DNA of 64,000 nucleotides, taken from the IMG/VR virus record IMGVR_UViG_3300047562_004403, positions 1-64,000 of that record; one strand, 5' to 3'. Source of the stretch: a virus. Made by a program: the position numbers and the translations under genes. The notes under the pieces are model-generated. The model had not been told where the DNA came from, searched no databases, and was given only the letters and a program-made list of their open reading frames with translations. This document shows positions 1 to 64,000 of this stretch, one piece after another. Within the stretch, counting starts at the first letter, position 1. Each line of letters starts with the position of its first letter.

Positions 1-1873
1 GAATTTTTACTAAACAATCTTGATTGGCTAACGCCATATCAGAAAAATACGGAATATTTTCTGGTTTTATAATTTCATCACAATCCGATACAAAGAACAC
101 AGTTTTGTCATCAAATTGATTTGTAATCGTTAAAAGACTGTTTAGTAGTAGTCTTTCTCTAGTTCTAGCATTTAAAGAATTTTTATAACTATCATTTGAT
201 CGTCCAGATAACGATCTAAATGCAATATCATCTTCGATATTTTCTATATCTTCATCATTGCCCGGTAACTCAACTTCAAGAACAATAAACTTATCCTCCG
301 GCAATCCCAATTCTTTAATATATTTTTTCGCTAATAACTCCTCTCGTAAAAGACCGCTTTGCGTTCTTGTCCCCTCAAGAATCACAAATTTATCCACGTA
401 ATCCTTTAACATATTAAATCGTAATTCTAGTAATTCTTTTTCATTAAAGAATCTAAAACAATCAATAATTTTTTTACGTTCAGTAGATGATTCCTCCTCT
501 ACTGAGTAAAATTTTTTAATGCTATTTTGTAGATCCTCAGGGAAATTATTAAAATCATACGTTTGAAGTTCCATTTCACCTCTTTCAAAAAGATCTTTTT
601 TATTTTTAATATTGTTCAAAATATTGTCCGTATACTTTATTTTATTATATTCTTGATGAGCATATGCTTCTATTTTTGATTTAATTGTATCTACGCCACC
701 AAAATAAGAAAAATGCCATCCAGCAGATGATATTATGGGAAAATGAATTCTTTGTTCTCTAAGAGTTTGTCCACCTTTTTCAATAGCATTATTAATCGTG
801 GTGATACAAGGGCATGGAATAATATAATTTGATAATATAGTATTAAAATCATAGTAAAAAGTTTTAACTTCTAACGCAGTTTCTAAATTACCACCCGAGT
901 AATTATCTACAATATTTTTAATAATATGTTTATCTGGTATTTCATCGCAATCGCTCAATATAAATATATCATTTTTTGAAAAATTACCCAGATTATCAGT
1001 AATATAATCCCTCTGTTTAAATTCAAGTTTCCAGGTATCATTACTTCTATCAAAGGTATCTACATTTTTGGGAAAATTAAATTCATTTATATTAGGTTCA
1101 TATTTTATACGAATAATTTTATTTCTAATTTCTTCGGGTATTTGTTCCCAAATTTCATCTAGATGATAGGGTTTAGGCTTTCCAGAAAAAGTATAATTAG
1201 ATTCACAAATAATAAAATTATCTACAATATCATTTAAGTAGTCTAAACGAAGTTTCAATATATCAAGTTCATTGAAAAATATAAACGCATCAATAACTTT
1301 TCTATTTGTAGTAGTTGGTTGAAGTCCAAATTTTTCCATGTTTTCATTAATACGGGTTTTATGTTGATCATCCATAAGATGATAATACTTGTCGCGAAGT
1401 AATTGAGATAGTTCTCTGGTCTCTTTTCCTTTACCCCATGGCCAAGACGCTATCATCTTCTGATATATTAATAAATGTTTTCCGGAATACTCTGAAATGT
1501 CTATGTCTTCAATGCTATTACGTTCATAGCACTGTAGTCCCAGATCGGCGTAGATATAACAATTTTGCCAATCTCCGTATTTTTCGTATCTTTGCGAAAG
1601 AAAATAATACGCCTCGGGTCTTTCTGGAAGGGTGATTAACGCGCTCTCCATCAGCACTTTTTCTGTTCCCTCTCTAGAACCTTGTTTTTTATAACAAAAT
1701 GAGGCTCTAATAAGAGCCTTATATGCCAAAACCTTATTCTGAGAACGTTCGGATGCCCTTAGATAGTATGTATGAGCCGCTGCTGTATGGCCTTGTTTTT
1801 CATACCATAAAGCAAGATTATAATTTTTCTGATCATTTTCTGTATCTAGACAAAAATCATTTAATTCATTCAT
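1..1873 (-). CDS. TPR-like N-terminus fused to two tandem GT17-like (beta-1,4-GlcNAc transferase family) glycosyltransferase domains; 3' end lies outside the window
   Basis: Not in the ORF track because it has no stop in the window. Manual translation from ATG 1873 gives MNELNDFCLDTENDQKNYNLALWYEKQGHTAAAHTYYLRASERS. The same frame contains KVIDAFIFFNELDILKLRL...SDCDEIP...GWHFSYFGG and a second copy KIIDCFRFFNEKELLELRF...SDCDEII. Confidence 0.8.
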   Translation of the reverse strand, partial: MNELNDFCLDTENDQKNYNLALWYEKQGHTAAAHTYYLRASERSQNKVLAYKALIRASFCYKKQGSREGTEKVLMESALITLPERPEAYYFLSQRYEKYGDWQNCYIYADLGLQCYERNSIEDIDISEYSGKHLLIYQKMIASWPWGKGKETRELSQLLRDKYYHLMDDQHKTRINENMEKFGLQPTTTNRKVIDAFIFFNELDILKLRLDYLNDIVDNFIICESNYTFSGKPKPYHLDEIWEQIPEEIRNKIIRIKYEPNINEFNFPKNVDTFDRSNDTWKLEFKQRDYITDNLGNFSKNDIFILSDCDEIPDKHIIKNIVDNYSGGNLETALEVKTFYYDFNTILSNYIIPCPCITTINNAIEKGGQTLREQRIHFPIISSAGWHFSYFGGVDTIKSKIEAYAHQEYNKIKYTDNILNNIKNKKDLFERGEMELQTYDFNNFPEDLQNSIKKFYSVEEESSTERKKIIDCFRFFNEKELLELRFNMLKDYVDKFVILEGTRTQSGLLREELLAKKYIKELGLPEDKFIVLEVELPGNDEDIENIEDDIAFRSLSGRSNDSYKNSLNARTRERLLLNSLLTITNQFDDKTVFFVSDCDEIIKPENIPYFSDMALANQDCLVKI

Positions 1874-2843
1874 TGATAAAATCCTCGATGCATTGCTTAG
1901 AAATTCTTAGGATATAAGCCGTATTATCCGTCAGACCAAAGGTTATCAAATAACTATTCTCGTATTCAGTCATTCCACAACAGAACTCGATTCTTGCGTT
2001 TAAAAATGAAAATAACTTTGAAAATTTTTGATTTTTAAAATCTTTATCCCATGTGACAAATCTATGCAAATAAGTAGCATCTTTTCTATCTTGTTCAGAT
2101 CTATATAAGTTTGTCTCATGAACTAAGGTCAAGTATCCGTCATTAAATCTTATAACTTGCGATCCACCTCGCATATCATTATAGCCATGAACATACTCCG
2201 TAGTCACAAACACCTCAGTATCTTCTTCCTGCGTCGGATCAAATTTCATCAGTGCGGTTGGATTTGTCCATTTTAACAGATGAAATGGTTTATCTTGTAT
2301 AGGGGTGCAATTTTTCATGCAATATTCATTATCCGGGGGAGGACCAGGAATTCTAAACCTAGAAACCTCTTTTACATTTGTTCCATCAAATTGAAGTTCC
2401 GAAAGTTCCATTCTTCCGGTCCCCTTTGTATCTAAGTCTCTTCGTACTCCTATGCCATATACTTTTCCATACCATTCTACTAAACGAACATCCTCTAACC
2501 CCACAAAATCCCACTGTGGTTGGTATGTATCAAAGTCAGATGTATCGATCCTAGAATGATAGATATTATTTAAATCTCCATCTAACTCTACGATGTGATT
2601 TGTAGTTCTTAAGTGAAGGTCGTGCTCCGGATGAATATATACTAGAGGTCCCCATATATGCTCATTAATACCCAACTCTGAGTGATATAAAGTATAGTTT
2701 ACATTTCTTATGTTTACTATAATTCGACCATCTTTTACTAGGACCGACGGATTTGTCAAGGATGGCCCATTTAAATCTTGAGCAGGAATTAATAACGGTT
2801 TAATACTTCCCCCGCGCTCCAATGCATACTTAACTAGAGTCAT
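1866..2843 (-). CDS. GH130/DUF377-like five-bladed beta-propeller glycoside hydrolase or phosphorylase
   Basis: Motifs NPSV, GLEDVRL, KNCTP, RGGSQ, IEFCCG and TFGLTD; the stop overlaps the start of the GT gene. Confidence 0.6.
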   Translation of the reverse strand: MTLVKYALERGGSIKPLLIPAQDLNGPSLTNPSVLVKDGRIIVNIRNVNYTLYHSELGINEHIWGPLVYIHPEHDLHLRTTNHIVELDGDLNNIYHSRIDTSDFDTYQPQWDFVGLEDVRLVEWYGKVYGIGVRRDLDTKGTGRMELSELQFDGTNVKEVSRFRIPGPPPDNEYCMKNCTPIQDKPFHLLKWTNPTALMKFDPTQEEDTEVFVTTEYVHGYNDMRGGSQVIRFNDGYLTLVHETNLYRSEQDRKDATYLHRFVTWDKDFKNQKFSKLFSFLNARIEFCCGMTEYENSYLITFGLTDNTAYILRISKQCIEDFINE

Positions 2844-2874
2844 AAATAATTTCTTAAGAAGATTAAACGTTTTC

Positions 2875-3222
2875 CTAATTTATTTTTTCAAATTTTCCAG
2901 AGATTTCTACCACTCTTTCAATAAATTTTTTTATAAATTTTGGATCTGCCGGTATTATATCATGTGAATCATAATCAGTAAACACAGACAAATCCAATAA
3001 AAGCGGAAGGTCAAATTTTGCGCTTTCAGTATCAGGCCAACCACTTTTTACATATGTTAAAAATAATTCCCTCATCCCACGAGGGATAAATCTGCCACCG
3101 ATAAGTTGCCACATCAACCCATCCCAACAAAAAATGTCTCCCTGGGAGATGATGACTATATCCCCCAGGTTTTTATCCTCAGGAAATTGAGCATTACCAC
3201 CACGTAACCGCGTGATATTCAT
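2875..3222 (-). CDS. hypothetical protein
   Basis: 115-aa ORF in a co-directional minus-strand run. Confidence 0.6.
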   Translation of the reverse strand: MNITRLRGGNAQFPEDKNLGDIVIISQGDIFCWDGLMWQLIGGRFIPRGMRELFLTYVKSGWPDTESAKFDLPLLLDLSVFTDYDSHDIIPADPKFIKKFIERVVEISGKFEKIN

Positions 3223-3236
3223 TATGAATCAATCAA

Positions 3237-3404
3237 TCAATCCGAAACTACTTCAGTTTCTGAGATAGGAGTCTCTTCATTTCCGAAAAGTTCTGTAAGA
3301 GTCACTTCCATTTCCTGAATCATCTTTTTCACAAGATATTTATTACCCGAGGATTTTGCGTCGGCATACGCATCGATTTTCATCGCGAGTTCTTCTTTTG
3401 TCAT
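3237..3404 (-). CDS. small hypothetical protein
   Basis: MTKEELAMKIDAYADAKSSGNKYL...; start placed at the ATG downstream of a GTTTATAG motif (3440-3433). Confidence 0.55.
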   Translation of the reverse strand: MTKEELAMKIDAYADAKSSGNKYLVKKMIQEMEVTLTELFGNEETPISETEVVSD

Positions 3405-3412
3405 AATAGTAT

Positions 3413-3420
3413 GTTTAAAG
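3413..3420 (+). promoter_or_regulatory. putative phage late promoter GTTTAAAG
   Basis: Exact motif upstream of the + strand virion operon that starts at 3465; it recurs before many structural genes. Confidence 0.55.
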
Positions 3421-3464
3421 TTTTTCATAGACCTATAAACTAAAAAACCGGAGTTTATTACCCC

Positions 3465-3755
3465 ATGGCCTCGAATATCAAAAATTTCGAGATCTCGAAA
3501 ACGTTCTCAAATGTCCTTCTTTCAAATATCGATGGGCAACCAGATGAGGATGGTATTCCTTTCGATCTAAGTACAGAAGCACGACAGGCGCAGGCCCGTA
3601 TTCAAGACGGAGAGGGTAACCCATCACCTCTGCATATTTCTAGAACTTCTATATGGTCAACTGCTATTCCTGGCGCGCCATTAGCCTTAGTACGTAAACA
3701 AGAAATTCTTGAGGGGATTACGTATTTTCAAACTGCTTCGCTTATCTACGGTTAA
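3465..3755 (+). CDS. putative virion protein
   Basis: First ORF of a tightly packed tail-gene operon. Confidence 0.55.
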   Translation: MASNIKNFEISKTFSNVLLSNIDGQPDEDGIPFDLSTEARQAQARIQDGEGNPSPLHISRTSIWSTAIPGAPLALVRKQEILEGITYFQTASLIYG

Positions 3756-3758
3756 ATT

Positions 3759-4139
3759 ATGACCTATCCAACAAATAATTTTTATTCGTCTACGTATAAA
3801 AACATTTCTGCCAACTCTGGTTCTCCAACGACAATTTTTGATAATAATGATAGTAATTTTATTCCTGATAATGGATACGCAATGATTTTATCGATTATCA
3901 TTGCTAATAAATCACAAACTACAAGGGGGATTTATGCCACTCTTCAAAAATCCGGAATGGTAGAATCGGCATATATACTATATGACGTAGCTCTTCCATC
4001 ACAAACTTCATTTGAAATGATCCAAGGAAATAAACTTGTTCTTAAGCGGGGGGATTCACTAAAAGCTTGGGTTGATTCAGATGGAACTGATCTTTGTGAT
4101 GCGGTTGTTTCCTACGTTATTTATACACCAGCTCTTTGA
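3759..4139 (+). CDS. putative small tail-associated virion protein
   Basis: Beta-rich 126-aa ORF (ILSIIIANK...KLVLKRGDSLKA) in the tail operon. Confidence 0.55.
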   Translation: MTYPTNNFYSSTYKNISANSGSPTTIFDNNDSNFIPDNGYAMILSIIIANKSQTTRGIYATLQKSGMVESAYILYDVALPSQTSFEMIQGNKLVLKRGDSLKAWVDSDGTDLCDAVVSYVIYTPAL

Positions 4140-4145
4140 TAAATC

Positions 4146-6491
4146 ATGAGATATATCGGCCGCACGCAAACATCAACTCTTGTACAAGTTGATCCTGATA
4201 AAAATTCGTATGTAAATATTAAATCATTCGGCGCTGCTGGATTGGATCGTTATTTTGAGGGCCGGGTAGGAGGAGTTGGGGGTAATGGTAATATTATTAG
4301 TATAGGCGATATCGCCGGTTACCCTTCTTTTGAAAAAGAATATTTAAAACTAGATCAAGAGCTTTATGCTTTTTTCTATTTAGAAAATTCTGCGCCTCCG
4401 TTAAGTGATTATGAAAACATTTTTACCAATATAGGTGATCCTTATCCAGTGGGAGATGTCAGAAAAGCGGGCACTCTTACTAGTAAAAGTTTAGTATATT
4501 ACGTTTACGCTTTTAATCCGGTTACAGGTAAATTTTCTCCCTACGCTAAAACATTTACTTTATCAAACGTATATAAAGACCCTCTTACTCAATTTGATGA
4601 AGAGAATTATGTAAGAATCACTTTTACTCGCAAAAATTCACAGTGGTTACCCGTAATCTATAGGCAATGGGGAGCAGGATCTATTAAATTTTTAGGTATA
4701 CCTGGAAATAATATTTTAGGAAATAATACTTCTATATCTTTTAATGATCGAGGAACTGCTCAGATTCCTTCATGGGATGAACAAATATTAAACGAGGGAG
4801 GAGGTAACCCAGAATTATTAGAAAACATTATTATAAATTCCGGAAATTTACTTTCTGCTAAAACAATTATTCTTAAAAGAAGGCTTCGTATTCAAGCAAG
4901 AAGTCAATCTGGGGTTCTAGAATGCGTTGATGCTGATTCCTCCTCGGGTGTATTTACCGATTTAGATAATGCATCTATTAGAGTTAAATTTAAAATAGAC
5001 GATACTCGTCCGATTCAAAAGGCTTTAGAATTTGCGGCTAAAAATAATATAAAAGATATATTTATTCCGTCTGGTACTTATTCTGTAACAAACTTACGTC
5101 TTTACGGATCTGAAATTCAGGCAAAAGAATTTAGCGATATTATAATCAGGGGTTCTGGAGAATCTTCAATTTTGAAAAAGATGCCAACTCATGTAAATCC
5201 TCAAAATCAATATGGATTTATTGGACTTTTAGGATCGGGTATCACAAACAGACCACAAAGAATTACGATTAGAAATTTATCATTTGATGGTAATAAGTCT
5301 GAAGTTTTTTCCATAAATGTCCCAGAAGGTGATACATATGGAATTGGGGATAAATATTCAGATTTTCTGGCGATGGAATATGCCGATGAGGTTCGTATTA
5401 CCGACTGTTCATTTTATGATAATGGAGGTTCTGCCGTATACGCATTAAATTCTGATAAAATTAATTTCACTAATAATCGTGTATTTAGACTATCTAAACC
5501 ATATGAGTTAAATATTTCTCCATTAAAAATTCGTGAATCGAGTAGATTTATTGCTCAGGGGAATCTATTTCAAAATTGTTCTGGTGCTATAGATCTTACA
5601 GGTCTTGATACATCGGTAATTAATAATAATATTATTGAAAATTGTGGTGAAACAGGACTTCAGTTAAATGCGTCTGATACTTGGAATGCTCAAGGTAATT
5701 TAACATTTAATGAGAATGGTTCAATTATAAGATCCATAGATCTGTATCAAAATGACTACAGCCGAGTAAATTTAGATGTTAAGAGAGGCGTTGCAATGAC
5801 CCCGGTCTTTTTTACAGTGACTGATGGGGGATTGCCTGTAGCTATTTCTTCGGGGACGATAAACGCTCAAGTATGGCCTCTTAACTCGTCATATACTAGA
5901 AATACGGGAGCAACTGCAGCCCACTTGCAAGTAATAGAAAGTGGGCCTCAATTAAATGTCGGTATTTTTGGAATTACGGCTCCAATCTCATCATTTACAG
6001 GGTCGGGTACATCCAACCAGGGTAAAAATATCAAAGGTACTAATGACTACGATCTTCTTAAACCAGATGGCAGTTCCTCTGCAAACTATGGATACGGATA
6101 TCGTATCACAGCTAAAGTAACTCTTGGACGGTTTCCTGTAAGAAAAATTGAAAGAGCAGCCGTTAACACGGTAAAAATCTTTTTTAAAAATACTTCTGAC
6201 TATCTTTCATTGGTATATTTTGCAGGCGGAGATATTGATGAAAGCGATGCAATTAAAACTTTTGGAATAGGAGGTATTCCAGGGTCGGCAATTGAAAATT
6301 GGCCTGATGGTAATGAATTTCAAATTCAAGGAACTGATCCTGATAACGCTGCGATTATAATTACTACTCCCAGCCAAGTTTCTTCAGAATTTGTAAATAC
6401 TGGAAGTTTTTATAATACCCCGACAGGGTATATGGGAATTATCAGAGATAATTACTTTGTCTCTGACGGAAATATTTACGTTTCAGATTAA
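4146..6491 (+). CDS. tailspike-like protein with pectate-lyase-type right-handed beta-helix
   Basis: VNIKSFGAAG, DDTRPIQKALE...IFIPSGTY, ITIRNLSFDGNK and repeated NN-F/I beta-helix rungs. Confidence 0.7.
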   Translation: MRYIGRTQTSTLVQVDPDKNSYVNIKSFGAAGLDRYFEGRVGGVGGNGNIISIGDIAGYPSFEKEYLKLDQELYAFFYLENSAPPLSDYENIFTNIGDPYPVGDVRKAGTLTSKSLVYYVYAFNPVTGKFSPYAKTFTLSNVYKDPLTQFDEENYVRITFTRKNSQWLPVIYRQWGAGSIKFLGIPGNNILGNNTSISFNDRGTAQIPSWDEQILNEGGGNPELLENIIINSGNLLSAKTIILKRRLRIQARSQSGVLECVDADSSSGVFTDLDNASIRVKFKIDDTRPIQKALEFAAKNNIKDIFIPSGTYSVTNLRLYGSEIQAKEFSDIIIRGSGESSILKKMPTHVNPQNQYGFIGLLGSGITNRPQRITIRNLSFDGNKSEVFSINVPEGDTYGIGDKYSDFLAMEYADEVRITDCSFYDNGGSAVYALNSDKINFTNNRVFRLSKPYELNISPLKIRESSRFIAQGNLFQNCSGAIDLTGLDTSVINNNIIENCGETGLQLNASDTWNAQGNLTFNENGSIIRSIDLYQNDYSRVNLDVKRGVAMTPVFFTVTDGGLPVAISSGTINAQVWPLNSSYTRNTGATAAHLQVIESGPQLNVGIFGITAPISSFTGSGTSNQGKNIKGTNDYDLLKPDGSSSANYGYGYRITAKVTLGRFPVRKIERAAVNTVKIFFKNTSDYLSLVYFAGGDIDESDAIKTFGIGGIPGSAIENWPDGNEFQIQGTDPDNAAIIITTPSQVSSEFVNTGSFYNTPTGYMGIIRDNYFVSDGNIYVSD

Positions 6492-6513
6492 TTTTTTAAA
6501 TTATTATTTACCG

Positions 6514-6548
6514 TCCTCCTTAGGAAAATCTAAGGGGGGATTTATTAT
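6514..6548 (+). terminator. putative intrinsic terminator
   Basis: TCCTCCTTAG-gaaaat-CTAAGGGGGA hairpin followed by TTTATTAT. Confidence 0.5.
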
Positions 6549-6560
6549 GTACGTAACAAT

Positions 6561-6568
6561 GTTTAAAG
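6561..6568 (+). promoter_or_regulatory. putative phage late promoter GTTTAAAG
   Basis: Exact motif ending 27 nt upstream of ATG 6596. Confidence 0.6.
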
Positions 6569-6595
6569 TAGTTTATATAGAGTTTTCTGTTTAAC

Positions 6596-9500
6596 ATGGC
6601 AGCAAAAGTTAGCGTCGGAAAAACGGCCCCAGTACCTCTAGGTCAACAATCTGCAGCAAATTCGCTCCCGGTGGTATTCGCCGAGGATCAGGCTCCAATT
6701 CCTGTAGAGGAACAAAATAAAATTCAATCAGAAGTGGCTTTAAGCCTTCTTGGTATTCCTCGTTCTGAAGTAGCGCTTGGTATTTTTGCCGACGTCAATA
6801 CATATGACGTTAACCCATCCGAGTGGGCACAATTTCCGTTAAGTAACACTCCCTTGAGTGCCGGGGAAGGCATCTCATCAGGCGTAGAACACATTCCTGA
6901 CGAGGCGGGTGCTAGGTTAGTTGCTCCTGACGTTTCCACCACTGTGTTGACATCTAAGAGATTTTTCAGATATCAGCCTGGACGCGTTTCGGCTTCTACC
7001 ATGGGTGTGAAGATGAACGTCACTAAAGATCCAGAAACAGACCCAACATTAACAGCAGCTGATAGAGCTAGGATGAAAGGAGCCCCATCCATTAAAAAAT
7101 GGGGCATTTTTGATAAGTTTGATGGTTATTATTTTGAGATTGTTAATGGAGGTAAAAAGAATGATTTTCGTTGCGTTCGTCGCACTCAGGCTATAATTCC
7201 TTCAGAGCCTTCGGGATATTCCGGCGCATTAAGTTGGTTTGCAAATGGCGGATCGGAAGATTATAATCCAGAATTTAATACCTCTACTAACTTTGGCGTA
7301 GCGGGTGTTGACCCAGTAATCATCAGAGACGGTTTAGTGTACACCGCGGCTGCGATTTATGACCCCTCCTTAGTATATAAGCCCGGTGATGTTGCTGCTA
7401 TTGATTCTGCAACTGACCCCTCTGGGCGTCTTAAGGATTTTACTCCGGACCCGGGTTATGCTGTAAGACTTGCAACCTATAATGGTTCTGCATTTACAGA
7501 GTTAATGGCCAACCGTAAATTCCAGTTCCCATTCGATCAATCTACAACAGTTGAACTTGATGATGATAAAGATTCGCTCATAGATGGCTATATTCGTCTT
7601 GACGCTCACTGTAACTTCTACCAGATCATCTCGAATCTGAACCGCAAGGCCGACTACACTGGGTTTCCGTCGGCAAAAGACTCTCTTGCCTCTTCGGAGT
7701 GGGGTGTGGACGGATCTTCTATTACATCCTATGACTCCAATATTGTTGCTAACACCTGGGACACCGCTCCTTCCACATCTAACAGCGATAAAAAGGTATG
7801 GCACCTTATGGTGAATACTCAGGGCACCAACTCCAGTTACAGAATTACCGACGGCCAGCATAGTGCCGCTCCTGGCATCCCATCAGCAGTTAAAGCGCGC
7901 TCTGTTACCAACGGTAACGTAACCCTGAAAGAGTGGTTCAATATCTGTGTTCCTGAACCTTATCGTAAGGTGTATGAATGGAGGCCTGTAAGAGCAATGT
8001 TCTCTGGCGACAAACTCGACGGAGAACAAACTGATCTTAGATGGAGTGATGTCAATACTGCTGCTGAGGATAATACGGCTTCGGCGGGTGGGGATCTTAT
8101 AAATAGACCCGGTGAAAAGATCAGAGATGCTAATAATGAAGTAATTCAAATACAATCTGCTTATAGCATTGACTTCACAAAGGTAACTATGTGGAAGATC
8201 GAATTCTCCTGGTACGGTGCTGTTGGTGCTATCTTCCTCTGTTACGTTCCTGTTGGTAATAATGAAGCTCGCTGGGTGCGCGTTCATCACATTCGCGCCT
8301 CAAACCAGCACGCTGTAGCCTCTCTAGGTAACGCCACCCTACCTATCACCTATCTCACCCACGGAGGAGTAGATAGCGGACTTGAAGATACTGATATTGG
8401 TAACACTCTTGTTAAGTACGGTGCCTCTTATTATATTGATGGCGGAGACAAGGGTACTGTTCGGCTTCTTTCTAAAGCTTCAGATTTTCAGCGCGAAGTA
8501 CCCAGAGGATTTTATGATTTTGCCGCTGGTAGTGGATGGGCTCTAGGATCATCATCAAGAGCCAGACTTGAATACTCTGTAACAACCCATCCTAATCTTT
8601 CTGGAGAAGTTGCCGTGGGACTTATGGGCGCTTATTTGGAAGGCGATTCTACAGCAAAAGTTAAGTGGATTACTCAAGATGGTGATAATATTACTCTCCA
8701 TCTAACCACTCCTTCTCTTCCGGTTAGTAATGCTTCCCCTGTTCGACTAATTATCCCTAGAGCTCAACGCTCTCTACTCACCGTCCGTGCAAAAGATTTC
8801 ATCGTTAACCGAGACGGTAAATCAGTTAGAAATCGTTTACAGATTTATCCAATTAAATACGGAGCGGGTATTACTGGCGGAACTTCAGGTGAACTTATAA
8901 GCTTGAGAGCAATTAAAAATCCACTATTTATTGTTACTAATACAGACACTAACCTAGGATCCTCTGTTTCTTACACCGGAGTAGGAAACGTACAAACTAA
9001 TTCCGATATTCCCTACGTTAATACGGGTAATTCAACTCTTCCGGTAGAAGTACAGTTTGATTCTGGTACACCATTTACCGGGAATAATCAATACAGATAT
9101 GGTTACTTTTTAGGCACCACTAATTCTAGCGTAGCTGAAACTGGTTGGACCGCAGGAACAAGTGATCCCAATCTATATGAACCAATTCTTGGTAAACTTT
9201 ATAGGGAGAATGGAATCTTAAAATTTGAGAAATTTTTCTCCTATCCTGATCCTATTTATATTGTTGGATTGTTTATTCCTGAGAGACATCTTCTAGTTAA
9301 TTCAGAAGGTGTTCCGGATGAATTTAAACTTCTTAATGCCTCAGGAGTTAGAGACACCGAAGACTCTACGGATCAAACAAAATGGGATAAACTTAAAGAA
9401 GACGGACTAGCAAATTGGGAAGATATTACGCGTCTTTCTGGTGTTCAAATTGCTCAGGATTTTCAACTTACTCCTGTTCCTGATACGGGAATTGAAATTC

Positions 9501-9721
9501 TTAATTATTATGCTAACGCCGGCGGATATCAATTTGATCTACAAGATTATTTTGCCTATAATAAAGAATATCTTTCTTTCCCCCTTACAGATGAGGTAGA
9601 TATTATTAATTTCCAAGCACATTACGATATTTCAATAACAACTCCAGCCTCATCTCAAGCTAATGAAACTATTAATAATCCATTCAAAGTTAACAACGCA
9701 CTAACCTGGGAGGAGCAGTGA
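6596..9721 (+). CDS. large virion/tail protein (paralogue of 9728-13966)
   Basis: 1041 aa; shares FRYQPGR, KIEFSWYGA and KYGASYYIDGGD blocks and a C-terminal EQ with the next gene. Confidence 0.7.
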   Translation: MAAKVSVGKTAPVPLGQQSAANSLPVVFAEDQAPIPVEEQNKIQSEVALSLLGIPRSEVALGIFADVNTYDVNPSEWAQFPLSNTPLSAGEGISSGVEHIPDEAGARLVAPDVSTTVLTSKRFFRYQPGRVSASTMGVKMNVTKDPETDPTLTAADRARMKGAPSIKKWGIFDKFDGYYFEIVNGGKKNDFRCVRRTQAIIPSEPSGYSGALSWFANGGSEDYNPEFNTSTNFGVAGVDPVIIRDGLVYTAAAIYDPSLVYKPGDVAAIDSATDPSGRLKDFTPDPGYAVRLATYNGSAFTELMANRKFQFPFDQSTTVELDDDKDSLIDGYIRLDAHCNFYQIISNLNRKADYTGFPSAKDSLASSEWGVDGSSITSYDSNIVANTWDTAPSTSNSDKKVWHLMVNTQGTNSSYRITDGQHSAAPGIPSAVKARSVTNGNVTLKEWFNICVPEPYRKVYEWRPVRAMFSGDKLDGEQTDLRWSDVNTAAEDNTASAGGDLINRPGEKIRDANNEVIQIQSAYSIDFTKVTMWKIEFSWYGAVGAIFLCYVPVGNNEARWVRVHHIRASNQHAVASLGNATLPITYLTHGGVDSGLEDTDIGNTLVKYGASYYIDGGDKGTVRLLSKASDFQREVPRGFYDFAAGSGWALGSSSRARLEYSVTTHPNLSGEVAVGLMGAYLEGDSTAKVKWITQDGDNITLHLTTPSLPVSNASPVRLIIPRAQRSLLTVRAKDFIVNRDGKSVRNRLQIYPIKYGAGITGGTSGELISLRAIKNPLFIVTNTDTNLGSSVSYTGVGNVQTNSDIPYVNTGNSTLPVEVQFDSGTPFTGNNQYRYGYFLGTTNSSVAETGWTAGTSDPNLYEPILGKLYRENGILKFEKFFSYPDPIYIVGLFIPERHLLVNSEGVPDEFKLLNASGVRDTEDSTDQTKWDKLKEDGLANWEDITRLSGVQIAQDFQLTPVPDTGIEILNYYANAGGYQFDLQDYFAYNKEYLSFPLTDEVDIINFQAHYDISITTPASSQANETINNPFKVNNALTWEEQ

Positions 9722-9727
9722 TCTTCC

Positions 9728-12700
9728 ATGGCTAAATATCGTATTAAAGCTCAAAAAACCGGACCAAGAACTTACGAAAAAGAATTACAAATGATTAGTT
9801 ATCGGGGAAGTTCCCTCTTCTCCGATGAAGGAAATACGCTTATCTCTTCTAAAAAAGTATACTATCCACCGGATTATTTATCAAAGGGCGGCGTTTCTGT
9901 GGTAATGGATTCGGAATCTTATAATAAAGATGGTTTGTCTGTTGCCAATAAATTTAGCCGCGGAAGGCCTGCGGCTCTTCCCATCGAGGAGCAATTTAGA
10001 GAAGAAAGTGAAGTAAGTAGAACTCTTCTTGGAATTGATAGAGCGGAAGTTCAACAAGGTATTTTTGATGACGTTAGTTCCTATGGTCTCGATCGTAAAG
10101 ACTGGGTGGTTTACGCTGGATGGACAGAAGATGGCCAAGCAGAACATTGGGATAGAAAAAACTCCCCAGCGGGTCGATATAGAGCAGCAACTGATTTTGA
10201 CTATGCAGAAGGCTCTTCGATTGTCATTACAACATATCCCACTCCGTACGTAAATCCAGGAAATGAACCTGTAAACAGGAGATTACGAGGTCTTTCTGGT
10301 CGTCCTGGCGTAAACTGGGGAAAATATCTTCAGTCTATTATCGCCATGTATATTATCGAATACATGGTTAATAATTTTAATCCAGAACAAAAAGCAGAAT
10401 TTAAACTAAATTTTCTGGAACGTAAATATCCTAAAACGTCTGATGGAAAATTTGATAGACTTTATTGGGATCAAATTTGGCTGGATATTGATCAAGGTAG
10501 GTTTGAAGTATCGTCTAATATTCCCATTATACCGCAAGGTAAACTCGTAAATATGGGGTTTGATGAAGAAGAGGATAACACAATTAATCTTGCAGAGCTT
10601 CTCGGACTTAATGAAATTGATAATCCTACATTAATAAATTTAAATGTAGACTACGAAAACATTTTCTTTGCTACTACGCGATACGTATGGAAAGAGCCTG
10701 ATAAGGGTCATTATGTGATTGCTACAAATAATAATCCTGATTTGTGGTTAGAATATTGGGGAATTAATTATGATGATGATCTTCCTGATGAGATTAAAAA
10801 TTGGGAATTTCAAGTATATGCATCAGAAACTGAAATCCCTCAATTTGTAATTGATTATAAACTTCCATATTTTCTTATTACATCTTTGATTCCTTCTGAA
10901 TCTTTAATTTTTGGGGAAAGTTGGCCGCAACGTTTTTCTGATATATCAATTCCTCAAATCTCTAACGCCATAGCAGATGGGAACATAATAGGTGCCAGAG
11001 AATCACGATGGGCTGTTATTAATCTAACTTCTATAAGAGCATTCAGATATCAACCCGGTAGAATTTCTGCATTTACATATGGTGTTAGAATTTCTGAAGA
11101 AGGAGCCGGGCCGGGCGCAACTCTTGAATGGGGTGTTGAGAATTTCACAGATGGTTATTTTTTCCGTTTGCAAGATGGAACAGACTTTTCTATTGTACGA
11201 AGATCAACAATACCATTAGGACTAACCCCGCTCTTTATAGAAGCAGGATATGAGGAACGGGAAGGATATATATCTCAGTTGACTGGAGTTGTATCTTATT
11301 CCGATTTAATTACAGACTCAGAACGAATATCTCTTGAGGAAAAAGTCCAAGCTGGAGAAATAACAAAAATTTATGAGACTGTAATTCAACAAAATCAAAT
11401 GAATGGAGACGGATTAAATAGCCAAGGAGATAGTGGTTATATCTTTAATCCAGATACTGTGACAATGTACAAAATCGAGTTCGGATGGTATGGTGCCATT
11501 GGGGCCCGGTTTTACATGTACATCCCGCAATCCAGCGGAGAGTCCCGTTGGGTAACAGTTCATACGTTAGTGATTGAAAATCAACTTGGTCAACCTTGTT
11601 TAGAGGATCCGTTCTTTTTCTTTAAGTACAGAAATTATGTCGATAGTCCAAGCAGGATCCGACTTCCTCAGTTTGTAGAAAAATACGGCGCGTCATATTA
11701 CATCGATGGAGGGGACGAAGGAACGGTTAGCATTTCTACAGGTAAAGCTACAAATAGAAAAATTTTTTCTATAGATTCGGACTCTATAACAGTTCCAATT
11801 CGTAGATGGTCTACTGTGTTAGGTTTAAAACCAAAGCAATTTATCATAAATAATGACGGAAATGTTTTTCAAAGTAAAAAAGAAATTTTTCCCGTATCCG
11901 CTTCAATAACTTCTACTCAACCCATAGAAATTAAATTAATTAATCAGTATGCTTGTCAGGAAAATGCCTATACCTTCCAAGAAGGTTATGTATGTAGTCT
12001 TCCAGAAAAACAAAGACTACGTGGGATTTTTACTATTAAGCCTATTGAGCAAAATGCAGATGCACTAGCAGCGCTTGGCAGAGACGAAAATAATCCGGTT
12101 CCTACATTAACATACGTAGAAGATGACACGTCTTATCCAGAATCTATAGGAAATCTTAAACCCGATGGAACATTTAGCTGGACTGCGTATAATAACGCTT
12201 TACTTGGAGCGCATATTATTGGAGATAAAACGTACGGTGCTTATGTTAATCCAACGCAACAATATTCCTCCTCGGCCGGTGGCATAAGTAGTTTGACAAC
12301 GATCTTATCAAGATCGACTAGAGATAATGTATTTACTGGCCCTAGTAGAAATAGGCCTTGGGTTGATGCCGAATTATTATTCAGATATAAAGATAATATT
12401 CCATTAAAACTTTCTCCCTATAGAAAAGATACTACTCTCCTTTCTACAATCGAGATTAATTCAGATGAGTTTTATCTACTTTTTACAAATAGAACTCGTG
12501 GCGGTGATGATGATTATACTGCAAAATGCGATGGTTCAGCGATTTTTGGATGTGATGGTTCACATGTAGGTGATTTTCAAATTGGAATTGTATGGCCTAC
12601 TGCTACTCCATCTACTAATTTTCCTCTATCACAAATTTCTCCTTCTAGGAGTTCAAATAAATTTGGAATTATTGATCCTAATGATACTAATGACCGATCA

Positions 12701-13966
12701 TTAAATAACAATGAAGTTGAAGTATTAGAAGATAGCGATTTAGGAGTTTATTATGTTAAAGATAAAAAAATTCCTGACTCTGATAACTATCGTTATTATG
12801 AGGGATTACCCATTGATTTTGAAAGCCCTCAATTAAATGGTAATATTCTTGTGACAAATCAAGTAGGAGAAGTAATTTACGACCCGTCTGGTTTTGAAGT
12901 TTATGAAGGAGTGCGGTATAATTTTCTTGGAGAGGTGGATGATCAATTTCCTAATGTGCCCGGGCTTGATGCGGGACAATGTCATGCTATTTATGGAAGA
13001 GTTGGAGAGGTAAGTAGATTAGCTACTTGGACCACAACAAATTCTTTAGGTGAACCAACGACCGGAATATATTATCTATCAAGTTCTACTAGTTGGCCTT
13101 CAGATTTATGGAATGGCAGTAATCAACTATCGGTAGAAAGTGATGATGGAACCGTGGTAAATGTTGCTACTATAGATGGTGGAGAACAAGAACAATACAC
13201 TCCTCCTGGATCGTCTGTTAGAAGATTTCTTTTACCTGTAACCATGGTACCTGGAAACTCCCCTCTATTAGATGGTGTTTCTGTTATTGCTAAGTATCGT
13301 GGAATTGCTCTTTATCAGCCAAATTTACTACGCCCTGATGCTGCAATATTGGCACAAAGAGTGGCCGTGGGAATTAATATTTTTCCACTTAGATTTTTTA
13401 TAAGGATGAGGGAAGGAGCAAAAATTGGAGCAGTTAGCGTTGGCCAAGTAACAGCAAATGGTATTATTCAGTCGCCATTTACGCCCCATGGATCAGTACT
13501 TAGCGTAAATAATATCGATGGCGAGCCCGATCTTCATAATGGTGGATCTAATGATGAAGAAAAAGCTGCTACTAAATCTCTTATTGCCTTTAGTGAACCT
13601 AATACGATAACTTCTAATGAATATTCATATTTTGACGTTCAACTTGGGACTAATAATGGAGTAGATCGACGTAAAAAATGTCCTAGTTTTATAAGTAATA
13701 ATATTTTATCTGGCGCTGGATTTTCTGGGGTTGGAGACTATCCTCTTCGTTGGTTGAAGTTTAAAGAATCAGGAGAACCATTAGCTTCATTTTTTATCTC
13801 TGAAAATAAACCGACAGAACTTAATCTTTCTAGTATATTTGGGATTAATACTGAATCAATTGGTCCTAGTTTTTGGGGTAATAAATCGCTCTTTATGATA
13901 GCAAGAAATCTCTCCTCTGGAGCAGAAGGCAAAATGTCTGTAACTCTTAACTACAAAGAACAATAA
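9728..13966 (+). CDS. large virion/tail protein (paralogue of 6596-9721)
   Basis: 1412 aa; FRYQPGRIS, KIEFGWYGA, KYGASYYIDGGD. Confidence 0.7.
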   Translation: MAKYRIKAQKTGPRTYEKELQMISYRGSSLFSDEGNTLISSKKVYYPPDYLSKGGVSVVMDSESYNKDGLSVANKFSRGRPAALPIEEQFREESEVSRTLLGIDRAEVQQGIFDDVSSYGLDRKDWVVYAGWTEDGQAEHWDRKNSPAGRYRAATDFDYAEGSSIVITTYPTPYVNPGNEPVNRRLRGLSGRPGVNWGKYLQSIIAMYIIEYMVNNFNPEQKAEFKLNFLERKYPKTSDGKFDRLYWDQIWLDIDQGRFEVSSNIPIIPQGKLVNMGFDEEEDNTINLAELLGLNEIDNPTLINLNVDYENIFFATTRYVWKEPDKGHYVIATNNNPDLWLEYWGINYDDDLPDEIKNWEFQVYASETEIPQFVIDYKLPYFLITSLIPSESLIFGESWPQRFSDISIPQISNAIADGNIIGARESRWAVINLTSIRAFRYQPGRISAFTYGVRISEEGAGPGATLEWGVENFTDGYFFRLQDGTDFSIVRRSTIPLGLTPLFIEAGYEEREGYISQLTGVVSYSDLITDSERISLEEKVQAGEITKIYETVIQQNQMNGDGLNSQGDSGYIFNPDTVTMYKIEFGWYGAIGARFYMYIPQSSGESRWVTVHTLVIENQLGQPCLEDPFFFFKYRNYVDSPSRIRLPQFVEKYGASYYIDGGDEGTVSISTGKATNRKIFSIDSDSITVPIRRWSTVLGLKPKQFIINNDGNVFQSKKEIFPVSASITSTQPIEIKLINQYACQENAYTFQEGYVCSLPEKQRLRGIFTIKPIEQNADALAALGRDENNPVPTLTYVEDDTSYPESIGNLKPDGTFSWTAYNNALLGAHIIGDKTYGAYVNPTQQYSSSAGGISSLTTILSRSTRDNVFTGPSRNRPWVDAELLFRYKDNIPLKLSPYRKDTTLLSTIEINSDEFYLLFTNRTRGGDDDYTAKCDGSAIFGCDGSHVGDFQIGIVWPTATPSTNFPLSQISPSRSSNKFGIIDPNDTNDRSLNNNEVEVLEDSDLGVYYVKDKKIPDSDNYRYYEGLPIDFESPQLNGNILVTNQVGEVIYDPSGFEVYEGVRYNFLGEVDDQFPNVPGLDAGQCHAIYGRVGEVSRLATWTTTNSLGEPTTGIYYLSSSTSWPSDLWNGSNQLSVESDDGTVVNVATIDGGEQEQYTPPGSSVRRFLLPVTMVPGNSPLLDGVSVIAKYRGIALYQPNLLRPDAAILAQRVAVGINIFPLRFFIRMREGAKIGAVSVGQVTANGIIQSPFTPHGSVLSVNNIDGEPDLHNGGSNDEEKAATKSLIAFSEPNTITSNEYSYFDVQLGTNNGVDRRKKCPSFISNNILSGAGFSGVGDYPLRWLKFKESGEPLASFFISENKPTELNLSSIFGINTESIGPSFWGNKSLFMIARNLSSGAEGKMSVTLNYKEQ

Positions 13967-16900
13967 TGGCGGAATTTTTTAAATTTATTAAACAAAATCG
14001 ACCGGATATTGGTCTAGTAGATAATTACGATCTCAGTGAAATATATGATAGAGACGAGAGATTTGCCCTTTCCAATCTTCTTTTAGACCCAGATGGTTTA
14101 GATCAAATTTATGGTTTATCAGAAGATGTATCCGCAGAAGATATCAGAACTGTCGGTGGTTTAGATAAACCGGTTATATATTCTCTTGCTATCTCTGAAT
14201 CAACACTCAATAGCGTATCTTTTGATTTATCCAAGCATATAACCACGGATAAAGCAGTCGGGGATCCCGGTAGACATTCTTATGACTCTAATAATCAATC
14301 AGATAATATCATTGTTTTTCATGGGGGAATAGCAGCCAACAAAATTGAGTATCAATTTCTTGACGAAAAAGGAGAACTCAAAAGAACCACTGTTTCTACC
14401 TCCAGGGAAAGTCTCTTTTCTTCTGAAGCAAATAACTCCGGTCAATATACATCGGCATCCTTTTCTGGTTTATTTAGAATCAGAAGAAGGTCTCATGTTA
14501 ATGAGATTAGATTAAGTCCTAATTTACTTGCTTCAAAGTCTAATGTAATTACCGAAAGTCCTACTCATTTACTCACAATTCCTGTGTATATGAGTACGCA
14601 ATTAAATTCTAATCCTTCTGTTACAAACCTTGAATGTTATGTAACTAAAAACTCACCGCTTATACTTCCGGTCAGAATCGGAAATAGTGCTAACGTAGTA
14701 ATTACTAGAGACAGTGCTACTTCTGATTCCCCGGCATTTGTATATGGTTGGGAATTAAAACTATATAGTGATAATTCTGTAATAAGATCTTCTTCTATTA
14801 ATTCAAATGGTGCAGTGACAGAAGTCTCTATTAATATCAATGTTGCTGGAACAGCAGCAAATAATACTGATTGCTTATTATATATTTATCTAGATCCGTC
14901 CGTTGTAAAAACAATTTCTCTTAGTGGTTTAGGAATGCAAGAAATTGCCGGACAAGATATAGGTTTAATTGGATTTGATAGTTTAGAAGAACTAAATATA
15001 AGTAATAATAGACTGTCTACTGTTCCAGTATGGATTAAAACACTTGATAATAAGCTTAAAAAACTTAATATTGATGGCAATCCGTACTGGAACGATGGAA
15101 TTATACAATATTTTGATTGGCAATCGCCTCCTGACGGGGTGACCGGTGCGAGTTCTTCAGGAGACGGAGACTTTACTAAAACATTTATGCAAGTAATGAG
15201 TTATAGTGGTAATAATAATTCTGGGATTATTAACGGATATGATGGAGAATATGCCACAGTACAAGATACATCAGGAAACCTTTATAAAAATCTTAGAAAA
15301 GACAAAACTATTACAGTAAATGCTATTAACGGGTTTAGAGTATTTGATTCTATAACTGAGCTTATTATAGGTTATATACGAATGGTTAATCCCGATTTCA
15401 CTAAAATTTTTCCAAAACTTAGTACTCTTGTTGCTAATGCTGATGGTGGTAGGCCTGCAATGATGTTCGGATTAATTCCAAAACTTAATAACGCCGAACA
15501 ACTTATGTCAATTTCTCTACCAGAGCAGGTAAGTGGTGGCGGATCTTTACGATATATGGGAGATACTATTACTTATACAGGAGCTTTATCATCAGATCAG
15601 AAAAAACAATTCATCGGTCAATTTAAAATTACCAATTTTAATATTAGATTAAATTATGACGGAGGTAGTAAGTGGTTTGGTGGAATTTGTACAACAAACG
15701 ATGATATTACATCCGGAGAAGTGAATAGTAGTCAGGTAGATGGCCTATATAAATACAGCTTTGTAGAGAGCGGATCAGCTTCTGATGCCTGGGCGGGTTG
15801 GTTAGAAAATTTAGGATCTTATGATGGGCAATCGCGAGATGTAGCCTTTAGAATTGCTTCAGGCGAAAATTTGGAATGGAAAAAACTACAAAATATAAAT
15901 CTTACTTGGGCTGGAATACCTGGGTCTGATAATAAAATTTTTTACAATAATAATGTTACTGGCGAAAATGCTGCGGACATTCTTAATGCTAAATCATTAA
16001 CAACGATAAACGCTTGGCGTAGTGGTTGGGCCGGAAAAATATTTTCTATTAAAAGTGCTCCAGAACTAAATTATCTTCAAATAGGGTATAATACCTGGGA
16101 AGGATATTCCGGTACTACCGGAGAACAATACATACTTCCCTCAAATTTTGTAGAACCAATTTCGGGAAATTCTAGTTCAAAATTACGTTCATTACTATTA
16201 CATAGTATTATTGGAGCATCATCAAAAAAACTAGAATTTAGATCCGATGATTTACAAAATCTTCCTAAACTATCCTATCTAGAACTCCGAGATTCTTACT
16301 TTGTTGGAAAATTCCCGACGGTCTATAACACTCCTAATAACCTTGTTTCTGGGGTTACATTAGGAATATACTTTAGAAATTGTAGATTTAGAAATCTTGA
16401 TGCTATGGGAAGTTCTACTAATAGAATAGGAGTAATTTGGGGTCCGGGTAATGGAACCGGAGTGGGTGGTAGTTTATTACCTAATTTTACTATTAGCGGT
16501 TCTGGTAATAATAACACTCTCGATTATATTAATTTAACTTCAAATCTTAGTTCTAATTACCCCTCAAGTTGGGGTGTTTCTAGTAAAAGAAATCGTCCTA
16601 TAGCTGCTCTTATAACCGGTTCGACAGAAACCACATCAGTCACCGAAGCAACTTGGACATCCAGAAATAATAATAATACAGCGAACGCAATATCAGATAA
16701 ATTATATCAAAGTGCTTCAGGTAGTTTTTCTATTAATACAAAAGTACTTGTAGGAGATATTGTTCTAAATGGTGGTAATGAATTGGGCGTAGTAACTCAA
16801 ATAGATAGCAATAATGAGTTTATTTATATTTCTGATAATGTTTCTATTTCTGGGGCAACTCTTTCATTCAAAAGAGCCGGGCAACAAATTGGTAAAGCCT

Positions 16901-17370
16901 ATTTAGATAATTATACTAATCTATCATCTGTTTATCTAAGAGGTAATAGAATTACAGGAGATTTACCTAGTTTTGTAAATTGTTATGATTTAGTTTGGAT
17001 GGACTTTTCGTATAATTTAATTAATAATTATAGCGTTGGAACACTTCAAAATATCACCGGGGCAGCTACAGGAAGAAATTCAACCCCCAGGCTTAGAAGT
17101 CTAAATCTGAGATTTAATCCGTTATCTGTAAATGCTATTCAAAGAATAATAGAAGACGCGTATGCTGTGGCTACATATTATTTTAATTTAAATTTAACAC
17201 CAAATTTTACTATCTATCTTTTTAATACTAAATATGATTCTAGTACAGATTCTTATATCAACTGGACTAGAGAAGAAATATTAAATACGTCCGAATTAGA
17301 AATAATTTTTAATCAGCTAGGTAGTGGTAACGCTTATTCTGGCGTAAATATTCAAATATTCGATAACTAA
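13966..17370 (+). CDS. leucine-rich-repeat-containing virion/tail protein
   Basis: LEELNISNNRLSTVP, LKKLNIDGNP, LSYLELRDSYFVGKFP, LSSVYLRGNRITGDLP, LRSLNLRFNPL. Confidence 0.7.
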   Translation: MAEFFKFIKQNRPDIGLVDNYDLSEIYDRDERFALSNLLLDPDGLDQIYGLSEDVSAEDIRTVGGLDKPVIYSLAISESTLNSVSFDLSKHITTDKAVGDPGRHSYDSNNQSDNIIVFHGGIAANKIEYQFLDEKGELKRTTVSTSRESLFSSEANNSGQYTSASFSGLFRIRRRSHVNEIRLSPNLLASKSNVITESPTHLLTIPVYMSTQLNSNPSVTNLECYVTKNSPLILPVRIGNSANVVITRDSATSDSPAFVYGWELKLYSDNSVIRSSSINSNGAVTEVSININVAGTAANNTDCLLYIYLDPSVVKTISLSGLGMQEIAGQDIGLIGFDSLEELNISNNRLSTVPVWIKTLDNKLKKLNIDGNPYWNDGIIQYFDWQSPPDGVTGASSSGDGDFTKTFMQVMSYSGNNNSGIINGYDGEYATVQDTSGNLYKNLRKDKTITVNAINGFRVFDSITELIIGYIRMVNPDFTKIFPKLSTLVANADGGRPAMMFGLIPKLNNAEQLMSISLPEQVSGGGSLRYMGDTITYTGALSSDQKKQFIGQFKITNFNIRLNYDGGSKWFGGICTTNDDITSGEVNSSQVDGLYKYSFVESGSASDAWAGWLENLGSYDGQSRDVAFRIASGENLEWKKLQNINLTWAGIPGSDNKIFYNNNVTGENAADILNAKSLTTINAWRSGWAGKIFSIKSAPELNYLQIGYNTWEGYSGTTGEQYILPSNFVEPISGNSSSKLRSLLLHSIIGASSKKLEFRSDDLQNLPKLSYLELRDSYFVGKFPTVYNTPNNLVSGVTLGIYFRNCRFRNLDAMGSSTNRIGVIWGPGNGTGVGGSLLPNFTISGSGNNNTLDYINLTSNLSSNYPSSWGVSSKRNRPIAALITGSTETTSVTEATWTSRNNNNTANAISDKLYQSASGSFSINTKVLVGDIVLNGGNELGVVTQIDSNNEFIYISDNVSISGATLSFKRAGQQIGKAYLDNYTNLSSVYLRGNRITGDLPSFVNCYDLVWMDFSYNLINNYSVGTLQNITGAATGRNSTPRLRSLNLRFNPLSVNAIQRIIEDAYAVATYYFNLNLTPNFTIYLFNTKYDSSTDSYINWTREEILNTSELEIIFNQLGSGNAYSGVNIQIFDN

Positions 17371-17388
17371 TAGGAGTAAAAACACGCC

Positions 17389-19503
17389 ATGGCAATTGGA
17401 TTATCGACCCGTAAAAATTTATCAGAATCAAATCTAAATCTAAAAACTGCTCTTCAGAAGTTATATGCTCCTGGAATAGAAGATGATCTTACTTTGTTTT
17501 CTTTATCATCCTCTATTGAATCAATATGTTTTTCAGGATTAGTAGATGACGAAAATGTTCAAATTACACGTGTAACTAAAGAAAAACTTCTCGCGTCCAG
17601 CGGACAAGTTTTAAATAGAACAAAATTCAATACAAAATATTTTACTTTTACCGACGACAACGAGGTATATTTTAAAGAATATACTATTCCAATCGGAACT
17701 AGTAGCGACGCCGAAGAGCCAATTTTCTCGAATTCTGGATCAATTCCTAACGTAAAAACATTGTCAGGAGGAGAAGGATTTTATTTTCTTGATTTTAATG
17801 ATGTTTCCTCTGATCTATGTAAAAAAATTGCTACTTGGACGGCTAGTTCATCAAATCAAATAACTATTACACTACAGAACCACGGATTTGTTGCTGGGCA
17901 ATCTTTGGAGCTTAGATTTAATAACACTGGTGGCGGTACAATTGCGAATTATGGTACATATGTGATAACGAGTGTCCCCACAGCAAATACATTCACCGTA
18001 ACGCATTCTACTGCTATAACTGGTAGTGGTAATGTTTTAGTCAAATTTTTAACATTTAAAATAGAAAATGTTGGTCTTAAAGGTACTAAGAGCGGAGCTA
18101 CAAACGCTAAAGCAACCGTCGAATTTATCTTAAAAGACCCTACAAACTTAAAAGGAACTTTAGCAACCTATACTAATACTGAAATAGGTACAGATCTGGG
18201 TAACGATCTTAATGATCTAGACTCAGAACTCCCCTTTGTGACAATTTCTTACGCAAATCATGGATTTGTAACAGGGGAGAGTATATATATTCAAATTCTT
18301 GAGGGGAGCGCAAAAAGCGCATATGTAAGTGTTACTAGAATTAATAATAATTCTTTTAAAGCAAAATTAATTTGCCCTTCTATAAATACGTCTCTCAGTT
18401 GCAAATTTTTTAAAGTACAAGAATTAACAAATTGGACCCCCAACACAGTAGAAAGATTTTCTGTATCATCAGTGACTATTACAGATGGCGGGACAAATTA
18501 CGTTATTCCAGAAAGTCTAACACTAATAGAAAGTAACGTTATCTTACAGTCAAATTTGCAAACATTAAAATTAAAAAAGCAGCCAGGTAAGTTTTTTTCA
18601 GAAAAGCCAGAATTTATCGTAACAGATTACTATAGATATCTTGTAAGGGGCTCGAGTAACACCGGATTTTATTTATATGACACGATAAAAGCAAAATATC
18701 TTTTCCTAGATCGCAATACGGCATCGGCTGGACTAACTAATGAACAAAAAATAGAGTTAAGAAGGGCGGATAATATCTATGTTGAAAATTTTCTTCAGTT
18801 TAAATATGCTCAATCTACAATATATCTAAATAACTATGAACCCACTCTTGGATCTATGGAGTCACTATTGGGTCAGCTTTCGCAAACGTCAATTACTGCT
18901 AGTTTTATAAAACAACGTTCCGCCGAAGCAATTCAAAACACACGCAGACCCATAGACGTAACATCTTCCGAAAATATTTTTGGATATAATTATAACATTT
19001 TTGAAGGGGGAGATGTTATTATTAAACAACGTGTGGTCCTAAGAGATCAGGACTATATTCTTAATCCCACAAACCCCGCTATTACAGGAGATAAATTACG
19101 TGATGAAGTAGATAGGTTTGTTTTAGCATCATCAGAAATTCGTGTTCCCGGATTATTTATTAAAGTTGGTAATGTTTATAAAAGAGCATTTTCTACATCA
19201 GATAAACCTTTTTACCAATCAACTAATTCCGGAATAGCTAATCCCCAACTTATTTCTGGTCAACCTGACTACGGTGCTTTGAGCGCTGAGAATACCGCAT
19301 CTGCCGATCCTACAACTTCAGATTGGTATTCATATAATGTTACCGTCTCAGAATTAGCGCAACGAATTCATACAAATGGTAAAGATGGTGCATTCTACTA
19401 CCATAGAACCACTAAACCAACTGTAACGTCAATTACTACAAAAAAAGGTACGGATCCTTCAGCGACTATTTATTCAGTTCCTCTATTTACTTTAGGTTCT
19501 TAA
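17389..19503 (+). CDS. tail-associated virion protein with repeated NHGF beta-barrel modules
   Basis: ITLQNHGFVAGQ and ISYANHGFVTGE repeats; ITDGGTNY motif; GGAG ribosome-binding site upstream. Confidence 0.6.
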   Translation: MAIGLSTRKNLSESNLNLKTALQKLYAPGIEDDLTLFSLSSSIESICFSGLVDDENVQITRVTKEKLLASSGQVLNRTKFNTKYFTFTDDNEVYFKEYTIPIGTSSDAEEPIFSNSGSIPNVKTLSGGEGFYFLDFNDVSSDLCKKIATWTASSSNQITITLQNHGFVAGQSLELRFNNTGGGTIANYGTYVITSVPTANTFTVTHSTAITGSGNVLVKFLTFKIENVGLKGTKSGATNAKATVEFILKDPTNLKGTLATYTNTEIGTDLGNDLNDLDSELPFVTISYANHGFVTGESIYIQILEGSAKSAYVSVTRINNNSFKAKLICPSINTSLSCKFFKVQELTNWTPNTVERFSVSSVTITDGGTNYVIPESLTLIESNVILQSNLQTLKLKKQPGKFFSEKPEFIVTDYYRYLVRGSSNTGFYLYDTIKAKYLFLDRNTASAGLTNEQKIELRRADNIYVENFLQFKYAQSTIYLNNYEPTLGSMESLLGQLSQTSITASFIKQRSAEAIQNTRRPIDVTSSENIFGYNYNIFEGGDVIIKQRVVLRDQDYILNPTNPAITGDKLRDEVDRFVLASSEIRVPGLFIKVGNVYKRAFSTSDKPFYQSTNSGIANPQLISGQPDYGALSAENTASADPTTSDWYSYNVTVSELAQRIHTNGKDGAFYYHRTTKPTVTSITTKKGTDPSATIYSVPLFTLGS

Positions 19504-22500
19504 GTCCAAGCAGGATTACTTGGAGTAAGTACATTTAAATCACTACCTTGCTGATGAATAAATAAGAAATATTTATCAGTTACGTCTCTATTATTAGAAT
19601 GTTTAGAAGCGTCTTTATAAAGATTAGAATTAACTGCTAAATCTGCGTGCGTTGAACTAGAGGAAGGAAGTTCTACTCTTAGTTCTAGGGGCAATTTATG
19701 TGTATATTCTGTTCCTGAAAAAGTAACTTTATCTGCAGCATTGGGTATTTTTATCAGTTCGGGTCTTTGGCTCGAAGTAAAATCAAAGACTAACTTATCT
19801 GTGATATAAACATACCGGCCTCCTAAATTTTGTCCTCCATTTATTCTTCCTCCCCACCACATATCGTATTCTCCGGTACTGGACGCGTAAAGATCGGTAT
19901 CAGATTTAGCAATAGGACTTAATAATAAATTTTGAACGGAATATGGAGGATAGCATAGGCCACCAAGACCCGGATTAGTGGGATCAGAAGAACCATTATC
20001 GTATCCGAAGGGAGTTACAATCTCCGCTGGCGGAGCAGGAAGTTCTGTATCGCTACTAAACGGAGTTAATGTTGTAGGAGAATCACCTTCTTTTACAAAT
20101 AGAACTTCTCCGAAGCTTAAACCGGCTCCGTTATCTACTCTGAGGTATTGATATGACCCGTTAAAAACATATTTAATCTGAGAGGGATTAGTAAATGCTG
20201 CGGAGAGCGATATTCCAGCCCCCGAGGAATCCACCACTCTTGTGGGTAATGTTGCTCCTAGTTGGAAAAAATTATAATAAATTTCTGCAGTAAAAGTTCC
20301 CGTTGATTTTGCTGGGGCAAATGTGACTACACTATTTGTATGATTAAAATTTGTAACTAAATACGTAGTATTATCTCCAGTAAACTTAATTTCTGTTCCA
20401 TCGTATTGATCTGCATCTTCTCCAAATTTTTCAAAAGTTCCTGACGGTGCGGTAAAGGTAGTTGCGGTTGTTAATGTAATTGATACAGAAGACACTGAAG
20501 GCCTTAAAACTCCTATTAAACCGTAAAAACTAAAATCTTGACTCGAAGAATTTTTAAAAGAATGTATAAAAGCTTCTTTATTGGTATGATTTCTTGACGT
20601 AGCACCCATTGCTAATTTAGCAATAATCCCAGTTTCATCTTTAGCGCCACTAATAGTAAAATATAAACGTGCTAAGCCATCTACTTCAAAGTATGAAATT
20701 CCTGACGTAGAGGAGTGAGTCGATGGAAGAACCTGAGTTGTTATTTGAGAGATATTTTGACGTGATGGATTGGAAAACGTGGTGGTATTATCTACCATGT
20801 GAAGATTTTTTCCATATGTGGGTGTTGCAGTCGTCTCTATTGCGCCCATATCATTACTAGGGTACGCATCAATAATAACCGAACCACCACGCCCTGCTTG
20901 ATTTTTAATTACTTCGATAAAAGTATAGTTTTCCCCATCATTTCTTACTTCTCCGGGCTGTAAATTTTTCCCCGCGTAAGGCGGTGTAGTGCCGATTTCC
21001 CCTTCCGTACCTTTTTTCTGACGTCCCACCATTAATAGGGTGGGGTGGTTATAATCGTAGTCTCTTCCCCCCGCGTTTTCGGTTAAAGAATTAACTATAA
21101 ATCCGTCATACCTTGAAGGTCCATATGTAAGAGTGATTGGTAATTCAGCATATTTTGCTTGGTAATATGAAAGATTTTCCTCAAATGGGACTTTTTTAGG
21201 ATCCGGGTTAGCGTAATTTGGACCGGTGGAGAAAAGATCCGCAATTGTCTCATATTTTTCATTAGGAGATGGATTAAAAATATATCCTTGCCACAATTCT
21301 TCTCTAGATCTACTAGAGTTACCTGGAAATACATTAAAAACTCTATTCGAAGCTATAATCCAAACTTTATGTCCATTTGCTGGAGTAGAACCAGGAAGCG
21401 AAAATGTAGCTCTAATTGTTCCAGCATCATCCTGTGTATCTGCTGTAATTAAACTGTCAGGGACTAAATAGTCATCAATTGTGCTTGGCTTTGTAACAGT
21501 TGACGAAGGAAATGTATACCCTAAAATTTCAAAAGGGTTATTAAAATTAGCAAAATTAGCTTCATTGCTATCACTACCCCCCGAAGAAGTATCTACTGTC
21601 CATGAGGTAGTGGCAGAATCATAAACCAAACGAAGTTGGGCCGAATAGTCATTCCATTTTGCCAAATCAGTAGGCGCTAAATCAGTAGTTAATAGATCAA
21701 GGGCAAATGAAGCCGGGCCTGGTGGTTGCCTTGTAAGTGTATTGGAGTCGGTTGAGTCTGGTTGACCATACCAAAATCTAATGACTACTGGAACATATTC
21801 ATTGTCAAAAGTTCCTATATCTTCCCCTTCTTCATCTTCGTAAGTCGATCCTAAATCCCAGGCTCCTCCGTCACTGGTTGTTCTCTGAGAAGGAAGGGTT
21901 CCGGATCCAGTCCCTGTAGGAGTTGTTGGGCCTCCCTGAACGTAATACACATTATATCCGATATTTGAATTAGGGGCTGGTTGTTCTTTAGAGAGTTGTT
22001 CGTAATAGTTTGAGGGATTAGAAGTATCTAAAGCAGTTTTCCATCCTCCGGCTACAGGTGTTCCATTTGAATCTTCTCCTGCTTTTTCATAATAATCTAT
22101 TCTTAAATGCCCATTAACTTGAGCCGCAAATCTTTGCAAAGTTAACCCTGAACCAGTGAAACCCTTCTTAAACCACGTGTCAATTCTAATTCCCCAATTA
22201 TCGCGTGCTTCTATACCGCTAAGAGGCGAATTTTCAAATTGTATATTTCCGTCTTTTACAATTGGTAGTTTAGGATCTTCATTAGTTGTAGTTACGTTTC
22301 CGTACTCGTCTCTGTCTCTAAAATCAAAATTATATTCACCATTCCACCACCACTCTGTTTCTTTTATGGGTATAAAAGAAGAACCTAAAACATACCCCAC
22401 TCTATGAGTACGAGAAATTTCTTCTTCGCTTACAGGAATAAAATCCGGAGCGTTTTCTATCGTAGAATCAATTGCTTCTGTGTAAAATGGTGGGGGGTTT

Positions 22501-22982
22501 TTATGGGTATATTTTTTATTATTACTATCTAATTCGTCAATCGGAACAACATATTTAAATAATACACCACCTTGGCCTTGGTACACCGTACCTCGTCCCG
22601 CAAAACCTTCAAACTGTTTAATTCTATCCTGAATTCTTTGTCTAGGGTTTACTAGAGGAACCTGTAAACTACCGTCTTCTGAGTTGATAGAAACGTTCTG
22701 CAACGTTTGAAAATCTTCATTTTTTAAATCGTATCTGACAATTCCGTCAATAATTTGTAAGTCTGTAGCTGTAAATAAACCCAAGACTTTAGCTTCAGCC
22801 GGATCTTGTAAATCTGTAAGAACCTCTGTTAGTGCTTTATCCGAAGCTGTTAAATCGGATAAAGCTTTATCTCTAGAGAGACCATAGTATTTAACCTCGG
22901 TCTCTATAGTATTTTCTTGGGAGAAGAGGGATGGTTGAGTAGTAGAAACCCTTAATCTTCCGCTGCTTCTAATCTTGGGCAT
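19500..22982 (-). CDS. large virion/tail protein with a possible PA14-like carbohydrate-binding region
   Basis: 1160 aa, Thr/Ser/Gly-rich; DNWGIRIDTWF...YVPVVIRFWYG resembles PA14. Confidence 0.55.
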   Translation of the reverse strand: MPKIRSSGRLRVSTTQPSLFSQENTIETEVKYYGLSRDKALSDLTASDKALTEVLTDLQDPAEAKVLGLFTATDLQIIDGIVRYDLKNEDFQTLQNVSINSEDGSLQVPLVNPRQRIQDRIKQFEGFAGRGTVYQGQGGVLFKYVVPIDELDSNNKKYTHKNPPPFYTEAIDSTIENAPDFIPVSEEEISRTHRVGYVLGSSFIPIKETEWWWNGEYNFDFRDRDEYGNVTTTNEDPKLPIVKDGNIQFENSPLSGIEARDNWGIRIDTWFKKGFTGSGLTLQRFAAQVNGHLRIDYYEKAGEDSNGTPVAGGWKTALDTSNPSNYYEQLSKEQPAPNSNIGYNVYYVQGGPTTPTGTGSGTLPSQRTTSDGGAWDLGSTYEDEEGEDIGTFDNEYVPVVIRFWYGQPDSTDSNTLTRQPPGPASFALDLLTTDLAPTDLAKWNDYSAQLRLVYDSATTSWTVDTSSGGSDSNEANFANFNNPFEILGYTFPSSTVTKPSTIDDYLVPDSLITADTQDDAGTIRATFSLPGSTPANGHKVWIIASNRVFNVFPGNSSRSREELWQGYIFNPSPNEKYETIADLFSTGPNYANPDPKKVPFEENLSYYQAKYAELPITLTYGPSRYDGFIVNSLTENAGGRDYDYNHPTLLMVGRQKKGTEGEIGTTPPYAGKNLQPGEVRNDGENYTFIEVIKNQAGRGGSVIIDAYPSNDMGAIETTATPTYGKNLHMVDNTTTFSNPSRQNISQITTQVLPSTHSSTSGISYFEVDGLARLYFTISGAKDETGIIAKLAMGATSRNHTNKEAFIHSFKNSSSQDFSFYGLIGVLRPSVSSVSITLTTATTFTAPSGTFEKFGEDADQYDGTEIKFTGDNTTYLVTNFNHTNSVVTFAPAKSTGTFTAEIYYNFFQLGATLPTRVVDSSGAGISLSAAFTNPSQIKYVFNGSYQYLRVDNGAGLSFGEVLFVKEGDSPTTLTPFSSDTELPAPPAEIVTPFGYDNGSSDPTNPGLGGLCYPPYSVQNLLLSPIAKSDTDLYASSTGEYDMWWGGRINGGQNLGGRYVYITDKLVFDFTSSQRPELIKIPNAADKVTFSGTEYTHKLPLELRVELPSSSSTHADLAVNSNLYKDASKHSNNRDVTDKYFLFIHQQGSDLNVLTPSNPAWT

Positions 22983-23005
22983 TTTAAGACACTATGTATA
23001 TATAA

Positions 23006-23013
23006 CCTTAAAC
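23006..23013 (-). promoter_or_regulatory. putative late promoter variant GTTTAAGG
   Basis: Located 23 nt upstream of ATG 22982. Confidence 0.4.
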
Positions 23014-23022
23014 CTCCTTTAA

Positions 23023-23766
23023 CTACTTAGAGGAGGAATATAGGTCTGCATATGCTCTAATTACAGATTGAACAAATTCGGAACGTTCAATGTCTCCAAA
23101 TCCAAACTCAACATAACCCACATCAGGTAGATAGCGAAGGCGCTTAAGTGCATCAGATAATCCGTCATTTCCGAATCGATTAGCCAAGTCTCGTTGAACA
23201 ATATCTCCAAGAATAGCGACATTAGACCCGTCTCCAAGACGGGTTAGAATAGTCATTACACTGTGCGTCGTGGCATTTTGCATCTCATCAGCGACAATCA
23301 TGCAACGGTGCAATGACCTCCCTCTGAGGTGCTCAATCGGGAGGAACTCAATGTGCTTTTTGGCAAGGAGGTATTCGGCTTTGCCTTTAGGCATAAATAC
23401 CTCTAACGAATCACGAACTGGGGCAAGATGTGGAGCAATTTTTTCATCGAGGTTTCCGGGCAAAAATCCAAAACCCTGCTCTCCGGGTATATTGACAACG
23501 GGTTTTACATAATAAATCTTATCAATTTCACGTTTATAGAGTTTCTCATGGGCCACATACATGGCTAATAAAGTTTTTGCTGTTCCTGGAGGTCCGGAGA
23601 GAAGCGTAAGAGTTCTAGTTCTTAGGTATCTCATCGCATCCACCTGGTTAGGATTTCGAGGCATCAGGGGCTTATGTTCGTTAAATTTTGACTGGATAAT
23701 TTCCTGATCGTTTAGAGTATCAACTTTTAAAGACAAATGTTGCTTGCGTAAAGATTTTCTAGCCAT
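23023..23766 (-). CDS. phoH: PhoH-family ATPase
   Basis: GPPGTAKT, GFLPGNLDEK, LRGRSL, DEMQN, TRLG, GDIVQRD, DIERS. Confidence 0.92.
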   Translation of the reverse strand: MARKSLRKQHLSLKVDTLNDQEIIQSKFNEHKPLMPRNPNQVDAMRYLRTRTLTLLSGPPGTAKTLLAMYVAHEKLYKREIDKIYYVKPVVNIPGEQGFGFLPGNLDEKIAPHLAPVRDSLEVFMPKGKAEYLLAKKHIEFLPIEHLRGRSLHRCMIVADEMQNATTHSVMTILTRLGDGSNVAILGDIVQRDLANRFGNDGLSDALKRLRYLPDVGYVEFGFGDIERSEFVQSVIRAYADLYSSSK

Positions 23767-23799
23767 GAGACTTACTATACTACGTTAACAAATAGATGC

Positions 23800-23834
23800 A
23801 AAAAAAGACCCAAAAGTAATAACTTCGGGGTCTC
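23800..23834 (-). terminator. putative intrinsic terminator
   Basis: Minus strand GACCCCGAAGT-tatt-ACTTTTGGGTC followed by a T run. Confidence 0.55.
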
Positions 23835-23893
23835 TGGGTCACTTGATTTATGCTTATGGGACATGTAGAAGTGTTTTCACATCCTAACAATCC

Positions 23894-24235
23894 TTAAACC
23901 ACTCTAATTTTAAGTGTACTTCCAGTACGATACATTCCGCCCACCGGTACTGCCGGAGTAGCCGCGGAAGCAGCGGCATCATCATCAAACTCACGGAGAC
24001 CAGTAAAATCAATTAGGGAAAAAGGAACAAGATCTCTGCCACCAAGTTTTCTAACAGTGCCCGTGCCATCGACATAATACGCGTGGTCTAATGCCTCGTT
24101 GAGAAATAATTCTCCTCTATAGGCAAAATTTTCATCCTCGTCATGCTCTGTTTGTAAATAAGACAGATTATGTGTAGGATCATCGGTAAATCTTATTCCC
24201 CAACGATGAAAAGGAGGTTCTGGAGTAGCGGGCAT
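23894..24235 (-). CDS. small tail-fibre-associated protein
   Basis: C-terminal FDDDAAASAA...VPVGGMYRTGSTLKIRV motif of a type seen at phage fibre ends. Confidence 0.55.
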   Translation of the reverse strand: MPATPEPPFHRWGIRFTDDPTHNLSYLQTEHDEDENFAYRGELFLNEALDHAYYVDGTGTVRKLGGRDLVPFSLIDFTGLREFDDDAAASAATPAVPVGGMYRTGSTLKIRVV

Positions 24236-24264
24236 AGTCCTGCTCTAATATGTTTATATCTGTA

Positions 24265-24272
24265 CTTTAAAC
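24265..24272 (-). promoter_or_regulatory. putative phage late promoter GTTTAAAG
   Basis: Exact motif on the minus strand, 29 nt upstream of ATG 24235. Confidence 0.55.
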
Positions 24273-24381
24273 TTTGATAAGTTAGTACGTTAGTAAAAGT
24301 AAAAGTAAAAAACTACTATGCACTAAACTACGGGGCGTATATATACGTATGTATATTGCTATTTTATAATAGCAAAAAATT

Positions 24382-24390
24382 TGATATAAT
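24382..24390 (+). promoter_or_regulatory. sigma70-type extended -10 promoter (TGaTATAAT)
   Basis: Immediately upstream of the kinase ORF. Confidence 0.5.
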
Positions 24391-24399
24391 ATTGTCATT

Positions 24400-24987
24400 A
24401 TGATTTCTCTTCCAGTGTCAAAACCAACCACAGTTGTTCTTTTAGGAGCAGATCGAGTCGGTAAATCTACCATTATTGAAAATACAGCCGAACGATTTAA
24501 ACGTAAAGATATTGATTTTTTGTCATTGCATTTTGATGGTCCTAAACCCTATCACTCTTCTCCTATAGAACAATATACCATCCCGTTTGATTTGGCAATT
24601 GATTCAATGCCAGAATTTATCCTATGCGATAGGGGATTTTCAGAGGTATGTTTTTATGACGAATTTAGGAGACATATTTCTATTTCGCATGAATGGGCCC
24701 AAGTAGCCGAATCATATTTCCTTGAGAAGAGCCGAAATGTAAAAGTTTTTCTATTGGAGAGGGACTGGGATTGGGCCCAACCTCATCACTTTGAGGAGGT
24801 AAAAAAAGAAGAGCCTAACGCCACTGCTTGGTGGATTAAAAATCGGATGAAAGCCAGAGAGGCAGAGCACTATGCCTATTACGATTATATGCATAATTAT
24901 CTCAATAACCATTCTCTTCTTCCACACACGGTTCTCAGAGATGTTGAATATGATTTCAGTCTGTTTGATTTGATTACCGATGTTTAA
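24400..24987 (+). CDS. deoxynucleoside monophosphate kinase (thymidylate-kinase-like P-loop)
   Basis: VVLLGADRVGKST P-loop and ILCDRGFSEVCFY (TMK-type DR motif). Confidence 0.7.
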   Translation: MISLPVSKPTTVVLLGADRVGKSTIIENTAERFKRKDIDFLSLHFDGPKPYHSSPIEQYTIPFDLAIDSMPEFILCDRGFSEVCFYDEFRRHISISHEWAQVAESYFLEKSRNVKVFLLERDWDWAQPHHFEEVKKEEPNATAWWIKNRMKAREAEHYAYYDYMHNYLNNHSLLPHTVLRDVEYDFSLFDLITDV

Positions 24988-24989
24988 AG
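24982..24989 (+). promoter_or_regulatory. putative phage late promoter GTTTAAAG
   Basis: Overlaps the kinase stop, upstream of ORF 25038. Confidence 0.5.
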
Positions 24990-25037
24990 ATATATTGATT
25001 ACACCCTGTTTAGGGTATTTAGAAGTATTACTTCATC

Positions 25038-25766
25038 ATGGCTACCATTCTTAACCAAGGTCTTTACCGTACTCTTGGAATTCAGTTTGAATATAAAATT
25101 AAACTTCAGGAGTTCTTAAGTGAAGCTCATACAGACGCTCTTGTTTCTTCATATAGTAGTGGGTCAAATACACCGGCTAATCGTATTGCTCTTTATAACT
25201 CATTTGTTAAAGCCGGTCCGACCATGGGATTTGAGGCAAAAAAAGCTGCCTACGGTCTCCTCGAGTATGTTTGCCAAGCATTAGTAGCAAATGCTGATGT
25301 CCCTGCTGCCGATAAAACAGCCATTAACGATTTGCTTGTTAACGTAACTCGTTATGTCGGCATGGAAGGCGAGGAAGATTTTCACTTCATGGTTGCAACG
25401 TTCGATCTTGCTGAAGTCATCTCCGGGATCGTAGGTGAGGTTGTTCCGGCTCCTCAGGCTCCTGTGGGTGCCATTGATACCCTAACCATTGCTGATGGAG
25501 GTAGTGGTTATACTACTGACGGAGCGACTGACACCGGCGCCGTAGCAATCTTGATCGAATCCACAGAAACTAACAATCCGGCTGGATATACTGCTGCTGA
25601 AGGAACTGCAACTCTTACGGGTGGCGAAGTTACTGGCATTTCTGTTTCTGATGGTGGAGTTGGCTTCAAGGTTGGTCAAATTGTTACTATTACAGTTGAC
25701 AATGTTACTTCGCCCGGCGCTACTCAAGAAACTGAGGCTCTTGCCGAAATCACTGCTGTTTCCTAA
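25038..25766 (+). CDS. putative virion structural protein
   Basis: C-terminal TIADGGSGY / SVSDGGVGFKVG repeats typical of phage structural proteins. Confidence 0.6.
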   Translation: MATILNQGLYRTLGIQFEYKIKLQEFLSEAHTDALVSSYSSGSNTPANRIALYNSFVKAGPTMGFEAKKAAYGLLEYVCQALVANADVPAADKTAINDLLVNVTRYVGMEGEEDFHFMVATFDLAEVISGIVGEVVPAPQAPVGAIDTLTIADGGSGYTTDGATDTGAVAILIESTETNNPAGYTAAEGTATLTGGEVTGISVSDGGVGFKVGQIVTITVDNVTSPGATQETEALAEITAVS

Positions 25767-25783
25767 TAAACCCATAATAAGAT

Positions 25784-28700
25784 GTGTCGAGTCTGTATCG
25801 TTGTAGAGCACGCGTAGGTTATCGTCCGTTTACAACGGATCAAATAATTCTTTTTGACGAAAAACAGATTCAGGAATTAAGTGTTAAACTTAAATGGCAA
25901 CCTAATCTTGCATTTTCAAATGCCGATGCATCAACCCCGGCGTCAGTCGCAACTAACGCCCTATCTCAGTCAACTTGCTCAGTAACAGTATCCGATCCGT
26001 ATCTAACGGGATTGGCGTGGCCAGCCTTGTTTGATGCGGCATCGTTATATACGCAATCCAACGTAGCCGCTGCTAATGGGATTTTATTGCCCCCGTGTAC
26101 CGATGAGCAGGATCCGAATGTAGATAAATGTTATAAATATGTAGATTTAGATACAAATTCTGATTCAAGTTTGCTTGATAATTCGGCCTATCTTCTAATA
26201 TCTCTATGGTATGATGTTAAGGGAACGTCATTCGGTACTGATTTCTATTTCAGAGTAAATGGATTTTCTATATCTCACGGAACAAAGTATCCTAGCGTAA
26301 CTATCCGAGGCGTAGAATCCAGATCTATTATTTTCAATCAATCTCTTGTTAATCTAACATTAGATGAAGGCACAGAAATTGAAAAAGTTCTCAAAGATTT
26401 AGCAGAAAAGCAAGGATTTACAACATCATTTTGTGCAAATACAAACTCCGAACCCGATAAAAAAAGAGTACTTCCGCGTAGTGTTAGATACAAAGGAGTG
26501 ACTTTAGACGAAGTAATTAAAAAAGTACTTAATTCTGTTAATGGTCAATCCTTATCCTTACCAATCAAAGAATATGCTAATCGCATATCAATGTGTACGC
26601 GCGGTGAAGTTAACCAAGGTTGTTCTGTATTTTATCTCGGACGAGGCCTTTACGAGGGGTATGAAATATCCGGTCAGCCCGATTTTACTTTAAAGGGGCT
26701 TAATGCCGAAGTTTCCTCTAATAAGCAAAATAAAGACCCATACGTATCTGAACCCTTTAAAGCCGATACTTACTTCATCGGAGATGTTCTTCCTGAAAAA
26801 AGAAAAGAAGCGATGAAAAAAGTTAAAAAGGTAACTTTTCCCAATCTTTTTGAAAAAGTCCCCAAGAATATTAGTAAAACTCCTGCAGCAACCGGATATG
26901 TTTGGAAAGATATATCGCCAATATCCTCGAATAAATCTAAAGGCATCCAAGTTACTAATCAAGAGGCCTCTAAACTCGAAAAAGATGGGCTAAATCTTTT
27001 TGGCATAGCTCCAAATGGCACAACTGCTATCTCGTTTCTTACCGGAGATGTTGTGGAAGCCGATGAAAAAAATGGTCGCGTATTAATCAAAACAAAGTTT
27101 GCTTTGCATATTTGCGAAAAAGAAGGAAGCCAAAAGTGTTTCTATAGGCCTATATTGCAAGAGTCTACAGGTCTATCATCAATAAAGGTAAAAACAAAAG
27201 ACAAAGTAGAAATCTCCCAGGAGATAGGCACGTCAACACAAGAAAAACCTGAATTTACGCGGTTTTTTATCATTGGCCACGGTACCAAGGAAGTAACTCT
27301 GAATCCTAAGATCGTATGGGACTGGGCATTTCCTGAGGCTGAAATTCCTAAAACGGAAGAATCTGCACCAGCTTCTGGTAAACCAGAGTCTCAAGCCCCT
27401 GCACAACAACCATCCGGCGGAAGTCAGGGAACAGTAGTTGGTCGTGTGGGATCGACTGGAAAGTCAACAGGTCCCCATCTTCATGCAGAATTAGGACCTT
27501 TTACCAATGCCAACGGACGAGGACAGCCTATAACTACTGCAGATGTTGATCCATATGTTCTTATTGCAGGAAAACCAGCAAGTATTTGGAAAGTATACTC
27601 CCCATATGGTCCTAGAACCGGTGGATTTCATTATGGTTTAGATATTGCAGGACCAGGGCCCGGAGGAGAAAATATAAATGGCCAGCCGGTCAGTGTTACC
27701 GGAGGAGCAACTATTGTAGAAACGAAGAAAAACTGGATAGGATACGGAAACGCGGTTATTATAAAACGGCCGGATGGTAGAGAAATGATCCTTGCGCACC
27801 TACAGGATGATTCTATACCCCCAAATATATCCGGCACTTCTACTTCCTCTGGTGGAGGTAAAAGTAATTCGACTATTCAGGGTTCACCAACAACCTCTGG
27901 GCTTACAGTCGAAACAAGCTTTAAAGGCGTTCCTAGGTCCCTTCGTATTATCCCCGGCCGCACAATTTTGTCTTTTATCACGGACTATGATGCTTGGGTA
28001 GAAGACAACAGGTCGGTAGACATTGATCCTGGAATTTGGATTCCTAATCGATATAAAAATTGGTTTATTAATGAATGCGAATATAGATGGCGAGAAGGAG
28101 ATATGAGAGTTCAGATTGAAGGCGTAACGGCGTGGGGACCGGTGAGCACAAGAGTGCCAACTTTTACAAATTATTTGGAGTCAATGCGTAAAAGCGGAGA
28201 TATGAAACAATCTAAAGATTACTATGATTATATACGGTCCTTGGGCGGATTGAATTGGAAAACAGAGGATGGCAAAGATTCTACCGAAGTAGGATGTCCA
28301 GAGGCCCAGGAATTAAGTGAGTTTTTAAGTCAAGGAAGCGACTCCACGTCTCCTGCAAATTCTAATACATCATTTCCCCCAGCAAATTGTCAGTATACCG
28401 GAACGAAGTATCCGGCCTCTAGAGTAAACGCAATTATCAACGCCGCAAAGTCAGCCGGAATCAACACGAAAGCAGGATTTGCCGGAGTAGTAGGAAATGC
28501 TCTTGTAGAATCTGGAGTTGCTCTTAGTCCCACTGCGGAGAATCCGAAATCTAAAGCATTTGGAGTTTTTCAGTGGTTGGGTGGTAGAAGACAGGGATTA
28601 GAAAACTACGCTTCTAAAGCTGGTAAATCAGCTTCTAATTTTGGAGTACAAATGGAAAGGTTCGTTCAAGAGTTAAAAGGAGCAGATTTTCAAGGCCCGG

Positions 28701-28846
28701 CTACAGTGCAAGCATTGAATTCTACTAATGATCCTGCAAGAGCAGCAACTGAGTTCAACAGGCTTTTTGAAAGAGCCCCTGGACAAAAAGAAATGGAAAG
28801 GCAAAGATATGCTCAGGAGATATTCTCCCAACTTAATTGTAAATAA
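25784..28846 (+). CDS. baseplate hub / tail-associated lysin: gpD-like hub, M23 peptidase region and C-terminal phage tail lysozyme (Phage_lysozyme2-like)
   Basis: GSTGKSTGPHLH, HYGLDIA, GYGNAV, LAHL; C-terminal AGVVGNALVES...AFGVFQWLGGRR...FERAP. Confidence 0.75.
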   Translation: MSSLYRCRARVGYRPFTTDQIILFDEKQIQELSVKLKWQPNLAFSNADASTPASVATNALSQSTCSVTVSDPYLTGLAWPALFDAASLYTQSNVAAANGILLPPCTDEQDPNVDKCYKYVDLDTNSDSSLLDNSAYLLISLWYDVKGTSFGTDFYFRVNGFSISHGTKYPSVTIRGVESRSIIFNQSLVNLTLDEGTEIEKVLKDLAEKQGFTTSFCANTNSEPDKKRVLPRSVRYKGVTLDEVIKKVLNSVNGQSLSLPIKEYANRISMCTRGEVNQGCSVFYLGRGLYEGYEISGQPDFTLKGLNAEVSSNKQNKDPYVSEPFKADTYFIGDVLPEKRKEAMKKVKKVTFPNLFEKVPKNISKTPAATGYVWKDISPISSNKSKGIQVTNQEASKLEKDGLNLFGIAPNGTTAISFLTGDVVEADEKNGRVLIKTKFALHICEKEGSQKCFYRPILQESTGLSSIKVKTKDKVEISQEIGTSTQEKPEFTRFFIIGHGTKEVTLNPKIVWDWAFPEAEIPKTEESAPASGKPESQAPAQQPSGGSQGTVVGRVGSTGKSTGPHLHAELGPFTNANGRGQPITTADVDPYVLIAGKPASIWKVYSPYGPRTGGFHYGLDIAGPGPGGENINGQPVSVTGGATIVETKKNWIGYGNAVIIKRPDGREMILAHLQDDSIPPNISGTSTSSGGGKSNSTIQGSPTTSGLTVETSFKGVPRSLRIIPGRTILSFITDYDAWVEDNRSVDIDPGIWIPNRYKNWFINECEYRWREGDMRVQIEGVTAWGPVSTRVPTFTNYLESMRKSGDMKQSKDYYDYIRSLGGLNWKTEDGKDSTEVGCPEAQELSEFLSQGSDSTSPANSNTSFPPANCQYTGTKYPASRVNAIINAAKSAGINTKAGFAGVVGNALVESGVALSPTAENPKSKAFGVFQWLGGRRQGLENYASKAGKSASNFGVQMERFVQELKGADFQGPATVQALNSTNDPARAATEFNRLFERAPGQKEMERQRYAQEIFSQLNCK

Positions 28847-28851
28847 CAAAT

Positions 28852-29481
28852 ATGATCTACAAGGCCCTAGCTAGCACCATTATGGGAGCGGTGCTTTCCA
28901 GCTCTAAGAAACAAATCCTGGAAACTGCTAAGTCTCAAGTCCTTCAGGCCCAAATGAAAGGCGTAAGAAAGGCTATGCTCGCGCACGTTGCCGAAAAATA
29001 CACCGAAGAGATGGCATATAACGTCTCGCAATACATCAGAGCTCTTAGCGAAGCAAACGTTGAAATTGAATATAAAGGTGAGCCTGGAAAAGCATTTATA
29101 ATGCGGGCCGAAAATGCCATTGAGGAACTCGAGGGGTATTTAGAAGCGCAAAATCCAGACGGGGCTGTTATTCAATACTTAAAGAAAAGATATAAGGAAG
29201 AGGGAGTAAAGATAATCACCGGGCGTTTATATGGCGCTCATCTAGTCAATCGCAAAACCCAAGGAGTCTATGAAGTTCTTAATAGAATGGGTTATGCCGC
29301 GGCAGTCGATAAGAGAAAACCCTGGTTAACCGGAGCTAAAACCATCGAAGGCCTCGAAAATATGATAGCAGATGCAGCATTAGAAATATTTAATATAATG
29401 TTCGAAGATGTTGATTTAAGTTCGGAGATCGCCGGGTTTAAGTTTACTGGTGAGGGAAGTAAACTTGCTAAGAAAACATAA
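28852..29481 (+). CDS. hypothetical protein, possibly neck or tail completion
   Basis: Co-transcribed after the hub gene; IITGRLYG...GYAAAV is reminiscent of HK97 gp10-like proteins. Confidence 0.45.
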   Translation: MIYKALASTIMGAVLSSSKKQILETAKSQVLQAQMKGVRKAMLAHVAEKYTEEMAYNVSQYIRALSEANVEIEYKGEPGKAFIMRAENAIEELEGYLEAQNPDGAVIQYLKKRYKEEGVKIITGRLYGAHLVNRKTQGVYEVLNRMGYAAAVDKRKPWLTGAKTIEGLENMIADAALEIFNIMFEDVDLSSEIAGFKFTGEGSKLAKKT

Positions 29482-29484
29482 TTA

Positions 29485-30183
29485 CTAGCCGTAGTACTTA
29501 GAGCCTTTTTCCAGATTGGCTTTAGCGCTTAGGACTTGAAGTTGAGCATTTATCATATGATAATCAAACCAACGCTCCGCTAAATCTGTATCTTTAAAAT
29601 AACACTTTGTTCCTCGGCAATATACATCTATTCTTTCCAAATCCACCCTTTCGTCTCTGCACCATTCCTCTACAAGGTTTTTAAATGGATAACGATGATC
29701 GATATGAAACATCGCCGCTTCAATAAAGTCCCCACTCATAGGGCATTTTAAAGGCTTCTTTTTGAGTTGGCGAAGAACACTTGTTCTGAAAGTTTTGATT
29801 TGTGGCTCGATGATTTGTCTCATCGCCACTAGAGCATCTTTTTTATTTTGTTTGTATTCTGGCACAGCAATTGTTCTCGGGAAAAGAGCGCTGACCACTT
29901 GACCTTTTCCTAACCACACCTCTCTTTTTGACCTCGATGTGATCATAACAATGCCCTTCACCGCTCTACCCTGAAATTTTTTATTACGTATTTTATAACG
30001 TACTACTCCGCGATCCTTTATACTCTTCCACTTCGGAACAAGATCAATTACACAATTTAAAAATTCTTCGTCGGATCCTTTTACAAAATAATTACATTCA
30101 GTTCCTAGGACAATTTCACTCCACTTTTTTTCGAATCCGCTTTTTGTGTAGGTAGCGTTTTGGACGGATATTGAGTATCGCAT
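29485..30183 (-). CDS. putative nuclease with an HNH-like C-terminus and a possible DUF3223/DCL-like region
   Basis: CPMSG...FHIDHRYPF...LQVLSAKANL. Confidence 0.45.
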   Translation of the reverse strand: MRYSISVQNATYTKSGFEKKWSEIVLGTECNYFVKGSDEEFLNCVIDLVPKWKSIKDRGVVRYKIRNKKFQGRAVKGIVMITSRSKREVWLGKGQVVSALFPRTIAVPEYKQNKKDALVAMRQIIEPQIKTFRTSVLRQLKKKPLKCPMSGDFIEAAMFHIDHRYPFKNLVEEWCRDERVDLERIDVYCRGTKCYFKDTDLAERWFDYHMINAQLQVLSAKANLEKGSKYYG

Positions 30184-30863
30184 AGTATGTACTCTATTAA
30201 TTGCTCTGAGTAGTTTTTTATGTCTTTAGCATTACGTAAATGCGGATTTTTACGTAACAAAGTAGAAATACTTCTTTTTTTGACTAAGTAATCAGTAAGA
30301 AATGTTTCATCTTCTGGTTGTAGATCAGTTATCTTATGTAGCAAAACTTTATGAGAAGACATAAGATCTTCCATTGTTAACTCGTCGTTACATTCCGACT
30401 CAATAACATTGGAATATTCAGTTATTTGCGAAAAACTCATGGAAAAAGCCTGGCGCACAGCCCTTATTTTTTTAACCGATACTTGAATTTTTTCTGAGAT
30501 TTCTTCGTCAGTAACATCTGGGTTACTAATTATATATTTTCTAATTTTTAAATACAAATCAGAATAAGAACGCGGTATTTTTACGAGACGCGAATTATCT
30601 CGTAGATAATTTAACATATGAAACTGTAAACATCTATTAACCCAGGTAGAAAAATTGGCACCTTTGCTTTGATCCCAAGTATCATAGATACGAACAATAT
30701 ACTCAAGAGCGGCATCTCTGAGTTCTTCATAAGGCAACCCGGTAAAACTAGAAATTTTTCTAGCCACCTGATTTGCCTTCCACATTTGTGATATGATTTG
30801 CTCGTCTCTTTCCGAGTTTCTTCGGCGAATTTTCCTAGAATTATTAGTTGAGTTATCTATCAT
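30105..30863 (-). CDS. RNA polymerase sigma factor, SigF/sigma28-like
   Basis: Region 2: EELRDAAL...WDQSKGANFSTWVNRCL..HMLNYLRDNSRLVKIPR; region 3: TDEEISEKIQVS. Confidence 0.85.
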   Translation of the reverse strand: MIDNSTNNSRKIRRRNSERDEQIISQMWKANQVARKISSFTGLPYEELRDAALEYIVRIYDTWDQSKGANFSTWVNRCLQFHMLNYLRDNSRLVKIPRSYSDLYLKIRKYIISNPDVTDEEISEKIQVSVKKIRAVRQAFSMSFSQITEYSNVIESECNDELTMEDLMSSHKVLLHKITDLQPEDETFLTDYLVKKRSISTLLRKNPHLRNAKDIKNYSEQLIEYILCDTQYPSKTLPTQKADSKKSGVKLS

Positions 30864-31180
30864 TTTTTGGATTTTTCTATTGAATTAAGAATAAAATCTT
30901 TGAGCTGAGTTTTTGCTAAAATACCATCAGTATTTATACCTAGAAGTTCCGCTTCCTCGTCAAAAACTGCAAAGTTTGGTGTACCATCACATTCAATCTG
31001 ATCGCAAAAAGCCCACTCATCTGAAGTAACGTCCCACTCCCCGAATCCGATTGAGTAGTGCGGATATTCCTCTGATAGTTCATTTGCTGTTTCTACCCAG
31101 ACGGGTTTCATTGCGTTACATGCAACACACCCCGGCTGTTGAAAGAAAACAACTCTATACTTGAATTGTTGGTCTGTCAT
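30860..31180 (-). CDS. thioredoxin-like protein
   Basis: FFQQPGCVACNAMKP, with cis-Pro motif GTPNF. Confidence 0.8.
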   Translation of the reverse strand: MTDQQFKYRVVFFQQPGCVACNAMKPVWVETANELSEEYPHYSIGFGEWDVTSDEWAFCDQIECDGTPNFAVFDEEAELLGINTDGILAKTQLKDFILNSIEKSKK

Positions 31181-31217
31181 AAGTAATTATGATTAAATTA
31201 TTTAAAATACATTACGT

Positions 31218-31226
31218 ATTATATCA
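31218..31226 (-). promoter_or_regulatory. sigma70-type extended -10 promoter (TGaTATAAT) for the thioredoxin-sigma genes
   Basis: In the gap between terL and the thioredoxin gene. Confidence 0.5.
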
Positions 31227-31238
31227 TATAATACATAT

Positions 31239-32861
31239 TTATAAGTATTTAGTAGCAGTTGATTTTGTATAAGGGGACGATGATTTAACCCCTATAAGTC
31301 CAACATCGCTAGAAACACGTTTGCTATTCCCTTTGAAAAATGGATCATGAACTATTCTTGGTAAACGTTCTCTATTACCACCGTGAACAGTTTTACCTCC
31401 CATTATCTCATCTCTATAAACTGTAATTCCATAAACGAAAGCATCTACAAAATCATCATTTTTAATAAATGGAAAAGAACACAATTCAGAAACTCTTTCA
31501 GCAAGATTGGGTAAATTTTCATATATAGATACTGCTCCGCTTTCAATAATAGGGGCAATTGCATTAGCTCTTAATACTTTGTCCTTATTTGGCACCAACT
31601 CTTTAATTGAGATATTAACCGTGCGTTTTAAAGTTTGTATGAGAGGTACGCCTTGGGCCCTGCCTTCAATGTATATGCATCTAATCTTCCATTGTTTGAT
31701 AAGCTGGGGAAAGATTTTTTCTAAATCAGGAAATTCTAAACGATCTAGAATGTAATGTATGAGATGTAGTTTGAGATGCGCGCGGTCGTATCCCCATATA
31801 CAAATTGCTGTGTAGTCGTTCATCCTGTCGGCCTTGTATGCTGTGTCTATAGTAGCATAAATAAATCCGTACTTGTTCAAGTTTTTAGAGTGAAAATCTA
31901 ACCAAACCTCCTTTATAATAGCACCTTGTTCACCAGCAGGCCGGCCTTGATAAAGTGAATTGAAATCTTTTTCACCAATAGATTTTCTAATAGCCTGAAG
32001 ATTTTGAACTGGAAAAAACTCTGGCCAATGCGATTCGCCAAGTTTTCTTCCTAATACGTCTGTTTCTTCATCAACGCATAGAGCGGGTACATTGAGTTCC
32101 CTCCAGCCATCGGGATCGGCTTTAAGCAATTGGCCAATAACATCATCAACATGAAACCTCGTGCCCATAGAAATAATAGCATGGTTGGGTAATCCACGGG
32201 TAAGGAACTGGGTTTGAGTCCAAGCAAAAGTCGACTCCATAATTGTAACAGAATTTCCATCAGCTAAAAGGTCATCTAAAATTCCAACTCCTGGCAAATC
32301 ATCGTCGCTGATTACGCCAAAACCAAATCCGGTAACATTACCACCGGCCGAGGCAATCTTAATAAGCCCTCCGTTATTACTACGTATAGCGCCTAAATTG
32401 CATTTTTCTCTATCTATTTCGCACTCCGGAAAAATCCATTTAAACTGCTCATGAGAAATGTATTCTATAACTGCCCGCGAGTTTTCATTGGTGAGTTGAA
32501 GAGCGTAAGAACTCATAATAAATTGAGCCGTAGGACTTCTTCCTATTTGCCACGAAGGGAATATTTTTGATATGAGTAAAGATTTACCAGTTCTGGGGGG
32601 CAAAGAAATTGCTGATTGCTTATAGTCTTCTTTTCCATCTCCGATGTTTTGAAGAAACTCACCGATCACATTATGAACTTTGAATGGTGTAAATTTACCA
32701 GCTATTGGAACTTCAGAAGTTATATACCTTGCAAAGGTTAAAAAATCTGTTCTGCACTTGAGTCTTAAAAGTTCTTGTTTATCTGACGCAGAAAGAGTCT
32801 TTAACTCCTTCTCCATCTCCTTCACTTGTTTTTTCTCTTGCTTTAATTCTTTTTTATTCAT
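31239..32861 (-). CDS. terL: terminase large subunit
   Basis: ISLPPRTGKS Walker A, ILDDL Walker B, MGTRFH coupling motif, YQGRP, nuclease motifs IDTA and NDDFVDA; start taken at MNKKELK. Confidence 0.9.
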   Translation of the reverse strand: MNKKELKQEKKQVKEMEKELKTLSASDKQELLRLKCRTDFLTFARYITSEVPIAGKFTPFKVHNVIGEFLQNIGDGKEDYKQSAISLPPRTGKSLLISKIFPSWQIGRSPTAQFIMSSYALQLTNENSRAVIEYISHEQFKWIFPECEIDREKCNLGAIRSNNGGLIKIASAGGNVTGFGFGVISDDDLPGVGILDDLLADGNSVTIMESTFAWTQTQFLTRGLPNHAIISMGTRFHVDDVIGQLLKADPDGWRELNVPALCVDEETDVLGRKLGESHWPEFFPVQNLQAIRKSIGEKDFNSLYQGRPAGEQGAIIKEVWLDFHSKNLNKYGFIYATIDTAYKADRMNDYTAICIWGYDRAHLKLHLIHYILDRLEFPDLEKIFPQLIKQWKIRCIYIEGRAQGVPLIQTLKRTVNISIKELVPNKDKVLRANAIAPIIESGAVSIYENLPNLAERVSELCSFPFIKNDDFVDAFVYGITVYRDEIMGGKTVHGGNRERLPRIVHDPFFKGNSKRVSSDVGLIGVKSSSPYTKSTATKYL

Positions 32862-32865
32862 TATA

Positions 32866-35775
32866 TTAGCATTCGGCCTCACCGGTCTGAGCACGGTTTT
32901 GCTGATAATCAATCTGATCGAGTAGTGAATTTATATCAGGATTGTCACTAGATGCAATATTTGCTGGAAGTTTACCACTAAATAGCGATTCTGGCTCCGG
33001 AGGCAATGGAGAATTAATTTTTGAAGAAATAGAATCATTCAGAGCTCTATTCTTATCTCGTACAGTTAAGCATTTATCAAATGCCAAAGGAACATCGACA
33101 GGAATTAAGCCTAAAATAAACTTTGTTATATCAACTAGTCCCCCTCCCGGTTCCATAGACTTCCATTCTTTATCAGCTGTATTTAAAAAATTAGAGGTTA
33201 TAAAGTTTGCCTCGGCTTTAGATGTAGAGTTTAATGCAGCAATTCTAGTTATATTTTTAAAGACAGTGGATAGACTATCTGTAACAGTTACTCCTACACC
33301 GGCTCCATGCTTAGTGGCATCTAATCTTTTTACATAATTATATGTATCTTGAATAGCTTTAGAAGTATCTACAATACTTAATAGTGTTTTAGAAAAAAAT
33401 GATCCGTTTCCTACCATTAACTTATTTATTAGTCGATACTGAGCATCAATTAATTTTCTTTCCACAGACTCAACTCTTGTAATATTATTATCTGTTTGTT
33501 TGAATGCTTTTTCTATTGTCTCAAATGTATACATCATCTCTGTCCAAAGTTCTGGCCAATCAGCATTTTTAGCACTATCAAGTCTATCGGCCATCTCACC
33601 GAGCCTTTTTACATTTTGAATAAGTTGTGTAAGATCGCTAACATTAGGAATACATAAATCTTCGCCTATTTTTGTCGGAATAAGATCTAAAATTTTTGCA
33701 ACGGTATTTTCATTGTTGGTGGTGGGATCACCATCAGGAGCATAAGAACTATGACTATTAGCTACAACATTTCCGCACTTCTCCAGAAGAACGTTACCAT
33801 CGGAGTCTTCTGAGTGTTCTGTTTTTCTGCATTTAGGATCGCAAGGGCATTCACCTCCACCTGCACCTAAACCAGAAAAAATTGAACCTAAACCGGGAAT
33901 CGCCCCAAGAATTGAAGATATGCCATTCAACCCTGCTAGATCTAAAAGGCCATCCAATCCTAATCCGCCATTGCCTAACAAGGCAAATAAATTTTTTCCT
34001 TCGCCTAAAAGCTCAAGCGCAGTTGTAGCTAATTGAGGTATGCCACTCAATCCGCCCAAATTAGGCATCCCTGGCAAGTTAGAAAAATTAGAAATTGCTC
34101 CAGCGATTAAACCTAAGTCCCCCGAGGAAAGTGCTTGAGATACTGATTCAGTTAAACTCTGAGGTAAATTACCTATTCCGCCCGCAGTTGAGATAAGATT
34201 GTTAATAACGCTTGTGAGTGGGGTATTAACTAGCCCCAGAGCCGAAGTAAAAATTTTGTTAATAGCATCAGATTTACCCGCAATAGTGTCTTTTCCAGCT
34301 TCCCAAACGGGTAAAATATACTTAGATACTTCATCAGGAAGTTTAGACATACCATATAATGCGGCTGTATCAATGGCTGCTAATGCTCCGCCGCTTATAT
34401 ATGCTGAATATACTCCTCTAGTTTGCGGGGCAAGAGATCTTATAGAAGAATTAATAGCATTTTTTCCTACGGTTTTATATGAGTTCTCAAGAGAATTAGT
34501 TGTTATTCCTTGAGCAATTATTTCTCCTGTAGTTCCGGCAGCATCGAGAGTTTTTTGAAGCTCACTATCTATCACTCCGCCATTGCTTATTGCTAAAGCT
34601 AATTTTAGTGCTATAGAATCGGATTCTGCACCTATAGAATTGGCAATCATCAAAATAGAAATATTTCTATATATCTCTGAAGAATTAAATGTTGGTGGTA
34701 GTATATTTGCAGCGGTGAGGGCTTGTTTGAGTTTGGGATCTGTTCCTGTTGGAGAAGTTGCGGATGCTATTAGGTCTAAAACTGGCTTTACTGGAATATT
34801 TGAAGATGAATCTTCAAAAGCAGGTACGTCTGTCTTACTATCTAGAAAATCTTTCTTACTTAATGGTGGATCTTCTCTATGAAATTGTATGGGTTCTCTT
34901 TTTCCTGCATTAATCCACTTCATCTCCCCTTGATATCTTAGACAGCAAATTCGCTGAGAATTTAATCCTTCGTCTAAAATAGCATCCATTCCATGAAATT
35001 TCTCGGTACAATCCGGAAGAGTTGTTTTAAAAAATACAGGTGTAGCACTGAGAGGTTTCCAGTTCCAGTCACCATTCTCATCTCTTCCGCACTTAATCTG
35101 AAAGTCCCTAAACTTACGATCTTCGGCAAAATTACGAACGTCTCCGTCCATTGCCTCATTACACTCAGGCACTCCTTTCTTTTCGGAAAGATTAGAAGCT
35201 ATTTTACCTTTTAATCCTGGGTCAAATCCTTTCTCTATCCATTTAGAGTTGGTAAGAGATTTCCAATTCCAAACTTCTTCTCCGCCTTCTTGGGGGTTAT
35301 TACGTCTTACGCATATTACTAAGTCTTGGTTACTTTCATTTTGAAGAAGATAAAGTCTACCGGCGTTTCCTTTATTGCATTTTGTCCCTTTATCACCAGA
35401 AGCTTCATATGCTCCTAATTGTTCATCTAAAATAGGAATTTGTAAAGGCGCTCCCCCGGAACCTATGTTAGGATTCTTATTAAAAAATCCTAAAACAAAT
35501 GTATCATTGGAATTTCCGTGCGCTTTGCCAATTAAGCAAGAAGATCCAATTACCTGGGCACTAAGTACTCCTTTACCACTATTTAGTACATATGTCCAAT
35601 CACTAGTCGTACCATCTTGATATTCTACTTTTACTCTGCTTAAATTTTTGGGGTCTGAAACAGAAATCACAGTGGCAACTTCATTAAAAGGATCCCCATA
35701 AACCCCACCAACCGATTCTGAAATTCGAGCTACTTGCTCTTTTATCTGTTGGAGTTCAGTAAAAAATGAAGACAT
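32866..35775 (-). CDS. gp5/gpV-like baseplate spike (N-terminal OB fold) with a long C-terminal extension
   Basis: ATVISVSDPKNLSRVKVEY...SDW...VLG OB-fold signature; located in the baseplate operon. Confidence 0.65.
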   Translation of the reverse strand: MSSFFTELQQIKEQVARISESVGGVYGDPFNEVATVISVSDPKNLSRVKVEYQDGTTSDWTYVLNSGKGVLSAQVIGSSCLIGKAHGNSNDTFVLGFFNKNPNIGSGGAPLQIPILDEQLGAYEASGDKGTKCNKGNAGRLYLLQNESNQDLVICVRRNNPQEGGEEVWNWKSLTNSKWIEKGFDPGLKGKIASNLSEKKGVPECNEAMDGDVRNFAEDRKFRDFQIKCGRDENGDWNWKPLSATPVFFKTTLPDCTEKFHGMDAILDEGLNSQRICCLRYQGEMKWINAGKREPIQFHREDPPLSKKDFLDSKTDVPAFEDSSSNIPVKPVLDLIASATSPTGTDPKLKQALTAANILPPTFNSSEIYRNISILMIANSIGAESDSIALKLALAISNGGVIDSELQKTLDAAGTTGEIIAQGITTNSLENSYKTVGKNAINSSIRSLAPQTRGVYSAYISGGALAAIDTAALYGMSKLPDEVSKYILPVWEAGKDTIAGKSDAINKIFTSALGLVNTPLTSVINNLISTAGGIGNLPQSLTESVSQALSSGDLGLIAGAISNFSNLPGMPNLGGLSGIPQLATTALELLGEGKNLFALLGNGGLGLDGLLDLAGLNGISSILGAIPGLGSIFSGLGAGGGECPCDPKCRKTEHSEDSDGNVLLEKCGNVVANSHSSYAPDGDPTTNNENTVAKILDLIPTKIGEDLCIPNVSDLTQLIQNVKRLGEMADRLDSAKNADWPELWTEMMYTFETIEKAFKQTDNNITRVESVERKLIDAQYRLINKLMVGNGSFFSKTLLSIVDTSKAIQDTYNYVKRLDATKHGAGVGVTVTDSLSTVFKNITRIAALNSTSKAEANFITSNFLNTADKEWKSMEPGGGLVDITKFILGLIPVDVPLAFDKCLTVRDKNRALNDSISSKINSPLPPEPESLFSGKLPANIASSDNPDINSLLDQIDYQQNRAQTGEAEC

Positions 35776-35796
35776 TTTAACAAATTAAAAACCAAT

Positions 35797-36729
35797 TTAA
35801 TTTCCGAGGGCTATATAAGTTATAGTAATTTGAGTATTAACAGAAACAGGAGCTCTATTTACAGCCTTAATATAAATCGTAGAGTTATCTGTCCATCCTA
35901 TAGCCCCTGGTGTAATTTTTTTCGTCTCACCATTTAATTGAGCAGTTACAATATCAACAATTACACCAGATCCTTCCGCAGGAGGATCACCTTGTAATCT
36001 ACTCGCATCATCAGTCCTACTAGCGTCATCAGTATATAAGGTCACCCACGTTGGTTGGTTAGTTTCTACTTTGAGAAGGGCAAATGATTCTGGCATATCA
36101 TCAAAAAATCTAAGAATAGTTTCACCAACTTCTACACTACTGCCAGCACTAATCGTCTTTGTTGTTTTTGTAAAACTTGGGGCATTTCTTGGCACCCAAT
36201 TAGTTCCGTTCCAACTAAGTACTTGATTATTGCTAAGACTAACGTCACTTATGGATACATCCGTATGATTATCAATAGATCCTAAAGAAGTTAAATAGCC
36301 CTCGTTGGCATGGTTACCCCAGGAATAGGCTGTGTTCCAATCGGCTGTTGACTCAGATGTTACACCAGGAAGTAAATCGGATATACTACCCGGTACCCAC
36401 TGTCCTGAGCTTGCGCTCCATCGCAAAACATTCTTATCACTAGGAGAAGTAGTGACAGTGTTTACGTCCGTGTGATTATTGATAGATCCAATTGCTGTTA
36501 AGTAATTACTTTCAGCATGATTACCCCAAGAATAAGCCTCATCCCATCCGGAAACTCTTGTAGGTGCAAATAATGAATCTCTTAAGCTAGATAGTGTTGT
36601 TCTTTTAGAAGTACCAGAGATAGAAGAAGTTAGATCGCTTTCATCTATTACTAAAAATACATCACCATCAGACAATGAATTAATCAGTCCTAGGTCTGTA
36701 ATTTTTTTGGGAGTTAAGGTTGTTGACAT
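35797..36729 (-). CDS. tail fibre protein
   Basis: KKITDL N-terminal adaptor; duplicated W.xAYSWGNHA..YLT..GSI.NHTDV...VL.W repeats. Confidence 0.7.
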   Translation of the reverse strand: MSTTLTPKKITDLGLINSLSDGDVFLVIDESDLTSSISGTSKRTTLSSLRDSLFAPTRVSGWDEAYSWGNHAESNYLTAIGSINNHTDVNTVTTSPSDKNVLRWSASSGQWVPGSISDLLPGVTSESTADWNTAYSWGNHANEGYLTSLGSIDNHTDVSISDVSLSNNQVLSWNGTNWVPRNAPSFTKTTKTISAGSSVEVGETILRFFDDMPESFALLKVETNQPTWVTLYTDDASRTDDASRLQGDPPAEGSGVIVDIVTAQLNGETKKITPGAIGWTDNSTIYIKAVNRAPVSVNTQITITYIALGN

Positions 36730-36731
36730 GG

Positions 36732-38903
36732 TTAATAGTTATAAATTAATTGTGTTCCGTCTTCTAAAGTCAAGAAATTAGACCCATCTTCTGTGGTTAG
36801 TAATGGCATTCCTTCTTCTATAATACCTTCATCTATTATTTCTAATTCGAAAAAAGCATCGCCTACTGCCCACAAATCTGCAGATAAATACGGATATTGG
36901 ATTCTTACGTTTAAATTAGATGGCATCCAATTAGACGCAATATACGAAACTTTATCCCAAGATCTTCCGTCTCTGTTGTAATAATATGGCATTCTAAAGA
37001 ATACAACTTTGCTTTGTTCTGGGGTACAAACTTTACTCACATCTGCAATAAGTTGATTAGTAAAATTATTTATTTTAGCATCTTCAACTGTACCTACTTG
37101 GATCGTATCAGGCTTATATGGTGTAAGTACGGGGGCATTTATTTCAGCCTCACGAAGGCCTGTTCTTGGTTTAAAAACTTTTTTATTAATATCCGTAACC
37201 TCTAATTCTAGAGGGCTATGTGCTTTAAGCCCTAGAGCAGAAGTTAAAAACATTACGTTTAAAAAACTACCTTTTGATTCTATAAGCCCGTTCCACTTAG
37301 TCTTATCTATTGTAACAGTATCTACATAATCCAAAGAAACCTTATTAGTCTCATCGGAAAAACTTTTAAGTTTAATTGCATCAAAGAAATAATAAATCTT
37401 ATTATCGAATACAACAAATCTTTCTTTTTCGTCAAATTTTACTCTTAGGAAATTTTCTTGTTCAGAGTTTTCTGCCCATTCCTTATTTGTAAATGGAAAT
37501 TTATTAAGAGTTTCGCCTTTTAAAGTTAAAACACTACCTCTACCTGGTAATTCTGTACTTATTGTTCTATCCCACCATCCGAACGCATTATTAATCATCA
37601 ATCGCTTTATTCTTTTATCCCAATCCGGATTCCATAGAGGCCCGAAAAGACCAAGATGTTGCGCTAACCAATCTAGTAATGCCGGGTTACATTTATCCGG
37701 ATCTAAATAATCAAGATAGAATGAAGCAATAGAATCTTTTTTATTGGAAAGAAACTCATCTGCTCCTGATACTAACCATTTAGATGGTGCTTCAGCACTA
37801 GAGAAAGCGGGATCAGTTCGATATCCTTCGGATATACCGGGTAGTCTTGAGTATATTGGACGCGATATAGAATCTTTTTCATACTCAACTTTAGATGCTT
37901 TTAAGAAACTATTTGTTGTTTGAACAACTGACCGAAGAAGACTTTTTATTCGATCGTATACCCTGGCTATAAAATCAAATCCGCTTGTAGAGTTTAAGAA
38001 ACGCGAAGAAAATTCTTGAGTAATTATCTCGGAGCATCTGCTTTTCCACTCTTCATCCAAATCAGAAAAATATTCTGAAAGCGAATCTTTTATCTTCTCA
38101 TTAGTTATTGAATAAAGTCTCTCATTTGTATAACCTTCTGAAGTTTGCGGATAAGTCGATGTAATTATTTTTCTTATAAATTTTTCCTTTCTATCTTCTA
38201 TTCCTCCTGCGCTATTTCTGATATATGAGTCTAAGAAGTCTTCAGAAAAATAAAATACGGGCGGGAGCAAAATTGTGGAGTTTATACTTGCCGGTTTATT
38301 AATTTCAATCTTTATAGGATCTCCTGTTGAAGAATAAGTAGTATATATTCCACGTACCACTGTTGGAAGTTCTACGGACTTTAGACTGGGCAAATAATAC
38401 ACAAGAGGTAAATCTAAATTTCCGTACGTATTTTTAGAAGTATATTTCCATTTTGAGTCGTTAATTTTTTCTAATGTCCCAATTACACACTTTGCTGGAT
38501 TGCATTTAGAATCTGTACCAAAACCTTTAGCGCATTTTAAGCCATACATTGTGCAAGATTCTTTGCCTATACGAGAAGAACCACCCAAAGGATGCCCATG
38601 GGATAAAATTTCATATGAGTAATTATCACCATTCACACGAGGAATAACATTACTACTCGAATAAACATGACCTATGTTTTTATATACAAATCCGCTCGAA
38701 GTTAATTTATTAATATTAACATCAATTACTTTTTGTCTATTAATATTTAAGTCATTGTTACTAACAAAGTCAATAGCCCCGAGCTTATGCGCAAATATCT
38801 TTTGTTGCTTTGTTCTTTCGAACTCTACTACAACATGAGCAGGAGATAGAATCGGATTACGTCTACCAGTCTTTTTTATACTATTCCAACTAGAAAGATT
38901 CAT
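36732..38903 (-). CDS. baseplate/tail protein with a P2 gpI-like domain
   Basis: YLDPDKCNPALLDWLAQHLG...WDKRIKRLMI; follows the gpJ-like gene. Confidence 0.7.
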   Translation of the reverse strand: MNLSSWNSIKKTGRRNPILSPAHVVVEFERTKQQKIFAHKLGAIDFVSNNDLNINRQKVIDVNINKLTSSGFVYKNIGHVYSSSNVIPRVNGDNYSYEILSHGHPLGGSSRIGKESCTMYGLKCAKGFGTDSKCNPAKCVIGTLEKINDSKWKYTSKNTYGNLDLPLVYYLPSLKSVELPTVVRGIYTTYSSTGDPIKIEINKPASINSTILLPPVFYFSEDFLDSYIRNSAGGIEDRKEKFIRKIITSTYPQTSEGYTNERLYSITNEKIKDSLSEYFSDLDEEWKSRCSEIITQEFSSRFLNSTSGFDFIARVYDRIKSLLRSVVQTTNSFLKASKVEYEKDSISRPIYSRLPGISEGYRTDPAFSSAEAPSKWLVSGADEFLSNKKDSIASFYLDYLDPDKCNPALLDWLAQHLGLFGPLWNPDWDKRIKRLMINNAFGWWDRTISTELPGRGSVLTLKGETLNKFPFTNKEWAENSEQENFLRVKFDEKERFVVFDNKIYYFFDAIKLKSFSDETNKVSLDYVDTVTIDKTKWNGLIESKGSFLNVMFLTSALGLKAHSPLELEVTDINKKVFKPRTGLREAEINAPVLTPYKPDTIQVGTVEDAKINNFTNQLIADVSKVCTPEQSKVVFFRMPYYYNRDGRSWDKVSYIASNWMPSNLNVRIQYPYLSADLWAVGDAFFELEIIDEGIIEEGMPLLTTEDGSNFLTLEDGTQLIYNY

Positions 38904-40189
38904 GGGGTATATAGATTTTCATAATAAAATGTTAAAGGAGAAAAATCTCTAATAGATGTAAAACCTATTTGCGCTCTATATAGCTTATAAGACGATATAG
39001 GAGACAGAGCGGATTGCGTTTGATTATTTATATCTACAACTCCTAAATATTCATAGTTGCAAGCTTCTCCTTCTTCATCTTCTTCTCCTTGAAATCCTGC
39101 GCAAAATCCTTCTATTACTGCGGGATTTTTTATCATGCTTTTAATATCTAATCTATTAATAGAATTCACAAAATCAAAAGAATATAAAATTTTAAGCATC
39201 TCCTGGTAAGAAAGTTGTGAACCTAATGGTAAATTAGTGGGATTTATGTAAGACTTTAGTCCTTCAATTATTTGCGACGAAAGAAAATCCACCGATCCCG
39301 AAATAGTAGTAGGATCGTAATATATCTCTATAGTGACATCTACAGGAATTATGTCTGGAGCTATGAAAGAAATATTTGTTCCTATTGTCACTCTAGATTT
39401 AATAGAGTTAATTAAAAAAGATAAATTAGACGAGCTTAATTCCTTACCATTTTCATCTCCTACACAAATTACTATATTTCCGGAAAATGATTCCGATAGA
39501 TTATTTCTTTCCTCGTACGTAAGAACTTTTACAATATTAGTCTCAGGTACAAGAATTCTGACTTCATTTTCAAAATCTACAGAAGTAGTTAAATTTCTCC
39601 TACTTAAAACCTCAAAAGCTCTTTGCTTCATCTGAGATACGGATTCTGTATCAGTACCACCTACCGCTTCTGCCTCGTTTCTTAAAAATTCTAATCCGGC
39701 AAAATTTTTCTCTATTTTATTTATCTCACCAACTCCTACGTTATAAGCTGCTCCCCATCTTTCTGATTGACACGCTACTGTTTTAGAGAATTCAGTTTCT
39801 GGTATTCTAACTTCTTCCAAAGTTGTAAATACTTGTCCTCCATTTGCAACAAGTTTTGTTCCTCTAGGAATTATTAAAACTCTTAAAAATCCTGGCACTT
39901 TATAAAAAGTAACATCAACAAGCGACCTACTTCCTATTTTTCTTTGTACTCCTAATTGTCTAAGCCATTGCAAACTAAAGGCTTCAGGAAGATTATTCAG
40001 ATAATAAAGGAGCTCAGATTGGGCAAAAGCCTGACCTTCACTGATTGCTGATAAAGGAGACGACGGAGTAAAGTCATTAAGATCTCCGCCAGATTCTAGA
40101 TAAATTCTAGTTTGAATAGCCCGTACTAAAGCGTCAGTATTTCTACTATCAAGTTGTAGCGGAAGTATAGGACCGTAAATGTTAGCCAT
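38900..40189 (-). CDS. baseplate J-like protein
   Basis: LDSRN, DFTPSSP, IPRGT, GAAYNV, AVGGTDTES...R. Confidence 0.85.
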   Translation of the reverse strand: MANIYGPILPLQLDSRNTDALVRAIQTRIYLESGGDLNDFTPSSPLSAISEGQAFAQSELLYYLNNLPEAFSLQWLRQLGVQRKIGSRSLVDVTFYKVPGFLRVLIIPRGTKLVANGGQVFTTLEEVRIPETEFSKTVACQSERWGAAYNVGVGEINKIEKNFAGLEFLRNEAEAVGGTDTESVSQMKQRAFEVLSRRNLTTSVDFENEVRILVPETNIVKVLTYEERNNLSESFSGNIVICVGDENGKELSSSNLSFLINSIKSRVTIGTNISFIAPDIIPVDVTIEIYYDPTTISGSVDFLSSQIIEGLKSYINPTNLPLGSQLSYQEMLKILYSFDFVNSINRLDIKSMIKNPAVIEGFCAGFQGEEDEEGEACNYEYLGVVDINNQTQSALSPISSYKLYRAQIGFTSIRDFSPLTFYYENLYTP

Positions 40190-41220
40190 TAGAATGCTGG
40201 TTGAAAGTTTCTAGTCGAGGGTGTTGATCCGCCTTGAGGATCAGAATTTTCTTCATCAGGGACATTATTTAGATCTATTAGATTTCCATTTGACATAGTA
40301 GCAGGATCGAATGTTGTAAGACCATTAATTAATTCACCGACAAGAGAAATATTATATACTTGGCGTTCTGCATTTGCTACTTCAGGGAATTGACTTAGAT
40401 ACGATGCTGCCGAACCCGCAGGAGAAGAAATCTCTGATTCTATATCTGTATCAGAAATTGATTGAGCACCTATGGGGTTAAATAAATTCTCAAGAGGAGT
40501 TATAGACGGATAGTTAACATAACCCTGGTTAATAATATCTCTAAATCCTATCGGTATTGCAGATGAAGTTAAACCCGGGTACGCGATATCTTTCCAATAA
40601 TCTTGAGGAGTTATGTATCCTTTGGTAAATTCTACTCCTCTAAGATCAGAACCCGTATCCGCAGAATTTTTTAGATTTATTCTAGCATTTACCGGAGGAA
40701 CAGAAAGTTTAGTTTGAGGATTATTAGAAATAATTCTTGTCATAAGCGGAATATCAACCCCCACACCCTTAATATTTTCTAAATTTTTTGCAATATCAAT
40801 AGACAGTTCTTGTAAAGAAGGCGCATTGGGCAAAACTCTAGAAAAAGTTATGTTAAGATAATCCGACATTATTGCCCCGTAATCCTCAACGCTATCAATA
40901 ACAAGGGGTAATTCCGTATTTATTTTTTCCATTATATTATTCTTCCAATTAGGTCCAATGTTTACATCGATATAGTTATTAAACTCCGGATCACTATTAT
41001 ACTTACCTTCAAGTTCTGATACTATAGCAGATGTAAATTGTTCCGGAGAAACAAAAAAATCTGTAAAAATTGCTGATGGCCGATGCATATCCAGAAAACT
41101 TGTCGGAGATTCCGAATAAATTTGATTTTGTACTTCACGAAAATACTCGGGGTCTCCATACGCAACAGAAGCTAAGCCCCCTAACGTACTGAAACTATTA
41201 GTAATATAGCCGGTTTTCAA
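40189..41220 (-). CDS. baseplate wedge protein with an N-terminal LysM/gpX-like motif
   Basis: STLGGLASVAYGDPEYFREV; TTG start chosen downstream of the GTTTAAAT motif at 41254-41247. Confidence 0.5.
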   Translation of the reverse strand: MKTGYITNSFSTLGGLASVAYGDPEYFREVQNQIYSESPTSFLDMHRPSAIFTDFFVSPEQFTSAIVSELEGKYNSDPEFNNYIDVNIGPNWKNNIMEKINTELPLVIDSVEDYGAIMSDYLNITFSRVLPNAPSLQELSIDIAKNLENIKGVGVDIPLMTRIISNNPQTKLSVPPVNARINLKNSADTGSDLRGVEFTKGYITPQDYWKDIAYPGLTSSAIPIGFRDIINQGYVNYPSITPLENLFNPIGAQSISDTDIESEISSPAGSAASYLSQFPEVANAERQVYNISLVGELINGLTTFDPATMSNGNLIDLNNVPDEENSDPQGGSTPSTRNFQPAF

Positions 41221-41246
41221 GATTAAAGATAGTTGTATATATCTAT

Positions 41247-41273
41247 ATTTAAACCGCAAAAGGTAGGTTAAAG
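41247..41273. promoter_or_regulatory. divergent pair of late-promoter variants (GTTTAAAT minus; GGTTAAAG plus)
   Basis: Short divergent gap between the baseplate operon and the tail-fibre operon. Confidence 0.45.
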
Positions 41274-41299
41274 TTTATCAGACGTATTATTTGTTATCA

Positions 41300-41860
41300 A
41301 TGGCGGAAGCAACACTGCAGCAAATAACAACATCTTTGCCAGGAGAAGAACCATTTATTGGCGATCTTTCTGAGGGTGAAATTTGTGTTAATGTTGCAGA
41401 TGGAAGAATATGGGCCGGAGATTCTATTTCTACTCCTATAGAAATCGGAGGCGCCGTAAAAAATTGTCCTATTGGCCCGTTGCTTTCTTCTAATTATTTG
41501 GACATAGATATTACTTCCGCAGACAATCTCCCCGTTCCTAATACTAATCCACTAGATGTTCCCCCAGGATTTTATAGAGAACAACGTATTTTTCTTAAAT
41601 TTGTTCAAAATCCTCTACAAAATTTTTCAACATATTTTGACTATCCTGTTGATTGGGGAGTTGATTCTAGTTGGAAATTTGGAACAAATGTAATCACCTG
41701 GGGAGGAGATTCAGATCAACTAAACTTCGCAGCTAATAACCCCATAGACTTTTATAAAGCTCAGGGTAGAAAAATTTTAGTAGAATTAAGTTCTTTTGGC
41801 CCAAGTACAAAATGGATCGGAAGATTACTCTGGGTAAGTTCTATTACCCCGTCAACCTAG
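41300..41860 (+). CDS. tail-fibre-associated protein
   Basis: LSEGEICVNVADGRIWAG resembles fibre N-terminal repeats. Confidence 0.55.
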   Translation: MAEATLQQITTSLPGEEPFIGDLSEGEICVNVADGRIWAGDSISTPIEIGGAVKNCPIGPLLSSNYLDIDITSADNLPVPNTNPLDVPPGFYREQRIFLKFVQNPLQNFSTYFDYPVDWGVDSSWKFGTNVITWGGDSDQLNFAANNPIDFYKAQGRKILVELSSFGPSTKWIGRLLWVSSITPST

Positions 41861-41883
41861 GCATATTCCTTAAAAACTAAAAC

Positions 41884-44800
41884 ATGGAAGAAATTGTAAC
41901 TACATCTCCAAGAAGAACTGTTCTCTCAAAAATAACATTTGAGAATGGTTCAATTGTATCTAAAGAATATCTTAATAAAGTTCAAAGAGGTTCGAGTTTT
42001 TCCACAGAAGTTTCTAGGGAGGATTATTACGCTGAACCTACAGACGCAGAACATGCAGGGTGGAAGATAGGACAACGAGATGGTGTAAAAGACTGGGAAA
42101 TTGCCGATCCTCGCAAAGAACCTGAATCTTCACTAGGACGTTTAGCACATGATGGTATAGTTCTTAAGTCATATGATCCGGACACGGGAATCAAAGTATG
42201 GGGCCCGCCAACTCTAATAGAAACAAGCACCGGTAGCGGGGTATATGGTGTTTGGGTAGAAGCAGGAAAAATTATCAGTAGAGATGGTCAACCCATTTCT
42301 TGGGAGATACAATTTGTCGAACTTCTTAGCGGATTAGAGACAAATTATTTATATATTGATGAAGCAGGAGCTAAAGAAAAAATTTCTAATAATGAAGCTG
42401 TAGAGATTTCTATTGGCTCTTCACTACCATCGGTATCTAATCCTCATATTCCTTTAGCAAAATTAACTCTAAATGCTGATGGTACGGCTCTCAGAGCAGA
42501 TACTAATGGCGAAATAATCGGCACCGGATACGTTGATCTTCGTCCGAACCTATACGTGGGTAATCTTAATACCTATCCGCAGATTTTAAGAAACACAGAA
42601 ATTATCGAGGATTCTTATTTTGCAAAAAGTTGGGAAAGAGTTATTGCAGATACATCCGCAGGATCACTAGTCATATCTTTGCCATCTGCGCCTACGGACT
42701 CAGATAGAGTTGCTATAGTTGATATCTCTGGGACTTTTGATAGATTTCCTATAGTAATTCGCCCAGGTGGCGATACTAAAATTAACAATTCTGTTGATGA
42801 TTGGATTGTTAATATTAAAAACGCAAATATAGAACTGTTTTATCATGCTGCGACTCTGGAGTGGAAGTTTGAAGAAACGCCCGGAGGAGAATGTTCTCCT
42901 GTAACAGGAACATTCTTGAGTTGCGGAGGTAAAGAGTTTATTGGAACACGTACTGCTGGAGAATGCGTTGATGGAAAAGTTATCGAAGTTATATACCCTA
43001 ACAGACCCGAAGGTGTATATCGCTATGAACCATCAACACAAAAATGTTATAAAGAATATTACGATTCAGTAGCGGTATTTGCCGACGGACGTGGCGGACT
43101 TATTAAAGTCCAAGATGCTCCTAGATGCGATCGTCCGGAAAACAACACGATAAATAACACAACAGTACGTAACATTATTTATGTCGATCCTGCTTCTGGA
43201 GACGACTCATTATCAAATACTGGATTCTCAGAAGAAGCACCTTTTCGCTCTATAGAACGCGCACTTATTGAAGCTGTACGTGAAAGTCGCAGAGCCGGGC
43301 AATATAATGATCGTTACGACCGCGTGGTTATTGAACTTGCACCTGGCGATTATTATGTAGATAATTCTCCTGGTGCAGGAAGTATATCCGGATTGACAGC
43401 GGATACGGGTTTAATACAAAGACTTGATACAGGATTTAAAGTATTAGCATCACAAAAAATAGATAGAGCAATAGTTATCCAAGTAGATTCTTTAAGTCCT
43501 ACACTAACTCAGCCACCCCGAACCTTAAATCTTGGCAGAATTTTATATACTAGTTCCGGAGCAGTAGGTAATATTGTTAAAATTCAAAAAGAAAGTCTAA
43601 GTTCATCAATTTGGACCATAACTTTAGAATATGTAAAAGGTAGTTTTGCCGTTAATGACCAACTCTATTACGATGGGTTATCTTCAATTAATCCATCTGG
43701 CGGTGGTTTAATTGTTCCTCGGGGCATTTCTATTAATGGAGTGGATTTAAGAAAAGTTCGTATAAGGCCGATGTATGTGCCAGAACTTAATCCCATAGAA
43801 GAAGAACCTCAACGTCAAAAAACTTCAATTTTTAAAGTGACAGGTGGTAGTTATATTTCTCTAATTACTTTTACTGATAATCCTCAAATCTCAAGAAGCC
43901 ATAACACTGTTACGTCTATCGGTTTTGCATCACAGGCAGAAATATTTGGAAGTTCAACAGAAACATCTTATTATTCCAAGATTAATACTCTCTTCGGGCA
44001 AAATGATGGCTGGGGGTCTGAAGGCCTTGAGGCTATTAATGCAGAAACAACTATTGTTGCTCCAATCTATGATTCTAAAGACCTTCGTCAGACAGACGCC
44101 GAAGAGAACCAAACAGGGATCCCTTTCCCAGACTCTAGACCAGATTCATCTATCTCCTATCCTGGCGCTACTAAGATAACGAGACAAGGCTCTGGAGATG
44201 TAAGAACTTTTGATCTTCCGGATATTAACTCTACAAGGTCCTCATCGCCCTATATCTTTAATTGTTCAGTTAGATCAATTTTTGGCCTAAATGGTCTTCA
44301 TGCTGATGGGTCATTGGTATCTGGATTTAAGTCAATGGTGACTGCCAACTTCACCCAGGTGTCACTACAAACAGACCCAACTTGTTTTACAGACTCAAGT
44401 TACTATCTAGACCCACCTACAAATAAAGATAGTGGCGTTGGTAAGCAATATAGACCTTGTCCTCCTGATCCGTTTAAATATCGCCATTTTGGTTTTAGGG
44501 GTAGTAATGACGCCACCATCCAATTAGTAAGTTGTTTTGTTATTGGTAACGCAGATCACTTTATATCAGATAGTGGAGCAGATTTATCAATCACAAACTC
44601 TTGTTCGGACTTTGGAGATATTTCACTTCATTCAGTTGGTTATAAAACCCGTTCTTTTAGTCAGGATCAAGGCATACCATTTAATACCTATTCTGGAACA
44701 AGAATATTAGAAATTATTCCACCTAAACCCTTAACGTATAATAATCTACCGTCTGGCGCTCCTGCGACACTTGTCGATACCGAAATAAATACTAGTTTAG

Positions 44801-47049
44801 TTATTGATTATGATCTGACTAAAAACTACTATGTAAATAATTCTAGTAATGGAACGCCTCCCAGTAATATTAGACTATATGTTAGAAATACTAATATAAG
44901 CGCTCCATTTACTATTTCAGAACCCCCATCTGCTAGAAAAATGGGATTTGGGCAATTTACTTATACAAGAGAAAAAGCAGATGGAACTTTTGAACTTTCA
45001 GGTGGAACATCTAAGGCAAATAGAAAAAGATTTTTTATAAAGGGGGTCAGTGAAACAGGTGAGTCTATACTTCATGCGGGAGATATTCAATTAGCTTCAT
45101 CAACCTCCCCCGGCTTTGAATATCTTGATTCTTCTTCTAAAATTTTTGTTTGGGACGCTTCAAATAGTTGTTGGTACGTAGATGTAAGAACAAATAATAT
45201 TATCGAAGAAGCAACCGATACAGATAATGATGGATATATTTTAAAGAAAATAGACTATGCTTTTAGATATAAAATTCTTACAAATCCCATAGGGTCAGAA
45301 CTTTTTTATAAAGACTTAGATTTTATTTCTACAAGAACACCCATAACAACAGTAAGGGGTATCGATCGTAGAAAAAATGACGATAGAGTATATAGAGTGG
45401 TATTAGATGGATTTATAAGAGATCAAGGGATAAGAAGGCCACAAAACTTCTATATTCTTGAAAAACAAATAGGTGTAAGAGGATATCCTCTTAACGCTGG
45501 ATCGGTATTGGGTGACGATCCTTTATCTATCTCTTTAATAAGAGAATATGACGAAGTTTTCGATCCAGAATCCTATAGAGATAGATTAGCAAAAAAACTC
45601 CCTGGAGATGGCAGATTTGTAGTATATCTTACTCAGGCTTCTCAGGCAAGAAAGGTTGCTTCTGGGGATCTTTATCCGCCAGTAGATTTTGATGAGCCAG
45701 AATTAACTAATGATCCGCAAGAATCTATTACAAGAGAAGCTATTGTAAAATTTGCTGAAAGGCCGGGAGTTTATTTAAATAGAGCAGTTGAACCTAATGA
45801 AAATACTATTTCTGTAAAAGTAACCGCAAATTCATCTACCTCCGGCATTCTCATCGGGCTTCGCAGACCGTCTATTATCCGTGCTTCAGGCCATACCTGG
45901 GAATGGACAGGATATCTTAACTATGACACAGCCTTCCCTACCTTCCAAGGTGAACCATTAGAGCAAGATTTTGCTCTAGGTAAGATTATTGTCGAATCAA
46001 GGGGTGGTAAAGTTTATGCCACAGGAATGAATGAAGAAGGAAGTTTTTATATTGGAACTACTGTCTTTGATCTTAGAACCGGGCAGCAATTTGCAATTCC
46101 ACTAGAGGCGGATAATGAACCAGGTTCGGTAACAAATCAAGTTTTTGAGAGCGTTGTAATAAAATCTAATCTTTCATTGGGTGATGGAGGTTCGATGTTC
46201 TTTGGTAGCGATACCTCTATATACTTCCATCCGCTTACAACTTTTAATACTATTACCGGCCCAATCACCGCTAGTTCTTCTCCATTGCCCGAAGTTTATG
46301 CAACAAATAGCAAAGCAGGTATAGTACAATTAGCTACTACGCAGGATATAAGAGGAGCGGCTAAAGTAGGAAGTAGAGGCGTAGCGGAAAAAGTAGTAGT
46401 ATCAGCAGCGCAACTTTCTGATGAATTAGCAGTTAGATTTGACAATACTTTAGAGGCAGGAACTGGAATATCAATAACAAAAAGCTCTTTTGAGTTGCCT
46501 GGCGGAGATCCTGCGGATCCTGCTGATAATATCTCGCAGTTCTTAGTAGAAGCAGGTCTACCAAATAATTCTGACATTGTTCCTTTTGCGGGAATAAGAC
46601 TAGGTTCAATCGGTGGGCAATCTGTTACATCAATTGTAAATAGTACTACTGGGATTAGTAAAACCGCCCCATCTGATGAAAAATTAGTTACAGAAAAAGC
46701 TCTTGTTAAGCATATAGAAGCTACGCCACTAGTCTTTATGTTGCCTAGTTCTTCTGCTGAAGGTCTTGCCGATTTACAAACTACAGCCGCTGAATTCCTT
46801 ACTGCTGTAGCTCCTCCTGGATCATATCCGCCAGGTCAGGTGGCTAGAGTAATTACAAGAGCATTATCTATTAGTTATACACCATCGAATGCAGTCGTAA
46901 ATTATGCTGGGGCTATTGGTTGGTATGGTGTTCAATCTGTTAGTTTTACTGCAGGTTCACTATCATACTCATTTAATAACGCCGCAGGTAGTACTGTTCT
47001 AGTATTTAAGACGAGTTCCGATTCGACCGCATGGACCCTTCAGAGTTAA
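41884..47049 (+). CDS. large cyanophage-type tail fibre/spike protein
   Basis: 1721 aa; PFRSIERALIEA, GGLIVPRGISINGVDLRK, SSPYIFNCS, GFKSMV, RASGHTWEWTGY, ATNSKAGIVQLAT. Confidence 0.75.
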   Translation: MEEIVTTSPRRTVLSKITFENGSIVSKEYLNKVQRGSSFSTEVSREDYYAEPTDAEHAGWKIGQRDGVKDWEIADPRKEPESSLGRLAHDGIVLKSYDPDTGIKVWGPPTLIETSTGSGVYGVWVEAGKIISRDGQPISWEIQFVELLSGLETNYLYIDEAGAKEKISNNEAVEISIGSSLPSVSNPHIPLAKLTLNADGTALRADTNGEIIGTGYVDLRPNLYVGNLNTYPQILRNTEIIEDSYFAKSWERVIADTSAGSLVISLPSAPTDSDRVAIVDISGTFDRFPIVIRPGGDTKINNSVDDWIVNIKNANIELFYHAATLEWKFEETPGGECSPVTGTFLSCGGKEFIGTRTAGECVDGKVIEVIYPNRPEGVYRYEPSTQKCYKEYYDSVAVFADGRGGLIKVQDAPRCDRPENNTINNTTVRNIIYVDPASGDDSLSNTGFSEEAPFRSIERALIEAVRESRRAGQYNDRYDRVVIELAPGDYYVDNSPGAGSISGLTADTGLIQRLDTGFKVLASQKIDRAIVIQVDSLSPTLTQPPRTLNLGRILYTSSGAVGNIVKIQKESLSSSIWTITLEYVKGSFAVNDQLYYDGLSSINPSGGGLIVPRGISINGVDLRKVRIRPMYVPELNPIEEEPQRQKTSIFKVTGGSYISLITFTDNPQISRSHNTVTSIGFASQAEIFGSSTETSYYSKINTLFGQNDGWGSEGLEAINAETTIVAPIYDSKDLRQTDAEENQTGIPFPDSRPDSSISYPGATKITRQGSGDVRTFDLPDINSTRSSSPYIFNCSVRSIFGLNGLHADGSLVSGFKSMVTANFTQVSLQTDPTCFTDSSYYLDPPTNKDSGVGKQYRPCPPDPFKYRHFGFRGSNDATIQLVSCFVIGNADHFISDSGADLSITNSCSDFGDISLHSVGYKTRSFSQDQGIPFNTYSGTRILEIIPPKPLTYNNLPSGAPATLVDTEINTSLVIDYDLTKNYYVNNSSNGTPPSNIRLYVRNTNISAPFTISEPPSARKMGFGQFTYTREKADGTFELSGGTSKANRKRFFIKGVSETGESILHAGDIQLASSTSPGFEYLDSSSKIFVWDASNSCWYVDVRTNNIIEEATDTDNDGYILKKIDYAFRYKILTNPIGSELFYKDLDFISTRTPITTVRGIDRRKNDDRVYRVVLDGFIRDQGIRRPQNFYILEKQIGVRGYPLNAGSVLGDDPLSISLIREYDEVFDPESYRDRLAKKLPGDGRFVVYLTQASQARKVASGDLYPPVDFDEPELTNDPQESITREAIVKFAERPGVYLNRAVEPNENTISVKVTANSSTSGILIGLRRPSIIRASGHTWEWTGYLNYDTAFPTFQGEPLEQDFALGKIIVESRGGKVYATGMNEEGSFYIGTTVFDLRTGQQFAIPLEADNEPGSVTNQVFESVVIKSNLSLGDGGSMFFGSDTSIYFHPLTTFNTITGPITASSSPLPEVYATNSKAGIVQLATTQDIRGAAKVGSRGVAEKVVVSAAQLSDELAVRFDNTLEAGTGISITKSSFELPGGDPADPADNISQFLVEAGLPNNSDIVPFAGIRLGSIGGQSVTSIVNSTTGISKTAPSDEKLVTEKALVKHIEATPLVFMLPSSSAEGLADLQTTAAEFLTAVAPPGSYPPGQVARVITRALSISYTPSNAVVNYAGAIGWYGVQSVSFTAGSLSYSFNNAAGSTVLVFKTSSDSTAWTLQS

Positions 47050-47558
47050 CAAATTCTTATAACATAAAAATTTTAGAAAATTATGTTACAAATGTAACTG
47101 AAATACTTGAGGAAGTATATAAACATCCAAAAGACTTGTTTAAAAGTAGATCTGAAGGTCCTGGATCATATAAATTTATAACTTTGGATGGTAAAGGGGC
47201 GTCTATGAGTACTATGATGTACCATAATTTTTCTAAAAAATTAAAAAAACTCTGTATAAAAACAGTAAATTTTGGCAAATTTTTTCCCCCCGACCAAATT
47301 GCGATAAATAAATACCCCCCAGGGTCTTATCTTGGTAAACATAAAGACGGAACTGGTAAATATTGGAAATTTCAATTAATTTTTCTTCAATCTACTAAGT
47401 CTCATTTTACGTGGTATGATAGAGAAAATAAACCGCATCTTGTTGAAGAAATACCTGGTCGAGGGTTAGAAATCCCAGTGCATATTATACATGAAAGTAC
47501 CGAAATTGATCAAGATGAAACTACTAAATATAGCATGGTATTTATCTGGGATAATTAA
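47031..47558 (+). CDS. 2OG-Fe(II) oxygenase superfamily protein
   Basis: INKYPPGSYLGKHKD (HxD), a distal His in IHES, and terminal KYSMVF. Confidence 0.7.
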   Translation: MDPSELTNSYNIKILENYVTNVTEILEEVYKHPKDLFKSRSEGPGSYKFITLDGKGASMSTMMYHNFSKKLKKLCIKTVNFGKFFPPDQIAINKYPPGSYLGKHKDGTGKYWKFQLIFLQSTKSHFTWYDRENKPHLVEEIPGRGLEIPVHIIHESTEIDQDETTKYSMVFIWDN

Positions 47559-47585
47559 GTTGAAAGATTTTAATAACGTTATAAA

Positions 47586-48053
47586 ATGAAAAAGTTTTTA
47601 CTTTTTAATAAAGAATCTGGTTCTTTTATTTCTCTTGTAGAACCCGAAGGTTTTAATCCCGAGGCTATTGATTCGAATCTTCTTCTAGTCAAAGAAGTAG
47701 AGATGGGAGAAAATGACTTCTGGTACGGTGATTATGAGACGGGCAGAGTTTATAAAGGAACAGATATTGTTGTAATTTCACAGCAAGAAGTTCGTGATAG
47801 CGCAATTAGAAAAATTTTCTCTAAATATTTCTTCATCGACCAGATTAAAATTATTACAGACCAATTAAAAACCATGGTTGATTCGGAAAATCAAACGCAA
47901 GAATTTAAAGACATGGTGGAATTTATCGATCAAGTGCGTTCTGAATATCATGCAAAGAAAGAAATATATTCTTCTAATCCCGAAATGTATATTTGGGTAA
48001 CTGATGAAGAATCACGACAACAACAAGAAGGACGTTACAAAGGCTTCTTCTAA
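47586..48053 (+). CDS. hypothetical protein, possibly a fibre assembly chaperone
   Basis: Follows the fibre genes; preceded by GTTGAAAG at 47559-47566. Confidence 0.5.
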   Translation: MKKFLLFNKESGSFISLVEPEGFNPEAIDSNLLLVKEVEMGENDFWYGDYETGRVYKGTDIVVISQQEVRDSAIRKIFSKYFFIDQIKIITDQLKTMVDSENQTQEFKDMVEFIDQVRSEYHAKKEIYSSNPEMYIWVTDEESRQQQEGRYKGFF

Positions 48054-48057
48054 ACGC

Positions 48058-48393
48058 ATGGGATTAAACCTCTCCCGTTCGACTTCTGGTAAAAAAGCCC
48101 GTGCTCCTAAATGGTGGGGGAGAATGGTAGAAAATCTTCCTAAAATTTATATTCAGGCTATTAGACCAAAAACCTGGACCCCGCACCTCGCTCAAAAATG
48201 GATAAAAGCGGTGCCTTCTAAATGCCCCTTTGAAAGACAAATTTGGTGGGGTGATCGGCTATTGCTATATATCCCGCCCCTCTGCCCCCTCAATCCGCTA
48301 TCCTCACAACTTTACGAAATTCGACTAGAGGCTCAAACTTATCTTGCAAACCTACAACCCCGTCAATCGCCCAGTAGTCAGTTTATAGATTGA
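48058..48393 (+). CDS. Mo-nitro_C (Mo-dependent nitrogenase C-terminal-like) domain protein of the cyanobacterial family
   Basis: VPSKCPFERQI...IPPLCPLNPL..QL..IR..A..YLA signature. Confidence 0.8.
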   Translation: MGLNLSRSTSGKKARAPKWWGRMVENLPKIYIQAIRPKTWTPHLAQKWIKAVPSKCPFERQIWWGDRLLLYIPPLCPLNPLSSQLYEIRLEAQTYLANLQPRQSPSSQFID

Positions 48394-48425
48394 TATACCA
48401 CCACCCCACGAACCGGGCCAATGTG

Positions 48426-48434
48426 TGGTATAAT
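48426..48434 (+). promoter_or_regulatory. sigma70-type extended -10 promoter (TGgTATAAT)
   Basis: Upstream of ORF 48498; an AGTTAAAG late-like motif follows at 48443-48450. Confidence 0.6.
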
Positions 48435-48497
48435 ATATCAAGAGTTAAAGAGAGATCTTTTACTCCAAAGAGACACCTACTAAGTGAGTTTTAAAAA

Positions 48498-49436
48498 ATG
48501 TCCGCAGCAACTTTTTCCGTTACGACCATTGACCTGAGCACTAACGCTCCGCAACTTGCCCCGCTCAGTGGCCGTGAATATACCTCTGAATACACCTCGC
48601 TTCCTAACGCCAATTTGCCTAAGGGTTTGCGTAGGGACCTCGATACTGTATTTCAGTTTCTAACCAACGAGGAACTTCCACTCGATGAGAACACTTTCCT
48701 CATCAAGTCTCGTGATGGTATTTATTTTCGCCTCTTCGGTCCTGTTCTGAAAGCCGGAGCGACTGGAGTGGAGGGCACAGAAGATGGCCAACTCTACATT
48801 CAATGGGGGCCACGCTATCTGCCCCTCGGTATTACCAAGGGCGGTTTTGTAAAGCCCGATGGTACTGAGATTGAAGCCGAATTTGGTTCATATAACTTCT
48901 CTGGGCGAGGAGAAGATCCCGCGCTGTTTGTCAGTGTTGATACAGAAAATGGTCAACTGGTTCTTCCGGTGGCCGTACGTTTTACCGACTGGGAAAATCC
49001 CACAGAACCTAAGGCTCTTAACGCTCTTCTCAAGAAGAAGCCCGGGGATGTGGTAACTTTGATTCAAAAAGTTACCCCCAAAGGTGCCGGGGCAGGCGGT
49101 CCTCGTATTGAAGCCGATAGCGAAATTGATTTTCGTGAGCTGGAGGTAAATGTCCCCTATGAGGTAATTAATTACTATCCATGTAAAACCACGTATGGTT
49201 TGACATACAGGATCATGATTAATAACTATCCAGAAGAAGGCCAAGTAGCCGGCGCCTGGGCCCATAGCTCCATTCGTCCGCTCCTCTCTACTAAACCCGA
49301 AATCAATAGAGAAAAGCCCGCAGTTTTGACTTTGCGTTCTAAAGAAGAACTGGATAATGGTAAAATTCGCATTCGTTCTACCTTGCTCCTGAGTCGTCAA
49401 GAAGCTTCCGATGAGGACCTCAATCTAGATTTTTAG
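48498..49436 (+). CDS. putative single-stranded DNA-binding or replication protein
   Basis: Beta-rich body with an acidic tail ending in Phe (EASDEDLNLDF); has its own promoter and terminator. Confidence 0.45.
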   Translation: MSAATFSVTTIDLSTNAPQLAPLSGREYTSEYTSLPNANLPKGLRRDLDTVFQFLTNEELPLDENTFLIKSRDGIYFRLFGPVLKAGATGVEGTEDGQLYIQWGPRYLPLGITKGGFVKPDGTEIEAEFGSYNFSGRGEDPALFVSVDTENGQLVLPVAVRFTDWENPTEPKALNALLKKKPGDVVTLIQKVTPKGAGAGGPRIEADSEIDFRELEVNVPYEVINYYPCKTTYGLTYRIMINNYPEEGQVAGAWAHSSIRPLLSTKPEINREKPAVLTLRSKEELDNGKIRIRSTLLLSRQEASDEDLNLDF

Positions 49437-49464
49437 GCTTAAGTCCTGATTTTTAACCTAGAGG

Positions 49465-49497
49465 TAGCTCCGAGAATTTCTCGGGGCTATTTCTTTT
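49465..49497 (+). terminator. intrinsic terminator
   Basis: TAGCTCCGAGA-att-TCTCGGGGCTA followed by TTTCTTTT. Confidence 0.75.
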
Positions 49498-49499
49498 GG

Positions 49500-49507
49500 G
49501 TTTAAAG
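49500..49507 (+). promoter_or_regulatory. putative phage late promoter GTTTAAAG
   Basis: Directly after the terminator and 22 nt before ATG 49530. Confidence 0.6.
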
Positions 49508-49529
49508 ACTCATACAGAGCGTATTATCT

Positions 49530-50084
49530 ATGGATCACAAACTAATCATACCAGAGGGCTGGGAGGTTGCCTCCTATGCCGAACCTGGCACCGATACAGG
49601 GAAAACAAAGAAAAACCTAGAATTAGTAAAACCTGGTCCCCAATCCGGTGAAGATGATTATCATTCTCAATACGTAGATCCCGAAGGCGCTTTCGGTGCG
49701 GCTAAAGTTGGCGGCGGAGAGACACCCTCTTACGAAGGACCACACGATAAAGACATGAATCCAGAAGGCAAATCTGGTTATGATGTGGGACAACTTCATG
49801 TCGAGCCGGGTGAGATTGTTGTGGAGCAAGGAGTACAACATAGACGTTCTTATTTTCTTGTTACCCACCCCGATGAAGAATATTTCTATTCGGTGATTCC
49901 TAAGATAAAAAGTACATCTGAAGAGTATAAGAGTCCGAAGAAGCGTACCCGCTCTGAGGCGCTAGAGATGGCCTACAAGGTGCTTAATGCCACGCTTCCT
50001 GAATCGGTTTCTGACCAGATGCATTATACATATCCGGAAACGGAGATTGTAGTTAAATCCACAGCAAGCCAGCAGCATATGTGA
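49530..50084 (+). CDS. hypothetical protein, candidate internal head protein
   Basis: Late-type promoter; N-terminal MD..PEGWEV..YAE leader. Confidence 0.5.
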   Translation: MDHKLIIPEGWEVASYAEPGTDTGKTKKNLELVKPGPQSGEDDYHSQYVDPEGAFGAAKVGGGETPSYEGPHDKDMNPEGKSGYDVGQLHVEPGEIVVEQGVQHRRSYFLVTHPDEEYFYSVIPKIKSTSEEYKSPKKRTRSEALEMAYKVLNATLPESVSDQMHYTYPETEIVVKSTASQQHM

Positions 50085-50114
50085 CCACCGCGTAAACGCG
50101 GTAAAACCAACTCA

Positions 50115-50123
50115 TGGTAGAAT
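50115..50123 (+). promoter_or_regulatory. sigma70-type extended -10 promoter (TGgTAGAAT)
   Basis: Upstream of the phosphoesterase-nrdB genes. Confidence 0.5.
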
Positions 50124-50154
50124 AAGGGAGATTAAGTCAAATTTTTTTCATTCA

Positions 50155-50892
50155 GTGTCCAATCTCCTACTCATATCTGATGTTCACTCTAGAGACGATG
50201 CGCTCTTCCGCCTAATCGATAAACTCTCTAAGCCAATCAATTCAGGAGCACATATCGTATTTCTCGGGGACTTGTCAGATTGTAGAGATAAATTATATAG
50301 GCCTCAATGTTCTTTTCTTAAAGTATATAATTTGGTAAGACAACTTTGCGATGAAGGGTATGCCACTCTTCTTCACTCAAACCATGGTCAAAATTTAACA
50401 GATTACTTTTTAAATCGTCGAGACGTTCGTAAAAATATTGTAGGATTTAAAGATACAATTAATGAAATCGAGACTCTGGACAAACCTATTCAGAACGAAA
50501 TGATTCTGTGGTTGGATTCAAGACCTCTTATATACACTTATAATTCCGAAAGCGGAAAAACATATAAAATAGCCCACGCTTTTTATCAAAAAGATATTGA
50601 AGCAAAATACTCCGAAGGAGGTATTACTCCGGAGGAGTTAGATTTTACGCTAAGAGGAAGAAAATCGTCCTGGTTTTGGAAAGGACGCAAAATAACTAAA
50701 CGAACAGGATTCTGGAGAAATCCGGATCGTTGGGGAGCCAACGGATCAGACGTTCTCTGCTCGGGGCATTGGGCCACAACATTAGTCGAATCTAACTGCG
50801 TGGTTAATGATCCTGGCGGAGATGCTACTGACGGAACTCTAGGAGTTTTTGATTGTAATAATCACAACTTAACTATTTACGAAAATAAATGA
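50155..50892 (+). CDS. calcineurin-like metallophosphoesterase
   Basis: ISDVH, GDLSD, SNHG, AHA and SGHW motifs. Confidence 0.75.
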   Translation: MSNLLLISDVHSRDDALFRLIDKLSKPINSGAHIVFLGDLSDCRDKLYRPQCSFLKVYNLVRQLCDEGYATLLHSNHGQNLTDYFLNRRDVRKNIVGFKDTINEIETLDKPIQNEMILWLDSRPLIYTYNSESGKTYKIAHAFYQKDIEAKYSEGGITPEELDFTLRGRKSSWFWKGRKITKRTGFWRNPDRWGANGSDVLCSGHWATTLVESNCVVNDPGGDATDGTLGVFDCNNHNLTIYENK

Positions 50893-51896
50893 CTAGCATT
50901 CTTGACCATAATAAGATGGTCTTTAAAAAAGACAATGGATTTGATTTTCCAGAATTTTATGATTATTATGAACGTACTGTAGCTAGCGTATGGCGGCACC
51001 AAGAGGTGGCAATGGAGGGAGATCTTAGAGATTGGCAATTCAACTCAACACCGGACGAAAGAGCCGTTATAGCCGGCATTTTAAAGGGCTTTGTAAGCGC
51101 TGAGTTGGGAATTGGTTGTTACTGGGCCGATGAGGTTTGTCGCATTTTCCCCAAGCCTGAGATCCAGGCAATGGCCCGTGCCTTCTCATTCTTTGAGACA
51201 ATTCACGCTGCTGCCTACTCCTATCTTAATGATGTTCTTGGCCTTAAGGAATACGAGGAGTTCATCAACGATCCTGTTGCCTGTTCCAAGATCGATACTT
51301 TTTTTCAAAAATACCCAGACAAAGTTTCTCTCGCCGTGTTCTCAGGAGCCGGAGAGGGCGTATCACTATTTAGCTCATTCGCTGTATTACTAAGTTTTAA
51401 CAAAGATGGACGTTACAAGGGCCTCGCGCAGATCATCTCGTGGTCGGCGATTGACGAGCAGACGCACTCGGAAGCAGGGTGTAAGTTATTCCGCGAACTT
51501 ATCAACGAGACTGGAATCAGTAAAGAGGAGGAAGAAGCGATCTATGAGGGCTTCCGTCTTGTGGTGGGCAAAGAGTTCGCTTTTATTGACCACATTTTTA
51601 ATGTTGCATATATTGGCTCGATTAACGCTGATGAGTTGAAAGCTTACATAATGAATCGTGCCAATGAACGACTTCTTACGCTTGGATTGCAACAAATCTT
51701 CCACCTATCTACTGAAGAGCTTTCAAAGGCAAAAACTATTAGCGCTTGGTTTGAGCCTATGATTAAAGGGGCTAGTAATTCTGATTTCTTTGCTCAAAGT
51801 AAATCTGGTGATAATTACGTAGCTAAACCTTCTCAGGATTATATGAGCGTAGATCTTACAAGCATAGATCTAGAAAAATGTCTTTCTTATACATAA
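50889..51896 (+). CDS. nrdB: ribonucleotide reductase class I beta subunit
   Basis: W..QEV.M..D..DW, ETIHAAAY, GEGVSLFSSF, DEQTH, DFFA. Confidence 0.92.
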   Translation: MTSILDHNKMVFKKDNGFDFPEFYDYYERTVASVWRHQEVAMEGDLRDWQFNSTPDERAVIAGILKGFVSAELGIGCYWADEVCRIFPKPEIQAMARAFSFFETIHAAAYSYLNDVLGLKEYEEFINDPVACSKIDTFFQKYPDKVSLAVFSGAGEGVSLFSSFAVLLSFNKDGRYKGLAQIISWSAIDEQTHSEAGCKLFRELINETGISKEEEEAIYEGFRLVVGKEFAFIDHIFNVAYIGSINADELKAYIMNRANERLLTLGLQQIFHLSTEELSKAKTISAWFEPMIKGASNSDFFAQSKSGDNYVAKPSQDYMSVDLTSIDLEKCLSYT

Positions 51897-51902
51897 AAAT
51901 TT

Positions 51903-52106
51903 ATGGCAATTCAACCTCATCCGGACAGAGTTGAAAAACTCATGGCAACTGACCACGGCACGGTGTGTTTAATTACAGATAACCGAGCCGATTTATACAT
52001 AAAAAAATCTAAAGAAAAACTTAATAAACCCCCGGCAAATAGGCTTTCGAGGCCATGCGGCGGAAAGGGAGGATTTGACGATTATGTCGAGCGATGGTAT
52101 GGATGA
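51903..52106 (+). CDS. small hypothetical protein
   Basis: 67-aa ORF filling the gap after nrdB. Confidence 0.5.
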   Translation: MAIQPHPDRVEKLMATDHGTVCLITDNRADLYIKKSKEKLNKPPANRLSRPCGGKGGFDDYVERWYG

Positions 52107-52509
52107 TTTTGTAAAACCTGAGGGTTGGAAAGTTAAAGGTCGGGATCAGGGCGGCAGAAACTATTCCGACTCCGGAGAGCAATGGAAGCAATGGAAAGAT
52201 TCCCCATACGAAGTAAGTAGTAGTGGTAAAGTTCGTCGTAAAGGCGATGCCGAACACCGTAAACCTCGCGATGATGATCGTAAACACCAACGTGTTAATC
52301 TTACTTGGAATGGTAAGCGAGAAGAACCGCCTTTACATCAAATGGTGATGGAATTATTTGGCCCACCTAGGCCCAAAGGGAAACATATTGTTATCCTTCA
52401 CAAGGATAATGATGGTACAAATAATGCAATTTCTAATCTGAAATGGGGAACTAGATCTGAGAACGTACAACAAGCCCATGACGATGGCTTAATTAAAAAT
52501 AAAAAGTAA
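52099..52509 (+). CDS. NUMOD4-HNH endonuclease
   Basis: EQWK...YEVSSSGKVR (NUMOD4); LHQMVMELF...ILHKDNDGTNNAISNLKWGTRSEN (HNH_3). Confidence 0.85.
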   Translation: MDDFVKPEGWKVKGRDQGGRNYSDSGEQWKQWKDSPYEVSSSGKVRRKGDAEHRKPRDDDRKHQRVNLTWNGKREEPPLHQMVMELFGPPRPKGKHIVILHKDNDGTNNAISNLKWGTRSENVQQAHDDGLIKNKK

Positions 52510-52562
52510 TCGCGTAGTTGTTAGTAGATTAGTTACTAACTAACAACTATGCTACTTTATTT

Positions 52563-52571
52563 TGTTATAAT
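52563..52571 (+). promoter_or_regulatory. sigma70-type extended -10 promoter (TGtTATAAT) for nrdA
   Basis: Located 21 nt upstream of ATG 52593. Confidence 0.55.
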
Positions 52572-52592
52572 ATAGAACCAATTAAAATTACT

Positions 52593-54506
52593 ATGTCCGA
52601 ACCCCAAGTCCCCTCGTGGATGTCAAAAGAAGCCATCGATACCCTATCGAGAGGATATCTATATCAGGGTGAGACGCCCAGAGGTATGTATGAAAGGGTG
52701 GCTAATCAAGCCGCTAAATTACTCAATTACCCCGAGCTCTCAGAAGATATTTTTGAAGTACTATGGAGGGGATTTCTTGGCTTAGCAACTCCCGTGGCGA
52801 GTAACTTTGGCACTTCGAGGGGGCTCCCCATCAGTTGCTACTCTAATCACGTCTCTGATTCCGTACCCTCTATCTACTCCCACCTGAAGGAGTCAGCAGC
52901 TCTCTCCCAGCATGGTGGCGGAGTGGGTACCTACTTTGGAGACATTCGTCCCGCTGGGGCTCCTATCTCATCAGGGGGAAAGAGTACAGGTATAGTGCCC
53001 TGGATGCGGCAATATGATCAATGCGCGGCCGTTGTCTCCCAGGGTGGAGTAAGACGCGGTAGTTTCGCTCTATACCTACCCATTGACCATCCTGATTTGC
53101 CTGAAGTACTTCGTGCTAAAGACCATTCACAAGGCGATCCACGCGACTTTATTGATAGCAACGTGGCCGTAACAGTAACTGATGAGTGGGTAAAAGAATT
53201 GCTCGCGGGCGATAGAGACAAACAAAAACTCTTTGGCGAGGTACTTAAAGCCCGCCTTGTGTCAGGGTCTCCTTACATCATCTTTATTGACAATGCCAAC
53301 AAGGCCAATCCAGATTGCTACACACAACGTGGCTTAAGTGTTAAACTATCAAATTTGTGTAGCGAAATTTTTCTCCATACTGATGAAAACCATACTTTTG
53401 TATGTGTTTTATCCTCGCTAAATCTTTCTCGATGGGATGAATGGAAAAATTGGACCGCTCCTGTAACAGGCAAAACTGTCCCTGAGTTGGCTGTGTATCT
53501 CCTTGACGCGGTTGTAGAAGAGTTTTGCCATAAGGCCGAACGTCTTACTTCCTTGGGTAGGGCTGTAAGATTCGCTCGCAAATCTAGGGCTTTAGGCCTG
53601 GGTACTATGGGTCTTCATGCTCTTTACCAATCTAAAAATTTGCCCTTCTCATCCGAAGGAGCTCGCGATCTAAACATTGAAGTACATAAATTTATCAAAG
53701 AGAAAGCGCAAAAGGCTTCTCGTGAGATGGCTATTGCCTATGGCGAGCCAGAATGGTGCCAAGGCACCGGCCTCCGTCATACCCATCTCATGGCAATTGC
53801 CCCAACCAAATCTAATTCCGTGATCTGTGGTGCCGGGAGCGAGGGAATTGAGCCTATTGACGCCAACTATTACGTAGCCAAGCAAGCTAAGGGGACATTT
53901 GTTCGTAAGAATAAATACCTAGTAGAACACTTGGAGCGCATCGGACGTAACACCGAAGAGACCTGGGAATCTATTCTAGAGTTTCGTGGATCAGTGCAAC
54001 ATCTAGATTTCCTTGATGCCCACTCTAAAGAGGTATTTAAAACTGCACGTGAAATTGACCAATTTGAGTTGATCCGTCAAGCCTCAGATCGACAAAAGTA
54101 TGTTTGCCAAGGTCAATCTATCAATCTCTTTGTCGATCCCGAATCTACACCTGAGTATCTTTTCAAGCTTCATTTAAGTGCCTGGAAAGGAGGACTTAAA
54201 TCTCTCTATTATTTGAAGAGTTCATCTTTGCTTATTAAGAAAAAACCATCAGGGCAACAAAAAATTGCCAAAATTATCACCAAACAAGAATGCCCTTATT
54301 GCTCCATGGCTAAGTCACTTCTCCGTAGTCAGGGTTGGACAATTAACGAAGTAGATCGGATGAATGTTCCCGATTCTGAATGGCATTGGAAAACCGTTCC
54401 GCAGATTTGGCTCAATGGTCAGCATGTTGGTGGTTATACCGACTTGGCAGAAAAACTCGGTCATAGGGAAAAATCTTATGGTGAATGTGTGGCCTGTGAG
54501 GGTTAA
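52593..54506 (+). CDS. nrdA: ribonucleotide reductase class I alpha subunit, without ATP cone, with an internal glutaredoxin domain
   Basis: LPISCY, GGGVG, NLCSEI, MAIAPT, KSLYY; then CPYC...TVPQIW...VGGYTDL; terminal CVACEG. Confidence 0.92.
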   Translation: MSEPQVPSWMSKEAIDTLSRGYLYQGETPRGMYERVANQAAKLLNYPELSEDIFEVLWRGFLGLATPVASNFGTSRGLPISCYSNHVSDSVPSIYSHLKESAALSQHGGGVGTYFGDIRPAGAPISSGGKSTGIVPWMRQYDQCAAVVSQGGVRRGSFALYLPIDHPDLPEVLRAKDHSQGDPRDFIDSNVAVTVTDEWVKELLAGDRDKQKLFGEVLKARLVSGSPYIIFIDNANKANPDCYTQRGLSVKLSNLCSEIFLHTDENHTFVCVLSSLNLSRWDEWKNWTAPVTGKTVPELAVYLLDAVVEEFCHKAERLTSLGRAVRFARKSRALGLGTMGLHALYQSKNLPFSSEGARDLNIEVHKFIKEKAQKASREMAIAYGEPEWCQGTGLRHTHLMAIAPTKSNSVICGAGSEGIEPIDANYYVAKQAKGTFVRKNKYLVEHLERIGRNTEETWESILEFRGSVQHLDFLDAHSKEVFKTAREIDQFELIRQASDRQKYVCQGQSINLFVDPESTPEYLFKLHLSAWKGGLKSLYYLKSSSLLIKKKPSGQQKIAKIITKQECPYCSMAKSLLRSQGWTINEVDRMNVPDSEWHWKTVPQIWLNGQHVGGYTDLAEKLGHREKSYGECVACEG

Positions 54507-54509
54507 TTT

Positions 54510-55076
54510 ATGAAAACTTATACCCATCATAAGATTCCACAAAGCAGAGGAGGGGGCGATGAAGATTGGAATTTAATACAACTTAATGCTTATGAGCATG
54601 CATATGAACATGCTTTGGATTTCGTTCTTTTTGATTCTTCTCCATCATTTGATTGTAGACAACCAGGTTGGAAATTACTTCCAAAGGATCTACAAAAAGC
54701 CGTAAAAGCTGAGATTTCTAATCGCATGAAAGGAAACACATACGCTAAAGGACATGGAGAATCAAAGCGTGGAAATAAAAATGGAATGTGGGGAAAAAGA
54801 GGAGCACTTCATCCTGGTTATGGTAGAGTAAGACCAGAAGAAGAACGTAAAAGGATTTCTAAAGCTAATAAAGGAAAATCAAAACCCCCAGAACACCGTC
54901 AAAAGATTTCAAAAGCTCTTTTAGGAAAAAAGAAGAGTGAAGAGTTTAAAATTAAAAGATCCAGAGACGCAACTGGTCGATTTTGGGTGACAGATCCTGA
55001 TGGATGTGGTAGAATGTTAAAAAGAGGAACTCCTCTACCTCCTGGATACGTTCTCGGAAGACCTAAATTGTATTAA
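54510..55076 (+). CDS. free-standing HNH homing endonuclease with NUMOD3 repeats
   Basis: HHKIPQSRGGGDEDWNLIQL...EH..EH; EERKRISKANKGK and EHRQKISKALLGK repeats. Confidence 0.8.
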   Translation: MKTYTHHKIPQSRGGGDEDWNLIQLNAYEHAYEHALDFVLFDSSPSFDCRQPGWKLLPKDLQKAVKAEISNRMKGNTYAKGHGESKRGNKNGMWGKRGALHPGYGRVRPEEERKRISKANKGKSKPPEHRQKISKALLGKKKSEEFKIKRSRDATGRFWVTDPDGCGRMLKRGTPLPPGYVLGRPKLY

Positions 55077-55088
55077 TTTTTTTTAATC

Positions 55089-55571
55089 ATGGATCTTGTT
55101 AAGTTTATCAATGAGGGATTTAATGCCCAACAAAAGTATGCAAATAAAGTAGGAGAACTTGGCCCTAATGATTTGGCTGAGATTGATAAAATGGTAGCCC
55201 TAGGACTTCCCCAGCATGACGCTCTTCCTTTTCGTTATGCCAAAATGATTGAACATTTCGGCCACCTTATAGAGGAATCTATTGAGGCCCGGGTGTATGT
55301 CCCGCGCCGGAGTTGGAAGAATGGTGAGCGTAGTTTCATGGATAGCGATGAACTTCGCCGAGAGTTTATTGCTGAAATGTACGATATTCTTTTATTTTTT
55401 CGTGCTATTCTGGCGTATGCCGGGGTCAGTGGTGAGGAGTTTGCTCAGATCGCCGCTGAAAAACAGGCCTATAATCAAGTAAGACCAGATCATAACGTAA
55501 ATGGAACTGCCTCAGTTATTGCCAATCCATCAGAAGAACTCCAAGGTTTTTGTGAATCTGCTTCGTTTTAA
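55089..55571 (+). CDS. all-alpha dNTP pyrophosphohydrolase (dimeric dUTPase / dCTPase gp56-like / MazG superfamily)
   Basis: EESIEA...SWK...EFIAEMYDILLF...EK..YN..R motif set. Confidence 0.7.
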   Translation: MDLVKFINEGFNAQQKYANKVGELGPNDLAEIDKMVALGLPQHDALPFRYAKMIEHFGHLIEESIEARVYVPRRSWKNGERSFMDSDELRREFIAEMYDILLFFRAILAYAGVSGEEFAQIAAEKQAYNQVRPDHNVNGTASVIANPSEELQGFCESASF

Positions 55572-55582
55572 TTGAATTTATA

Positions 55583-55762
55583 ATGCTTATTCCTCGTCAG
55601 CGACTTATTCAGAGCATAGATCTATGTTTTTGTGATGCATGCGATGGTAGAGGATTTCTTATTCTTGAAAAAAATTCGCCGGATGGGCGTATATTACCCA
55701 ATGAAATAAAGGAGTGTGAAGTTTGCGATGGTACCGGAAAACATAAAAACAATCAGACCTAA
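55583..55762 (+). CDS. 59-aa zinc-finger protein with two DnaJ-type CxxCxGxG motifs
   Basis: Manual translation: MLIPRQRLIQSIDLCFCDACDGRGFLILEKNSPDGRILPNEIKECEVCDGTGKHKNNQT. Confidence 0.65.
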   Translation: MLIPRQRLIQSIDLCFCDACDGRGFLILEKNSPDGRILPNEIKECEVCDGTGKHKNNQT

Positions 55763-56213
55763 TACACAAGTATTAGTTCTTAACGCATCCTATGAACCTC
55801 TTCACATCACAAGCTGGAAAAGAGCTATTATTCTACTTTTAAAGGAAAAAGCTGCTATAATCTCAGCAAAAGTTATCCGACTCGTGGAATATATAAGAAT
55901 TCCTTATATTAAAATCAACTCTGTTAAGCCATCGCGCAATTTAATTTATAAAAGAGACGGGCACAAATGTCAATATTGTGGTTCGACAAGGCGTTTAACA
56001 ATTGATCATATAATTCCAAAAAGTCGCGGAGGACAAGATACTTGGGACAATATGGTCGTAGCATGTTCCTCATGCAATATAAAAAAGGGAGATACATTGC
56101 TCGAGCAGACAGGAATGAGATTAATTAAAAAACCTTTTACCCCTACCAATAAATTTCTTTTGAATCTTATTGATTCAGAGTCCGCGGAATGGACTCAATA
56201 TGCTATAGGTTAA
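55716..56213 (+). CDS. HNH endonuclease (McrA/HNH_5-like, cyanobacterial type)
   Basis: VLVLNASYEPL, RDGHKCQYCG, LTIDHIIPKSRGG, VACSSCNIKKG. Confidence 0.88.
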   Translation: MKFAMVPENIKTIRPNTQVLVLNASYEPLHITSWKRAIILLLKEKAAIISAKVIRLVEYIRIPYIKINSVKPSRNLIYKRDGHKCQYCGSTRRLTIDHIIPKSRGGQDTWDNMVVACSSCNIKKGDTLLEQTGMRLIKKPFTPTNKFLLNLIDSESAEWTQYAIG

Positions 56214-56215
56214 AG
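56208..56215 (+). promoter_or_regulatory. late-promoter variant GGTTAAAG ahead of the riboswitch
   Basis: Ends 9 nt before the first aptamer. Confidence 0.5.
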
Positions 56216-56224
56216 AGTTAATAG

Positions 56225-56322
56225 ATCGTTCATCGAGACTTAGTCTCGACGGAAGTAAGCCGACTCGGAACGGATCGTTCAGCCACAATTAATCTGGCCG
56301 CAAAAGCCGACTGAAGGAACGC
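56225..56322 (+). ncRNA. tandem glnA-type glutamine riboswitch (two aptamers)
   Basis: Aptamer 1: ATCGTTCA-TCGAGAC..GTCTCGA-CGGAAGTAAG...GGAACG (56225-56272). Aptamer 2: ATCGTTCA-GCCA..TGGC-CGCAAAAGCCGACTGAAGGAACGC (56274-56322). CGTTC/GAACG form P1; both lie upstream of a DUF4278 gene. Confidence 0.85.
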
Positions 56323-56355
56323 ACCAATACCATAATAAGTAATGGAGCAAACCTA

Positions 56356-56508
56356 ATGTCTAAACTAATTTACAGAGGCGTAGCCTACGACCCTCAAGAT
56401 CGTTTCTTTCAAAATCAAGAGCAAATTCAACAACAAGCCCAGCAATTACCACCTCATACTAAAGTATATAGAGGAGTAAAAGTTGTTGAGGAAAATAAAA
56501 ATGAATAA
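56356..56508 (+). CDS. DUF4278-family small protein
   Basis: MSKLIYRGVAYD...KVYRGVK; GGAG ribosome-binding site at 56344. Confidence 0.8.
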   Translation: MSKLIYRGVAYDPQDRFFQNQEQIQQQAQQLPPHTKVYRGVKVVEENKNE

Positions 56509-56617
56509 ATCTATTAACGTTCTTCAGTTAATAAAAGAAAAAAAGCAAAAAGAAGAGCGTCGTAATAAAGCCTCCCTGGCACAAATAACAGGGAAGTTCA
56601 ATGAACAACCAATATAA
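56501..56617 (+). CDS. 38-aa basic helical peptide
   Basis: MNKSINVLQLIKEKKQKEERRNKASLAQITGKFNEQPI; start overlaps the upstream stop. Confidence 0.55.
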   Translation: MNKSINVLQLIKEKKQKEERRNKASLAQITGKFNEQPI

Positions 56618-56759
56618 ATATCATTTTGATGATATGGATAAAGATAGTAGGCCTCCTGCTTGCTATCTTTTGAGGTACCGAGGATGTGTATATTGGTCTT
56701 GCTATAGAATACAACTCAAAGAATGGTTTGAAAAAATATTGTGTATAGAAATCGATTAA
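56601..56759 (+). CDS. 52-aa peptide with a YRG motif
   Basis: MNNQYKYHFDDMDKDSRPPACYLLRYRGCVYWSCYRIQLKEWFEKILCIEID; followed by a terminator. Confidence 0.6.
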   Translation: MNNQYKYHFDDMDKDSRPPACYLLRYRGCVYWSCYRIQLKEWFEKILCIEID

Positions 56760-56765
56760 AGTTCG

Positions 56766-56797
56766 AAAGAGAGGAGTAAGTGCCTCTCTTTTTTTTT
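56766..56797 (+). terminator. intrinsic terminator
   Basis: AAAGAGAGG-agtaagtg-CCTCTCTTT followed by a long T run. Confidence 0.75.
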
Positions 56798-56810
56798 GCC
56801 ACGCGCAACA

Positions 56811-57353
56811 ATGACTTTTTATTTTTCCTTTAGTAAAGAAAAAGTATTTGAGATATTCTGGAAATTTTTTAGACTTTTTATAGATCCTGTTCTAGACTTT
56901 TTAAATTCTAAAATTTTAAAAAAATATGGATTTAAAAACTTACAGGTTGTTTTTGATGAGCTGGATATTTTTTGGTTAAGAAATGGTCCTCATAAAAACT
57001 ATTCCGAGTCTCAAGTAAGATTGATTATCTCGATGTTTCTTAAGGCAGCAGAAGATGAGCACATAACCCGGAAAGAACTTATTGCCTTAGTGGATTATGT
57101 TCAAAGAAAATGGACAAAATCTGAAGCTTTAAACAAAGTGCTTATAGCCACGGATGAAGTCATTGAGGCTCGTGTAGAAGCCACTATAGATCAAGCCGTT
57201 GAGCTTTATGAGAAGACCTACGAGGAAAAACCACAAACCCCTGAGGAGTTTATCGCGAATACTGCAGAAATCATCTTCCATGAGCCGGATGGGAGCGAGG
57301 CTCAGGCGCTCCTTGGTGGAATGATGCAAATTCGCAACAAACTAATCCATTAG
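56811..57353 (+). CDS. hypothetical protein
   Basis: Helical ORF converging on the MTase gene. Confidence 0.55.
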   Translation: MTFYFSFSKEKVFEIFWKFFRLFIDPVLDFLNSKILKKYGFKNLQVVFDELDIFWLRNGPHKNYSESQVRLIISMFLKAAEDEHITRKELIALVDYVQRKWTKSEALNKVLIATDEVIEARVEATIDQAVELYEKTYEEKPQTPEEFIANTAEIIFHEPDGSEAQALLGGMMQIRNKLIH

Positions 57354-57357
57354 ATTT

Positions 57358-58572
57358 TTATAACGCCCAGACTGGTTCCATAGGGGCTTTAGTGGCCGTG
57401 TTATTTTGGCGAAGAATCTTATAACTCCCATCTTGCTTGGTCTCCGGATCAATCCATTCACGATTGCCCTCTAAAGCTTCAATGATCTCACCCACCCAAT
57501 CTGCAGCAGTTGTGCATGGGACGTTCTGACAGATGACATTACTGTGCTTAGTTGGAATATGGACTTTGGTGGCGTAGTCCGGTGGAAAGCCCATCAGTGC
57601 TAGGCCTTCAGCCACTGTAAGCCAACGATCCTCATAGGGATGCATAAGCATCGGAAGACTCTTCCACATAAGCGCCTGTGTGCGTACCCATGCAAGTTTC
57701 ATGCTTCCGTCCATGATATTTTTTCCGGCACGTTTTTTCTCTAAAGTATAATTAAGCCAACGATTTATCCTCTCATCCCTTACGACTCTGCAGGCCTCCT
57801 CAAGCCAACCGGAGTCATAGATCACATTCCATACACTTACCATGCGCTTAGATGCTACATGGGCGAGAATGTCTTGTTTTGTAGAGCCGGTGTATTTGGA
57901 TTCAATAAATTGCCATAAAGGATCGGAGGAAGGAATGGGTTTATTACTCACGGATTCCGATGGGGCAAAATCACCTTTCTTGAGGAACTGATGGAAAGGC
58001 GTATATGGTTTTTTAATCGGCTTGAGTACGGGGACTTTGCTACCTTGCCACAAGAAAAAGAAACTCCGTGTCCGTTCTTGCGGGATTCCATGGTTAAGAG
58101 ACGTGGTTTTCACCAGACTCATAGTATAACCATGGCGCTGAGCAAGATTATTGATTCGCTCAGCAAATTCTTCCCCCATTTTAGAATATAGAGCCGGAGC
58201 ATTCTCTACAATCATGGCCTTAGGCTTAATTTTGGACATGGCAAACTCAGACCCATTGAGCATGTGCATATTGCTTGGAGCGCTACATCCTCGGGGATTA
58301 TTTACTTTGTCTCCGGACGTGGTATTTCCCATGCTTAATCCTGCGCAGGGCGGAAGACAAGTTACAATATCTACATGCTGAGTAGGATATTGCCCTTCAT
58401 CCAACTCGTAATATGGAACTTTGTCAAAGTACTTCAGGCAATACTGATCATTGGCTCCAAAAGTACTCCCCCAAGATGCAATCCACTCAGGATTTCTATT
58501 TAATGCTCTAGTGGCTCCAAGAACGCTACCCCCAACAAGAGGGATGACATGGCCATGGGTATATTTTGACAT
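57358..58572 (-). CDS. DNA cytosine-C5 methyltransferase-like protein with atypical SAM-binding motifs
   Basis: Motif IV PPCAGLS, VI VENAP, VIII GIPQERTRSFF, IX RWLTVAEGLALMGFP; motif I reads IPLVGG and motif X reads CQNVP. Confidence 0.8.
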   Translation of the reverse strand: MSKYTHGHVIPLVGGSVLGATRALNRNPEWIASWGSTFGANDQYCLKYFDKVPYYELDEGQYPTQHVDIVTCLPPCAGLSMGNTTSGDKVNNPRGCSAPSNMHMLNGSEFAMSKIKPKAMIVENAPALYSKMGEEFAERINNLAQRHGYTMSLVKTTSLNHGIPQERTRSFFFLWQGSKVPVLKPIKKPYTPFHQFLKKGDFAPSESVSNKPIPSSDPLWQFIESKYTGSTKQDILAHVASKRMVSVWNVIYDSGWLEEACRVVRDERINRWLNYTLEKKRAGKNIMDGSMKLAWVRTQALMWKSLPMLMHPYEDRWLTVAEGLALMGFPPDYATKVHIPTKHSNVICQNVPCTTAADWVGEIIEALEGNREWIDPETKQDGSYKILRQNNTATKAPMEPVWAL

Positions 58573-58594
58573 GGTATAATTACTTTATGGAGGT

Positions 58595-58632
58595 CTTTAG
58601 ACTGATTTGATTTAAATTGTTTGGGTTTAAAG
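58595..58632. promoter_or_regulatory. divergent late-type promoters (GTCTAAAG minus for the MTase; GTTTAAAG plus for ORF 58656)
   Basis: Motifs at 58602-58595 and 58625-58632, each ~22-23 nt from its ATG. Confidence 0.5.
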
Positions 58633-58655
58633 ACTAATTAAATAGCGCGTAGACT

Positions 58656-61001
58656 ATGCTCGGGGATTATGCCCCTCAGGATTGGGGAATCGCAGATAAA
58701 ACTGAATGGGTAGCGGAACAGCCACTTGAGGGCGAGGCTAGGATGCCTGCTCTTGAGGGCGTGGATGTTGTTGGGTTTTGTGAAGTAATAAGTTTTGCTG
58801 CTGGGCAATTTATACCTGACAATGTAAAGAAAATGGCTGCGGGACAACCTAACTACACGTTTAGAAATCCTCAAACAGGGCAGACTTATATCAAGAGAAA
58901 TGGGCACTGGACGGTTAGTCAACAAGATGGAAAGAAAATCCAAGAAAAGATGAGCAATGCGATAGATCGTGGTAATATACCAAAAGAACATCTAGACGAA
59001 CCAAGGTCTCGATCAGAAGTTAAACCTAAACTTAAATCTAAACCCAAACAAGAAACGCAACCCGAACCAGCACCTGAACCAAAACCCAAAGTCGAACAAA
59101 AACCAGAGATTCAAGAAAAAGCTCAACCTGATCCGCTCCAGGAGAAAAGCTCTGCTTCCAACATTTACGCAATAGATCAGTCAACTACAGAATCCATTTC
59201 CAGAGTGAAGAGCTTAAGCTCCGCACCGGCCACTGATCCTACTTTCAAATCAGGACAGATCGCTTTCAAGCAAATCGAAGACCACTACTCTAAAGTTTCT
59301 CCTTACGAAGAGGCCCTAACTAAGCTCTCCGGTAAAGGCGGATTCGGGAATAAGATTATGTCCGCGCTTTTAAAGGACTTTGATCTTGATCAACAAGTTG
59401 AGATTAAAAAGAAAACTTTTGTTACTCCAAGAAAGATCCTTGAAGACGCGGGCCTTGACGTGAATAACCCAGAAAAAGTTCAAAAGTTTCGTTCTTTATT
59501 GCAGTCCTTAAATTCTCACCTAGGTCCTGACGGCGGCTGGACAACCTCTCCGACTCACTCTCTGTCGGAAGGCCTTGGATTTTTTGAAGCAGAGCACGTC
59601 CAGCATAGATCTGATATGGCGGATCCAAAAACGTTACCTTCGGATCTAAGAGTTAAGGCTTTTTCAACTGGAGCGGACTTTCAGGATTCTTCAGCTTGGG
59701 CGGATATGACTCCTCAAGAGATCGATTTAGTATTCCATCTTCTACCCACAGCAGCGCAAACGTCATTGAAGAAGAGTGGATCTCCTGATAAGTACTATGA
59801 TCCTTTGTCGCCTGGAGGGCAAAGTAATAACCCTACAGATCTTCGCGGAAGACTAGCTTTGTTTATGTGGGCAAAACAAGGTGGTCGTGATGGTTACTCT
59901 CTGTCAGGAATGCAAAGATCGCCAGGCGAGTTTCAGGTGGAACACGTACAGGATCTATCGTCCGGTGGTAAAGATACCGCGTCTAACTTTGTGATGCTGC
60001 TAAAGAGAGTGAATGAACCACGTTCCAGTCTTCCACTACCTACATTTGTAGAGCAGGCGTCAAGAAGAGCCAAAGAAGTAGAGAAAAACCTGGCTGATCC
60101 AGGTGGAGAGTTTTTACAAACAAGACTTAAAGCTCTGCAGCAAAGAGGAGTGCATGACTCCCTTAGCGACAGTTCTAATCCTTTGCTTGGATCCATTTCT
60201 AACCTGTCTAGTCCAGAATTTTTTAAACTCGTGCAAAAAAATTCGGAGTCTCTTCCAGAAAATCTAAGACCATCCATAGATGAGTTTAATAAGTTCGCGG
60301 ATTCAGTCAATTCTATAACTGATCCAAGTACTAAGATTTCGGATCTAAGCGTTGCTCAAATGAACCAACTTCTTTCCTCACTGGAATCATTTGGCGCTAA
60401 CCCCGACAAAGTTAAAGAGTATCTTGGCAGGTCAGTGTTCAACAACTACCATGATGGTAATAGAATCCAATCTATAAAATCCGATGGAACTATAGTTGCT
60501 GGACGCGGGGGGACTAATTCCGCTCCGGCACCGCTACAGTTTCTTGAGAATAGACTTATGGGCAGACCAGAATCTGTATCTCCAGAGGAGTATGGTTCTG
60601 GGCTAGCGTTAGTATCCAATGCTCATGATAATATAAGAAACGCGAGAAATAAGCTCATCGAGAATGGCGGAGGAGATTTTTCGCAATTCCACGAGGCTTT
60701 AGGGGATTCTTTAATGACAATATGCGGATTAGACGAAGGGTCTCCTGAGTGGATACGTAATAGAAAGATTAGTACCAGAGACCTCTCTAGAACTATCGAA
60801 AATTACGTAGGTACTTTTCCACCAAATAGACCTGTTGGAGGCCAGCTCGCGAGCTTATACGTGTCCGCTGCTCTTGACTACCACGGGTTCAGCAAAGAAC
60901 AACTTGATAATCCCGACGCAATTAAGAAAAAAGCTGATAGAGTAAAAGTCTTAAAAATCAAATCCACCTTGGACCAAATAACTCAAGGTACTAAATCATG
61001 A
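58656..61001 (+). CDS. large protein with a central HNH-like motif, candidate virion/ejected protein
   Basis: FQVEHVQDLSSGGKDTASNFVMLLKRVN; Pro/Lys/Glu-rich linker; late-type promoter. Confidence 0.55.
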   Translation: MLGDYAPQDWGIADKTEWVAEQPLEGEARMPALEGVDVVGFCEVISFAAGQFIPDNVKKMAAGQPNYTFRNPQTGQTYIKRNGHWTVSQQDGKKIQEKMSNAIDRGNIPKEHLDEPRSRSEVKPKLKSKPKQETQPEPAPEPKPKVEQKPEIQEKAQPDPLQEKSSASNIYAIDQSTTESISRVKSLSSAPATDPTFKSGQIAFKQIEDHYSKVSPYEEALTKLSGKGGFGNKIMSALLKDFDLDQQVEIKKKTFVTPRKILEDAGLDVNNPEKVQKFRSLLQSLNSHLGPDGGWTTSPTHSLSEGLGFFEAEHVQHRSDMADPKTLPSDLRVKAFSTGADFQDSSAWADMTPQEIDLVFHLLPTAAQTSLKKSGSPDKYYDPLSPGGQSNNPTDLRGRLALFMWAKQGGRDGYSLSGMQRSPGEFQVEHVQDLSSGGKDTASNFVMLLKRVNEPRSSLPLPTFVEQASRRAKEVEKNLADPGGEFLQTRLKALQQRGVHDSLSDSSNPLLGSISNLSSPEFFKLVQKNSESLPENLRPSIDEFNKFADSVNSITDPSTKISDLSVAQMNQLLSSLESFGANPDKVKEYLGRSVFNNYHDGNRIQSIKSDGTIVAGRGGTNSAPAPLQFLENRLMGRPESVSPEEYGSGLALVSNAHDNIRNARNKLIENGGGDFSQFHEALGDSLMTICGLDEGSPEWIRNRKISTRDLSRTIENYVGTFPPNRPVGGQLASLYVSAALDYHGFSKEQLDNPDAIKKKADRVKVLKIKSTLDQITQGTKS

Positions 61002-61477
61002 ATGACAGATTTACAAGCGTTATAGAAAACACGCTCTATAAGTTAAATACAACTTTAGCAGACCTAGGGCTCTCAACAGACGAGCTTTACGCGTACGCCA
61101 AAAAATACAAGTTTAATACCAATGAGCTTGAATCTTTTATTACTGAAAAGCACAACAAAGCAAAAAAACAACCATCTAAAGTAAACCTAACAGAGTCGGA
61201 CTACTTGGAAATACTCAGAAGAAAAAAGCTAAGGGAAGGTGCCAATTACGCCGATTCCATGGTATTCTATAAAGGAAAAGCGCTGGGGCGCTGCCCGGCA
61301 GGAACAACACGCGCTGGTAAAACGTGCGTTCCTGGCGCCTCAGCTACGCCAAATGGCCCCGGGTATAAACAAACTGACCTCGGCGGATTATCGCAGGCTC
61401 AAGTCCAAGCTCTATCCAAAGCCAAATCCACCGAAGATATTATTAAAGCACATAAAAAATTTAACAAAAATGATTGA
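60998..61477 (+). CDS. hypothetical protein
   Basis: ATGA overlap with the upstream gene; GRCPAGTTRAGKTCVP mini-motif. Confidence 0.55.
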   Translation: MNDRFTSVIENTLYKLNTTLADLGLSTDELYAYAKKYKFNTNELESFITEKHNKAKKQPSKVNLTESDYLEILRRKKLREGANYADSMVFYKGKALGRCPAGTTRAGKTCVPGASATPNGPGYKQTDLGGLSQAQVQALSKAKSTEDIIKAHKKFNKND

Positions 61478-61709
61478 AAGAATTGCAAAGCCCGTCCGGT
61501 TTGATAAGGACGTGCCCTGGCTCGTAGTAGCCCATGATGGCGAGAAATTTTTCGTAGCAAAAGAAGATGTAATTGCCGAAGACCCAACAATGGAACTCAT
61601 CGAGATGGGAAGTCGATCCCTGCTCCAATGGGCCATAGAGTATCAGTATCCGCTTCGTAAATTCGTCAAGCTTCAGCGCCTTCTTGTGGAGAAGTATTTC
61701 GGACCCTAG
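61470..61709 (+). CDS. small hypothetical protein
   Basis: MIERIAKPVRFDK...; start overlaps the upstream stop. Confidence 0.5.
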   Translation: MIERIAKPVRFDKDVPWLVVAHDGEKFFVAKEDVIAEDPTMELIEMGSRSLLQWAIEYQYPLRKFVKLQRLLVEKYFGP

Positions 61710-61736
61710 ACAAATTTAACATGGTTGTGGTAAAAT
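61707..61736 (+). promoter_or_regulatory. sigma70-type promoter (TAGACA-18-TAAAAT, extended TG)
   Basis: Upstream of the ThyA-like gene. Confidence 0.5.
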
Positions 61737-61763
61737 GGTCTCATAACCCTAACAAGAGAGTCC

Positions 61764-62609
61764 ATGCCACAACCCTGTCTATCCTTCGACCTTCAGTATA
61801 TTAAAATTGCTCGTGAAATCCTTGATAATGGCATCGAGATTGTAGGTCGTAATAATCTCCGTTATAAACAAATTTTCGGACAAACAATCAAAGTTGATTT
61901 ACGAGATGGTTTCCCCGCGCTCACTCTTCGCAAAATGCCCACGCGTAACTTATTTCGCGAGTTTATGTGGGATATCTCGGGAGACTATAGGGTAAGCAAT
62001 CTCGGACCAGCAAAACATTTTTGGGACTTTCTCGCCGATGCCGAAGGCCGACTCGCAGGATCCTATGGACGTTCTTGGCGCTCCTGGCCCAAAGTCTGCC
62101 CAGAAGAAAGCATGGAATGGGAGAATTTTCGCAAAGAACCATTTGACCAGCTTAAGTGGATTTGGGAACAACTTCGCACTAATCCAACTAATCGCCAACT
62201 TGTACTTCAGACCGTAAACCCGGCATATGAGTCTTTGCATTGCCCAGGTTGTCATCCCTGCCTCGTGTTTAGTTCCGATGGCGCTCATCTCGATCTTCTT
62301 GTGACCGCGAGGAGCAATGACATGGCCACAGGAGTGCCCCTAGATATGTTTCGCTATGGCCTTCTCACCACCAAGATGGCTCAGGACGCTAATCTGATTC
62401 CGCGATTTGTGATGTTTGCCTCTGCCAATAACCACGTCTACTCTCAAAACGAACTTGCGATTAAGTCGATCATCACAAACTCCCCTATGACACCTTGTGA
62501 TGTTTGGATCAATAACGAAAAACCCATCTTCGATCTCGATCCAGAAACCGACTTCGAACTCATCGATTACACTTCCCATCCTGCCAAGAAAATGGATCTT
62601 GCCAACTAA
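61764..62609 (+). CDS. thymidylate synthase (ThyA)-fold enzyme with Asp at the Asn177 position; predicted dCMP C5-(hydroxy)methyltransferase
   Basis: DLRDGFPALT, REFMW, YGRSWR, DQL, PGCH catalytic Cys, RSNDMATGVPLD, NHVY, Y.SHP C-terminus. Confidence 0.8.
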   Translation: MPQPCLSFDLQYIKIAREILDNGIEIVGRNNLRYKQIFGQTIKVDLRDGFPALTLRKMPTRNLFREFMWDISGDYRVSNLGPAKHFWDFLADAEGRLAGSYGRSWRSWPKVCPEESMEWENFRKEPFDQLKWIWEQLRTNPTNRQLVLQTVNPAYESLHCPGCHPCLVFSSDGAHLDLLVTARSNDMATGVPLDMFRYGLLTTKMAQDANLIPRFVMFASANNHVYSQNELAIKSIITNSPMTPCDVWINNEKPIFDLDPETDFELIDYTSHPAKKMDLAN

Positions 62610-63883
62610 TGCCTCTACCTGAATACGATTATACCACTACGCTTCTTGAAGATGTATTTGAGCCCGTCATCGATCCTTATTGTCCGGTTTATGTCATTGA
62701 TTTTAAAGTATGTGCGCATTTTATCAATAATTATTCGGAAACCGCGGTGGATGTGGCAAATGGTTCTGAAGAAAATCTTCGAAAGATAATTCGGGCAATG
62801 TGGGCCTATAGGCTTAACCGCGGGCCTGATATGCTCAAACCCATGCCCTTTATAGGTCTTATTGCTGATGATTTTAAGGGTTCTCTTCCAGCCGATTTTT
62901 CAGAGGCCTCGGCGAGTGGCAAGGGGTACTGGAGACACATTGAAGCTCATAAACTTGACATGGCCGAGTATAAAGGTGGAAGGGGAGAAAAAACCGAATT
63001 TTTTGATCTTATCCAAGACGAGGGATATAAATACATTCAATCGCCCGGCTCCACATTCCATTATTTTGCCAAGGAATTTTTCGAAGCAGACGATATCGCA
63101 GGCCATGTCTGTAGATTAAAGCGTAAAGCTCGTAAGAACTCCAAACTTGCCAAACGTCAGATCCTATTAGGCACTCTTGACGGTGATTGGCAAGGCCTTG
63201 TCTCCGACGACCATGGAATCATTTGGGCAAATACCGGACCTTGGTTGCCTCGTTTACGCTCAGAACGTGAAGTTTGCGACTATTACCTGCGTAAAGAAGG
63301 AATGCATATTACATCGGCCAAAGGCTGCTATGACTTCAAAGTTGAATATGGTGATCTAGGAGATAATCTTTATCCAGGAACTCCATTGAGATTTTTTGAT
63401 CTATACAACGAGGATACCACTTGGCGCTTTACAAGCGATGATACTAAACGCCTACTTAAGGTGCTTGGTAGTACTACACCTTCTAATCGCCCGGATCATA
63501 TGGAATCTGCAAGGACTTTTCTTTTGCGAAAAGGGCTTTTTCTTCCTGAAATCCCTACAACTTGGCATGAAGACAAAACCTCATACTTCTCTAGGGCAAG
63601 AAAAGCCCGCATTGAAAATTCTCATCCGGAACTCACGGGGAGAAATAGAACAATTTGCATGGAGAAAATCTCCGATATGAAAAACTTTGAAAAATGCAAA
63701 GAACTTGCACTAGAGGATGTAAAAATACATTCCGAAATAAAAACCGAAACAGAACACTTACGTCAATGTAAAGAAATAGAGGATAAAAAATGTATCAAAG
63801 AACTTAGAACTATACTTCGTAGTCTTAAAGATTTGCGCTCTTCCATCAAAGAAGAATTATCAAAACTAATAACCAAATCTTGA
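62609..63883 (+). CDS. 5'-3' exonuclease / flap endonuclease (T4 RNase H-like)
   Basis: YVIDF, YKGGR, FEADDIAG, LDGDWQGL and GDLGDN acidic motifs; C-terminal coiled coil. Confidence 0.8.
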   Translation: MPLPEYDYTTTLLEDVFEPVIDPYCPVYVIDFKVCAHFINNYSETAVDVANGSEENLRKIIRAMWAYRLNRGPDMLKPMPFIGLIADDFKGSLPADFSEASASGKGYWRHIEAHKLDMAEYKGGRGEKTEFFDLIQDEGYKYIQSPGSTFHYFAKEFFEADDIAGHVCRLKRKARKNSKLAKRQILLGTLDGDWQGLVSDDHGIIWANTGPWLPRLRSEREVCDYYLRKEGMHITSAKGCYDFKVEYGDLGDNLYPGTPLRFFDLYNEDTTWRFTSDDTKRLLKVLGSTTPSNRPDHMESARTFLLRKGLFLPEIPTTWHEDKTSYFSRARKARIENSHPELTGRNRTICMEKISDMKNFEKCKELALEDVKIHSEIKTETEHLRQCKEIEDKKCIKELRTILRSLKDLRSSIKEELSKLITKS

Positions 63884-63909
63884 CTCAAATACCCCATATA
63901 GTCTATAAT
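63880..63909 (+). promoter_or_regulatory. sigma70-type promoter (TTGACT-18-TATAAT)
   Basis: Near-consensus -35 and -10 before ATG 63933. Confidence 0.55.
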
Positions 63910-63932
63910 AGCTTTATTCGCCAAATTTTTAT

Positions 63933-64000
63933 ATGCCAGAATCTAAAAACCAAGGGCATTCTTCGGCCAAAGAAACTATGGCCTCTGATGCAATTGGTCC
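63933..64000 (+). CDS. 5' fragment of an ORF running off the window
   Basis: MPESKNQGHSSAKETMASDAIG... open to the end of the window. Confidence 0.4.
   Translation, partial: MPESKNQGHSSAKETMASDAIG

Follow-up and report, generated by a model that had tools for sequence, protein, structure and literature searches.

The window analysed here is a stretch of 64,000 nucleotides (positions 1 to 64,000 of the IMG/VR virus record IMGVR_UViG_3300047562_004403), which belongs to a 79.8-kb contig that is 49% complete and represents a fragment of a TIM5-like cyanophage. It encodes a protein with the fold of DNA cytosine C5-methyltransferases (C5-MTases), a ThyA homologue and a possible MazG-like enzyme; these genes, the motifs of the C5-MTase-fold protein and two upstream sequence elements are listed in Table 1.

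Table 1. Genes, protein motifs and upstream elements of the window
Feature	Coordinates	Strand	Basis or remark
Possible MazG-like nucleotide pyrophosphohydrolase, candidate dCTPase	55089..55571	plus	PHROG 12184, E 1.4e-4, weak match; no Pfam hit
C5-MTase-fold CDS, IPL[IV]GG / S[YW] / [PC]PCAGLS / ENAP / QxRxR / QNVP family	57358..58572	minus	ORF, 404 aa, ATG start
Altered motif X CQNVP, residues 348-352; Gln349 at the HhaI N304 position (Arg350 in CmoX)	57517..57531	minus	HaeIII alignment and family conservation
Motif IX RWLTVAEGLALMGFPPD, residues 316-332	57577..57627	minus	HaeIII alignment and direct reading
Motif VIII QERTR, residues 165-169; Q165, R167, R169	58066..58080	minus	Read from sequence; family conservation
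Motif VI ENAP, residues 123-126; Glu123	58195..58206	minus	Read from sequence; family conservation
Motif IV PPCAGLS, residues 74-80; Cys76 kept, Ala77 for the usual Gln (HhaI Q82)	58333..58353	minus	HaeIII alignment and family conservation
L57-D58, end of beta3; motif III-like Asp retained	58399..58404	minus	AF2 secondary structure and family conservation
S33-W34, end of beta2; Ser for motif II Glu (HhaI E40), aromatic kept	58471..58476	minus	AF2 secondary structure and family conservation
Altered motif I VIPLVGG, residues 9-15; I10 for Phe, L12 for the first Gly of FxGxGG	58528..58548	minus	hhalign and family conservation
GTCTAAAG, 22 nt upstream of the MTase ATG	58595..58602	minus	Kept in TIM5-like relatives; one base off GTTTAAAG
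GTTTAAAG within GGGTTTAAAGAC, upstream motif of the divergent gene 58656-61001	58625..58632	plus	Upstream-motif enrichment
ThyA homologue, 281 aa; Asp194 at the E. coli N177 position	61764..62609	plus	Pfam PF00303, E 5.6e-51, and alignment

The 404-residue protein matches the Pfam profile PF00145 well above threshold (E = 6.6e-16; 59.1 bits against a gathering cutoff of 22), and its region of motifs I and II goes unrecognised because only profile positions 52-315 align. Against the NCBIfam profile TIGR00675 (dcm) it reaches 43.2 bits, below the cutoff of 100.65, and two relatives from the same family (P0125 and P0144) likewise fall below that cutoff. The AF2 model (pLDDT 91.5) shows a two-domain C5-MTase fold, and residues 1-370 of the model align by VIA-align with M.HaeIII (Z 25.4) and M.HhaI (Z 25.1) over 273-301 residues spanning both domains. 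The phage enzyme CmoX likewise ranks high among the structural matches (fourth in Foldseek; Z 23.9). The Pfam match, which is a counterpoint to any non-canonical function, and the whole-length structural match to M.HhaI and M.HaeIII would suit an ordinary SAM-dependent orphan m5C methyltransferase with a diverged pocket, methylating residual cytosines or a short motif and thereby completing restriction protection. The score under the dcm cutoff argues against this explanation, to which we give a substantial probability, albeit one short of even odds.

Dnmt2 structures also appear among the matches (Z about 19-20), which points to another possibility, that the substrate is not DNA but a free nucleotide or, as with Dnmt2, RNA. 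We consider this highly improbable because the top matches are DNA MTases bound to DNA and align over both domains, Dnmt2 retains the canonical SAM motifs, the family is found in neighbourhoods of DNA replication and DNA modification, and one of its members (P0200) carries a fused CXXC finger, a DNA-binding module.

A late-type element had been proposed to precede the gene and to place its expression late in infection. At the same upstream place, CAGTCTAA[AG]G is found in S-TIM54 and in seven of the eight TIM5-like contigs examined, and the octamer of the window, GTCTAAAG, differs by one base from GTTTAAAG[AT], an enriched word upstream of structural genes. The conserved position and the resemblance therefore stand; the status of an enriched element does not, and was ruled out, since the exact GTCTAAAG 8-mer occurs three times in the window against 2.2 expected. 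No sigma-70-like promoter was found between 57000 and 58800. With the one-base mismatch taken into account, these observations suggest late expression of the MTase gene only weakly.

Catalytic motifs and the cofactor pocket

The base-flipping and catalytic motifs (PPC, ENA, QxRxR and motif IX, the last with the pattern RWLT..E..LMGFP at residues 316-330 of the window protein) are all intact in this protein and in its family, and Cys76, Glu123, Gln165, Arg167 and Arg169 vary little or not at all across the family. Such near-invariance would be unexpected if covalent catalysis were dispensable, which argues against the possibility that group transfer has been lost and that the protein is a base-flipping or DNA-binding accessory (e.g., one presenting cytosines to neighbouring glycosyltransferases) or a regulatory protein. 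An accessory role would be consistent with the disappearance of the SAM-side motifs described below and with the tight gene coupling seen in other phages, where start/stop overlap links the MTase with upstream GT-like or epimerase genes. However, T4 glucosyltransferases do their own base flipping, and we regard the accessory role as improbable.

The register of the cofactor-binding motifs was obtained from several alignments. Whereas hhalign of the family against a single Dcm sequence covered only motifs IV-VIII, a small canonical profile of Dcm-type MTases in global mode reached motif I, where the Phe, the first Gly and the GG of FxGxGG line up with I10, L12 and G14-G15, respectively; the motif II register of this global alignment looked wrong and was not used. 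The motif I register agrees with the secondary structure of the AF2 model, in which beta1 spans residues 6-9, a helix begins at residue 15 and beta2 spans residues 31-33. Ser33 thus ends beta2, in what we take, from the model's secondary structure and the topology of HhaI, to be the register of HhaI E40. At the other end of the protein, the HaeIII alignment places ICQNVPV on IGNAVPV. Compared with M.HhaI, Phe18 is replaced by Ile10, Gly20 by Leu12, Glu40 by Ser33, Gln82 by Ala77 and Gly-Asn304 by Cys348-Gln349, and Pro11 is an invariant neighbour of Leu12 in motif I of the family. As judged from these alignments, the replaced residues are those that hold the methionine/methyl end of AdoMet in M.HhaI, and the adenine-side contacts (aromatic residue 34 and Asp58) persist.

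These replacements are a property of the whole family. Among 173 representatives, which reach down to about 27-30% identity, Pro11 is found in 162, Leu12 in 164, Gly14 in 166, Gln349 in 167 and Asn350 in 163. Residue 33 is Ser in 148 representatives, Thr in 10 and Asp in only two, and residue 58 is Asp in 131 and Glu in 14. The earlier description of preserved catalytic motifs combined with VIPLVGG in place of the motif I FxGxGG, no obvious acidic residue in motif II and CQNVP in place of the motif X GNAV is thus confirmed for the window protein and its relatives. The Gln of motif IV is replaced as well, by Ala77 in the window protein and by Ala or Ser at the HhaI-Q82 position across the family.

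Two of the most conserved SAM contacts of C5-MTases, the motif II Glu and the first motif I Gly, are replaced in essentially every member, which speaks against an ordinary methylase; should the enzyme turn out to be a plain SAM methylase, these two residues would be dispensable for SAM use. HhaI Q82 and N304 line the pocket for the transferable group, and since Q82A lowers HhaI methylation about 16-fold (PMC3526304), the Ala at this position points the same way. The N304 position of motif X serves as a cofactor switch in the natural enzyme CmoX, where it is changed to R350 (PMC12783734). In favour of an ordinary methylase, every catalytic motif is present, and Asp58 and the aromatic residue 34 remain, consistent with adenine binding. 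A protein that binds adenosine (SAM) would need the motif III Asp and an aromatic side chain at the Trp41 position, both of which are kept, and SAM binding may simply differ in this family.

Family distribution and gene neighbourhood

The family is large, counting no fewer than 586 stretches in IMG/VR and 200 clusters at 50% identity (E<=1e-30), and has apparently been found so far on phage-like contigs only: a search of 185,579 species genomes yielded just 14 family loci, all of them on MAG contigs that look phage-derived, where the neighbours serve phage replication or modification. No restriction gene was recognised among the clustered neighbours of these 14 loci from prokaryote genome bins, nor was a restriction enzyme or Vsr partner seen at family loci. 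A restriction-modification context was considered and rejected, as the sole restriction-enzyme-like neighbour adjoins a canonical MTase (L099) of another family; when used as a query for related loci, this MTase returned nothing.

We surveyed the genes within 10 kb at 95 family loci. The commonest neighbour is a ThyA homologue, present at 48 loci; a GT-like gene overlaps the MTase start at 46, and dCMP deaminase and NAD epimerase/dehydratase are each encoded at 33. Further neighbours include cytidylyl- and nucleotidyl-transferases, HAD phosphatase, GT2, DNA alpha-glucosyltransferase, a 5-hmdU-DNA-kinase-like gene, and MazG-type and dUTPase-type pyrophosphatases. Asp occupies the position of E. 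coli N177 in each of the 47 ThyA neighbours that could be aligned, as well as in two more distant copies, and the lone Asn-type ThyA among those checked lies far from the MTase, on a contig that also bears an Asp-type copy. With the MTases clustered at 50% identity, an Asp-ThyA lies close by in 10 of the 17 clusters, and a modification or sugar gene of some kind in 15, which shows that the ThyA link survives rearrangement. By comparison, none of the 42 Dcm-type viral loci used as a control has a ThyA homologue nearby, so the co-occurrence with Asp-type ThyA that had been suggested as a check proves to be both real and specific. The pocket signature is identical across all cassette types, which fits a step common to all of them.

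The ThyA homologue of the window, in addition to its Asp194, keeps the equivalent of D169 (RSND), and its L143 position is occupied by Cys160; under published residue rules for ThyA (PMC13326640), this pattern marks it as a predicted dCMP-specific enzyme. Cys instead of Asp or Glu at the L143 position is a feature of the TIM5-clade ThyA, which could be a dCMP methylase, in which case SAM-dependent 5mC fill-in would be coherent. No DNA glycosyltransferase or tailoring enzyme was found on the 79.8-kb contig itself, which is 49% complete. The relative S-TIM54 encodes a T4-type DNA alpha-glucosyltransferase (PF11440, at 6614-7336), so that TIM5-like DNA probably carries 5hmC-type bases and would offer little substrate to an ordinary C5 methylase. 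Likewise, an Asp-type ThyA and dNTP pyrophosphatases nearby should leave little unmodified C, another point against that explanation.

No Tet_JBP domain (PF12851) scored above the cutoff in 59 family-bearing records, many of which are fragments and for which the control genomes were without TET; one record (G013) gave a single 13-bit match to a generic 2OG-Fe(II) oxygenase. No TET was found in a scan of 401 alphaproteobacterial genomes. The failure to find a TET partner in those 59 records also counts against an ordinary methylase. On the other side, phage C5-MTs from neighbourhoods with GT, epimerase and polymerase genes are proven methylases (PMC8256090). The CXXC finger is a known binder of unmodified CpG, so its fusion in one member suggests an unmodified CpG DNA target and favours unmodified C over 5hmC as the substrate. 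If the enzyme is a plain SAM methylase, these phages would back up nucleotide-level substitution with DNA-level fill-in.

Possible chemistry and comparison with known systems

The loss of SAM-side residues in a family that sits beside cytosine pre-modifying and glycosylating genes suggests that the enzyme may do chemistry other than plain methylation. We propose, with a probability of roughly 45%, that it performs non-canonical C5 chemistry within a ThyA-dependent cytosine hypermodification pathway. The enzyme would act once the phage DNA has been replicated and would supply a step shared across the ThyA-dependent pathway (pre-replicative, 5-hydroxymethyl-type): a cytosine residue would be flipped out and Cys76 added to C6, with Glu123 acting on N3/N4 during covalent catalysis, and the chemistry at C5 would be something other than plain SAM methyl transfer. 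In one version, cytosines missed by nucleotide-level substitution would be converted with a donor other than ordinary AdoMet. In the other, the 5-CH2OH of 5hmC would be activated for exchange or removal, as in the SAM-free reactions of C5-MTases in vitro. Such chemistry on 5hmC, invoked in the sequence-only reading as established, is indeed a documented precedent (reviewed in PMC8829811). The hypermodification reading itself is carried part of the way by the family-wide replacement of SAM-side motifs and the Asp-ThyA linkage; an ordinary methylase providing low-specificity SAM fill-in of residual cytosines would explain that linkage too.

In its broader form the proposal, which we put below even odds, is that a natural C5-MTase-fold enzyme has moved past ordinary SAM methylation and acts after replication as a universal component of ThyA-dependent cytosine hypermodification across many aquatic phages, either by placing a non-methyl group on residual cytosines via a new donor or by Cys-C6 activation of 5hmC (or a phosphorylated form of it) for substitution. 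Until now the latter activation has been known solely from in-vitro work, as a side activity of methyltransferases. Current descriptions divide phage DNA hypermodification into a pre-replicative route (ThyA) and a post-replicative one (C5-MT plus TET), and their coexistence has been stated as an open question (bioRxiv 10.1101/2023.12.21.572611). The MetaGPA paper makes no reference to C5 methylases. The large C5-MTase-fold family described here, apparently confined to phages, is linked specifically to the first of these routes, in which an ordinary methylase should find almost no substrate, and the changes in its pocket fall exactly where the choice of transferred group is known to be made. 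Use of another donor or of 5hmC as substrate would make it a new DNA-modifying activity, one that parallels CmoX in nature and might be turned into a tool for labelling 5hmC or C.

With M.HhaI, M.HaeIII and E. coli Dcm (all PF00145), the family shares the two-domain fold, PC, EN(V/A), QxRxR and motif IX. Unlike these enzymes, it has [IV]PL[IV]GG in motif I, Ser for the motif II Glu, Ala/Ser for the motif IV Gln and xQN for GN, and in contrast to canonical MTases it is found on phage contigs beside Asp-type ThyA. Its neighbourhoods resemble the 5hmC pathway of T4 (gp42, the dCTPase gp56 and the alpha/beta-glucosyltransferases) in containing a gp42-like Asp-ThyA, dCMP deaminase, dNTP pyrophosphatases and a DNA alpha-glucosyltransferase. 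We know of no C5-MTase-fold gene in the 5hmC pathway of T-even phages.

The TET/5mYOX-coupled phage C5-MTs methylate GpC with SAM, and the paired TET produces 5hmC after replication (PMC8256090; bioRxiv 10.1101/2023.12.21.572611). Like them (Burke et al. 2021), the present family is phage-specific and clusters with glycosyltransferases, epimerases, CTP transferases and DNA polymerase; its partner, in contrast, is the pre-replicative Asp-type ThyA, a comparison made by description. CmoX, the DNA cytosine C5-carboxymethyltransferase of Synechococcus phage S-B43 (PDB 8YF3), uses a cofactor other than SAM, and its product serves as a handle for hypermodification (PMC12783734). CmoX and the window enzyme are both phage C5-MTase homologues altered at the HhaI-N304 position of motif X, the cofactor switch in CmoX. 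However, CmoX keeps the SAM contacts F25, E47, F48 and D69 and has Arg350 for the carboxyl group, whereas the window enzyme has Gln349 and is without the corresponding Glu or Phe; it also has LPPC where CmoX has SPPC. CmoA (TIGR00740) was found neither in the window's own contig (49% complete) nor in S-TIM54 and three complete family-bearing genomes, with E. coli as a positive control. With Gln and not Arg at 349, and no CmoA in the five records, membership in the CmoX group was ruled out.

Finally, the engineered variants M.HhaI Q82A/Y254S/N304A and M.MpeI N374K demonstrate that the choice of transferred group shifts when the Gln of motif IV and the Asn of motif X are changed (PMC3526304, PMC8829811). 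The family resembles them in that its residue at the Q82 position is small and the one at the N304 position is altered, but the engineered enzymes keep motifs I and II, and the residue that the family has at the N304 position is Gln, not Ala or Lys.

Gene, fold and cofactor pocket of the MTase-like protein

The window comes from an IMG/VR contig of 79.8 kb that is ~49% complete. The product of its C5-methyltransferase-like (MTase-like) ORF, to which the sequence-only reading had added 30 nt upstream, matches PF00145 (C-5 cytosine DNA methylase) in Pfam with an E value of 6.6e-16 and phrog_116 ('DNA methyltransferase') in PHROGs, and scores 43 bits with the NCBIfam dcm model, below the cutoff of 100.65. 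The N-terminal SAM-loop region goes unrecognised by Pfam, because the PF00145 alignment spans profile positions 52-315 only. The MTase-like protein shares 69% identity with the 'DNA methyase' of the Aurunvirus cyanophages S-TIM54, S-TIM5, S-TIM61 and S-TIM66, in which the gene order at this locus is the same. Two HNH endonuclease genes, probably homing-type insertions, lie in the nucleotide-metabolism block on either side of a MazG-like pyrophosphohydrolase gene, itself a weak match. The divergently encoded 781-aa protein has a low-complexity, P/E/K-rich N-terminal portion and an HNH-like segment at residues ~422-481 (weak IscB-HNH match, E 0.0036). Its homologues are 561-781 aa long and in TIM5-like contigs are always encoded between the MTase-like gene and ThyA; a conserved GGTTTAAAGAC lies upstream of its gene.

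Features of the window and of the MTase-like protein. Motifs were read from the sequence; counts are out of 173 representatives.
Feature	Position	Strand	Details
NrdA-glutaredoxin fusion	52593-54506	+	class I ribonucleotide reductase large subunit, C-terminal glutaredoxin; PF02867 + PF00462
HNH endonuclease gene	54510-55076	+	
HNH endonuclease gene	55716-56213	+	
MTase-like ORF	57358..58572	-	404 aa, ATG start
GTCTAAAG	22 nt before MTase-like ATG		
GTTTAAAG[AT] sites, own contig (examples)	3413, 6561, 24272(-), 24982, 49500, 58625		
781-aa protein	58656-61001	+	divergent from MTase-like gene
ThyA homologue	61764-62609	+	full-length, 281 aa; 3.2 kb from MTase-like gene
Altered motif I	residues 9-15		VIPLVGG; position 11 P 162, 12 L 164, 14 G 166, 15 G 164
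Motif II region	residues 33-34		S33-W34; position 33 S 148, T 10, D 2; 34 aromatic 155
Positions 41 and 42	residues 41-42		41 N 159; 42 D 132, E 30
L57-D58	residues 57-58		position 58 D 131, E 14
Motif IV	residues 74-80		PPCAGLS; position 76 C 170; 77 A 132, S 33
Motif VI	residues 123-126		ENAP; position 123 E 171
Motif VIII	residues 165-169		QERTR; positions 165 / 167 / 169 Q 170 / R 172 / R 172
Motif IX	residues 316-332		RWLTVAEGLALMGFPPD
Altered motif X	residues 348-352		CQNVP; position 349 Q 167, 350 N 163

An AlphaFold2 model of the MTase-like protein computed with 20 relatives as input (pLDDT 91.5, pTM 0.90) matches M.HaeIII and M.HhaI in Foldseek (E 1e-14 to 1e-15) and in VIA-align (Z 25.4 and 25.1, respectively; 273-301 residues aligned), and its residues 1-370 superpose in VIA-align on HhaI 7-325, i.e. 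over the whole length. As modelled, the protein is a complete two-domain C5-MTase fold.

Direct reading of the protein confirmed that catalytic motifs IV, VI, VIII and IX are intact. Three checks of the register in the altered motifs, by a Dcm-type profile, the secondary structure of the model and an M.HaeIII alignment, bore out the pocket changes proposed in the sequence-only reading. In a global profile alignment with Dcm-type enzymes, Ile10 falls on the Phe and Leu12 on the first Gly of the motif I consensus FxGxGG, and Gly14-Gly15 fall on its GG. In the model, beta1 spans 6-9, a helix begins at 15, and Trp34 comes directly after beta2 (31-33); we take the HhaI topology, in which beta2 ends with Glu40-Trp41, to be the same arrangement, and on this match Ser33 stands at the place of the acidic motif II residue. 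In the family profile, ICQNVPV aligns on IGNAVPV of M.HaeIII, so CQNVP replaces GNAVP and Gln349 occupies the place of HhaI Asn304. A further change, absent from the sequence-only reading, is Ala77 in place of the motif IV glutamine (HhaI Gln82). In M.HhaI, Gln82, Tyr254 and Asn304 border the transferable group, and Q82A lowers methylation ~16-fold and raises transfer of larger groups (PMC3526304).

A word-indexed search for the MTase-like protein retrieved 311 homologues, and a full HMMER scan of 1.84 billion representatives retrieved 728 (200 at E<=1e-30), nearly all of them ~400 aa long and aligned from residue ~5. Residues were counted in 173 representatives, with identity down to about 30%. 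The catalytic set is invariant, as counts at positions 76, 123, 165, 167 and 169 are 170-172 of 173. Judged from these alignments, the pocket substitutions are family traits and not decay: the family retains an aromatic residue at 34 and Asp58 on the adenine side, and the positions on the side of the methionine and the transferable group are swapped for another set, equally invariant. A long K/E-rich tail follows the MTase-like part of the metagenomic relative P0200 (598 aa) and closes with a CXXC zinc finger (PF02008, 29.7 bits) at the C-terminus; fusions to unannotated extensions also occur in other members, with lengths of up to 1462 aa (P0188).

Distribution and gene neighbourhoods of the family

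Among isolated phages, the family sharing the IPL[IV]GG / S[YW] / QNVP pocket signature is confined to the TIM5-like cyanophages and to Pseudoalteromonas phage XG4; Bacillus phage G encodes a distant relative. At least 586 IMG/VR stretches carry it, and the ESM Atlas clusters nearest to the MTase-like protein are 100% viral. A single peptide pattern found 14 family loci in 185,579 prokaryote species (one genome each), all on MAG contigs and surrounded by phage replication and modification genes.

ORF calling and clustering covered 95 loci, the own contig and 94 related loci with 10 kb on either side, many of the contigs being fragmentary. The sequence-only reading had proposed a test for association with Asp-type ThyA (Asp in place of E. 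coli N177), and the association is indeed found: a ThyA homologue is the commonest neighbour (48 of 95 loci), and all 47 alignable copies are Asp-type and keep RSND, the D169 equivalent. Under published residue rules, Asp177 confers dCMP specificity, hydroxymethylation is associated with an acidic residue at L143, and D169N is the mark of 5-hydroxy-dCMP synthases (PMC13326640). By these rules, most ThyA neighbours are gp42-like dCMP hydroxymethylases. ThyA of the TIM5 clade, including the window copy, has Asp194 at the N177 position and the D169 equivalent; its Cys at the L143 position makes the product (5hm-dCMP or 5m-dCMP) less certain. Two more contigs have an Asp-type ThyA distant from the MTase-like gene, and the sole Asn-type ThyA among the residue-checked copies is likewise distant and shares its contig with an Asp-type copy. 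The complete 360-kb jumbo phage G002 (loci L150 and L152) encodes an Asn-type canonical ThyA, a gp42-like Asp-type homologue and the MTase-like gene; contig G013 has a second, canonical-looking ThyA.

The linkage is not a single inherited synteny block; the place of ThyA relative to the MTase-like gene varies with the architecture (upstream, downstream or on the opposite strand). At 50% identity, 10 of 17 MTase clusters have Asp-ThyA within 10 kb and 15 have any modification or sugar gene; at 60%, the figures are 18 and 27 of 30. As a weak control, none of 42 Dcm-type viral loci contained a ThyA homologue.

A 419-aa GT-like gene overlaps the MTase-like start in 46 of the 95 loci, an NAD-dependent sugar epimerase/dehydratase gene likewise abuts the MTase-like gene in 33, and dCMP deaminase is nearby in 33. 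Lower in order are cytidylyl-/nucleotidyl-transferases, HAD phosphatase, GT2, DNA alpha-glucosyltransferase (PF11440), a protein with the 5-hmdU DNA kinase helical domain (PF18723), an inositol-1-phosphate-synthase-like protein, and MazG/PRA-PH, dATP/dGTP-diphosphohydrolase-like and dUTPase/DCD-like genes, along with the replication genes for clamp, clamp loader, PolB, UvsX/RecA and DnaB. No Tet_JBP match above cutoff was detected in 59 family-bearing records, with a model that had no positive control. The pocket signature is identical across kinase-type, GT-type, alpha-GT-type and TIM5-type cassettes, a uniformity that fits one step common to all these pathways.

Some viral loci (L011, L012, L047, L051, L061, L069, L080 and others) combine a gp42-like Asp-type ThyA, dCMP deaminase and a PF18723 5-hmdU-DNA-kinase-like protein with PNK-like, inositol-1-phosphate-synthase-like and unknown 354-aa (phrog_13881) proteins; phrog_17781 is a fusion of a phrog_13881-type unknown and a kinase-like part. 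These cassettes look like a kinase-based hypermodification route on cytosine, not thymine.

Upstream elements

The MTase-like gene is the sole opposite-strand gene of its block, an arrangement kept in the clade, and no sigma-70-like promoter was found for it. On its own contig, the word GTTTAAAG[AT] is strongly enriched upstream of genes, ~25-35 nt ahead of start codons (core GTTTAAA, 9 observed vs 0.87 expected). It stands before the 781-aa gene and before structural genes, among them the virion-protein gene at 6596 and, at 25038, an operon with head-closure-like and tape-measure genes, and is a candidate phage-specific, perhaps late, promoter of TIM5-like cyanophages. The sequence-only reading had called the element before the MTase-like gene late-type. 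This element is one base off GTTTAAAG[AT], and the form CAGTCTAA[AG]G is kept in S-TIM54 and in 7 of 8 TIM5-like contigs examined. As an exact word it shows no enrichment (3 vs 2.2 expected). Together these features are compatible with separate and perhaps late transcription of the MTase-like gene from a phage-specific signal, but they are no evidence of when it is expressed.

Possible function and comparison with known enzymes

With Asp-type ThyA, dNTP pyrophosphatases and glycosyltransferases (S-TIM54 encodes a T4-type alpha-glucosyltransferase), such phages would be expected to substitute cytosine at the nucleotide level, which would leave an ordinary C5 methylase nearly substrate-free. The association of the family with ThyA-type cytosine replacement is thus the surprising part, and together with the rebuilt pocket it makes a non-canonical role plausible. 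We tentatively assign a probability of roughly 45% to non-canonical C5 chemistry by the MTase-like protein. The enzyme might act at the DNA level on cytosines missed by the substitution, with a donor that is not ordinary SAM; in a second version, Cys-C6 addition would activate 5hmC. C5-MTases are able to act on 5hmC in vitro without SAM (PMC8829811).

The same ThyA linkage would also be accounted for if the enzyme were a SAM methylase whose pocket has diverged and which fills in leftover cytosines; the retention of Asp58 and of the aromatic residue at 34 speaks for this reading, as does the CXXC finger fused to one member (P0200). Comparable GT/epimerase/polymerase surroundings are known for proven SAM-dependent phage C5-MTs, which, however, have TET partners (PMC8256090). 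We consider such a methylase a serious possibility at distinctly less than even odds; what is left is divided between a role without catalysis and a substrate other than DNA.

The window ThyA, with its Asp/Cys/D169 combination, is unlike both the T4 gp42-type hydroxymethylases and the 5-hydroxy-dCMP synthases (PMC13326640). CmoX, a natural carboxymethyltransferase of Synechococcus phage S-B43, has Arg350 at the Asn304 position, where it binds the carboxyl of Cx-SAM (PMC12783734). The MTase-like protein was rejected as a CmoX: it has Gln349 at that place, and the Cx-SAM synthase CmoA was not found in 5 records in a search whose control gave a signal. As to non-canonical C5 chemistry, CmoX provides a precedent for a cofactor switch in phage C5-MTase homologues.

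What the first reader, a model, noticed from the sequence alone, without database searches (positions are those of the whole stretch)
61764..62609. ThyA homologue with the Asn177-to-Asp switch: a predicted dCMP-specific methylase in a cyanophage
Seen: the segment RSNDMATGVPLD aligns without gaps to E. coli ThyA RSCDVFLGLPFN, which puts Asp (GAT at 62343-62345) at position 177. Established: Asn177 selects dUMP, the N177D mutant of ThyA methylates dCMP, and T4 dCMP hydroxymethylase has Asp at the equivalent site. The rest of the protein looks like full-length canonical ThyA (E58, W80, Y94, C146, H207/Y209 equivalents and the C-terminal tail) rather than T4 gp42. Inference: it makes 5-methyl-dCMP, as in phage Xp12, or possibly 5hm- or 5-hydroxy-dCMP, so the genome may carry a replaced cytosine. 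An alternative is a dCMP -> m5dCMP -> dTMP route through a deaminase.
Basis: partly seen in the sequence, partly recalled or inferred. Interest (0 to 1): 0.85.

Follow-up and report, generated by a model that had tools for sequence, protein, structure and literature searches.

The report
Cyanophage cytosine-modifying thymidylate synthase look-alike
A gene that looks like ordinary thymidylate synthase in a TIM5-like cyanophage carries the active-site switch from dUMP to dCMP, so the phage very probably builds a modified cytosine into its DNA; sequence alone cannot settle whether the added group is methyl or a sugar-bearing hydroxymethyl.

Summary
ORF 61764-62609 is a full-length ThyA-fold protein, and Asp (GAT 62343-62345) sits at the E. 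coli Asn177 position. The Asp is invariant in 89 of 89 family members and in 17 more distant viral copies.

The window is a fragment of an uncultured relative of cyanophage S-TIM5, whose 'ThyA' is 78% identical. Larger relatives also encode ThyX and a classical dCMP deaminase, so this enzyme is not needed for dTMP. It is accompanied by its own TMK/PPK2-like kinase family (window 24400-24987) and a weakly supported NTP pyrophosphatase (55089-55571).

The product is unresolved.
- **Active site and architecture point to a methylase:** no acidic residue at position 143, His147 and Asp169 kept, the full C-terminal tail kept, and a clade that sits beside canonical ThyA.
- **Gene context looks like T4:** a second thymidylate synthase is kept, a T4 AGT-like DNA glycosyltransferase is present (coupled to UDP-galactopyranose mutase in one genome), no TET enzyme, and no DHFR in phage or host family.

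I lean to 5-hydroxymethyl-dCMP followed by glycosylation (about 0.45) over 5-methyl-dCMP (about 0.37).

The N177D rule is published and already used at scale. This scan has flagged the same gene on several other TIM5-like contigs. I found no paper reporting modified DNA in this phage group.

The parts
61764..62609 (+). ThyA-fold enzyme with Asp at the Asn177 position; predicted dCMP-specific C5 one-carbon transferase
   Evidence: PF00303 at E 5.6e-51. PDB thymidylate synthases down to E 2.6e-34. AF2 model with pLDDT 95.1 superposes on the E. coli TS ternary complex 4gev_A: Z 35.8, rmsd 1.4 A, 260 of 264 residues, model residues 9-281 on chain 1-264.
62343..62345 (+). GAT codon, Asp194 = E. coli Asn177 position (pyrimidine specificity residue)
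   Evidence: Asp in 89 of 89 family members.
62241..62255 (+). C-P-G-C-H motif: Cys160 (= E. coli Leu143), catalytic Cys163 (= Cys146), His164 (= His147)
   Evidence: In the family, position 143 is Cys in 83 of 89 (Thr 4, Ile 2) and His147 is kept in 89 of 89. The same holds in the 35-41% identity clade.
61707..61736 (+). sigma-70-like promoter candidate with an extended -10 (TG), about 27 nt before the start codon
   Evidence: 10 of 12 matches plus TG. This is a consensus match only, not shown to function.
62609..63883 (+). downstream gene; its ATG overlaps the TS stop codon. Annotated flap endonuclease in S-TIM5
   Evidence: phrog_26716 at E 7.9e-96.
24400..24987 (+). P-loop nucleotide kinase of the TMK/PPK2 kind (GxDRVGKST); candidate kinase for the modified dNMP
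   Evidence: phrog_761 gives weak matches in all 5 TIM5-like records. BLASTP gives 27-30% identity over about 175 aa, E 1e-14 to 2e-24, to the kinase gene that lies at or near the TS gene in the distant clade. A family profile hits PPK2 at E 7.5e-6 and thymidylate kinases at E 7.6e-4.
55089..55571 (+). candidate all-alpha NTP pyrophosphatase (possible dCTPase); weak support
   Evidence: phrog_12184 at E 1.4e-4. PDB 2q73 at E 0.11, with shared EE..E and E..D motifs. No Pfam hit and no MazG Pfam match in the relatives.
57358..58572 (-). C5-cytosine DNA methyltransferase homologue about 3 kb upstream on the opposite strand; relation to the TS enzyme unknown
   Evidence: PF00145 at E 6.5e-16. phrog_116 at E 4.3e-26. 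Motifs read.
50889..54506 (+). ribonucleotide reductase small and large subunits (NrdB, NrdA-glutaredoxin); same nucleotide-metabolism block
   Evidence: Collinear with S-TIM5.

Best explanation
The gene encodes a folate-dependent ThyA-fold enzyme that acts on dCMP instead of dUMP. I give this part about 0.85.

**Proposed pathway.** Cys163 attacks C6 of dCMP and the one-carbon unit of methylene-tetrahydrofolate is attached to C5. The modified dCMP is phosphorylated by the phage's own TMK/PPK2-like kinase and built into phage DNA during replication. dTMP is made separately by the dCMP deaminase and ThyX that relatives carry.

**Product.** My lean is 5-hydroxymethyl-dCMP. The T4 AGT-like glycosyltransferase of TIM5-like phages would then glycosylate it on DNA, with glucose or, where a UDP-galactopyranose mutase is coupled to it, galactofuranose.

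**Shown here:**
- the fold, the catalytic residues and the invariant Asp;
- the independent clade;
- the co-occurring genes.

**Inferred:**
- the substrate, from the published N177D rule;
- the product;
- incorporation into DNA and glycosylation.
For: **dCMP specificity**
- Asp177 is invariant.
- Gln165 is replaced by Ala/Gly/Ser here. The four Asp177 reference enzymes I aligned also lack Gln there, while the four Asn177 hydroxymethylases have Gln or Asn.
- The N177D rule is published and has been experimentally applied to phage enzymes.

**Not a dTMP enzyme**
- ThyX is present in S-TIM5, G001 and G002, and in the distant-clade contigs G005 and G011.
- A dCMP deaminase is present in 6 of 9 records. 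The S-TIM5 enzyme is a solved deoxycytidylate deaminase, PDB 4p9c.

**Dedicated kinase**
- A homologous kinase gene lies at or near the TS gene in the distant clade and is dispersed in TIM5-like genomes.

**Hydroxymethyl plus sugar**
- S-TIM5 has an AGT homologue: Pfam PF11440 at 37.3 bits, above cut-off, and T4 AGT 1y6f at E 2.3e-14. It is also found in G002 and G021.
- In the complete genome G002 the AGT-like ORF overlaps the start of a UDP-galactopyranose mutase gene by 4 nt.
- The same mutase lies 2-3 kb from the TS and kinase genes in two distant-clade contigs.
- No TET/JBP in 5 records. A 2OG oxygenase occurs only in G001. So there is no evident way to oxidise 5mC on DNA.
- No DHFR in 9 phage records, nor in 6 and 61 picocyanobacterial genomes. 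A TS-type methylase would produce dihydrofolate.
- The two 5mC reference phages, Xp12 and PaMx74, have DHFR and deaminase beside the TS gene, only one ThyA-family gene and no ThyX.
Against: **Active site and architecture look like a methyl-forming TS**
- All six reference enzymes that add an oxygenated group have Asp or Glu at position 143, lack His147 and lack the canonical C-terminal tail. These are T4 gp42, RB69 gp48, SPO1 gp29, M6, ViI and phiW-14.
- This family has Cys143, His147 and a conserved M-[ED]-V-A-N tail that ends in the E. coli column.
- The model superposes end to end on closed ternary TS complexes.
- The clade is sister to canonical ThyA, not to any hydroxymethylase.
- The published L143 D/E correlate would therefore class it as methyl-forming.

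**Limits of the context evidence**
- The window's own contig is about 49% complete. It carries no ThyX, deaminase or AGT, so the context comes from relatives.
- The dCTPase assignment is weak.
- No chemistry has been measured for any member.
Confidence: 0.45

Rival explanations
1. It is a dCMP methylase, a natural counterpart of the N177D/N229D mutants. It makes 5-methyl-dCMP with hydride transfer from the cofactor, and the phage DNA carries 5-methylcytosine as in Xp12. The AGT-like protein would then have another target or be unrelated.
For: - Full canonical TS architecture: the folate-contacting residues W80, D169, V262 and A263 are kept, and so are R21, E58, Y94 and H147.
- The C-terminal tail is conserved and modelled as in closed complexes.
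- There is no acidic residue at 143. The bona fide methylases Xp12 and PaMx74 also lack one there (Asn143).
- The clade is sister to methyl-forming ThyA.
- Engineered N177D enzymes methylate dCMP, and 5 of 7 metagenomic Asp177 enzymes tested made 5mdCMP (papers read).
Against: - Relatives keep ThyX and a classical dCMP deaminase. Xp12-type phages have neither a second TS nor ThyX and obtain dT by deaminating the methylated nucleotide.
- No DHFR in the phages or in the host family, although this reaction yields dihydrofolate.
- The AGT-like DNA glycosyltransferase and the UDP-galactopyranose mutase have no acceptor on 5mC DNA, and no TET enzyme is present.
- It is a separate clade from Xp12.
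Confidence: 0.37
2. It makes another C5-modified dCMP, for example 5-hydroxy-dCMP as in RB69/DLP3/RL38JI, which is then glycosylated.
For: The gene company matches the published RL38JI 5-hydroxycytosine cluster: a TS homologue, a nucleotide kinase, a glycosyltransferase and a UDP-galactopyranose mutase (paper read; my).
Against: - The published diagnostic D169N is not met: Asp169 is kept in 89 of 89.
- RB69 gp48 has E143, T147 and N169 and lacks the tail.
- The folate-contacting residues are conserved here, whereas the methods of that paper analyse a flavin bound to the RB69 enzyme.
Confidence: 0.06
3. It is an ordinary dUMP-specific thymidylate synthase despite the Asp, redundant with ThyX, or an inactive remnant.
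For: - It is annotated ThyA / thymidylate synthase in all S-TIM5-group records.
- All catalytic residues other than 177 and 165 are intact.
Against: - Asp177 is invariant across a clade down to 35% identity, which indicates selection for it.
- Gln165 is lost.
- The gene consistently co-occurs with ThyX and with a dedicated kinase.
- Strong conservation argues against a remnant.
Confidence: 0.04

Closest known systems
Cyanophage S-TIM5 'ThyA' (AEZ65733.1, JQ245707.2) and the S-TIM54/61/66 orthologues (Aurunvirus)
   Same: 76.5-78% identical over 99% of the length. The active-site signature is the same, including Asp177, Cys143 and His147. The neighbours are the same: C5-MTase homologue, structural gene, two small ORFs, ThyA, flap endonuclease.
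   Different: The window comes from an uncultured, more divergent relative: an IMG/VR contig of 79.8 kb, about 49% complete. The records annotate the gene simply as thymidylate synthase. I found no paper that comments on the Asp or on modified DNA in this group.
Xanthomonas phage Xp12 and Pseudomonas phage PaMx74 dCMP methylase (ThyA homologues; 5mC genomes)
   Same: Asp177, Gln165 lost, no acidic residue at 143, and a C-terminal tail present. Both are predicted to act on dCMP before replication.
   Different: - Only about 30% identity and a separate clade.
- Xp12/PaMx74 have Asn143 and Pro147; this family has Cys143 and His147.
- Xp12/PaMx74 place a deaminase, DHFR and a hydrolase beside the gene and have no ThyX or second TS.
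- TIM5-like phages have ThyX, a distant deaminase, no DHFR and an AGT-like gene.
Bacteriophage T4 hydroxymethylcytosine pathway (gp42 dCMP hydroxymethylase, gp1 kinase, gp56 dCTPase, cd, td, alpha-glucosyltransferase)
   Same: The logic of the gene set matches: an Asp177 TS homologue, a separate real thymidylate synthase, a dCMP deaminase, a nucleotide kinase, a possible NTP pyrophosphatase and a true AGT homologue.
   Different: - gp42 is 24% identical, has Asp143 and Thr147, and stops about 40 residues earlier with no TS-type tail.
- The TS role is taken by ThyX, not ThyA.
- There is no DHFR.
- In one genome the glycosyltransferase is coupled to a UDP-galactopyranose mutase.
5-hydroxy-dCMP synthases (RB69 gp48, DLP3 gp80, RL38JI gp216; NAR 2026, PMC13326640)
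   Same: A TS homologue with Asp177, a cognate kinase, glycosyltransferases and, in RL38JI, a UDP-galactopyranose mutase.
   Different: The diagnostic D169N is absent here. Those enzymes have Glu143, and RB69 gp48 lacks the tail.
[quoted passage not shown]
   Same: An otherwise canonical, full-length TS with Asp at the specificity position.
   Different: This is a natural enzyme with further fixed changes: Q165A, L143C, W83L, R127Q, C168N and F176L.

Membership tests
ThyA-type thymidylate synthase fold family (PF00303) | Profile match above the curated cut-off over the whole domain | tested here: met
   173.7 bits against a cut-off of 24.3, profile positions 2-265 of 266.
ThyA-type thymidylate synthase fold family (PF00303) | Catalytic Cys146, phosphate-binding R21/R126/R166/S167, and E58, Y94, H207, Y209 | tested here: met
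   All are present and invariant in 89 of 89 members. R127 is Gln.
ThyA-type thymidylate synthase fold family (PF00303) | Three-dimensional fold | tested here: met
   AF2 model pLDDT 95.1. Z 35.8 and rmsd 1.4 A over 260 residues to 4gev_A.
Canonical dUMP-specific thymidylate synthase (dTMP synthesis) | Asn at position 177, with Gln165 (recalled, not checked here, to orient Asn177) | tested here: not met
   Asp177 in 89 of 89. Position 165 is Ala in 78, Gly in 8, Ser in 2 and Cys in 1.
Canonical dUMP-specific thymidylate synthase (dTMP synthesis) | dUMP to dTMP activity | not testable with these tools
   Needs an enzyme assay or thyA complementation.
Xp12-type dCMP methylase | Asp177 together with a TS-type C-terminal tail and no acidic residue at 143 | tested here: met
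Xp12-type dCMP methylase | Same clade as Xp12/PaMx74 | tested here: not met
   The TIM5 clade (47-48 tips, support 0.92/0.885) groups with canonical ThyA. Xp12 and PaMx74 fall outside that 177-tip group.
Xp12-type dCMP methylase | Gene module: adjacent deaminase and DHFR, and no other thymidylate synthase | tested here: not met
   Xp12/PaMx74. TIM5-like relatives: ThyX present, DHFR absent, deaminase far from the TS gene.
Xp12-type dCMP methylase | Product is 5-methyl-dCMP | not testable with these tools
   Needs LC-MS.
T4 gp42-type dCMP hydroxymethylase | Asp at position 177 | tested here: met
T4 gp42-type dCMP hydroxymethylase | Acidic residue at position 143 (published correlate of hydroxymethyl products) | tested here: not met
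   Cys143 here. Asp or Glu in T4 gp42, RB69 gp48, SPO1 gp29, M6, ViI and phiW-14. Rule from PMC13326640.
T4 gp42-type dCMP hydroxymethylase | Loss of His147 and of the TS C-terminal tail | tested here: not met
   His147 and the tail are kept.
T4 gp42-type dCMP hydroxymethylase | Partner genes: DNA glycosyltransferase, dNMP kinase, dCTPase, separate TS and dCMP deaminase | tested here: inconclusive
   The kinase is in the window. The NTP pyrophosphatase has only weak support. AGT, ThyX and deaminase are found only in fuller relatives, not on this 49% complete contig.
5-hydroxy-dCMP synthase (RB69 gp48 type) | Asn in place of Asp169 | tested here: not met
   Asp169 in 89 of 89. RB69 gp48 has Asn. 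Rule.

The most novel reading that the evidence does not exclude
This would be an independently evolved dCMP hydroxymethylase. It keeps the complete closed thymidylate-synthase architecture and lacks the acidic residue at position 143 that marks all hydroxymethylases compared here, having a C-P-x-C-H motif instead. It would prime glucose or galactofuranose decoration of cytosine in a widespread lineage of marine and estuarine cyanophages. As far as I could find, that would be the first hypermodified cytosine reported for cyanophages.
Probability: 0.42. Interest if true: 0.75.

Novelty: new member of a known kind. Interest (0 to 1): 0.55.

Why it matters
S-TIM5 is a cultured, sequenced cyanophage, and even its dCMP deaminase has a crystal structure. 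Yet I found no report that its DNA is modified.

If cytosine is replaced, several things follow:
- Restriction evasion and host-range limits in picocyanobacteria would need to be read in that light.
- Modified DNA is often under-sampled by some library methods, which might bear on why TIM5-like phages look rare in metagenomes. This is my own conjecture and was not tested here.
- Nucleotide and folate budgets during infection would differ from what is assumed.

For enzymology, the clade tests the published residue rules. Its active site reads as a methylase, but its gene company suits a hydroxymethylase. Either outcome would refine product prediction for the many Asp177 homologues in viromes; 34 of the 145 further representative hits here carry Asp177.

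Tried and rejected
Contexts of distant members came from IMG/VR loci instead.
- **Sequencing runs:** all 21 listed runs are kept as Logan contigs and no RNA holder is listed. No base-modification or expression signal could be read, and read laying was not used.
- **Papers:** Sabehi 2012 (PNAS) is not held. No supplements are held for PMC13326640. The TIM5 genome paper (PMC10087341) says nothing on thyA, thyX or DNA modification.
- **Post-replicative route to 5hmC:** no TET/JBP in 5 records and a 2OG oxygenase only in G001, so I rejected it.
- **MazG Pfam:** no match in TIM5-like records.
- **AGT in the distant clade:** no AGT Pfam or S-TIM5 AGT protein match in the 16 distant-clade contigs, most of which are small fragments.
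- **355-aa ORF between kinase and TS in L059:** no Pfam hit, no similarity to AGT or to an L072 ORF, no Atlas lead.
- **C5-MTase homologue:** no PDB hit by sequence.
- **Cys143-Cys146 distance:** the AF2 model file cannot be read in scripts, so the distance and the tail geometry could not be measured.

Full report
**1. The observation**

ORF 61764..62609 (+, 281 aa) matches Pfam Thymidylat_synt end to end (E 5.6e-51) and solved thymidylate synthases (best E 2.6e-34). The stretch RSNDMATGVPLD aligns without gaps to RSCDVFLGLPFN of E. coli ThyA. This puts Asp194 (GAT 62343-62345) on Asn177.

R21, E58, W80, Y94, R126, C146, H147, R166, S167, D169, G173, H207 and Y209 are all present. The protein ends in the same alignment column as E. 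coli ThyA.

An AlphaFold model (pLDDT 95.1) superposes on the E. coli ternary complex 4gev_A with Z 35.8 and rmsd 1.4 A over 260 of 264 residues, model residues 9-281 on chain residues 1-264.

**2. Where it comes from**

The window is part of a 79.8 kb IMG/VR contig, about 49% complete. Its closest named relatives are cyanophage S-TIM5 and S-TIM54/61/66, whose annotated ThyA is 76.5-78% identical and sits in the same neighbourhood.

About 95 clusters at 90% identity form the family in public metagenomes. In the 89 members of at least 250 aa:

| Position (E. coli) | Residue in the family |
|---|---|
| N177 | Asp, 89 of 89 |
| H147 | His, 89 of 89 |
| D169 | Asp, 89 of 89 |
| L143 | Cys 83, Thr 4, Ile 2 |
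| Q165 | Ala, Gly, Ser or Cys |
| W83 | Leu |
| R127 | Gln |
| C-terminus | M-[ED]-V-A-N conserved |

A second group of viral contigs, only 35-41% identical, carries the same signature.

In a tree of 185 sequences these two groups form one all-Asp clade of 47-48 tips (support 0.92/0.885). That clade is sister to canonical ThyA including E. coli. Xp12, PaMx74, T4 gp42, RB69 gp48 and the four 5hmU enzymes fall outside it. Among the 145 further representative hits, 34 have Asp177 and 111 Asn, so the switch has arisen several times.

**3. What the Asp means**

Three residue rules are published.
- Asn177 to Asp shifts preference to dCMP.
- An acidic residue at 143 correlates with hydroxymethyl products.
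- Asp169 to Asn marks 5-hydroxy-dCMP synthases.

The sources are PMC13326640, PMC8670742 and bioRxiv 10.1101/2024.12.05.627091. The last two apply the Asp177 rule to hundreds of metagenomic sequences and tested some of them. By these rules the window enzyme is dCMP-specific, is not a 5-hydroxy-dCMP synthase, and lacks the hydroxymethylase mark.

I checked the references directly:

| Enzyme | Pos. 143 | Pos. 147 | Other |
|---|---|---|---|
| T4 gp42 | Asp | Thr | no TS-type tail |
| RB69 gp48 | Glu | Thr | Asn169; no TS-type tail |
| SPO1 gp29, M6, ViI, phiW-14 | Asp (3 before the Cys) | Asn (after the Cys) | unrelated C-terminal extensions |
| Xp12, PaMx74 | Asn | Pro | short tail |
| This family | Cys | His | full TS tail |

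MetaGPA found position 147 to be the second most discriminating site between modified and unmodified contigs. The retained His147 is therefore atypical for an Asp177 enzyme.

**4. Gene company**

The complete S-TIM5 genome also encodes ThyX and a dCMP deaminase that is a solved structure, PDB 4p9c. Other relatives show the same:
- ThyX in G001 and G002, and in the distant-clade contigs G005 and G011.
- The deaminase in 6 of 9 records.

The dTMP route is therefore complete without this gene.

A P-loop kinase family with the motif GxDRVGKST lies at or near the TS gene in the distant clade. In at least one contig the order is Pol-gamma-like DNA polymerase, kinase, TS. It has a clear homologue in the window at 24400-24987 (E 1e-14 to 2e-24) and in every TIM5-like record searched. 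Its profile reaches PPK2 and thymidylate kinases.

ORF 55089-55571 is a weak candidate all-alpha NTP pyrophosphatase.

**5. Methyl or hydroxymethyl**

*For methyl:*
- the architecture and residues described in section 3;
- the position of the clade beside canonical ThyA.

*For hydroxymethyl:*
- S-TIM5 has a true homologue of T4 DNA alpha-glucosyltransferase (PF11440 at 37.3 bits; 1y6f at E 2.3e-14 over residues 5-258). It is also present in G002 and G021.
- In the complete genome G002 the AGT-like ORF overlaps the start of a UDP-galactopyranose mutase gene.
- The same mutase lies 2-3 kb from the TS and kinase genes in two distant-clade contigs.
- No TET/JBP enzyme is present, and a 2OG oxygenase occurs in only one relative. 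So 5mC could not be oxidised on DNA.
- No DHFR is encoded by nine phage records or found in 6 plus 61 picocyanobacterial genomes. A TS-type methylase produces dihydrofolate at every turnover; a hydroxymethylase and ThyX do not.
- The two 5mC reference phages differ on each count. They have DHFR and deaminase beside the TS gene, one ThyA-family gene and no ThyX. The NEB preprint explains that deamination of the methylated nucleotide removes their need for a second thymidylate synthase.

I weigh these two lines as nearly equal and lean to hydroxymethyl plus glycosylation:

| Reading | Probability |
|---|---|
| 5-hydroxymethyl-dCMP, then glycosylation | 0.45 |
| 5-methyl-dCMP | 0.37 |
| Another C5-modified dCMP (e.g. 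5-hydroxy-dCMP) | 0.06 |
| Ordinary dUMP-specific TS or remnant | 0.04 |

dCMP specificity itself I put near 0.85.

**6. Limits**

- The window's own contig lacks the regions where relatives carry ThyX, the deaminase and AGT. That part of the argument is by homology of genome organisation.
- No chemistry is measured for any member of the clade.
- Available sequencing runs are contigs only.

**7. Novelty**

The kind of enzyme is known and the rule is in routine use. New here are:
- an independent, widespread clade with an unusual signature (Asp177 with His147, Cys143 and a full tail);
- a phage lineage with no reported DNA modification;
- a conflict between residue rules and gene context.

Earlier agents of this scan flagged the same gene on other TIM5-like contigs, with similar and equally unsettled verdicts. 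I checked their leads on the kinase, the pyrophosphatase and the AGT-mutase pair myself.

Noticed in passing
window 57358-58572 (-): The C5-cytosine DNA methyltransferase homologue has intact catalytic motifs (PPC, ENA, QERTR). Its cofactor motifs are altered: motif I reads IPLVGG and motif X reads CQNVP. Its substrate is unclear if cytosine C5 is already substituted before replication.
   Followed up: partly
L172:14-2184 (G002 about 6176-8346): In a complete TIM5-like genome the AGT-like gene and a UDP-galactopyranose mutase gene overlap by 4 nt. They sit between the gyrase and psbA, where S-TIM5 has AGT alone. This suggests a galactofuranose rather than glucose decoration in some relatives.
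   Followed up: partly
L082 (G021:111247-112521, -): The AGT homologue of this TIM5-like contig, 65% identical to the S-TIM5 protein, has one in-frame TAG. It may be a pseudogene, a sequencing error or a recoded codon.
   Followed up: no
L059:479-4766 and L072:6722-10819: Two distant-clade contigs carry a cluster of UDP-galactopyranose mutase, TMK/PPK2-like kinase, unknown ORFs (a 355-aa one in L059) and the Asp177 TS. The unknown ORFs are candidates for a new DNA glycosyltransferase.
   Followed up: partly
L067:5846-10831: In this distant-clade contig the Asp177 TS and its kinase lie directly after a mitochondrial-type (Pol gamma-like) DNA polymerase (PF18136 at E 8.9e-58). S-TIM5 is known for the same polymerase type. 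Enzyme and polymerase may travel together.
   Followed up: no
window 62241-62252: Cys143 and the catalytic Cys146 form a C-P-x-C motif. It is conserved down to 35% identity, with a few Thr, Ile or Met replacements. PDB 1f4d, an E. coli L143C variant covalently modified at C143, shows that a Cys at this position can be covalently modified by a small-molecule ligand. A redox or regulatory role is conceivable but untested.
   Followed up: partly
protein P0095 (447 aa, metagenome): One family member has an N-terminal NUMOD4 plus HNH_3 homing-endonuclease module fused to, or called together with, the TS domain.
   Followed up: no
window 54510-55076 and 55716-56213: Homing-endonuclease-like ORFs (phrog_655/314; an HNH Pfam domain) are interspersed among the nucleotide-metabolism genes between NrdA and the MTase homologue.
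   Followed up: no
window 55000-64000: Near-identical sequence is held in freshwater, lagoon, marine and oyster metagenome runs from 11 studies. This suggests an estuarine or coastal distribution for this TIM5-like lineage.
   Followed up: no
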